Shown here: positions 1-39,545 of the stretch, piece by piece | Position numbering within the stretch: position 1 is the stretch's first letter | How the letters are laid out: each line of letters opens with the position of its first letter | Origin: Sphaeroforma arctica JP610 | Taxonomy: Eukaryota | Assembly: GCF_001186125.1 (NCBI RefSeq) | Contig: NW_014039728.1 | Location: 1-39,545 of the forward strand | Direction of reading: 5' to 3' | Length of the DNA stretch: 39,545 nt | Made by a program: the position numbers and the translations under genes | Notes under the pieces: generated by a model | Database searches by the model: none | Seen by the model: the letters and a program-made list of their open reading frames with translations, nothing else | What the model was told of the DNA's origin: nothing

Positions 1-14
1 CTAGAGGACCCACG

Positions 15-109
15 TATATGTTATGTATATATATGTACCTATACGTATACGGAATACATATTATTTATATATATGTGTGTGTGTGTGTTTGTGTGTTTGT
101 GTGTGTATG

Positions 110-173
<64 letters not shown>
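15..173. repeat. (TG)n/(TA)n microsatellite block
   Basis: Direct dinucleotide runs. The YIYI/VCVC ORFs here are artefacts. Confidence 0.95.
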
Positions 174-175
<2 letters not shown>

Positions 176-587
176 CAGTGCTACATCGCCCAGCTCTTAG
201 ACACGCACACCTCTGTCGTCCGTTCTGCTTGCACCTTTCTCTATGTAATTTATGCTAATCCTGAGAGATGCAGCAGGTTCCATTATTCACTTCTCAACGT
301 TGCCGAGCAGCTCCATCGTTTACTTCTCAAAATTACCTACCAATTCGTAATCAACCCTGATCGTATCGCATATCTAAATTGTGATTGACTGCACATCGTG
401 CGTGGCAAATATGTATAAAGTGCTAAATATATCACTGTTAATGATATAGAACTTAATATTTGATTAATAGGATTCTTGTCTGTCCATAAATATAGTGTTT
501 CGAGCCGTTCTGTACGTGTGTCTAGCGTGCAAAGAGTGCGAAAGTGGGGCGCATGTGTGCGATCGTCACTGTATACTAATATATTTA

Positions 588-1256
588 GGCCGGTTTTGCC
601 AACTTTATGAAATTGTGAACATAATTTCTTGGATGGAGTAAAACACCTTACTCCGGGAACTAAATTGTGTATTTCATATCCTCGTGCTGAAATTATGAAG
701 CGTATTTGAAATTCTGGAAAATTTTCAGGACAATTTGAAACATGAAATTCTTTCAGATTGTCCCGTTTGGCAACTTTAAATTACAAGACTGCACCTCCAA
801 GAAATTCTCCTCAAAATTCGAAATCCAGAATTTTCCTTTAATAAGTGAAAATGAGGGTCAGACAGCGTTTTCACTTTGACAAGAGAAATATACTGTTCTA
901 TTTTAAAATTTACTCTGGCTTTTTGAGCGCGCACTTTTGAAATTACAGTATATCACATTTTTATGTATGTACGTAAATATACATGATGAACAGATTCTAG
1001 CTGTTAATTCCAACCAATGGATGGGGTTATACGATAAACAAAAATAGAATTGACAACCACCTACTATTTCTACGGACTCGTGCGTTTGTCAACTGGAAAA
1101 TTTTTGAGGAAGTTCTGGGCTGCCCTACAGCCAGAATTTGTTGGACTGGCTAGAAAGAAAAAAATCGAATACTGGAAAAGAAATCATCCGAAATGCAGTC
1201 CACAATTCCAAAAACAATAATTTCCTCAGAATTTTATAAAGTTGGCAAAACAGGTC
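588..1256. mobile_element. Putative MITE / non-autonomous DNA transposon (~670 bp) with imperfect ~30-bp terminal inverted repeats
   Basis: Left end GGCCGGTTTTGCCAACTTTATGAAATTGTGA matches the reverse complement of the right end, GACCTGTTTTGCCAACTTTATAAAATTCTGA. The interior is AT-rich and non-coding. Flanks TTA/TTC are a possible degenerate TWA target duplication (Tourist/PIF-like, inference). Confidence 0.6.
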
Positions 1257-1455
1257 TTCACGGCTAGGGTTTTTCCCTCTCGAGTATGCCGGTACAATTT
1301 GTTCCGTAGAGTAGTGCGCTGGAATATATTGTCCCTAATACATCATTGGAAAGTTTGATTTTTGAAATGTCAGGAAATAGGGCACTTTTTTTTTAATTGA
1401 AAACGAAGAGAAGTAAATATTTAGAGAGAAGGGGCATAACCTTCTAATCAGACAG

Positions 1456-1593
1456 GGGGCCTGAGCCCTCAGGGCTGAGGGTCTGAGGGCTGAGGGCCTG
1501 AGGGCTAGGCCTGAGGGCCTGAGGGCTAGGCCTGAGGGCTAGGCCTGAAGTCCTGAACCTTGATCCCCGAGGCCTGAGCCCTGAGGACTGAGG
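1456..1593. repeat. G-rich short-unit tandem repeat (CTGAGGG / GGCCTGAGGG variants) upstream of the MYSM1-like gene
   Basis: About 15 degenerate (GG)CTGAGG(G) units read directly from the sequence. Confidence 0.8.
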
Positions 1594-1938
1594 TCGTGAT
1601 CATTTTTTTGGCGGGCTCAACACGGGCCCACGGTAAGATTGGCACACTCGCAGAGTCGCCGCAGTCTCGCAGTATGCAGACTCGCAGGCGCAGAGAGTCC
1701 AGAGTCCAGACCGCCAGTCTGGGCCAGACAGCGCCAGTCGCCAGAGCCCAGAACCCCAGACTCCCAGACTCCAGAGACCAGAGGCCATCCGCCAGTGTCA
1801 AGTCATGGCACCGTGACAGGCGGGGAAATATACAGAATGTACAATGCAGCACAGAGCCATATAAACCAGGCAAAATCAGGTATCCGATCCAATTTATAGT
1901 GGACTTGGTTATTGACCACTATCTAGTTTAACTATAGA

Positions 1939-4900
1939 ATGGACGATTCAGAGCTTGCAAGGTACTTACAACAACAGGAAGATGGTTTGTACTCAGAAAG
2001 TGAGTCGGAGAATGAATGGACGAAGAAACGAACCACGAAGAAAAGACAAGGTGTAGCCTCGAAGGCTAAGGCTAAAAAACCGAAAGTGGCCAACCCTGCA
2101 TTTGAAGGTAAGTCTACATTTTTACAGCTGTGCCCCCATCACTAAATTTAAATGGGTGAAAATCATGTGGCTTGACTTGCGATCCCTAATAAGCGGAGTG
2201 AGCATACACGGACTGACAAAACCGGCGCTTTTTTAGTGCGTGTTACTGTTCTATTGAGTGATATGCTGTTACTGTTCATACTCTTGAAAGACTTTCGAGG
2301 CAAATTATCGCCGGGATTGTTTTATTTCTTTGGGTTATGTGGTATGCCACATAGTATGTTTCGCCAGAGCCTTCTGAAGCGTATTGTAGTTGCACTCTTT
2401 CACACTCAGGTCTACGTACACGAGCGGAAAAAAACATACTCACGATGCGTTTATGATACACTACACGCGTGTGGAAAACGTACGAGACCCATCTGCTTGG
2501 TACAATTCTACTCGTGGTTGAATATATTAGTCGATATTTGTAGAAAGGAAGTGGCTCCATGTATGTGCCATGGAAACAGAAATATACTTGCTGATACACT
2601 TCTCATTGCAGTTGCCTGAAACTAATTATGTTTACAGTCATCTTAATCATGAGGTGATATTGATGTATTGTTAATCATCGAAGCTAATGTATTGACGTGA
2701 AATATTACATAGCGCATTATGAAGTGTAAACTTTTCTTTGCGTATATATGTAGTTTTTCTGCGTAGTCTTTGATCTCGAAAACAAAAAACTTGCTAGGTG
2801 AAGTTTTATTGTGACTATCAGACTTGATCTAGCAGCGCATGAACGTGAAAAACCATATTATCTCAAGAAGTAATCGAGATATTAGCCGTCTACTTACTTA
2901 TCTTTGGCAGAATTTCCGCCTTTCTTCTGGACTGGCCGTCAACGAAATCTGTACGTTTCAAGCTTAGACAAAATGAAAGAACACGCTAAACCAGATTGTT
3001 GTCTAGAACAAACGATCGAGTTATCTTTATTGTGACATTTATGTTCGACGAAAGTAGGAATTAAGCGCTAGAGGTATTTTCTATTAGGCCTTTTCGTACA
3101 AGTGTCAGCACTATAGTCGCTCTCTTTGCAAGTAAGTTTCATAACTATTAGTTTTAAATGTACCTTGTTCATGGTCTTCACCTGCTCAGCAGGGAAAAAA
3201 CCTCCAGCGAAAAAGATGGTATGGACTCCAGAGGAAGAAAAACTTTTTCTGGAGGGCTTAGAGCTATATGGTCGGGACTGGGCGATGATAGCAATGCACT
3301 GTGGAAATACACGAGCTAAGCAGAATATATCTAGTCACGCTCAAAAACATTTCATCAAGCTGTTTATAGGTGGGCATTGTCTTCCGGCTAAAGTCATCGA
3401 ATCAGGGTCAGGATACACATTGTCTGGTAAGCCTTTGGACCCCAACTCGGCAGCTTTAAAAGCCTACGGTAACAATACCGAATACCGCGTATCGCTGAAA
3501 AATAGAAATTCTCTTCCACAAAGTAGTACAACAGAGGAGAGCCCAGCATCAGCACAGACTACTATAGCACCCCACCTTGATACTATAGTTCCGCAAACAG
3601 CTGTTCAGAATGAGCCACCCTTGATTACTGCGAAGAAGAAAATCACAAAATCGCCGGAGATTAAACGTCGAAACCCCAAACCTACTGTACCAAGGAAAGA
3701 AAAAAGTATAGCTCCAGTAACAACTGAGCGATCGGAATATAGCACGCGTAGATTAAGAACTGCCAGGAAGCAGACATACCGGTTTGTTGATAACCGTGAA
3801 AGGTGAGTTACAATGAAAGCAAACACTACACAAGCACTGCACTGTTGGAGAATGTGATCGTCGATTTTCGGCTCCCAGTAGGAGCACTGACATGCAATAT
3901 ATTGCCAAGGTTATCTCATTATACTTGTCCTCAAACATATTCGACGTGGTTCGACATTTTACAGTGACCCACTGCACATGGTGACCACGAAGAGCTATAC
4001 AGAAGACCATATCCAACCGTTCAATATTACAGTACTTCCCCAGGCCACAACTGTCATGGATTTTCACGCACATTTGGCCGTGGCCGAAATTATTGGACTG
4101 CTTGCAGGAATATGGTATGTATATGATTTGTCCGGTATACGTTAACGATTTATTTTATTTTTACCTCACTGTGTTAAATGACTGGTTTATGTGATGTTAG
4201 TTCACTGAAGCTCACGGAAACAATTGCTGACACTAATATTCTCACGAACATGTGGTTTAATAGGGATCCCGAGACACAAACAATCCAAGTGATACAGGCT
4301 TTTCCATGTAGAGAATTGCAAAATGGTAATAACGCTGCTATCGCTGAAACACAGGTGGAAATGGATCCCGTCAGTGAAATGGAGGTATTAAAAATTAATC
4401 TTTGTATTTAATGCAGAATCTCAACTAGGCTTCTGGGAGAGAGGAGTCGTTCATTTTAACTAACATGCATCGACACTGTATCCCAGGAGTTTAACTCACA
4501 GTGTATAAAACAAGAGTAAATTAAAAAAATCTTTTAATTTTGCGAATTTGCTCGCTTGATTCCGACCTTATCCCAGGTGAGAGAAGAAATTGCGAATCTT
4601 GATCTCATTGTGGTTGGTTGGTATCATTCGCATCCCACGTTCAAGCCCTTCCCCTCTAATACGGACGTTGAGAATCAATACAACTACCAGGTATAGCGTT
4701 CTATCGTATAATTGCTCGAGGATGTTTCTGATGTTTCTTTGCTCTAGTTGGATCATTCGCGTTGAGTATATGACTCTCTGCTATAGTACACTTGCCGATC
4801 ACTAACGAATTTGAATTCTCTTCGCTTTATTATTCTCACAGAATTTATTTAAAGGCGTCGATTCAGCTAATGCCGCATACTTTGTCGGCGCCATCGTCGG

Positions 4901-5792
4901 TATGCATCTTTTGTTATTATTTGCACAGGACATCGATCCGCTCATTTCTGTCAATTCTATTGTCGTACACCAAATCCTATGGCCATTTGAATTTTACTGT
5001 TGTGCTAATATTAATCGTTTTCTCCTTATAGGCCCTTACGACACAGAACTGCCTTCGGAGAAGAGTGCTTTCAACTGGTTTCATGTACAGATGGACGATG
5101 ACAGGCCCCAAGCATATATCCTGAGCACGGAACAGTTGATAAATCGAACGACAGATGTAGAATCGGTTGTGCTTTCTAAAATGGTATGGCGGGTATATGA
5201 TGCAGGAGCAAGTTATCTCGTTCCGTTCATTTTGTGTATTGTCCTATTAACATCCTATTCGACGTTTTACTATGTTCTATAATTATAGCGAAAACTTGTC
5301 GACTACTACAAGGATTATGAGCACCGCACGCAAAACTGGTCAGCCATATGGCGTTTATGCAAGAGGGTCTCCTTTGATTCCAGTATGTTAATGTGAGATC
5401 TCGTTTCGAAATGCAATTTTTGTTTTATTTTAAACCCGAATTTATTTTAAATATTAATTGCAGGCACTGTATAGTATTATGGTCGTAACATGTTTTTCAG
5501 CCAACTTAGTAAGCACTTCTCATATCCGGCGAAAGGGTGCAAAATCGAATTTAATGTCTCATTGCTCTTTTTGATTCATCAAGTACGAGATATAGCAGAT
5601 GCAGCGGGCGCGACTACTTCATCCAAATTGAAAAATCAGAGATCAACAACGGAGAATGTTGTCGCTCGCACATACATAGATAAAGCTGAGATTGCTCTTC
5701 GACATCGGTTAACTGGATGCTCGCAATCATATACCGAGGATATCGTACGTCAGACGATGGCACACTTGCGAGAAAATTGGGCCATGCAATAG
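1939..5792 (+). CDS. MYSM1: Myb/SANT + MPN(JAMM) histone H2A deubiquitinase-like protein (MYSM1-like), 9 predicted exons: 1939-2107, 3190/3193-3802, 3965-4114, 4264-4384, 4577-4690, 4842-4899, 5032-5183, 5289-5382, ~5584-5792
   Basis: Myb motif WTPEEEKLFLEGLELYGRDW...SHAQKHF. MPN motifs DFHAHLAVAEIIGLLAG, EMDPVSEME and JAMM VGWYHSHPTFKPFPSNTD. GT..AG junctions preserve the frame. The last acceptor is uncertain. No SWIRM domain seen. Confidence 0.85.
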
Positions 5793-6011
5793 CATAGCAG
5801 AACTGCTGGTGAATATAGATTCTACGTCGGTTATTAGTTTTTATTAGTACTTGCGAGATAGAGCTATCTATAGAGCATTAAATTTCTAGTTGAGCTCTTG
5901 CTTCAGTAAATTCTGCCTTTATCCGTGTGTGCCTGTCATGAACATACTATACTATAACCCTTATTTCCTAACCTTATAATAATCGCATATTGTGTTGTGC
6001 ATCATCATGAT

Positions 6012-6182
6012 ACTGTGAATTCGCCAGGAGTAGCAGAACGTTACATGTTCACCAGGAGTAGCAGATCACTGCAAATTCACCAGGAGTAGCAGATCACTGC
6101 AAATTCACCAGGAGTAGCAGATCACTGCAAATTCGCCATGAGTGGCAGATCACTGCAAATTTACCTGAAGTAGCAGATCACT
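6012..6182. repeat. 28-bp tandem repeat (ACTGCAAATTCACCAGGAGTAGCAGATC), ~6 copies, between the convergent MYSM1-like and TIM44 3' ends
   Basis: Head-to-tail units with no spacers. The outer copies are degenerate. Confidence 0.9.
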
Positions 6183-6228
6183 CAGGAATCTGCTCGGATT
6201 CTATTTTAGCAGGTATCGCTTTATTGAT

Positions 6229-9029
6229 TTACCATGTGGAACGTCTCATATGCATGGCGAAGTCCATTACGCGCCAAGCAGCCTTGCCATAAGTTCCCTC
6301 CTCCCGACAAAAGGCAAACGCATATAACACATCCTCAATAGCATCCTACAATAAAACGAATTGCAATGGGTGTAAATGCAATAACTGAGAAGACAGCGAT
6401 TCGCGATAGAACAAATTTTCAATAATCAGCTCAGATCAATATAGGCTCGAAACGTGCAAAGACGGACTAAAATCGGAATATTGCACACAACACGATAACT
6501 TACAGGATCGCCGTCGACTACTTTGCCAGCCTTATCCTTCTCCACTGTGATCTGCTGCACCATACACGTTACGGTCAAAACTGGACCTTGCTCCATCATC
6601 ATTGCGTTGAAAATCTATCAAAGTGGACAAAATGTGTTTTAACTTTGCTTGGATCCAGGGTGTCGATCAATTTACTGAAATGATTTTGAACTCTCGAAAA
6701 GATTAAAAACAAAATACACGTTGACTTCATTAAGTAAAAGACACTTACATATAGGTGTTGCGCAAAAAAAAAAATTGGTCACGCAACGAAATTTCACAGC
6801 AGTTCCACTTACATCTACGTCTCTTATGTCCAAGATTTTGACGTCTACAGTGTGCCCAGCATCCTTCTTCAGTTTGATGTTACTTGCTAGCACGTTATAT
6901 GTGGGCTCAGAGCACCACGCTTCCAACGTTTGTAGGTCTTGATTGAAATAAGACTCCAGCAGAACGGGAATCAGAGACTTGTGGGCATGCTGTGAATTAA
7001 GAATCAAAATTGTATAAGCACTAGCGGCCATTAAATAAGAATCAAACCTGTATAAGCACTAGCGGCCATTAAATATCCAGTATATTCTGTCTTATTGAAC
7101 AAAAGGCAACTCTGTATACGTATGTACAGGAAAAAGATCCTTCGAGGCATAATATCAAGCGATGGAACCTTATAAAATGACCAGCGGGCTATCGATACTT
7201 ACCTCTATGAACTCCTCTCGTTCGAAATCAGGATCTTGCTTGCAAATCTCTCTCAAAACAGTAATCATTTCACTCTCCTTGAACATGCCACTGAGACCAT
7301 CTGCCACCACATCAGTGATAGAGCGCATCGATCGGACAAATATATTATCACTCTCATCATAGTGCATCTTCCACTCGAATGCACGGTTTGTGATAGGATT
7401 ATTATCTTTGAATTCTTTCCATTTGGAGAACCAGACACTGTCCTTGTGCATGACCATGCCCGTAGCGTCTGTATTAGCCTCTACTATGGGCTTGTCGAGC
7501 TTCACACCTTTTATTATACGTTCCCTGTCGGCGACACTTGGCTTCTGATAGGGTTTGAATTTAGCAGAGTCGAGTATTGTACCCTCCAGCAGCTCCGACC
7601 TGAGCTGGCTAATTTTATGCGCAGCATCAGAATTTGAAAATTCCGCACCGATCTGTTGTGTAGCCTTACCAGCTTCCTTACCAGCCTGATTCCGTGTAAT
7701 GTGGAAGGAAGATTTGGGTGCGTTGAATCATTCGTAAACCACAGTAGGCTTGGGATGGACAACATACTTCGATTTGCATCCCCAATATATTGATGGTAGT
7801 AAACATTCCGTGCAATGAAATAGTCCCAGCCAAATTATGCTCACTCTAGATACAAACACGATGCAGTCCTCAGTGTTAGCAGTACAGTGAAATGCAATCA
7901 ACAATTCAGTTCAATGCACGTAGACCGCAAAGTAAACGGGCCACCGAATCACGCGCTTCAAACCAAGCGTACGTATAGAATATAACATGGACTCGTAACG
8001 ATGCACGTGGATACCATCAATACAAATCAAAACTAACGAACTTGTACAATAATGGACGACAAGACTAAATATTTGACTGATTGTATTGAAAGCTAGACAA
8101 TAACTGGGAGGTACCTTTTTAAAGCACCGGTATTCATGTCCACAATCATAAAAAATCTCTTTGTCGTGCATTAGATTGATGAAATGGATTTGTTAGTTCA
8201 ACAATGACAAATATGGCAATATGTACCTGAGCTGTGAAATCACCCGCTTGCTTGGCGAATTTGGTTGCACCCAGCTCATCGGCGACCTGGCCCAGATTGT
8301 CCTTAACCTTGCCCAACGTCTCAGAAACCTTTTTGGCATTCTGTTGACCCTTCTTGCTGCTCATTTTCGAACTACTTTTCACACTTTCAGTAGTTGGCGT
8401 CGACTTCGGTGCAGTTTCTTCTGCTCCCTTTTTGATGCTATTTAGGAAATTCTTCACCATGCTCATGTGACGAGCCTATATAAGCGCCCATTGGAAAGCA
8501 TTACCAGTGACGTTGAATGTTAATTCCTTAGTCTAATAAAAACATGTAGGAGAGAGAAAGAACTATTTCATAATTTAACCCAATCAACACGATTCGTGCT
8601 CACTTAGACAACACGAGGGACAGGCAGGACACTCACTTAACACAGCCAACAAGAGTCACAACACTCGTTTGCTAGTATTAAAGTACTACATATCTAGAAC
8701 TACGATGGTGCATACCTGCGGTCTAGATGCTTGCCCAACATGGCCACCAGTATTCACGCAAGCCGCCAGGGGGGAGCATCTCAACCTCTGTAGGCAAATT
8801 AGGATACGCGTCAATAGAACACGATTAGATAGCTGAACCCATGAATAATCTGTGAACTTTTAATTTAAAAGAGGTATTCGTGCACAACCACGTGCATAAC
8901 ACACTCACAAATGAATCAAATTGCTGCAATCTGGTAGGACTGAGTGCGTTTGCATTCATAGATTTCCCATAATGAGTAGGAATTGCTCGTAAACTGTTTC
9001 TAGAATATTCGGCTTACCAAGGTAAACAT
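6229..9029 (-). CDS. TIM44: Mitochondrial import inner membrane translocase subunit TIM44, 7 predicted exons: 9029-9018, 8787-8716, 8475-8227, 7685-7203, 6989-6813, 6614-6504, 6345-6229
   Basis: VEANTDATGMVMHKDSVWFSKWKEFKDNNP...YDESDNIFVRSMR...EICKQDPDF, LEAWCSEPTYNVL, KILDIRDVD, MMEQGPVL...VVDGDP, AAWRVMDF. All exons are phase 0 with GT..AG. The N-terminus MFTLRLRCSPLAA...QARHMS resembles a mitochondrial presequence. Confidence 0.92.
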
Positions 9030-9931
9030 GATGTCGGCTTAATCGATGTCGCAGTATTGTAGCACAGATGATTTTTAAGAAGTGTTCGATTCAGTACTAA
9101 CACTATATTTCCTTGGTGTGCTTAAAATGCTATTCAATATAGTCGTATCACTTGCAGTACTATCCGCGTTTACCATATATATTACTTTGTGTCTTACAAT
9201 AGCTCAACTACTATAGAGAGCATAAAATACAACCCAATATCTGATATTTTGCTGATATGAGAAAGTTGTAACTGGTCATGAATCCACGCGATGTCACCTA
9301 AATACAATAAAACTTTGTTGCAATTTATTTAGAACACTTTTGAATGTGTCCCGAATCTGGGTTAAAAGGTATTTTAAAATTAATACAAAAGTAGTAATTA
9401 CAATTGTTTCTCGTGTTTATTTACGCCAGAAGAATGCCAAGAATGTGATGAACTCCCAGCCACCAAGAGTCCACAACACTGACAAGTACAACACAGCCGC
9501 ACCTCTTTTTTCTGCTTCACCACAAAAATATTATAATTAAAAACGCCGCGCCACACAGCGGGCTCGAGGGACCGGCTGACGTCTTCCAGAGACCCAGACC
9601 ACAAGACGAGAAGGGAAGAGTCCAGACTCAGCAGTCATAGATGCGATCGATCGTCACAGTAGTAGTAGAAACAAAAAAGTAAAAGTGAACGTAATAAATC
9701 AAAAGCACTTGCGCCAAGAATTAGAGTAAAGGTGCTAGGAGTCTAATAGAATAGCAGGGGAATTCTCTTGAATTAGACTCAGTACCCCTACTACTAGCCG
9801 AGCTCGACGACTGGCATAGACACAACCCATAATCGCTTCCATAATTCTGAAGTGAACACCAGCGACGATAGTATTCTGCGACCTGAGTATACCTTACTGA
9901 AAGCTCTACATACATCTGCACGAATATCAAC
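9030..9931. promoter_or_regulatory. Divergent (head-to-head) intergenic region between TIM44 and the U2B''/U1A gene; likely bidirectional promoter
   Basis: Inferred from gene orientation only. A GC-richer patch at ~9545-9660 has CCAGA motifs. Confidence 0.4.
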
Positions 9932-9952
9932 ATGATGAATAGAACTATCGTA

Positions 9953-10814
9953 ATGATCCCGCCATCACCCACGGTCTACATCCAGGGACTCAACGAAAAG
10001 ACTAAAAAGCAAGGTTTGTATGCGCAAGCATATGCATATAGATATATATATATATATATATATGGATATATGGATATACATGTGTGTGTTTGTATGTATG
10101 TATGTGTTTGTGTGTGTGCGTGTGTCACACTATATGTACATATGTGCATGTATATGTATGTGTATAGGTATAGGTATATATATGTGTGTGTATGAATATA
10201 TGTGCCTACGTACGTTTTATATATTAATATATATATATATATATTGTGTATACGTATATATATATATTGTGTATACGTATATATATATATATATATATAT
10301 ATTGTGTATATCTGTGTATATGTGTANNNNNNNNNNNNNNNNNNNNTACTTATTTTAGTGTGTGTGAATGGATGGGTGGGTGGGTAGATGTGCCTATTGT
10401 GTGTGTGAATGGATGGGTGGGTGGGTAGATGTGCCTATTGTGTGTGTGAATGGATGGGTGGGTGGGTAGATGTGCCTGTTGTGTGTGTTTATGGGTGTGT
10501 CTGTTGTGTGTGAGAGAGGGCGTGTCTGTTCTGTGTGTGACTGGAAAGGGTGAGTGAGTGGGTGAGTCTAGTGTTGTGTGTGTGAGGGCGCGTGTGTATC
10601 TGTGTCGTGTGTATATATGTATGTCTGTATAGTACTTGTACATGAACATGTATTTTTACATATACATATACATATGTGTGTAAATATGTATGTATGTATG
10701 CATTTATGAATGTTAGTGTATCTATGTATATGTATTCATTTTTATGTGTGGGTGAGAATGTGTGAATGTATCTATGTATGTATGTGCGTATGCACATATG
10801 TATCTGTGTGTGCC

Positions 10815-10846
<32 letters not shown>

Positions 10847-11662
10847 TGAATACACGACATAAGTGTTATTTTTCTACATAAATGCATATCTACCTATGTT
10901 TATATATATATATAAATATCTGTATATATGAATGTATATACATATATATATGTGTGTGTCTGTATGAATGTATGTATATATGTATATGTATGTACGTATG
11001 TATGTGTATATGCATATTCATATGTATATGTATATATATATATATATGTTTATATGTATGGATATATTTGTATTTATATCTATTTATATCTTCACATAGG
11101 AATGTATCATTTTTAAATCTGTTTGGATGTGTGAAAGATAAACACAAATGTATACCTATTCATATATATTTATATATTGAGTATTTTTGTATATATATAT
11201 ATATGTCCCAAGCATATCTATTGTATCTGGCTCTGTATGTGCGTGTTTTTTTGTCTGTGTGCGCACGCGTGTGTGTTTTTGGCTATGTATGTATGAATGT
11301 ATATATGTATATATGTATTTATGTATCATATGTATGTATTAGTATACGTATACATTCATGCTAACGTATATTTTTATATTTAATGTATGTGTGTGGTTGT
11401 GATGTGTTGTGTTTTGTTTGTATGTGTGTGCACACGTATGTGTTTTGTATGCGCTGTCCTATGCATGTGTTTCTATGCACACGTATATGTATATCTATAT
11501 CTATATAGCATACACATATTTATGCACGTACGCATGTATATGTTTATATGTATGAATATATATATGTGTGTGTGTGCGTGTGTGTGTGTGTGTGTGTATT
11601 TATATTGGTATTGGTATGGATACTGATATTGATATTGATATATATCTAAATTTAAATATATA

Positions 11663-11730
<68 letters not shown>

Positions 11731-14028
11731 GATAGATCGAAACATATATATATGTGTGTGTGTGTGTATGTATGTATGTATTGTGTGTAGTATGGGGTGG
11801 TTTTTGTTTCTGATGCGCAATAGTCTCTATATTATTAATTAGTTCTTTTCGTGGCTACGTACACAGGTACATTCATGTACAATGTCTGTCAATTGATAAA
11901 GAAAAATATTGGCATACTTCAATTCGTTGATATATATACTTTACTGTTGTTATAGCTTAGTATTCGCATGTGTGTATGTTGTTTCCTTCGCTCTAAACGA
12001 TGATCATCTTGGTTGTGATCAAGCTTGGCGTATACAACTGACAGTTATATTCAATTCGTAAATACACCTATATTGTCTACTTACAAACGCTGCAGAATGT
12101 TATATGTAGATATCGGATCCGGCTTCTTATACTAGTCGACTCGACATTTGTATTTGTCAACTGAGCATATTTATAATACCTTTATTTACTGGTCAGCGTA
12201 CTTTAGGGTGAACTGAGTGTAGTGTTTTATTTGCTTGTGAGTAGAATTATCGATGTCATCACATATTCATATTGAACTTATGTATATCATTATTTGTATC
12301 TCTCACTATACACATTCCTAGTGGCATATGAAAGAAAGTGACTCTTAGATTTTTCACTCGCAACGCATATAACTGCTCACAATACTGTTTTGCGCTGCCT
12401 CTGGACTCTGTCTGGTCCGCATTAGCATCCTTCGAATTGAATATGCAAGTTTCACAATAGTTTCCAATGCGGGTCTTCTCCGTGTTATAGTATGTGTGTT
12501 TTATGACATCAATGCGGGGCAAATTTTACCTGGATCGTATGATGGCCGTGCTCAAATATCTGCTATGTCTTTTTTTTTTTCCAACAGAGCTACGCCGCAC
12601 ACTGTATTCATTGTTTTCTCAGCATGGCCCAATTTTAGACGTTGTCGCTCTGAAGACGAAAAAGCTTCGTGGACAAGCGTGGGTTGTATTTAGAGATACT
12701 GCAAGTGCTATACGGGCAGTCTCGCAGCTCAACGGGTTTACCTTATATGACCGACAGATCGTAAGTTCGGTGTAGTCTGCACAGCTTCTCTAGGAAGTTG
12801 TCCGTTGTCCCGATAACTTATTTCATCGCGAAATTGAATCGTATTGCTACGCATTCTTTATTCTCTTATCAGATCTTCTAGGAAATTGCACAGAATACTT
12901 ATTTGTCGCGAAATTGAATCGTATCGTTGCTACGTGTATTTTATTCTCCGACGTCGTATTATTCGTGCATCTGGTGAGAAGGTCTTGGTTTTTATTAAAT
13001 AATATAGGTGTATTGTCTGAAGTATGAGAAAATAACTCTAGTCGTTGGCATCGAGTGACACAAGCAGCAACATATGGCAGTCAGCTATCGTGTATGCTGG
13101 TGATACTATATACCTCATCATCTGTTTTATCTCGTGCTGACTTTGTTCTCTTGATGTCATTTCTCCCTCTATAAAGCGGCTCAACTACTCAAGGAATAAA
13201 TCCAATGCCGTCGCTATCATGGATGGCACTTTTGGGAAGAAGACTACAAAGAAAGCAGGTTACACGAGTATAGGTAAATGTTAAACATAAGCTCGACGCG
13301 AAAGCAATGATTTACATCGTATTCCTGAGTCAGTCAGCGTGTTTAATAGAACGTACAGGTTCCGCAATGGGCCGGTGCTGGACAGAATTTGATATTAACT
13401 GTTTGTACGTTGAATTTTGGTTTATATGTATGTATATATGTGTGTGTATATATATGTCTTTATATGTCTATATATATATATATATATAATGTACTTATTT
13501 TCTCATCACCATCACCTTGATTCCCTTCCAAATTTATTTTTCAAATTTATGAAGTCAAAAGCGATAAAAATTTAGCGGACAAAGAGAAGGCACAAGCCAA
13601 GCCGAAGAATCCCGCATCAGGTAAATCGAGCATCCTTAAGGCGATGATAACATAGTTACTTTCGATGCTGCACGTTTTTACGAGACTAGCTCTCACACCA
13701 CTAACGGACTCGTGTTGTTCATTTAATCTGTTCATCAGGAAACCCGACATCCACGTCCACGCCAGCCATCGATGTAGATGAGAACCCACCGTACAGAATT
13801 CTGCTCGTCCTAAATTTGCCAGAGGAAACAACAGATGAAATGTTGAGGTATTTATTTGGTCAATTCCCTGGATTGAAGGATGTGCGAATGATTCCAAATC
13901 GGACTGACGTGTCTTTCGTTGAGTTCGAAGATGATGTAATGGCTGCTGCCGCAAAGACGGGGCTACAAGGATTTTTAATTAAGCCGGATCATCCTGGACT
14001 TGTTCTGACATTTGCAAAACAAGCATAA
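9953..14028 (+). CDS. SNRPB2: U2 snRNP B''/U1A (SNF)-family two-RRM protein; exons 9953-10013, 12588-12760, 13177-13258, 13555-13620, 13739-14028 (start could be 9932)
   Basis: RRM1 [52 protein letters not shown], where VALKT is the U2B''/SNF-type signature. RRM2 [47 protein letters not shown]...LTFAKQ. Frame-preserving GT..AG junctions. Confidence 0.88.
10020..11790. repeat. Microsatellite field (TA/TG/TATG) in intron 1 of the snRNP gene, including a 41-bp unit x3 (GTGTGTGTGAATGGATGGGTGGGTGGGTAGATGTGCCTATT, ~10358-10480) and an N gap
   Basis: Read directly. All ORFs here are low-complexity. Confidence 0.95.
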
Positions 14029-14979
14029 AAAAAAATCTCAGTCCATAATAGTACAATGTGCCGTAATTAAGCCAGATCATCCTGGACTTGTTCTGACATG
14101 TGCAAAACAGTCATAAAAGGTATTTTGTCTATAATAGTACTATTTGCCGTGATATTAATAGCTATCTACACGCAGCGCAATACTTTGTGATGGAAATCGG
14201 GTCAATATGTCTGAAAGATCGCCGCTTTGCATCGTACTGAGCTGGTTGTCTACGCCTATTACGAATTCACATATAAGAGTGCCTGCTGCATCAATTTACA
14301 AACTATCTAAGAATCACTATCAACTAGTGGCGCTACGCAGCAAAGCGTTATTGTTTCTTCAATTTTCCTTCGATCAGCGTTCGCTTCCAAGTACAATGTG
14401 ATTGACAGATGATGTTAGGCCGGATTTTACTCAGTTTGTTGGATTGACATATTACCAAAGCCAACGCTTCAAATGACATGCTCGCTTTTTTCGTAATCCT
14501 CGTTTATACAGGTGTTGCCACATTAGCCACCAGCTAGCTTGTATTACTGTTTTCGACATCGTCTTCAAACTTTCCCTGTGACAAATTAAACACATCGTAA
14601 AATGGTGCAAATGTTGCCACAAGAACTGTAAAACTAATTTGGCATCGGTTTGAAATTTCGTTCTCATTAGTCAACTGGTATTAAATGTTTGGGATGTCTG
14701 ATTATAAAATTTACACCCCTTTTTAGAAGCCGAATATACCCGGACCCTCATCACAACGCGTACGTGTACCTTACGGGAATAATTGACTATCAGTCATACA
14801 ATCCATACAATCCCAAGCCGAACTATTAGAGCAACGGTGAGCATGGATACAAGCTAATTTGGTCTATGCCCTCTAAATTAGTTCACTCCAAGCTCTTTTT
14901 TTCTTTCAATTATTAGGCAACTAGTTCTACGCCAGAAATATAGCGGCCGATGTAGTGAGACTTCTCATATCCAATACTT

Positions 14980-16560
14980 TGTCATCTAAACTGGTTGGAT
15001 TTGTTCGATAGCGATTGATGTATAAGCATTCCCCTCATGGTCTTTCAGACAATATAGTGATTGATATGGACGTCGCTGACTATCTACGCACGTGTCCACA
15101 AGGCCGGTACCCTTTTATGTGACCTACGAAGCAGAGATTTATCCACACTATTTTGATTGGCTGTAGTAGATGCCGTCACATATAACTGCCTACTATCTGG
15201 CTTTTTGCTTTAATATTCGTAGTGAATAAAAATCAAGTGTAGCGGAGCTTCCTATTTATTGCCAGTGATTTACATTTTAATTCTCTCGTGTTTTACTGTG
15301 TTAGTAATTTTTCAAGGACTGGAACTCCATCACAGACCTGTTATTGCCTCAAACTTCCATCGGTTTAAGCCGATAGTCCCTCTAAGAAGTTTATGTAGTT
15401 CCATAATCGATCTAGCTAATTCATGAGACTTAATTCGCTCTCATAAATGCACAATCTTTAATAGGAAGGTAGTATGAATAGCTGAGCAACGTCTACGCTT
15501 CTCGCTAAGTTTGAAGTAAATATAAAGCAGTTTTGGCTAGACTACTCCTCTTTGACATTAAACTTGGCAAGAGTCATATCTCGTGCCCTTTTCTAGTTGC
15601 CTTCACGTATTTGGCAATTGCCAGTTTGTTATTATCAGCGTTGAGTGGGGTGTATTTAAGCTCGGTCCAACACACCAACATATTTTATACTTCCAACTCA
15701 TTATGTGTGTACAAGTGTACCGCCATACATAACTGCGACTATTTGAATGTCGACTTCAGTAGTTGACAGTACCGTTGTGTAAAAGTCGTACGCAACGCAA
15801 AATACAATGTGATCAATTCAATAGGGAATGTTCTATTTTCAAGCTTTTACCTGTTGTACAGTAGTCTACTATTGTATGTAATAAATATCGTCCTGTATGA
15901 ACTTTTACTGATGTTTCTATTATGGACATAAGCCCTATGGGCGTATATATCATGAGTTACTTTTGTAGGCCTAGGCACAAAAAAAATAGAAAATTTCATC
16001 GGCATTAAGATTTTTGAAAATTTACATAACAAACCATCTTCGTCGACAAGGCCTAATTACCACTTCAAGATGATGTGGGGAGTTTAAAACCTGCTGTATG
16101 TACTTTCAATTCAAATGAAAACCTTCTTGATAGCATCTGACCGCCTAAAACAAAAACTTAAAGTGTCCGTCATCATTTATAAACTGCATTCAAAAATCTC
16201 ATTTGTGTTTAGATTTAGAAGCGATAGAGAGTAAATAGCGCTTAAATTGTTCCCAGTATAATTTTGCCATCCCATGGAATTGATACATGGAGATTCTTAA
16301 ATAGAGCTGTAGAATTGTAGTGAATTCAGATATCGCCAGCGAACCCTCGGATATTAACGCCTAGAGTATCTAAAACAACATAAATGATTATATATCACCT
16401 CGGATTGAAACTGGTTGCTCAGTGAGATGTAGTGTTTCACACAAGAAGTGGGTTTATCTATGGGTTAAACGAGATACTGGTAAGTATGTAAAATATAGGG
16501 GCTGAACCTGGTGAAGAAGCTGTGAACCCAATATTGGGAGTATTTGTTGTGGGTTTTTTT
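14980..16560 (-). pseudogene. Possible highly decayed Ty3/Gypsy pol remnant
   Basis: Scattered minus-strand fragments in the expected pol order: FFTRFSP (RT thumb-like, ~16500), WEQFKRYLL (RNase H-like, ~16240), HDIYAH (integrase Zn finger-like, ~15945), YQSLYCLKDHEG (integrase C-terminal-like, ~15050). Many frameshifts; weak. Confidence 0.3.
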
Positions 16561-17479
16561 TGCTGTGTGTATGATGTCTTCAGGGTTTTAATGACGAGTG
16601 CTTATTGCGCTCAATATGTGTTGACGAGTTTCCATCGAGTACCAGGCTTGACCGTAACATTGCAAAGGGCTTAAAATAAAAAATTGTTCATCGTCAGTAA
16701 AAGCAACACTGTCTCAGCGTACGCCTCAATTTATCTCAATTTATCTCCTTCAAGTATCTAGCGATGAGGCGAGTGCCTATTACGCACCTTACGTGTTGAT
16801 GCATTTTCATCGGAAAATAGTCTTGACCGGAAGCATGGCAAAAAGCTTCAGATAAATTAGTTGTTCATCGTCTGTAATTCTGATTCAGCAAATGCCATAA
16901 TTTGTCGCAATTTATATATTCCTCTTATGAGATACTATTGAAAAATACCAACCTTCCTGAGTATTTAACGTTTAGAAACTAGAGCAGCACAAACAGTGCA
17001 TATTGAATTAATTGATCGAGTAGTTCACATGCTACTTGATTGAGTCGCTATATGTAATCGACAGCCACTTGGGGTAGTGGAAGCGGTGAGTGGTCGCAAA
17101 GCAAGTCTCTAAGATGATTATACAAGGTATAGTATACTTTTATTGTAGTTGCATGTAGAGAACACATCTACGGGACCTTTCTCGGGCCTATATTGATGCA
17201 TTTATGTCCCTCCACCCCAAGCCCCGCAAAACTCCCAAAACCCCACAAACACACCCTCAGACAAGTGTCTCATATAAAAATCGATCTTCAATGCAGCAGT
17301 GGTGTCGATCGATTTACTAAAGAGAAGCAACGCTTTCGATCGAAAATCTCTATTCAAGCTGATAAGTTAATTTTATTACTCCGGCTCAGTGAGTGGGGCC
17401 AGTATCATAAACACATGGTACGCGGTAACAGAAGCAAAGCGCATTGTCCAAAACAGGCAAATGTATGAGAAAAGTTAAA

Positions 17480-18300
17480 TTATGGGTGCGTGGAATATAC
17501 ACGTTCTCAATTTTGGGATAAGAACCCTTCATTCTAGCTTCCGCTATCACATCCTGCCACGATTTGTATATGGGTAGGAGTACCAGGCTTTCAGAGGTGG
17601 ATCGAATATAATGTTCAGTAGTTGTTCGCTTGAGCAATGCCACGATATCACAACCTTGAAGTGATTGGTAATAATGAATTTCGAAAGGGCTGTTCAGTCC
17701 AGCGTGGATCCTCTCGTTTCTTGAGTATCAATTAACCTATTGCTACCCGATGTATTCGAGATTGTCAACGAAATTGTGACAACTTAATTGACATTGCGAT
17801 GTTGTCTGACTCAGTAAAAGCGCACCCCGACAGGATGAGTGTGAGTGCCATGTAGTTTACAACGGAACCTATACGGTTGGAGGCGAGGCATCGTCAAACT
17901 TTTCCTTATTTTGCCCTTGTCTGATTCAGTAGATATATGCTTTCACATGGTCAGAAAAGTGATTTGTAGTCTACAACAAAACCTTTATCTGGAAATGATA
18001 TACCGCCAAACTCTCACTATACATAGCCGCGACCGAAAAACATGTTCAATGGCGGGTTCTGCGGCATGCATTTGATATATTTTGAGAATGTACATATGTT
18101 ATCGAATGCGATAATTCGAAAACGGGTCTACGGTTTATTCGCAGAGGTTATACTTCATGTCATTTGATTGTGTAGCTCGATGGCCGGTCCGCGAAGATCA
18201 TTTGGTACATTTGATGAATATACATACGTTAACGAATTTCGAAGTTTGTGAGCTAGGTCTGCGGTGAGTATAAGGGACATATTTAGATCATTTCTAACTA
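17480..18300 (-). pseudogene. Possible decayed Gypsy RNase H followed by a Dam-like methyltransferase relic
   Basis: RIIAF...SK, VWRYII/FVVDYKSL (RNase H-like), then RLQPYRFRCKLHGTHT, HAGLNSPF and SLVLLPIYKSW. Several frameshifts are needed. Confidence 0.35.
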
Positions 18301-19089
18301 AAATCGCCATACAGAACTTTACGTATGGAGGCTATGCAATTATTTATTACTCTATTTTTGAGATGAATCCTTCTAAGTTTTTTCCGAAATGGAAAACTAT
18401 AAGGGACAAGATAAAGGCATATCAAAGCTACATACTGTTATTGAGCCATCTGCATGTTAAACTTTACTGAGCACGAAAACTCTCACAAGAAGCCTGTCGC
18501 TGGTGAAAGCATACATTGAAATGTACCCAGAAAATCGTCGAAATCACGGATTGGCAATCAAATCAATATCATTGTCGAGAGTGATTATGACAAAGCTATA
18601 TTATAGAATTGAGCATTCCCAACGAATTAGTTTATCGGCTGCAAGGTCTGAACTGCATAAAAGTGGCGGTTCAATACTAAAACCCAAACGCTAACAATAG
18701 TTAATACACTGTGTATATTGAACCTGTAATGCCCATTATATGAACTTGTCAATTATTAAAATTACACCGATTGAGTATTTATTTAGTGAAACTAGTAAAT
18801 ATATAGTAAAGTAAAATTGAATAATATCTCTCATAATTAAATACTACTGCCCGAACTCAGCAATGAGAGAAAAAGCAGAGTAATTTAGGTTTTAGAGATA
18901 TCGTAAAAACTAGAGTAGAGTTCATAGTAGTATAAGTAGAAGAGTAGAACGAGTGGAAATAAGGTCTAGACCCTAAACTGGGTTTTCCGAAAGAGACAGA
19001 GATAAAAACCGTCACAGATGCCATAAACTAGGTTTGACGTATTCTTACGTGTTAGAGGAAGATGATGAAGATTGATCGCGCATCAACAT

Positions 19090-22000
19090 GTCACACGTGT
19101 CGGACGAGCTAGGCTTTTGGTAAGTACGTCGGCATGATTGTTCTGTGTGGATATGTAGTGTAAGTCAGTCATTCCTTGACGTACATAATCTCGGATGTAG
19201 TGATGTCTTATGTCGATGTGTTTTAAGTCCTGTGGGTGTGCCTGTACCGAGTGCGATTTTGATCACACTCTAGTTATCGATGTGTAGTTTGGTAGGGAGT
19301 GTGAGTGTGTACCCGAAAGTATGCATGATGTAACGGAGCCACGCGATAGCACGCGTAGTTTTGGAGCCTGCTATATATTCAGCCTTGCCAGAGCTGATAG
19401 AAACAGTCTTTTGTTTTTGTGACCTCCAATAAACTGGGGTGTGGTCAAAACATATGAGTGTGCCAGTGTGTGATTTGCGTATGATGGGGCACGATGCCCA
19501 GTCAGAATCATTGTAGGATAGAAGTGTAAAATCGATTGATTGAGAATGTGTCTGTGGTCTGTATGTGAGAGCGACTTCGATAGTGCCCGCAAGATATTGT
19601 AGAATGCGGAGTAGGGCTGTGTAGTGTTCCTTGAGTGGTTGGTTGCTGAATGTAGCCAGTTGGCTAAGGAAGCAGACGATATCTACGCGTGTCATGTTGG
19701 CAGCGTAGTTGACTGCACCAAGGAGGCTACGGTATTTGCCAGAGAAGGGAGGCCCAGTAAAAGTGTTAGGGTGCAGTGTGGTACCAGGTGTCGGTTTAAT
19801 GGGGAAGTCGCGTGCTTAAAAACATCGGGCATTCGTTTAATGTAAGCATCCTGAAGGAGGGAGATGGAACTGTCAGACCGATGAATGATGCGGAAGCCAA
19901 CTTCATGGCGGGCCAGGCCAAGATTGGTGAGGAGGTAGTGGTTAAGAATATCAAAAAGCCAGAGGACATCGGCGAGAGATCGGACAGCAGGAAGTATTTC
20001 GTCAACATATATAATTAAGGCGAAGCGACGAGAAGCGTGGATCCAAATACACTTATCCGCTGCAGACTGGGTAAAGACAGCAAGATTGAGCTTATCACCA
20101 ATGTCGTGATTCCAAATGCGGCCAGCTTGCTTCAGGCCATAGAGGCCTCGACGGAGCTTAAGGACGATATTAGGGTGGTAATTGCCAAGATCACATGACC
20201 CCTTTGAGGGTTGCATATACACCAGAGTGTCAAGTTTACCATATATGAAAGCAGACGTCACGTCGCAAGTGGTAAACCTGGAGGCTATGAAAGGCAGCGA
20301 TGGCGAAGAAGATACAGAAAGCGGCGGCGTGAGCGGCGGGTGCATAGGTTTCCGTATAACTGTCACCATGCTCCTGTTGGTCGCCCCTAGCGACCATCCA
20401 AGCTTTGTAGTGGGAGAGATTGCCGTGTTCGGCATGCTTCAAGGCAAAAACATACTTACTATGGATGATTTTGGTGGAGGGGGGTACGGACGTAATAGGG
20501 ACCACTTCAGCTATTTCATTTGTAGCATGATTCTGGTATCGATGGCAGCCTTCCAGGACGGCCAAGAAGAAGATTTACGGGCGGAGGCGATAGACTTGGC
20601 TACAGTAGGGTCGAAGAGTGTGGCAGCTTTGGTAAGCGTCATATCAGAGCGGTTACTGGGGGTGACATTCCGAACATACGGGGTAAAGTAACATGGGGTG
20701 GATGCATATAGCGTATGGCAGGCCTGGAGGAATCGAACACAAGCAAATGTAGAGTCAGGTTCGGGTGGATCGTGGATTGTGGTGGTGAGGGGGAAATAGT
20801 TCGTGGGATTGAGAACGTCCGGAAGCGAACTGGGAGGGGATGGAAGGGGACCAGGACATGAGGGTTGATTGTGGGTGTCCGAGGGATGAGGGGGGGGACA
20901 CAGGAGGTGGGGCAAATGGCAGCAAGGGTTGGGAGGGGGGTAGAGGCGACCTATAGGGTGGACCAGGGGTACCAGGAAGGTGGGTTGGCGGATATGAAGC
21001 GTAGCGTAAGGGGCTGGTTATAACACCACGGGAGGTAGGCAGAGTAGTTGGGGGTGAGGATACCGGAGTTGGTGGGGGGCGCGAAGAGTAGAGGGGCGTG
21101 GGTTGAGGGGAAGGGGAAGATGCGAGTGATACCAGGAGGGTGTCTATGGGAAGATATTCCCACAGTACCGAAGGGGGTGTTGAGAAGGGTATGGGAACAG
21201 GGAGGAGTTCCACAGGGAGTGTCTCTTGGAGTACAGGGGGAATAGGGGAGAAGGGGATAGCGGCCGGAACAGACTCGGAGGGGAAGTCGACCTGGTGGAA
21301 AGTAGGCGGGGACCGAATAGCTGTGGAATCAAGGGCAGGATGATGGGTCTCCTGTTTGATGTCGGGGGAAAGAGTCGCATGCTGGGTGGTGGAGGGGAGA
21401 AAGGGACTGAGGCAGGGACCGTTTCAATCGGCAAGTGTTCCTGCTTAATGAGATAAGGAGGAGGTGCGAACTCGGACGGTGATGCATGTGGTGTGTGGAA
21501 CACGGGATCCGGTGGTGGAGTGGAGGAAGTGGCAGGTGTTGACTGAGAAGAAAAGTGGGCGTCAGTAGGTTTCGGCTCAATATCGTTGAGAGGGGAAGAA
21601 GTACTGGGGCCAGGTGGGATAGAAGGGGAACCAGCAAAGGGGGTAGGGTCGGTTGCAGAGCAGTTGGCGGGTATATGATAACTAAACGGGTGGGTGGAGC
21701 GAGTAGCTGTCTTGCCATCTGGGGATCATTGTGAGTTTTTCTCGGGGTAGAACTGTAAGTCCTGGGTCTTCATCAACATCTGAATAGTCATATTTCGGAT
21801 GATATATCAGTGTGGGGTGGAGTTAGTGCTGAAGCCAAGAAGAACACCATGGCCGATGGCTGGGAGATACTTGGGATGTCGTTTCGCTGCAGGGCCATGG
21901 AGTTTGAAAGCAACGACGCAGCCGAAACGAGCTCTTGGGTTGCACTTGGGGTCAATCTGGAGGAATGTGTGGTATGGAGTTCGGAGTGTCTCATCCTGAG

Positions 22001-23090
22001 CAAGCTTAGTGTTGCGGATGTAGTCCGCGAAGGACTTAGCATAGCCCCAAAGTAAGAGGGGCATCCCAGTTTCCATAAGCAGGACAAGGACAAAGTTATT
22101 GAGCGAGTCGTGCGGGCGTTCAACTTTGGCGTTTTGTTTGAGGGGAGTAAGGAGGGTGTGCATGGAGTTCGATGCGGCGAGACGTGAGCATGGACTTGAC
22201 CTGTTGGCTATGGAATATAGGGTCATTGTCGGCGATGATCGTACTAACGACCCATCGAGAAGGGACGCGAGTGAGGAGATCGTCGACATTGTGATGCATA
22301 GAAGCTTGGTGTGGGAGAAGAGCGTTAAGACCGAAGCGTGATCCCGCATCGAACATATTGAATGCATATTCGTTGCCATCACGGTCAGGTTGTAAGGGGC
22401 CTTGAAGATCAATATTAAAACGTTCGCCAGGGCCATATGGTGTGTTTGTGCTGGTATGACTGATACTAGTAGCATGGATCTTGCCAGTAATACATGTGTT
22501 GCAGTGCTTAGGGAATTTTGTGTTGGCTTGAATGTAATCGATCGCAGTGCAAAAGTCAGCAGATGGGGATACGTGAGAATGTATCGGTCCGAGGATTGTG
22601 ACCAGGGTGTAGAGCCAGGTGGGCGCTATCCGACAGCAGTAGACTTATGCCGAAGAAATGTTGAAGTAGTATTCTGGATAATATATTGCTGAGTCTGCTT
22701 GTGTGCGAGAAATATGTCCCACCACGGTGCACAAGGACTTTTCGCTAGTCGAGAGCAATTCCAGAGCCGTCGGGGGCAACTTATCGGGGCAATTGGTGCG
22801 AGTGCTTGGATGCACATATCAATAGTGGGCGAGGAGTCAAGAGCACTCATAGAGGCAGCGAAAAGAGAAGGGTGGATCATCCAGTCTTCGTTACTGACGT
22901 GATGAGGAGGTGAAAACATGAGTGTAATGCTTTCTTGGCGAGCCATACGGATTGTGGTACATTTGCTACGGTGTCCTGAGGAACAGTGATATGCGTCATA
23001 CGTCATCATGTTATCGGGAGGTTCAGGGCGGTGGTCACCAAGTTTGATTGGTTGCTGGGGTGGGAACTGGCAGCCCGTGAAGTTTGCGTA
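19090..23090 (-). mobile_element. Ty1/Copia retrotransposon pol remnant (integrase - Pro-rich linker - RT - RNase H), frameshifted and 5'-truncated, with a methyltransferase-like insert in the integrase Zn finger
   Basis: Integrase: HCSSGH...CNTC, FNIDLQGP, FDAGSRF, IADND, PYSPQ/QNAKVER. RT: YKAWMVARGDQQ...YTETYAP, DVTSAFIYG, LYGLKQAGRIWN, IIYVDE. RNase H: YNDSDWAS...RKSHTG...WRSQKQKTV...AEYIA, KHIDIRHHYIRD, NHADVLTK. INT-RT-RH order is diagnostic of Copia. Confidence 0.93.
22580..22890 (-). pseudogene. Decayed Dam-like N6-adenine methyltransferase domain within the Copia integrase
   Basis: EDWMIHPSLF...SPTIDM, then after a frameshift ASKHSHQLPR*VAPDGSGIALD*RK; the NPPx segment is absent; then APWWDIF...TFLRHKSTAVG*RPPGSTPW/VTILGPI. 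Colinear with the Gypsy methyltransferase at 33855 and 27720. Confidence 0.7.
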
Positions 23091-23162
23091 TACACAGACT
23101 TACACGAATACACATATCGGCACGAACAAGTTGTAGATAGATAGTTACCAGATATACACAAA

Positions 23163-24036
23163 TGTAAAAATAGCGAGTTCTTAATAGTTGCACAGTTAAC
23201 GTATATTGTAAACGTATTAGCGTATTAGCGTTTATACTTATAATACTTGAATACGTTTAACGAATTGGACATGAACAAGAACTGAGAGTACTCAGTAGAG
23301 TATGGGACTCTACTGTGGACAATTAGGTGGCTTTCCAAATATAGATTGGTTTTTCCACTGAAATTAGAATTGTACGTAATATAGGAACGACACCAATCTG
23401 ACACCTGAAAATGACACTTTAGGAATCTCTAATTAATGGAAGTACCATGCGAGAGGGTCTCAGGCATGAAATGGTTGTTGGTACAAACCTATGGTATAAT
23501 TCGATAATGACCTCAGAGCAAGATAATCCACTGAGAAAAGGACAGGATCAGAGTTGTTAGAATTTAGGACAACATGGTTTTGATTCCTCCTAGCCAGCCA
23601 ACTAGATGTGCCCTCTATGCCTTAAATGGGATGGGGAGCTAGGTACCAAGTGATGGGGTTTAGGTGCAGATGTATACTGCACCAGCTTGGTGTTTTGATT
23701 TTATTTTTTATTTTCTTAAGTTGGACTTAGAGGTATTTTATTGGTTAGTTCGATTAGGTAATTGTTTCGAGGCGTGAAATGTAAACTATGCGTCCAATGA
23801 AATGATATCTAGTCTTAGTGACTAAAACATAAATAAATCTAGACCGAAGTATTGAGCGATTAGAGCGGAGCATATAGACAATAGTCTCAGTCTAAAATCT
23901 CCTAATCTTTTGCTCATTACCAAGGGCTGAAGCTAAACTGATTTAACATTTTGCATTTTAACGTATTAACGTATTGTCTTATTAACGTAAACGTCTTGGT
24001 ATCGTATAGTCAGCCTAGAGGTGACCGACTTTAACA
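23163..24036 (+). repeat. Gypsy-1 5' LTR (TGTAAAA...TTTAACA)
   Basis: Near-identical to 30095-30963 apart from a few block indels. TG...CA termini. Confidence 0.92.
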
Positions 24037-24067
24037 TATTTTTAAGTTTAAATACGCTATCGATATT

Positions 24068-26848
24068 ATGACGAAAGGGAAAAATAAGGCAGCGAATGTA
24101 GCCAAGGCTGCAAACGCGAAAAGGTTTATTGTAGGCGAAGAAAAGCAGAAAACACCCCCGGCACCATCAGTAGAAGCTGAAGCAACTGAGATCACGCCGG
24201 TACAACCGGCACCAACTCTGACTAAACGCAAACATAAGAAGTTGGTTGACTCGGGTGTAGGTGCATCCGGAGGTAATGTGACTACGGAGCCATAGAAGCC
24301 ACCAGCGAAGAAGGCGAAATCTCGAAAGGGAAAAGCCGAGAAAACGCAATGCTCGGAAAACTTCAGAGGAAGTGCGACATGCACTGAAATCAGATGTATC
24401 ATCCCCACCAGTGGACACGCGCACAGCACGTAGGCAAGATCCTACTTATCATATGATAGCAAGGGATAGGAGAACCTTTCTGAAGAACTACCAACCAATG
24501 GTACATGAATTGAGACCTACTAAGCAGCGAAAAAAAAGCAAGCCGCAGCGAAGGATCAAGGTCATGGTGAATCAGGGGAGGATGACTCGGAAGATGTGCC
24601 AATAGCACAAACACTGTTGGATCAACCCCAAATCAACGTAGCGGAGGAACAACTGCGTTTCATGGATATAGGTCCGGATGATGTGGACCATACACTTCAC
24701 CATCAGGACGACGATTCGGACACTATGTTGGATTCACAATTCCTGCGCTTACCAAAACACCACTCCGACCGGCTTGGCGACAGAACTTTGATATGGGCCA
24801 TCCATACCAGACTCAGATTGATATCCAAGGGGAGGGTCAACAAGAGTTTATCCGTCAGCGGGCCAACCGGGCATGGGTGTTTCGAAACACGTATGGAACG
24901 TACTTTCCGGATGTAATGAAGGCCAACCCGGATGGTACAATCTCACCGAGTTATGTAATGAATGCAGCAGTAAGAAATTTTGGGCTCGATTTGTTTAGAG
25001 ATTCTAAATACTATAATCGGCTAGTAGCAATGAAAACTGACGAAGGTAAGCAGGCACGCAAACTTTTTCGCCGGTTTCAAAAGATACTACCGAAGGTATT
25101 TGGAACTAGGAGAGATGGAAGTTTTGCACACTTAATTTGGTACGCAATTCGGTATCTTCTTGGAGACATTCCCGACTTGATATCAAACCATTTGGCACTC
25201 TATCAAGCCATATTGGCGTTTGAGATGTTGTCAGACAATGGAGAGGCAAACAGAATCCGATCTTCTTCATCCGAAGCTCAATCTTTTCCTGGATTGGACG
25301 CAACAGTAATGTCGCGAATGGCATCTGAACAGGAGCCTAAACCAAATCCGCCACCGGAAGTAAATCCACAGAATGCCCCAGAGGTGTTTCCGAAGGAAAA
25401 ACCGACCAAAGAGCCTAAACCTGATCAGGTGGAAGCTAGAAAACCTTTGTCGTCATCGGGAGACAGTTCGCCCCCAGCGGCTATCCCAACGACGACAAAA
25501 GATGCTGTTCCATCAGAAGCGTTCATTCACATTGAACAGGTCGATGGATCAAAGGATGAGGCGGACAACTGACTGCATGGTCAGATGCAGTTAGAAAAGA
25601 AGGGATCAGATCACTCTAGTAGTGATCTGAAAACTGCTGAATTCATTGTTCGAATGAACAAGGCTGAGGCTGCTTCACTCGAGGCGATGGATCTAGGTAG
25701 GATTGATGCCGCTAGTCTTTATATGACAATGGCTACGCACTTCCAGACTAAGATTTATTCAGAACTAAGAGTGATTGTGGAAGGCAAGAAGTTTGTAAAG
25801 GACATAAGTAAACTACCGACGACATAAAGATCTGATCGAAAGGACCGGAAGGATCCAATCGATACTAGCAGTCTGGCGTTGTTGTCTAGGTCTTTGAAAG
25901 AGTTTGGACAAATTATGCTTACAGCCAATCTACGGAAGAACTTATGGTTCGAAGTAGTGCAGCAGAGCTTTAAGCCGTCCACTTACAAGTACAACAAGTA
26001 AGAGAAGGCAAAACAAGAAATCACTAAGCTGAAAACGTGGAAAGAGCAGAGTGAGATGATCGTCCACTTATTTTCGACGGACGACCGGAATTGCTTGTAT
26101 CGATCATAATACCACCGGACGAAGGAACGCCGGTGTCCCACTACTTATTAGAGTTGGACACACACATGTCAAGGGCACACAATCAGGAGATGTCACCTGA
26201 CAAACTATCCATGTGTGTACTATGGGTGCAGACAATCTTCTGGTCAAACCTACATAGGAGAGATCAAGAGATTCTGTACGCTGATATGCATCAATCTTAC
26301 CCGGACAAGGTACGAGAGATATCCATTGAAGGACCTACCTACGGCATAATGAAGCTAGCGGACTTAACCTGGGCTGAATTTTACTCGAGAGCGGATCAGA
26401 CGTTTACCAAACTCCCTAGTTCCGCCGTGAAAGTCACTAATGCTCAGAGGAAGGTCGGCGGCAATCTTACCGGGGAATCAGGCAATGGTCGAGACTCTCA
26501 GTCCACTAATGGAGGTCAGAAGGTAAACAAAAGGGGTGACAAAGGTGGCAATAAGAACAAAATACAAATAGTTCTGAAGGCCACAAGAACAATGTCATCA
26601 TTAAGGGTAACCAGACCAACAGAAATGGACCGCCGGCAGGCAACCCTAAGCCCAGGCATAGGGAGGTCAAGAACTGTAGTGAGATCGATTGCAATTGGCG
26701 AATGACCCAACATGAGCCGAATGGCAGATGGACTGGAAGGCACGCAGACAAGTGCAAGCACTTTATCGAGAAGTGTGCCGACTGTACCGGGACTGGAGGT
26801 TACCACAAGCATACATGCAAAGTGCAACCAAAGGTTGAAGTTAAGTGA
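24068..26848 (+). pseudogene. Gypsy-1 long ORF1/gag (~900 codons, disrupted) with N-terminal extension and C-terminal Cys/His fingers
   Basis: Consecutive ORF fragments 24068, 24372, 24596, 24793, 25585 and 26091 lie between the LTR and the protease. The C-terminus is CSEIDC-X16-HADKC...CADC-X6-HKHTC followed by TGA at 26846. Confidence 0.65.
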
Positions 26849-27720
26849 CAAACATACCGGGTCTTGTCACTAAGACAAAAAGACGCACCTCAGGACGAGC
26901 GTGTAATCCTAGATATACGAGTTAACGGACATGAAATAAAAGCGTTGCTGAATCCGGGCTCGCAAATTTCATGTATATCCTCTAGATTTTGTAAAATGAC
27001 AGACGTAACTCGTAAGTCAGAGCCAACTATGTTGAAACTGGCTGATGAAAGAGAGATCACTTGCAGAGAAATGGCAATCGATCTTAGGTTTACATTGACA
27101 GACCAACGTACTATAGTTACTAAGGCAGTCATATGTAACACTTCACCAGACTATGATCTCATAGTAGATATGAGTGATTTATTGTCATTAGGTATCACAA
27201 TTACAGGCTTACCTACTAACATTGAACCACAGAAGGATCAGTCGGACGACAACTTGTTGAAATCGGTATATAAACCTTCGAAGACTGTGAAGGAGATGAT
27301 CCCTCACTTCACAGAGAAACTCAAAGAAGTGATTTTCGAGAACGACAAGATTCGGATCACTGACTGTGCTAAGTTCAAATTCAATAACGGATACGTTAGT
27401 CTAGACCTGACGAGAGTAGATTTCTCGAAGCTGAAGTGTCCTACACGTAACTATGTTGCATGGCGTCATGAGCAAGTCGTACGATAACAGGTTAAAGTAT
27501 GGTTAGATGACGGAGTGATCGCAGTCAACTACGAGCCGACTCCCGTCAACCTAGCGCTTTTAGCCGTCGACCAATTCAACTCTGACGGGACGCTGAAGAA
27601 AGTTCGGGTGTGTTTGGATATGAGCCCAATTAACGCTTTGGTACCGACACACAATTTTCACTTACCAAGGATAAACGAACTACTAAGGCTCATGGAGGGA
27701 GCTAAGATAATCTCCACTAT
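26849..27720 (+). pseudogene. Gypsy-1 aspartic protease and N-terminal RT fragment
   Basis: IRVNGHEIKALLNPGSQISCIS (catalytic D>N), DYDLIVDMSDL and KVRVCLDMSPINAL...LPRINELL...GAKIISTI. Internal stop at 27485. Confidence 0.88.
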
Positions 27721-29797
27721 CGCCATGGCTATTAATACCACAGTTGCTAAATCATGTAAATATTCAAGATGCTACCATCACGTTGTGTTGTCCCCTAAGA
27801 CACTCAGATAAATGGCTACCACGGTTGATCTCAATGATACAATGTGAGCCGATCTATGTGGATAGAGAGGTAGATACTTTTCTTTACCAGAGTACCCGTG
27901 CAGTCCAAAAGACGCCTTGGCGACATACTATAATATGCCGAATAGGTCCAGTTGGAACGACCAAGTGGACACCATCCGAGACTTTCAAACAGAAGGTTGA
28001 GGAATCCAAGATTCCACTCTTGAATCCTATGTCTCAATCAGAGACTGGGACAACACAAGCACCTGCAGTATGTGTGATACAGCCAAATTTAAAGGAATCA
28101 AAGAGGAGCGCAACACTAGCGAAAGCCTTCTACAAAAAGATACGGTCTGACAGGGAAACTGCATACCAAGCAGAAACTCGATTGCTTAAGCAATTGATGA
28201 ATGACTTTCCTGAGGTATATGATCATGTGACTCAACTAATGGATAGATCAAATATTAGTCGGATTCACGATGTAGAAGCTTTAGGCGAGATTGGGCAAGA
28301 CGGGTCTTCGAGTCCAGGTGATGACGCGGTGGAATCCTCATCTCCTGATTTCAATGTAACAAGTAGATCACAGGAGGCGATTCTGAAGTGGTTAAGACAA
28401 AATCATGCTCTTAAGCACATTGATAAGGTTAGAACCGAGAAAGATTGCAAGAGGTACGGAATCGTACTCCCGAACCTCAAGCAATATATATCTCAGGTGT
28501 ATCACGAATGTAACAACTGCGAAGTTAACCGAATCAAGCGCCACGGATACGCACCTTTACGCAGCATATCAGAAGACGAGCCGTGGCGCCGGGCTATCAT
28601 TGATTTGGTTGAGCTACCCACGTCCGAACACACGAAGGATAAATATGTTTGTCACGTGTTTGATGTCGCATCAAGATATAATGTATTGTATCCGCTGAAA
28701 GATAAATCGACACAAACTGTGGCTGAGGGTATATATAAGTGCTTCGCAGATTTCGGCTGGCCAGCTATAGTATGTTCCGACAACGGTAGTGAGTTTACAG
28801 GAGATGTCATGACGACACTGTTACTCGTTGCGGGATCATGCCATAAGATGGGTGTACCTTACAAGCCTCAGACACGAGGTGCAAACGAGGTACGACACAG
28901 AAAGATGAAGGAGTTCATGCAAGGAGCACTACTTGATGATGCTGACATGTGGCCATACTCAATCAATTGGGTACAGACACAGATGAACGAATCCCTTGAT
29001 TCAGTCACTGGCACAACACCCGCTCACTATTTCCGGGGCCGTTATAGTGAATTACAGATCCCCTTCAACAAGGAGTCTCAAGATGATCATGTGTTACCAT
29101 GGTTAGAGACGATGCGTCGGACCAGAGATGTGGTCTATCCTTGCTTAAGGGAGATGAAGGACATCGCTCTCAAGAAGAGACAAAAGCGATGTAATGATAC
29201 CAAGAAAATTGTCGAGTTTGAGGTAGGCGATATAGTCAACATTATGGCTCGCAACTCCGATACAACTGAGCTTACGGCTAAATATATTGGACCATTTATG
29301 ATCTCTGTGGCCGATGAGAAGAGCGGAACGTATGAAGTTAACAACGTTGACGGCTCTAGTGCCTTAAATATTTTTTTTGGTCACATCGAATCCCTACGAC
29401 AGATGTCGTCTTTCGTCGCACACGTGAAGCTACTACACCTCTTATGTCTTACGAGTTTGAGAAGATTCTCAGGAAGTACAAACATGAGGATATGACATAT
29501 TACACTACGGAGTTCGCCGATGGAGCACAGTATGATCTTCCACCATCAGCATTTGATGATCCGGATGTACTAAAGACATTTAATAAGAAGTTTCGCAAAC
29601 GTTTACACAAAAATAGGGCTGATGCAGAATCAATCTTACCATCGAATAAGCGACCCGAAGTGGTTAAGATCTATCCACAGACATCATACATTCCCAGCTT
29701 TAAAGAGCATGGAATGTACGTACCTCCAAAAGGCATTAAGAAACGTCCCATCCACCATCGGGGACCACAAGGACCAAGCCCAAACGTAATAGAGTAA
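27720..29797 (+). pseudogene. Gypsy-1 methyltransferase C-half + linker + integrase + chromodomain-like tail (frameshift near 29375)
   Basis: PWLLIPQLLNHV...ITLCCPLRHSDKWL...KTPW; HALKH...CNNC; IIDLVEL, CSDNGSEF, GANEVRH; YIGPF; tail YEFEKILRKYKHEDMTYYTTEFADG...LPPSAFDDPDVLKTF. Confidence 0.88.
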
Positions 29798-30094
29798 CCG
29801 AGTAACTTATAACGGCTAAGTAAACTTTGTCTAAGAGAATATGACAAGCATTGAGGCCGTTATATGATCGAACCCCGTTTCTTTCCTTTTCGCTTGTACA
29901 ATTCATGTGAGCTTTTTGAGTCTATGTGCTAATACCACGTATAAGCCAACATTGTAATTTTCAAGCTGAGCGGGGGGGGGGGGGGGGGGGGGGGGGCGTA
30001 TGTAAAAATAGTCGGGTTCCTAATAGTAGTTGCACAGTTAACGTATTTCTAAAAATGTATAAGCGNNNNNNNNNNNNNNNNNNNNGGGGGGCTA

Positions 30095-30963
30095 TGTAAA
30101 AATAGCGGGTTCCTAATAGTAGTTGCACAGTTAACGTATTTCTAAAAATGTATAAGCGTATAAACGTTTATACTTATAATACTGGAATACGTTTAACGAA
30201 TTGGACACGAACAAGAACTGAGAAATTCAAGATTCTGAACATGTGACAGTACTCAGTAGGGTATGGGACTCTACTGTGGACAATTAGGTGGCTTTCCAAA
30301 TATAGATTGGGTTTTCCACTGAAATTAGAATTGTACATAGTATAGGAACGACACCAATCTGACACCTGACTGGGAGTACCATGAGAGAGGGTCTCAGGCA
30401 TGAAATGGTTGTTGGTACAAACCTATGGTATAATTCGCTAATGATCAAGATAATCCACTGAGATAAGGATAGGATCAGAGTTGTTAGAATTTAGGACAAA
30501 ATGGGTTTGATTCCTCCTAGCCAGCCAACTAGATGTGCCCGTCTATGCCATAAATGGGATGGGGAGCTAGGTACCAAGTGATGGGGTTTAGGTGCAGATG
30601 TATACTGCACCAGCTTGGTGTTTTGATTTTATTTTTTATTTTCTTAAGTTGGACTTAGAGGTATTTTATTGGTTAGTTCGATTAGGTAATTGTTTCGAGG
30701 CGTGAAATGTAAACTATGCGTCCAATGAAATGATATCTAGTCTTAGTGACTAAAACATAAATAAATCTAGACCGAAGTAGTGAGTGATTAGAGCGAAGCA
30801 TATAGACAATAGTCTCAGTCTAAAATCTCCTAATCTTTTGCTCATTACCAAGGGCTGAAGCTAAACTGATTTAACATTTTGCATTTAACGTATTAACGTA
30901 TTGTCTTTTAAACGTAAACGTATTGGTATCGTATAGTCAGCCTAGAAACGACCGACTTTTACA
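30095..30963 (+). repeat. Gypsy-1 3' LTR (TGTAAAA...TTTTACA), preceded by a G-run polypurine tract; its start is duplicated at 30001-30065 across an N gap
   Basis: Matches the 5' LTR. G25 at 29972-29996 and GGGGGG at 30086-30091. Confidence 0.92.
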
Positions 30964-31670
30964 CATACACATACACATCGGCGTACAACAGGTATAGTTA
31001 GATGGTTTCCATACATATACATCGGCATACACAAGTATAGTTAGATAGTCAAGAGAGTAAGACTAAGCACGGGTAATTCTGGTGCAAATTGGGGGTTTAA
31101 CATCATATGGCCGTGAAATTGGTACAGCGAACAGACACCTAACATTTGCGGCATACAAAGGTATAGTTAGATGGTTTCCATACATATACATCGGCATACA
31201 CAAGTATAGTTAGATAGTCAAGAGAGTAAGACCAAGCACGGGTAATTCTGGCGCAAATTGGGGGTTTAACATCATATGGCCGTGAAATTGGTACAGCGAA
31301 CAGACACCTAACATTTGCTACACATGTGACACTAAGAATATACAAGCAAATGGTGTCATTATTATCATTATATCATCCTATATCACAATAGTAAACAGCT
31401 ACCACACATACAACACTACAGGCATATACACAACACATACACTAGGCATATACAGGCCAACGGTGTCATGCAAGGTAATATCATCCCATATCACACAATA
31501 GTAAGCAGCTACTACACATACAACACTGTAGGCATATTAATAACGCTATCCCTATCAGTGTCAGCTGCATCTGAATGAGATGCATAAAAGGATACATCAG
31601 AACCAAATACACTACACTTACAACTAGGCATATACCAGCAAACGGTGTCATGCAAGGTATTATCATCCCG
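30964..31670. repeat. Complex satellite-like repeats: ~170-bp duplication (30990-31149 / 31160-31318) plus a second degenerate repeat (~31340-31670)
   Basis: Direct repeats visible. The same CATCGGCA..CAAG..TAG.TAGAT unit occurs left of Gypsy-1 at ~23105-23160. Confidence 0.8.
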
Positions 31671-33854
31671 TTTGCTTGAAGAAGTGCCAGACGTCAGATG
31701 ATAAACCTCATCAGACGCGTCCTAACCAGACACGTGCTCGCGACTCCACTCAATCCACTCGACCCAATAAACGGGCACGCGCGGAGGCGAAGGACAAGGA
31801 ATCTTCATTTAAGGAGATTTAGAAATGTGCCGACGCACAGTGCGGGTATGACATTTACCAATTGACCCCTAACGGTTATTGGAATGGCAGACATGCACTC
31901 ACCTGTTCACACTTTCTTACTAAGTGCGAAAAAAGCCCGACATTAAGTTGGAGTGAAAGTACTACCAGGTACAATCGTTACAAAGGAAATACAACGACTC
32001 TTTAGACGAGCGTGTAATAATACCTGTATATTGCAATGGAAATAAAGTCCTTGCATTGATTGATCCTGGTTCAGAAATTTCATGTATATCCGACCGCTTT
32101 GCATTAATGAAAGACATTGAAAGGCGAACTCAAACTTCTCACCTAATCTTAGCAGATGACAAAACTTCTAAGTGTGATACCATGGCCACAGATGTTAAAA
32201 TCTCCCTGGCCGATGATAGAAATATCACTACTCGAGCTGTGATAGTTCAGATGTCATAGAAGTACGACTTAATAGTCGGAATGAGTGTTTTACTCACTCT
32301 AGGTATAACCGTAACTGGTTTACCAAATAACATAGATCCATTAAAGGATCAATCAGATGATAACTGTCTGAAACCATATAAGCCCCTGTCAGACACAGTC
32401 AAGGCATTGATACCTGACTTTGCGGACAAAATCATGGATCTGATTTTAGTAAATAAGAAGATAAAGATCACAGATTGGGCAAAATTCCGCTTTAACGACG
32501 GATATGTCAGCCTTGACTTAACCAAGGTAGACTTTACTAAGATCAAGTGCCCTTCAAGAAACTATGTTTCTTGGAGACACGAAGCTGTAGTTAAAGAACA
32601 AGTTGAGAAATGGTTATCCGATGGGGTAATCGAAATCAATTACCAACAAACGCTAGCTAATTTAGCATTATTGGCAGTTGATCAACACAATTCTGACGGA
32701 ACATTTAAGAAAGTCAGAGTATGTCTAGATATGGGTCCAAAAAATAAGATATTGCCGACTCATAGTTTCCATCTCCCTCGTATAAACGAGTTACTGAGAC
32801 GAATGGAAGGTGCTACGGTGTTTACATCCATAGACCTAACACAGGGGTATCATCAAATGCAAATTTATGAACCCCATCGTAAGCACTTTAGTTTTACCTG
32901 GAAAGGTAAACAATACAGGTTCAGAGGTGCACCTTTCGGGTTGCACACCTTACCAGCATCCTTCCAACAAGTAATAGAGGAAATGTTTGCAGACATGCCT
33001 AACGTGCAAGTTTATATAGATGAAATAGTCGTCTTTTCTAAGACTAAAGGCGAACATGCCGCATTAGTCAGGCGAGTCCTTCAGAGACTCAGTGAACAAA
33101 ACTTCAATATAAACGAGAAGAAATGTCACTTCGCCATGAGCGAAATACAGCTCTTAGGCTACCGAATATCTGGGGAAGGTATTAAACTCGACCCCGGCAA
33201 GGTAGAACACCTGTTAGATTGGCGAACACCAACTACAGGAAGAGATGTTAACAGCATGTGTGAGGTTGTAAACTTCTTTTAAGATGGAGTACCACACTTG
33301 GCTGATTACCTTAAACCTTTTGGACACTTAAGATGTCATAAAGGCAAACTAGGAGACTTGTGAACTAAAGAGTGTGATGACACATTTAAAGCGCTCAAAC
33401 ACGAAGTCCAGCAAGCCCCTGTTGTACAAGGACCAGTCGATGGCGTGCCGTTTGAAATAGCAACGGACGCCTCCGACTTAGCCTTGAGAGGAGTATTATA
33501 TCAGGTTATAGATAACAAGCCTAGATATATACAATTATTTAGTCGAGCAATGAATGCTTCACAGTTGAATTATCCAACTGTTAAACAATAGCTATTAGCC
33601 ATAGTGGCAGCTCTAACACACTTCCGAGATTACTTATACGGAACAGCATTTACGCTGATGTGTGTGATCAGAAATCTCTTCAATATATGAAAGAGATGAA
33701 ACCCGACTCACAATTACTGAGTCGCTGGCATGATACAATATCAAAGTTTCATTTTGATATAATACATCTGCCAGGAATACATAACCATTTACCGGATATG
33801 TTATCACGCTTCGTACCGGACTTTAATAAATCCGTACGTGAGTTACTAACCACT

Positions 33855-34200
33855 GACTGGAAATGTAATCCCAGGTGGTTTGAACTGGCACAAAAGATAT
33901 TTGGGCCACATACCATAGATATGTTTGCTGCACATCATAATGCACAACTATCGAATTACAGGACTTTAAATCATCCTTTGGGAGACGCTTTTCAAATAGA
34001 CCTCTCCAAACATAATGCGTGGGCTAATCCACCATGGCAGTTAATTGCCCAGCTATTAAATTATGTTTGTATACATAAAGCTACCATCACGTTGTGTAGC
34101 CCATTACGGAGAAAAGATCCATGGCTCAATAAATTAATAAGCATCATACTATAGTATGTATAATATGTCGTATAGGTCCCATTGGAACAACCAAATGGAC
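33855..34200 (+). pseudogene. Phage-Dam/DIRS-type DNA N6-adenine methyltransferase-like domain, in frame with RNase H in the Gypsy-2 pol
   Basis: TDWKCNPRWFELAQKIFGPHTIDMFAAHHNAQLSNY...GDAFQIDLSKHNAWANPPWQLI...ITLCSPLRRKDPWL. DMFA (SAM-binding motif I-like) at 33918-33929 and NPPW (amino-MTase motif IV) at 34026-34037. Confidence 0.85.
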
Positions 34201-36571
34201 CCCTTCTGAGGCCTTTCTTAACAAGGTCAAAGAATCAGAGATTCCACTCTCGACTAAATTGAACGTTAAGCAGTTCAAAGGCAACACAGCACTTGAAGTC
34301 TGTGCATAAGAAATACAACCTACTAATGACACTACAGTTAAGAAGCGTCAGTCTCTAGCTAGGACTCTATTTAATAACATAAAGTCCAAGCCCGAGGTCT
34401 TTCAACCCCAATTTTTAAAGGGATTAATGAAAGATAATCCTGAAGCATATACACATACAATGCGACTATTAAATAAGTCAAGTGTATCAAACGCACACGA
34501 GCGCACTTATGACACTCATGCGAAAGTAGGACAGGAGGCTGGAAACACTACAGACTTAGAGACCACGCAAGTGGATTCTCAACACCCTACCTTTATTCTG
34601 GAGGAGCAGAATGATAAAAACATTCTTGCTTGGCTGACGTAAAATCATATGCTGAAGCACCAGAACGTAGTAGACGCACTTGAAGATGCTAAGCGAAATG
34701 GGATCGCGCACCATAAGCTGGCAACTTTAGTTGACAGAGTATATCAGTCATGTACAGACTGTGATATCAACCAGATTTAGCGCTTTGAGTTCGCACCGCC
34801 TAAGAGTGTGACTGAAGATGTTTCAGGCGCAGGGTCATCATTGATCTGGTTGACCTGCCTACGTCCGATCACAGTATAACTTGCTCTATCCTTTAAAGGA
34901 CAAGAGTACGCAGACCGTGGCAGAATTATGTTGCCAAGTCTTTGCTGACCACGGGTGGCCAGGTATAATGTGCACTGATAACGGTAGCGAGTTCTGCGAT
35001 GACGTAATGGAATCGTTAGTACTCGTATCAGGCATGTGCCATAAAAGGGGTGTACCATATAAACCGCAAACACAAGGCGCGAATGAAACGCGCCATAGAA
35101 GACCTAAGTTCTTCTTACGTACTGTATTAACGGATGATGCAGATGATTGGCCGTACCACCTTAAGTGGGTACAAACACAGATGACCGAGTGTGCTGATCT
35201 GGTTACAGGTACAACACCCACTCACTATTTTCGTGGCAGATATAGTGAGTTACAGATACCTTTTAACAAGGACGAGCCTAATCACCATGAGTTACCATGG
35301 CTAGAGAAGGTACAACGTATTTATAACGTTGTATATCCTTGCTTGTGAGAAACACGCAATATTGCCTTTTTGAAAAGGCAAAATAGATGGAATGCTACCA
35401 AAAAGATAGCAGAGTATCAGGTTGGAGACAGAGTTAACATCCGTTAACGTAATTCCGATGCTACTGTATTAAAATCTAAATGGATAGGACCATATATAAT
35501 CTTTGTAGCTGACGTTAAAAGTGGTACCAATGTTGATAATAACCCCGACGGTTCCAGCGCTTTAAATATAGGCACTAGTCGGATTCCGACTACCGAGATT
35601 ATTCTCGCAAGAAGACATGACTCTAATGCCCCTCTGGATCGTTCTGGATTTAAAGACATTATATGGAGAACGGATAATGGAGGATATACATACTATCATA
35701 CACGCTTTATAGTCGGTACAATCACTGAGTTGACTCCAGATGNNNNNNNNNNNNNNNNNNNNNNNNNNNNNNNNNNNNNNNNNNNNNNNNNNNNNNNNNN
35801 NNNNNNNNNNNNNNNNNNNNNNNNNNNNNNNNNNNNNNNNNNNNNNNNNNNNNNNNNNNNNNNNNNNNNNNNNNNNNNNNNNNNNNNNNNNNNNNNNNNN
35901 NNNNNNNNNNNNNNNNNNNNNNNNNNNNNNNNNNNNNNNNNNNNNNNNNNNNNNNNNNNNNNNNNNNNNNNNNNNNNNNNNNNNNNNNNNNNNNNNNNNN
36001 NNNNNNNNNNNNNNNNNNNNNNNNNNNNNNNNNNNNNNNNNNNNNNNNNNNNNNNNNNNNNNNNNNNNNNNNNNNNNNNNNNNNNNNNNNNNNNNNNNNN
36101 NNNNNNNNNNNNNNNNNNNNNNNNNNNNNNNNNNNNNNNNNNNNNNNNNNNNNNNNNNNNNNNNNNNNNNNNNNNNNNNNNNNNNNNNNNNNNNNNNNNN
36201 NNNNNNNNNNNNNNNNNNNNNNNNNNNNNNNNNNNNNNNNNNNNNNNNNNNNNNNNNNNNNNNNNNNNNNNNNNNNNNNNNNNNNNNNNNNNNNNNNNNN
36301 NNNNNNNNNNNNNNNNNNNNNNNNNNNNNNNNNNNNNNNNNNNNNNNNNNNNNNNNNNNNNNNNNNNNNNNNNNNNNNNNNNNNNNNNNNNNNNNNNNNN
36401 NNNNNNNNNNNNNNNNNNNNNNNNNNNNNNNNNNNNNNNNNNCCTGAGAAACATTAACTATATGTTATGCTACTTAATGTTTTCGACACGTTTTTCCTTT
36501 CTCGCTTTTTGACCCATAATCAGCTTGAGTGAGCAACTTGCTTCTCCTGGGTCTCAACGCTGGGTGGGGGC

Positions 36572-37337
36572 TGCGTAAAAGCCGGGCCTCCACATTAGAC
36601 TCTTATGTTATAAACGTACTCTTAAGCAGTACGTAAATTATAAACGTACTCTTAATAGTACGAGGAACTTAAGTTTCCATGGTTTTTAACGGTTTTATTA
36701 ATTAATACTTTTTCCATTTTACATATCTGGATAAGGCCATTAAAAGGCCCCAGTAAAACACCAAACATAAGATTTGGTCTAGTTTTATTAATAGAACTAT
36801 ATTTACTTTCCAAATCTATTTATATCTGAATACTTCGGTAGCGAGATGGCTCAACCGAATATGGGTTTCTAGGGACTATTAGCGTTACCTAGTTTATCCT
36901 CCGTTTAGCCAACCAGATGGGCCAGTCTGATGAAGGCTAAGTCGGAAATTCTTGATAAGTGGCAAGTTATTGGTTAATGCATTAACTATGGACATCAGGA
37001 GTAATTTTTTTCTTTTTTTCTTCTTTTTTCTTCTTCTAAAGATAGGGTTTTATGAGTCTCTCGGATTCGCCCCAACGAAACATACTATAGTTTCTATTAG
37101 AGCGACAACGAATCACTAGATAAAATCCCTTCGGCGAAAACAGTACTGAGAGGATTATATATAGGCAATGTCTCAGCCTCACAATCCTTCAGAGTATTGC
37201 TGTTTTCACGAGGCATACCTAACTTTACTAAAGACTCATTTCGTATATTTATTTCGAATTCCACGATACTTAAGACATAACCTAAGCGTTTAATTACTCT
37301 AAGGCGTTAATATCGCCTTGATAGACCGAATCTTACA
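36572..37337 (+). repeat. Probable Gypsy-2 3' LTR
   Basis: Follows the G-rich tract GGGTGGGGG (36562-36570) and ends ACCGAATCTTACA, like the Gypsy-1 LTR end ACCGACTTTTACA. There is no partner LTR in the window, and linkage is across an N gap. Confidence 0.65.
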
Positions 37338-39159
37338 ATGATTGGTTCAAAATTTGAATCTATAGATTTACCAATCAATATAGTTCAAAAAATATATTTT
37401 AGTGGTTGAAAATTTGGATCTATAGATATGCCAATCAATATAGAATTGAAAACTAAGTTTATTGGTTAATAATTTAGATCCGTTGTACGATGACGAATAC
37501 ACAGTATATTCTTGATTCTGATTGGTTATTAGGAAACTGTCTGTTGTTTTGGCTAGTACAGTCACTGCAGTGTGTAGCACTTCACTTTCAGACTGTGGGG
37601 AAATTTGAGGTGGGTCACCAATTAGATTGGATAATTAATTTGCTACACAACACAAAAAACAATATATTTTGTCCTGTTTTGTCTTTGACAATAAAAAACA
37701 AATAATTGAAAAAACAAGGGTATGTAAAACACTAATAATGCTTGTCAAGGACAAATAAACTAGAGTAGGGTTCATAGTAGTAGGAGCAGAAGAGTAGAAC
37801 GAGTAGAAATAAGGTCTAAAACCCATTGTGCTGAACGAGCCCAATTTTTATATATAAGGAAATACTCTAAATGTACATGGCTTACATGGGATAGTCCCTA
37901 ATGTACATACAGATTTACGTGTACGTATTCCTTTCTCAGCCTTATTTCAAATAAAATTTAAAAAGCATAGCCTTTTAAATTATACAAGCCAAGGCACCCT
38001 TTGCGGGACTGGATTTTTTGGTTCCGGTACCGGCTAAAAAAATTGATGACGCGAATTTCAAAACTTGCTACTTGGTTAAATTGTTACCACCACACAAACA
38101 TACAATAAAGAAGGTCAATTTGGACAACAATATTCGTTTATTAGTGTGGCCTGTACTCGTTGCGTGGCCACGTGTTACCAACCTGTGCCTTAGAAATACA
38201 GTGTTAATCGGTCGCTAACGCAGCCACTATCACATCATATGCAACTCGTGCCAAGGGATCGAGGAGGGCCCGCGCGATGCTTTCTACTATTTCAATCTTC
38301 GATGCTAGAGCAAGTTCCAATTGAATGCAGTATCGTCTAGCATCATCCATGCTTAGTCCCAAGACACTTCCCAGGCCAACCTTCTGAAGAGCAGCAAGCA
38401 GAGTGCAACGCTGCCTCGACTGATTCACAGTACCACCAAGTGGCGCCTCCAGTCCATATACCGCTGTTCTCCGATGTAAACATCGTCCCCTCCGAGCAGG
38501 TAAGAGAGGTAGGCTGCCTTTTTTCTTTGCTAGTTTTGACCATACTAAGGATAAATACGGTGGCTGCGTGTTTTCTACTAAGCAGCATAGACATTTTTTA
38601 CAGGCAATGTTATCCTCGCAGGGTATAAGTGCTGTGAGCGATGGTGTGTATATGCGTAGTAAATTTTGTGTCGTTTATTATGTATACTGGGTATTTTCAA
38701 AGGTTAAAAATTTGTAAAATTTGAGGACTAATTAAAAACAACATTAAAGAGTCATTCTGATTGGATAACGAACAAGCATGGTGAGTTTTCGACACTTGAC
38801 ATCTGATGTTTTTTTGTTTTGTGTTCGAATGAATATACACAAAAAACACAAAATGACAAGAGTATACAAAAAAAATTAAAAATTACAAATATAACTAAAT
38901 TTGTACTACGTAGTATGTATATGTACTAGTTTTAGACTTATTTAGTACTTAAGAAGTAGTGAGAGAGTTTCAAGGGTAGTGAGTACGTCGGGTCTACATA
39001 TACTATATGATGTGGCAATTAGAGAGAGGGATGAGAATGCAGGCGGGTCAATATCGAATGCACGATCGGATGGTGGTGGTGGTGCGCTTGGAGAGAGGGA
39101 TGAGAATGGGGGTGGTGCATCACGATCGAATGCACGATCGAATGCAGATGTAGCTCTCA

Positions 39160-39422
39160 GAGAGAGAGACTCAAGAGAAGAGAGAGAGACATACACACAC
39201 AGCATATTCCACACATACACAAAAAAGCGCACAGACAGAGAGAGAGAGAGACATATACAGCCCATGTCCCACTTACGTGTACACACGCACAGGCACGCAG
39301 AAAAAGCACACAACACACACATACAAAAATTTAGGGTTTCGCACAAAATACCCCACCATACACACAAGCATACACACACTACCTACCAAAACACAAATCA
39401 TACCATTCAGAAATACATACAC

Positions 39423-39454
<32 letters not shown>

Positions 39455-39456
39455 CT

Positions 39457-39502
<46 letters not shown>

Positions 39503-39545
39503 TATATATATATAGTATATATATATATATATAGTATATATATAT
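39160..39545. repeat. (GA)n/(CA)n/(TA)n microsatellite block
   Basis: Read directly. Confidence 0.9.

What the first reader, a model, noticed from the sequence alone, without database searches (positions are those of the whole stretch)
22490..22990. Homologous methyltransferase-like domain inserted inside the HHCC zinc finger of a Copia integrase
Seen (minus strand): the His pair YHCSSGH (22988-22971) and the Cys pair HCNTC (22503-22492) of the Copia integrase Zn finger are ~470 nt apart, instead of the usual few dozen codons. The interval reads EDWMIHPSLFAASMSALDSSPTIDM, then after a frameshift at 22814 ASKHSHQLPR*VAPDGSGIALD*RK, then APWWDIF...TFLRHKSTAVG*RPPGSTPW/VTILGPI. This is colinear with the Gypsy MT (TDWKCNPRWF...PHTIDMFAAHHNAQLSNY...; DKWL...TFLYQSTRAVQKTPWRHTIICRIGPV). 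Restoring two T's gives IDMFASKHSHQLPR. The NPPx segment is missing in this copy. Inference: an independent capture fused an MTase into the integrase itself, so it would travel with the pre-integration complex. I do not know of this architecture in described Copia elements.
Basis: partly seen in the sequence, partly recalled or inferred. Interest (0 to 1): 0.9.

Follow-up and report, generated by a model that had tools for sequence, protein, structure and literature searches.

The report
Methyltransferase inside Copia integrase zinc finger
A broken Copia-type jumping gene, likely from the single-celled animal relative Sphaeroforma, carries the remains of an adenine-methyltransferase-like domain between what are likely the two halves of its integrase zinc finger; a sister copy keeps this stretch in one open reading frame, so the enzyme would likely ride with the integrase and might mark the element's own new DNA copies, which is untested.

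Summary
Real, and not a passive fragment. The window copy is dead: three frameshifts, two stops and a ~38-codon deletion that removes the catalytic motif. A sister protein, SARC_09551 of Sphaeroforma arctica (P0003), reads protease-like region, HRSEGH, Dam domain (DLFA...NPIW), CRVC in one open frame. The His-to-Cys gap is 194 residues against 17-34 normally. It matches the window copy at 101 of 189 residues (z 46). Contig ends show two more diverged copies with the domain's C-half. The domain hits Pfam Dam (E 1e-5, just under the cut-off) and is only ~28% identical to Gypsy Dam domains like those next door, so it is a separate, old transfer into Copia; the donor is unresolved. A 2026 preprint describes Dam in Gypsy elements of this species but never mentions Copia. 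Not shown: a full-length intact element, re-formation of the zinc site (His half weak alone, p~0.03; models low-confidence), or catalysis (NPIW departs from NPPW; the preprint's assays of related domains were negative). Verdict: new variant of DAM-LTR elements, first in Copia and inside the integrase by my searches.

The parts
22971..22988 (-). His pair HCSSGH, likely the N-half of the integrase HHCC zinc finger (HRSEGH, H155/H160, in P0003)
   Evidence: aligns to the His columns of canonical Copia integrases; weak alone (69 of 2000 shuffles score as well)
22890..22970 (-). 26-27 codon spacer of ordinary zinc-finger length; in P0003 it ends in CEA where the Cys pair would normally begin
22748..22889 (-). 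Dam-like domain, N-half: conserved W, D-x-F-A-x-x-H-N-type motif broken by a frameshift at about 22814, stop at 22783-22781
22740..22747 (-). Site of a ~38-codon deletion plus frameshift; removes the catalytic motif (NPIW in P0003), the next helix and the TLAIVVPL strand
   Evidence: a sister contig carries the strand at this junction (loose end read by hand)
22531..22739 (-). Dam-like domain, C-half with terminal helix; stop at 22628-22626 and frameshift at about 22624
   Evidence: 25 of 37 and 19 of 31 residues identical to P0003; colinear with Gypsy Dam
22492..22503 (-). Cys pair CNTC followed by xxGK, C-half of the HHCC zinc finger
   Evidence: 26.4 bits to a profile of 15 canonical Copia zinc fingers
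21807..22410 (-). Integrase catalytic core (DLQGP 22410, ADND 22233, likely E at 22121) and start of the C-terminal region, with a frameshift near 22130
   Evidence: Pfam rve E 4.6e-5
19068..20574 (-). Copia reverse transcriptase (RVT_2) and RNase H-like region, frameshifted
23048..23162 (.). Unrelated repeat that cuts off the Copia 5' part (no gag or protease match in the window)
   Evidence: matches another contig at about 91%; homology to P0003 stops at 23027
23163..30966 (+). Neighbouring Gypsy element 1 with LTRs (about 23163-24037 and 30095-30966, 89% alike); only the C-half of its Dam domain is left (from 27723). Context, not part of the Copia
33849..34240 (+). Dam domain of neighbouring Gypsy element 2 (DMFA...NPPW), between RNase H and integrase. 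Comparator
   Evidence: Pfam Dam E 6e-6

Best explanation
This is a dead copy of a Copia family, likely from Sphaeroforma arctica, whose pol gene carries a Dam-like adenine-methyltransferase domain in frame between a His pair and the Cys pair that likely form the integrase zinc finger; the domain would likely stay part of the mature integrase, sit on the new cDNA and likely add 6mA to it. Shown: the order protease-like region, His pair, Dam domain, Cys pair in one open frame (P0003); Dam remnant, integrase core, RVT_2 in the window; conservation of the domain between diverged copies. Inferred: the domain's two ends lie close enough for the four ligands to meet, so the zinc finger closes around a looped-out enzyme; the protease does not cut it out, because that would sever the finger; the enzyme reaches cDNA or the RNA-DNA intermediate in the particle and pre-integration complex. 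Borrowed and untested: the mark is then kept by host AMT1 and helps the new insertion stay transcribed, as the 2026 preprint proposes for Gypsy DAM-LTRs. I put the architecture at about 0.9, the distant His pair as true zinc ligands at about 0.6, and catalysis at about 0.45.
For: The Atlas model of residues 186-345 matches eukaryotic Dam and RT-linked Dam-like models at TM 0.78-0.88 in 10 of 10 rows. hhalign to a Gypsy Dam profile: 97%, E 7e-11, 148 columns. The Dam parts are as conserved between P0003 and the window copy (10/23, 25/37, 19/31) as the His half (21/40) and Cys tail (11/25), which fits selection on the domain. A canonical Copia zinc-finger profile lands in two pieces on P0003: positions 2-42 on 150-189 and 34-57 on 349-372. 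Residues 54-160 match a protease-to-His-pair profile in order (10 of 1000 shuffles as high). Two further copies show the C-half in 4 of 4 and 3 of 4 runs; one links it to the integrase core with a 12-nt, frame-keeping difference. NPIW keeps the Asn, first Pro and aromatic residue that contact the adenine (PMC3814359 passages). Ty1 integrase with its HHCC domain binds cDNA to form the pre-integration complex (PMC8487063 passages).
Against: No full-length intact element was found: P0003 leaves Copia homology about 15 residues after the Cys pair and has no integrase core, and three homolog searches plus one profile-library search gave no other protein with the insert. The catalytic motif is seen in one copy only and is NPIW, not (D/N/S)PP(Y/F/W). 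The His half is weak alone (53 and 69 of 2000 shuffles; 87 and 56 of 1000 in wider windows), and HRSEGH/HCSSGH departs from the usual HxRLGH. Both copies have another His 24 residues before the Cys pair that could serve instead. The preprint's Dam domains from DIRS, DAM-LTR and an adintovirus gave no 6mA in E. coli. Pfam Dam score is 25.5 against a cut-off of 28.1.
Confidence: 0.45

Rival explanations
1. Same fusion, but the domain is catalytically eroded and is kept as a nucleic-acid or adenine/6mA-binding module on the integrase, for example to hold cDNA or to steer integration.
For: NPIW in the only copy with the motif; a Cys in place of Asn in one intact Gypsy protein (ACPPW, P0002); negative heterologous assays; eroded motif IV marks non-catalytic subunits in other families; the C-half is the best conserved part. 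A Copia-borne methyl-CpG reader exists as precedent (PMC6673714).
Against: Asn, first Pro and Trp are kept, as is the D-L-F-A cofactor-side motif; Gypsy DAM-LTRs of this species carry more 6mA than other LTRs.
Confidence: 0.27
2. The insertion broke the original zinc finger at its Cys pair and the site was rebuilt locally: the His 24 residues before the downstream CxxC supplies a ligand, and the distant His pair is partly or wholly vestigial or is cleaved off. The methyltransferase would then sit in front of a remodelled integrase N-terminus, not inside a closed finger.
For: In P0003 the spacer after the His pair ends in CEAW exactly where CxxC belongs (26 residues), and profile positions 34-42 occur on both sides of the domain, like a short duplication. 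H331 is kept at -24 in both copies and is absent from the Gypsy domains.
Against: Both His of the distant pair, and the Gly before the second, are kept in two copies that differ at about half their residues. No His lies five residues before H331. The window copy has NEDW, not CEAW.
Confidence: 0.2
3. A passive Dam fragment landed in a Copia element and spread only by later duplication, with no function.
For: Every copy seen is broken or partial; only one species; no expression evidence.
Against: About 160 codons stay open in P0003 at about 45% protein divergence from the window copy; the domain is as conserved as the flanking integrase parts; in nine codons read by hand from a sister contig end, 4 of 5 changed codons are synonymous.
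Confidence: 0.08

Closest known systems
Ichthyosporean DAM-LTR retrotransposons (Fernandez-Moreno et al., bioRxiv 10.64898/2026.05.21.726589; whole main text read, figures and supplements not seen)
   Same: LTR retrotransposon with a PF05869-type Dam domain in pol, same host lineage (S. arctica named); the window's two Gypsy elements fit this description.
   Different: Those are Ty3/Gypsy-like, classified on RVT_1; 'Copia', 'Ty1', 'RVT_2' and 'zinc' occur 0 times in the main text. In the Gypsy proteins seen here (P0001, P0002) the domain lies between RNase H and an intact integrase; in this element it lies within the integrase N-terminus of an RVT_2 element, at about 28% identity.
MT (Dam-like) domain of DIRS tyrosine-recombinase retrotransposons
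   Same: Same fold: nearest Atlas models are eukaryotic Dam and RVT_1/RNase H-linked proteins; the preprint names DIRS as the source of the LTR captures.
   Different: DIRS have no DDE integrase. No DIRS sequence was in hand, so descent from DIRS was not tested.
CopiaMBD of centipedes and spiders (PMC6673714; first part of Results and passages read)
   Same: A Copia family that added a DNA-methylation-related domain to pol and keeps it under purifying selection.
   Different: A 5mC reader of host origin, not an adenine-methyltransferase fold; the text I read does not place it inside the zinc finger.
Canonical Ty1/Copia integrase N-terminal HHCC domain (PF13976 region; PMC8487063 passages)
   Same: His pair after the protease linker, CxxC-x-x-GK tail, DDE core, integrase before RT.
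   Different: 194 residues between second His and first Cys; PF13976 does not hit P0003 at E 0.1.
Phage PF05869 / PHROG 111 N6-adenine methyltransferases
   Same: W...D-x-x-A...DW...N-P-x-aromatic motif order; 24-32% identity over about 100 residues.
   Different: Stand-alone genes; similarity ends before the C-terminal third that the Copia and Gypsy domains share.

Membership tests
Ty1/Copia (Pseudoviridae) | Integrase upstream of reverse transcriptase and RNase H | tested here: met
   rve at 22410-22120, RVT_2 at 20574-19830, RNase H-like to 19068 on the minus strand
Ty1/Copia (Pseudoviridae) | RVT_2-type reverse transcriptase | tested here: met
   PF07727 E 2e-16 and 1.5e-8, both above the curated cut-off
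Ty1/Copia (Pseudoviridae) | Gag and protease upstream of integrase; paired LTRs, PBS, PPT | tested here: inconclusive
   5' part absent from the window; P0003 has a protease-like region (10 of 1000 shuffles); no LTR pair found
Integrase HHCC zinc finger | H-x4-H and C-x2-C ligands present | tested here: met
   both pairs in both copies
Integrase HHCC zinc finger | His-to-Cys spacing of about 17-34 residues | tested here: not met
   194 in P0003
Integrase HHCC zinc finger | Four ligands meet at one zinc ion | tested here: inconclusive
Dam-like N6-adenine methyltransferase (PF05869) | Profile and fold match | tested here: met
   Pfam E 1.2e-5 but 25.5 bits against cut-off 28.1; TM 0.78-0.88 to Dam-type models
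Dam-like N6-adenine methyltransferase (PF05869) | Motif IV (D/N/S)PP(Y/F/W) | tested here: inconclusive
   NPIW in P0003 (3 of 4 positions); deleted in the window copy; not visible in the other copies
Dam-like N6-adenine methyltransferase (PF05869) | Methylates adenine | not testable with these tools
   no assay; related domains were negative in E. coli
DAM-LTR as defined in the 2026 preprint | LTR retrotransposon with a Dam domain in pol | tested here: met
DAM-LTR as defined in the 2026 preprint | Ty3/Gypsy-like RVT_1 reverse transcriptase and organisation | tested here: not met
   RVT_2 and Copia order
DAM-LTR as defined in the 2026 preprint | Dam domain inside the eukaryotic retrotransposon Dam clade | tested here: inconclusive
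   sides with 3 Gypsy rows against 4 phage rows (100/99) but on a long branch, and with no DIRS rows
DAM-LTR as defined in the 2026 preprint | Insertions enriched for 6mA and transcription | not testable with these tools
   no methylation data; no RNA holder listed

The most novel reading that the evidence does not exclude
A Copia lineage captured a DNA adenine methyltransferase into the middle of its integrase zinc finger, so that zinc binding clamps the enzyme onto the integrase for good: a single-chain integrase-methyltransferase that writes 6mA on its own cDNA, or on target DNA, at the moment of integration. It would be the first Copia Dam element and the first integrase with a whole enzyme inside its HHCC motif.
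Probability: 0.3. Interest if true: 0.85.

Novelty: new variant of a known kind. Interest (0 to 1): 0.66.

Why it matters
It extends Dam capture to the second major LTR superfamily, in a species where Gypsy elements did the same, which strengthens the case that 6mA-marked genomes select for it and shows that an RVT_1-based survey misses a class. The position matters for mechanism: for Gypsy DAM-LTRs it is unknown which mature protein carries the domain, whereas here it could not be cut away without splitting the zinc finger, so it points to the integrase-cDNA complex as the place of action. That gives a concrete construct for the assay that failed with free domains. It would also show that the HHCC domain, one of the most length-constrained parts of retroelement integrases, tolerates a 160-residue insertion.

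Tried and rejected
No whole genome is held for this window, so copies could not be collected directly. Plain tblastn of the Gypsy domain misses the insert (best E 4.2), and the N-half is not significant against one Gypsy sequence. Word-index homolog searches: integrase ORF, longer proteins, 0 of 212 candidates (it also missed P0003, so it is insensitive); Gypsy Dam, 2 of 109; P0003 region, only itself among 261. No related loci in viral contigs (0 of 1 and 0 of 98 pattern matches) or metagenome contigs (0 of 66, 0 of 87). AlphaFold2 models were too poor to use (mean pLDDT 30.7 and 38.9); Foldseek with the second gave 0 matches at E 0.001 in PDB and BFVD; the wide VIA search and the complex prediction for the two zinc-finger halves were not available, so the zinc site stays open. 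PDB sequence searches found nothing useful. Atlas feature search: no hit for the whole unit, 0.78-0.79 (lead only) for the domain. One search compared two alignments that share members and is circular; disregarded. No RNA holder listed, which says nothing about expression. ApT and CpG content do not set the Copia apart. Rejected: assembly artefact; recent copy of the neighbouring Gypsy domain (28-30% protein identity, no DNA match); the 67-nt repeat 18907/37757 as an LTR pair (too short, no support). The shared C-terminal helix as proof of a Gypsy donor was dropped because the Atlas matches to other eukaryotic Dam models also reach residue 342-345.

Full report
Observation. On the minus strand the window reads HCSSGH at 22988-22971 and CNTC at 22503-22492, 467 nt apart. 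Downstream come an integrase core (Pfam rve E 4.6e-5), RVT_2 (E 2e-16 and 1.5e-8) and an RNase H-like region: Copia order. Upstream, the element is cut at about 23047 by another repeat and a Gypsy element with LTRs. A second Gypsy element holds a Dam domain (Pfam E 6e-6). Contigs from 3 of 4 public runs span 21800-23150 in one piece without a difference, so the breaks are real, though those runs may be the source strain.

Is the insert homologous to the Gypsy domain? By single-sequence tests, only half convincingly. A frameshift-aware alignment gave z 0.56 for the N-half and z 4.1 for the C-half (60 codon shuffles). Two intact Gypsy pol proteins (P0001, P0002; unnamed source) gave z 5.8 and 4.3, again from the C-half.

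The sister copy settles it. A phmmer search of 1.84 billion representatives with the ORF at 22644-22120 gave 40 hits; the best, P0003, is SARC_09551 of Sphaeroforma arctica JP610 and the second, P0004, is SARC_06079. I infer from this that the window is S. arctica or a close relative. P0003 reads, in one frame of 394 residues: a protease-like region (10 of 1000 shuffles as high against a profile of 6 Copia proteins), HRSEGH at 155-160, a Dam domain from W190 with DLFA at 211 and NPIW at 250, and CRVC-x-x-GK at 355. It hits Pfam Dam at E 1.2e-5, 25.5 bits against a cut-off of 28.1, and PHROG 111 at E 0.002; none of the 9 other hits that I scanned (10 of 40 scanned) has Dam. It aligns to a 4-sequence Gypsy Dam profile over 148 columns (97%, E 7e-11, 28% identity). 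The Atlas's own model of residues 186-345 matches eukaryotic Dam and RT-linked models at TM 0.78-0.88 in 10 of 10 rows. The window copy aligns to P0003 at 101 of 189 residues, z 45.8 for the domain alone, with frameshifts at about 22814, 22746 and 22624, two stops and a deletion of about 38 codons that takes out motif IV.

More copies. In one search a 1.76-kb contig (4 of 4 runs) matches both the domain's C-end and the integrase core, with 219 letters between against 231, a frame-keeping difference; its loose end reads by hand LRHGSTAVG, with 4 of 5 changed codons synonymous. A 1.4-1.55-kb contig (3 of 4 runs) matches at 22700-22735 and its loose ends read TLAIVVPL and QKEPYIIQN, so it keeps the strand deleted in the window. 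Both differ from P0003, giving at least four copies with the domain. Motif IV is out of reach in these two. About twenty further contigs under 90% alike lie on the RT region. The family looks old and diverged. Segment identities between P0003 and the window copy are 21/40 (His half), 10/23, 25/37 and 19/31 (Dam) and 11/25 (Cys tail): the domain is not decaying faster than its flanks.

Is it inside the zinc finger? The second His lies 194 residues before the first Cys; 27 of the 38 other integrase hits show the pattern with 17-34 (the pattern was capped at 45). A profile from 15 canonical Copia fingers lands in two pieces on P0003, positions 2-42 on 150-189 and 34-57 on 349-372, and MAFFT puts H155, H160 and C187 in the canonical columns. 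Against this, the His half alone is weak (53 and 69 of 2000 shuffles), Pfam's gag_pre-integrs does not hit it, and both copies keep a His 24 residues before the Cys pair. The spacer in P0003 ends in CEAW just where CxxC belongs, so the insertion may have hit the old Cys pair and left a short duplication.

Origin. The domain is 28-30% identical to the Gypsy domains (60-62 bits for the two full-length ones) and 24-32% to four phage enzymes over a shorter stretch (38-50 bits); a small tree joins it with Gypsy on a long branch, without DIRS rows. It keeps a DW motif seen in the phage enzymes and absent from the Gypsy ones. A separate transfer into Copia is certain from the element type; the donor is open.

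Mechanism. In Ty1 the protease releases integrase, whose N-terminal HHCC domain aids multimerisation, and integrase binds cDNA to form the pre-integration complex (PMC8487063 passages). If the finger closes around the insert, the domain cannot be cut away and is held at the cDNA. Amino-methyltransferases use the Asp/Asn, the first Pro's carbonyl and the aromatic residue of motif IV (PMC3814359 and PMC7544214 passages); NPIW keeps these three but breaks the consensus. I commit to a cis-acting 6mA writer on the integrase (0.45), ahead of a non-catalytic binding module (0.27), a locally rebuilt zinc site with the enzyme in front (0.2) and a passive fragment (0.08).

What is known. The preprint 10.64898/2026.05.21.726589 (whole main text read) reports Dam domains in Ty3/Gypsy-like elements, including an ichthyosporean lineage in S. 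arctica, with more 6mA and expression than other LTRs, no activity in E. coli, and a model in which Dam marks reverse-transcribed DNA for upkeep by AMT1. It classifies on RVT_1 and has 0 mentions of Copia, Ty1, RVT_2 or zinc. Nine full-text searches (listings seen, five further papers not opened beyond passages) showed no Copia Dam element and no domain inside an integrase HHCC motif; subscription papers and Repbase are not covered. CopiaMBD (PMC6673714, part of Results read) is the nearest Copia precedent; PMC6338049 passages do not mention Copia. This scan's earlier notes hold no Copia adenine-methyltransferase finding, but several unchecked ones on cytosine-methyltransferase-like domains between Copia protease and integrase and on eroded Dam domains in Gypsy elements.

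Verdict. Observation confirmed; interpretation partly supported; a new variant of a recently described kind. The architecture rests on one open-frame sister protein that itself lacks the integrase core, one dead copy that links the domain to Copia RT, and two partial contigs, all likely from one species. Interest 0.66.

Noticed in passing
window 27721-27723: Gypsy element 1 has a clean internal deletion of about 400 codons (residues 296-695 of P0002): most of RT, all of RNase H and the N-half of its Dam domain, yet both LTRs and the integrase remain.
   Followed up: partly
P0002 residues 633-790: An intact 1400-residue Gypsy pol has ACPPW in place of ANPPW in its Dam domain; motif IV varies even in open Gypsy copies.
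   Followed up: no
P0003 residues 181-190 and 349-358: Both sides of the insert resemble the approach to the Cys pair (TPSKYVQCEAW and NPEFPKNCRVC), like a short duplication at the capture site; the Trp of CEAW is the first conserved residue of the Dam domain.
   Followed up: partly
window 23048-23162 and 30967-31700: The sequence flanking Gypsy 1 on both sides is a further repeat with internal 160-190 nt duplications; no clean target-site duplication was seen.
   Followed up: partly
window 19050-22400: Many diverged Copia relatives lie in the same runs: 19 of 23, 19 of 22, 17 of 20 and 3 of 11 laid contigs are under 90% alike; whether all carry the Dam domain is unknown.
   Followed up: partly
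P0010 residues 886-933: An unrelated Copia-type protein (RVT_2) among the hits carries a chromodomain between integrase and RT (Pfam Chromo E 8e-10).
   Followed up: no
window 18907-18973 and 37757-37823: A 67-nt direct repeat, 90% alike, 18.9 kb apart; unexplained.
   Followed up: partly
window 6012-6207: A 28-nt tandem repeat of about seven units.
   Followed up: no

Follow-up and report, generated by a model that had tools for sequence, protein, structure and literature searches.

Five lineages of LTR retrotransposons with a Dam-type domain (DAM-LTRs) have been defined, one of them ichthyosporean with elements from Pirum gemmata, from Abeoforma whisleri and from Sphaeroforma arctica (Fernandez-Moreno et al., bioRxiv 10.64898/2026.05.21.726589). 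According to this preprint, the ichthyosporean lineage has a Ty3/Gypsy organisation without a chromodomain, and no DAM-LTRs occur in Metazoa. In S. arctica and A. whisleri, DAM-LTRs had more copies marked with N6-methyladenine (6mA) and a higher expression than other LTRs. It was proposed that RNA-DNA intermediates are methylated and that AMT1 then maintains the mark. Representative domains expressed in dam-minus E. coli showed no activity, and the main text makes no mention of PCIF1 or CAPAM (bioRxiv 10.64898/2026.05.21.726589). The methyltransferase domain of DIRS elements (PF05869) was known earlier (excerpts of PMC3783388 and PMC5890265), and the DIRS1 methyltransferases were placed in the PCIF1 clade and judged likely inactive (Iyer et al. 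2016, excerpt of PMC4738411). Titles and abstract openings yielded no further literature on LTR-borne Dam domains. The kind of element reported here is already known in S. arctica. The possible novelty raised in a preliminary description of the locus was not upheld, as the lineage had been defined in this species together with the same model of 6mA mimicry (bioRxiv 10.64898/2026.05.21.726589).

The window is a stretch of 39,545 nucleotides. A TIM44 exon at 7203-7685 was 100% identical to SARC_08803 of Sphaeroforma arctica and indicates an ichthyosporean host. This match ruled out an animal host, which the AT-rich microsatellites had suggested and which would have run counter to the lack of DAM-LTRs in Metazoa according to the preprint. 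Three host genes were recognized, coding for a Myb-domain protein (3117-3806, +), TIM44 (6675-8475, -) and a two-RRM protein (9887-14028, +), which we take to resemble U1A/U2B''. A 28-bp tandem repeat lies at 6012-6207, and ARAGORN detected no tRNA genes in the window. The entire retroelement cluster is flanked by a 62-bp repeat pair (18907-18968 and 37757-37818) with 92% identity. A decayed Ty1/Copia element on the minus strand (19270-23099; RVT_2 E 2e-16, rve E 5e-5) stands head to head with the 5' LTR of a Gypsy element at 23162-30966, called element 1. The flagged Gypsy element, called element 2, spans about 31811-35742. The non-coding stretch between the two (30967-31700) contains a 169-bp tandem duplication and shorter sub-repeats, and no match to gag or to the LTRs was found in it.

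Sequence and profile evidence placed a Dam-like methyltransferase domain between RNase H and integrase of the element 2 pol. The features of element 2 were as follows, with the limits of reverse transcriptase (RT) and RNase H mapped from the intact relative P0002:

31811-31927, plus strand: what is left of the gag C-terminus; 39 amino acids align with element 1 at 44% identity
31972-32259, plus strand: aspartic protease, terminated by a stop codon at 32257
32590-33295, plus strand: reverse transcriptase of the Ty3/Gypsy type with the active-site motif YIDE and a stop at 33280
33415-33815, plus strand: RNase H with a stop at 33589 and a frameshift near 33659
33858-34148, plus strand: Dam-like (PF05869) methyltransferase, N-terminal two thirds, in the RNase H frame (from translation and profiles)
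33858-33881, plus strand: motif WKCNPRWF
33915-33932, plus strand: motif IDMFAA, with D, F and A each at least 90% conserved in alignment A1
33936-33950, plus strand: motif HNAQL
33984-33992, plus strand: motif DAF, with A at least 90% conserved in A1
34020-34037, plus strand: WANPPW, of the catalytic motif IV type (NPP and an aromatic residue), unbroken
34086-34103, plus strand: motif ITLCSP
34116-34127, plus strand: motif DPWL
34150-34158, plus strand: scar of a net 79-nt deletion within the methyltransferase, shifting the frame (from comparison with element 1 and loose contig ends)
34159-34200, plus strand: last methyltransferase strand (IICRIGP), now out of the original frame
34643-35741, plus strand: zinc-finger region plus DDE integrase, carrying stops and frameshifts; a 700-N gap at 35743 interrupts it

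Three-frame translation showed the frame that opens at 33585 to be free of stops from the end of RNase H (NHLPDMLSR) on into the methyltransferase domain, in which IDMFAA presumably represents the SAM-binding motif I. Translation and profile matches thus bore out the position of the domain, its frame and the motifs listed in the preliminary description. The domain was 63-69% identical to those of the intact relatives P0001 and P0002. It matched Pfam Dam PF05869 with an E-value of 6e-6, its 26.5 bits lying just under the curated cut-off of 28.1; the same stretch of intact P0002 cleared the cut-off with 31.2 bits, and A. whisleri proteins reached 40-44 bits. Further matches were to the DNA methyltransferase family phrog_111 (E 3.5e-5) and to the phage N6A methyltransferase model TIGR01712 (E 2.5e-4, far under its cut-off). 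The assignment to Ty3/Gypsy was supported by yeast Ty3 as the best solved relative of the RT (E 2e-32) and by the RT tree.

Element 2 is a dead, fragmentary copy that cannot make the enzyme. Its pol contains nine in-frame stops, counted in the frames matching the intact relatives, plus several frameshifts. Between anchors common to both elements there are 88 nt in element 1 and 9 nt in element 2, a net loss of 79 nt at about 34150, and loose ends of contigs from other copies at 34149 and 34159 flank the stretch absent from element 2. The integrase core was 54-60% identical to P0001 and P0002 and matched rve below the cut-off (E 0.0017). The element is 5' truncated and its 3' end lies at the N gap; no LTR was found, and upstream of the gag remnant there was no match to the remaining gag of element 1.

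The upstream copy has retained its LTRs:

23162-24039, plus strand: 5' LTR of element 1, TG...CA
27723-27960, plus strand: C-terminal half of the methyltransferase of element 1, straight after an internal-deletion junction
30096-30966, plus strand: 3' LTR of element 1, with a poly-G tract upstream

The two LTRs matched in 805 of 841 aligned bases, with a further 67 gap columns. No target-site duplication was seen by eye. The preliminary description had noted that this copy carries the same domain from PW onward. The domain is indeed present from 27723, with 67-70% identity to P0001 and P0002, but as a half-domain owed to an internal deletion. The deletion joins the start of the RT (P0001 residue 295) to residue 696 and removed most of the RT, all of RNase H and the first half of the domain including the NP of the catalytic motif. 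On its own, the piece 27723-27995 gave no match in profile searches. Element 1 is as unable as element 2 to make the enzyme. A tRNA primer-binding site after the 5' LTR is expected to begin with TGG. The bases that follow the 5' LTR here (24040-24062) are without this start; unusual priming or decay of the site may account for this. At 29991-30158 the start of the 3' LTR, some 70 bases, is present twice, once on each side of a 20-N gap (97% identical), probably an assembly artefact. Dinucleotide and GATC counts contained no clear target signal, with GATC at 1.47 of expected in element 1 and 1.03 in element 2 and ApT at 1.0 in both.

A search for longer proteins returned two matches among 135 candidates, P0001 (1400 aa) and P0002 (1376 aa), which are 69% identical to each other. 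Both contain protease, RT, RNase H, Dam and integrase in this order in a single ORF. Between them, identity was 67% in the domain (88/132), 61% in the RT, 72% in RNase H, 57% in the integrase core and 30% in the linker after the domain. No Chromo match was obtained in full-length P0001 and P0002 (E 0.01) or in the tail of element 1 (E 0.1); the end of element 2 is hidden by the N gap.

Contigs from four runs, which may share one strain, were aligned to 33200-34500. Run X1 contributed 10,363 records, and no listed piece covers the whole region. Thousands of contig records cover the domain. At all four in-frame stops of the region (33280, 33361, 33589 and 34307), at least 99% of the summed X1 depth, which is not a copy number, had another letter. 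Together with the loose ends at 34149 and 34159, this indicates that the breaks are confined to element 2 or to a small minority of copies. The selection on the domain was gauged from variants among the family contigs at a threshold of 2%. Twenty-seven variant rows lay above it, six of them near-fixed differences from the window and 21 segregating. Twelve of the 21 segregating variants were synonymous, compared with 176 of 873 possible changes (20%; binomial P 2e-4, with linked rows treated as independent, two of them in one codon, and transition bias ignored). The segregating variants spared D, F and A of the first motif as well as NPP, and one row (2%) was a stop at the W after NPP. The comparison of elements 1 and 2 over 39 domain codons (12 synonymous and 13 non-synonymous codons) was given no weight because it is too short and mixed with post-insertion decay. 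Within the family, purifying selection acts on the domain, and intact P0001 and P0002 share its place in the domain order; it is a family trait, as had been suggested, and not a one-off insertion. The family is abundant in S. arctica and consists of Ty3/Gypsy elements with a conserved PF05869-type domain in pol.

A HMMER search over 1.84 billion representatives gave 699 matches at E 0.001. Among the best 150 of them, the first three after P0002 were Abeoforma whisleri proteins with 49-50% identity. Thirty-nine of the 150 were scanned against Pfam, and domains were mapped on every match longer than 330 aa. The mapped relatives exhibited two architectures. The LTR type has a Ty3-like RT and RNase H and usually an integrase downstream of the domain; P0009, P0011 and P0012 show no integrase and were called LTR type by RT/RNase H similarity. 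In the DIRS-like type, labelled from architecture alone, the RT is distant and the ORF ends with the domain. In the tree of the domain (58 rows, short matches excluded), the window grouped with P0001 and P0002 (100/99) within a 13-row group (100/97) that also held the A. whisleri proteins P0008-P0010 and seven further proteins. One DIRS-like row fell among the LTR rows. The RT tree (45 rows) split the LTR type from the DIRS-like type at 100/100 and placed the window, P0001, P0002 and the A. whisleri proteins in a corresponding 10-row group (96/94). Both trees would fit a capture of the domain from DIRS followed by co-inheritance; being unrooted and with bootstraps not yet settled, they give no direction. 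The kinship with the domain of DIRS-like elements, which had been proposed from motifs, was supported by the homologue search, the Pfam scans and the domain tree. A nested DIRS insertion or a chance match was ruled out by the intact relatives P0001 and P0002 and by the RT tree. P0011, P0012, P0014, P0016, P0017, P0018 and P0025 fell into the ichthyosporean domain group; they may come from unsampled ichthyosporeans or from another host group. In the chromodomain LTR polyproteins P0013, P0022, P0034 and P0135, too, the domain lies between RNase H and integrase.

The domain of P0002 (residues 575-735) was modelled from an 87-row alignment with a pLDDT of 94 and a pTM of 0.89. Among viral models, the best named matches were phage N6-adenine DNA methyltransferases (E 5e-9 to 3e-7, TM 0.67-0.72). 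Among solved structures PCIF1/CAPAM came first, with a Foldseek E of 1e-4 and a TM of 0.63 and, in VIA-align, a Z of 10.1 at an rmsd of 3.0 over 137 aligned residues; it occupied the first six places of the Foldseek PDB search and the first place in VIA-align. Behind it, VIA-align listed DIMT1/KsgA/Erm (Z 7.4-8.5), M.TaqI (7.5), E. coli Dam (7.4) and T4 Dam (7.3). Sequence searches of solved structures returned no match with the window domain (E 10) or with profile A1 (E 1), and the fold link therefore rests on structure search. Within the 87-member alignment, 72 members matched Pfam Dam and ten matched PCIF1_WW. The model, made for the domain of an intact relative and not for that of the broken copy, agreed with the Rossmann methyltransferase fold anticipated for the domain. 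The predicted fold is that of a Rossmann amino-methyltransferase not especially near E. coli GATC Dam, and it does not fix the substrate.

What is established here with near certainty is the order of domains, the sequence family, the predicted fold, the purifying selection, the host species and the decay of element 2. Concerning the function of the domain, we lean modestly towards the reading that in intact copies it deposits N6-methyladenine on the product of the element's own reverse transcription. The domain would have been acquired from a DIRS-like element and would enter the virus-like particle together with RT, RNase H and integrase, where it may methylate adenines of the nascent cDNA or of the RNA:DNA hybrid. 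In the model of the preprint, host AMT1 would then keep the 6mA mark, so that the new insertion resembles active chromatin and gains 6mA-linked expression. This reading is supported by the intact one-ORF relatives, the conservation of the domain, the synonymous excess, the well-modelled fold (pLDDT 94), the phage matches and the concordant trees, and further by the larger share of 6mA-marked copies and the higher expression of DAM-LTRs in the preprint. It is weakened by the negative E. coli assay, the view of Iyer et al. (2016), the motif variants CPPW, HPPW and NIPF and the position of PCIF1 as nearest solved fold. The 6mA enrichment on the elements could also stem from transcription and host AMT1 rather than from an enzyme of the element.

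A less probable but still considerable alternative is that the domain is kept as a non-catalytic module, which binds SAM or nucleic acid or helps to fold or place the polyprotein, while the 6mA comes from host AMT1. The negative assay in dam-minus E. coli (bioRxiv 10.64898/2026.05.21.726589) would be expected of such a module, and in the excerpt of Iyer et al. 2016 (PMC4738411) the DIRS1 domains were deemed likely inactive. Altered forms of motif IV occur in full-length relatives whose domain is otherwise conserved, namely CPPW in P0001, where the rest of the domain is 67% conserved, HPPW in P0034 and NIPF in P0013. These three proteins are useful natural controls for catalysis. The catalytic motif is nonetheless widely retained: in A1, 14 of the 16 LTR-type rows covering the position have kept the N of NPP, as have 61 of the 70 other rows, and NPP showed no segregating change among the family contigs.

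Rather unlikely, and behind the non-catalytic module, is an active domain that, in the manner of PCIF1/CAPAM, targets RNA instead of double-stranded DNA, be it the transcript of the element, its cap or, within the hybrid in the virus-like particle, the RNA strand alone. Such a substrate would account for a strong conservation alongside a negative assay on E. coli DNA. It would also agree with the first rank of PCIF1/CAPAM in both structure searches, the PCIF1_WW matches of 10 of the 87 alignment members and the assignment of the DIRS1 domains to the PCIF1 clade in the excerpt of Iyer et al. 2016 (PMC4738411). However, phage DNA methyltransferase models matched far better than PCIF1-like proteins (E 5e-9 against 6e-5), Pfam Dam was matched by 72 of the 87 members, and the structural alignment covers about 140 of the 480 residues of PCIF1. 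PCIF1 may moreover lead by default because the Foldseek pdb search listed no closer phage-type structure. A match arising by accident at this locus, whether through a nested DIRS fragment, through misassembly or as a neutral relic, would suit two broken copies, N gaps at 30066 and 35743 and a Pfam score just under the cut-off, but is very improbable in view of the identical domain order in intact independent proteins, an RT that falls with the LTR type apart from the DIRS-like rows at 100/100, the thousands of covering contig records from other runs and the synonymous excess.

The architecture is a real and striking case of a retrotransposon with its own putative epigenetic enzyme, and it has already been described for S. 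arctica. Element 2 contributes confirmation only, in the position of the domain between RNase H and integrase, the selection on the domain and the PCIF1-like fold. If 6mA is placed on the cDNA by the enzyme, this illustrates how hosts that use 6mA can take a transposon for an active gene. An inert domain, or one with RNA as its substrate, would require the current model to be revised. A true RNA activity would mean an RNA-modifying enzyme carried by a retrotransposon, and the abundant S. arctica family is suited to testing this.

With the ichthyosporean DAM-LTR lineage the elements share the host species, the Ty3/Gypsy organisation, the absence of a chromodomain (in P0001 and P0002), a Dam domain with NPP and the grouping with A. 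whisleri. No difference was found from the main text of the preprint, which leaves the position of the domain in this lineage unstated. DIRS elements have in common with element 2 the domain family and its site directly after RNase H (excerpts of PMC3783388 and PMC4738411). In the DIRS pol, as given in the excerpted sources, protease and DDE integrase are lacking and a tyrosine recombinase is used; the flagged element has both of the former and an RT of the Ty3 type, and direct LTRs are present in element 1. An identification of the element as a DIRS retrotransposon was ruled out by the protease and rve domains and by an RT apart from the DIRS-like rows at 100/100.

The phage enzymes of the TIGR01712, PF05869 and phrog_111 families share the motif order of D-x-F-A followed by NPP and an aromatic residue and were the best structural matches among viral models. 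Identity to the phage N6-adenine methyltransferases was 15-22%, and the domain is here embedded in a retroelement polyprotein. PCIF1/CAPAM, a cellular enzyme that acts on RNA as a cap-specific adenosine methyltransferase, is the nearest solved fold, but with 12-16% identity and over the core only. KnitGypsy-Dnmt3 of Klebsormidium nitens is likewise a Gypsy pol with a DNA methyltransferase under purifying selection; according to the same excerpt, its enzyme is a C5-cytosine DNMT and as such unrelated to the amino-methyltransferase of the S. arctica elements (PMC5890265).
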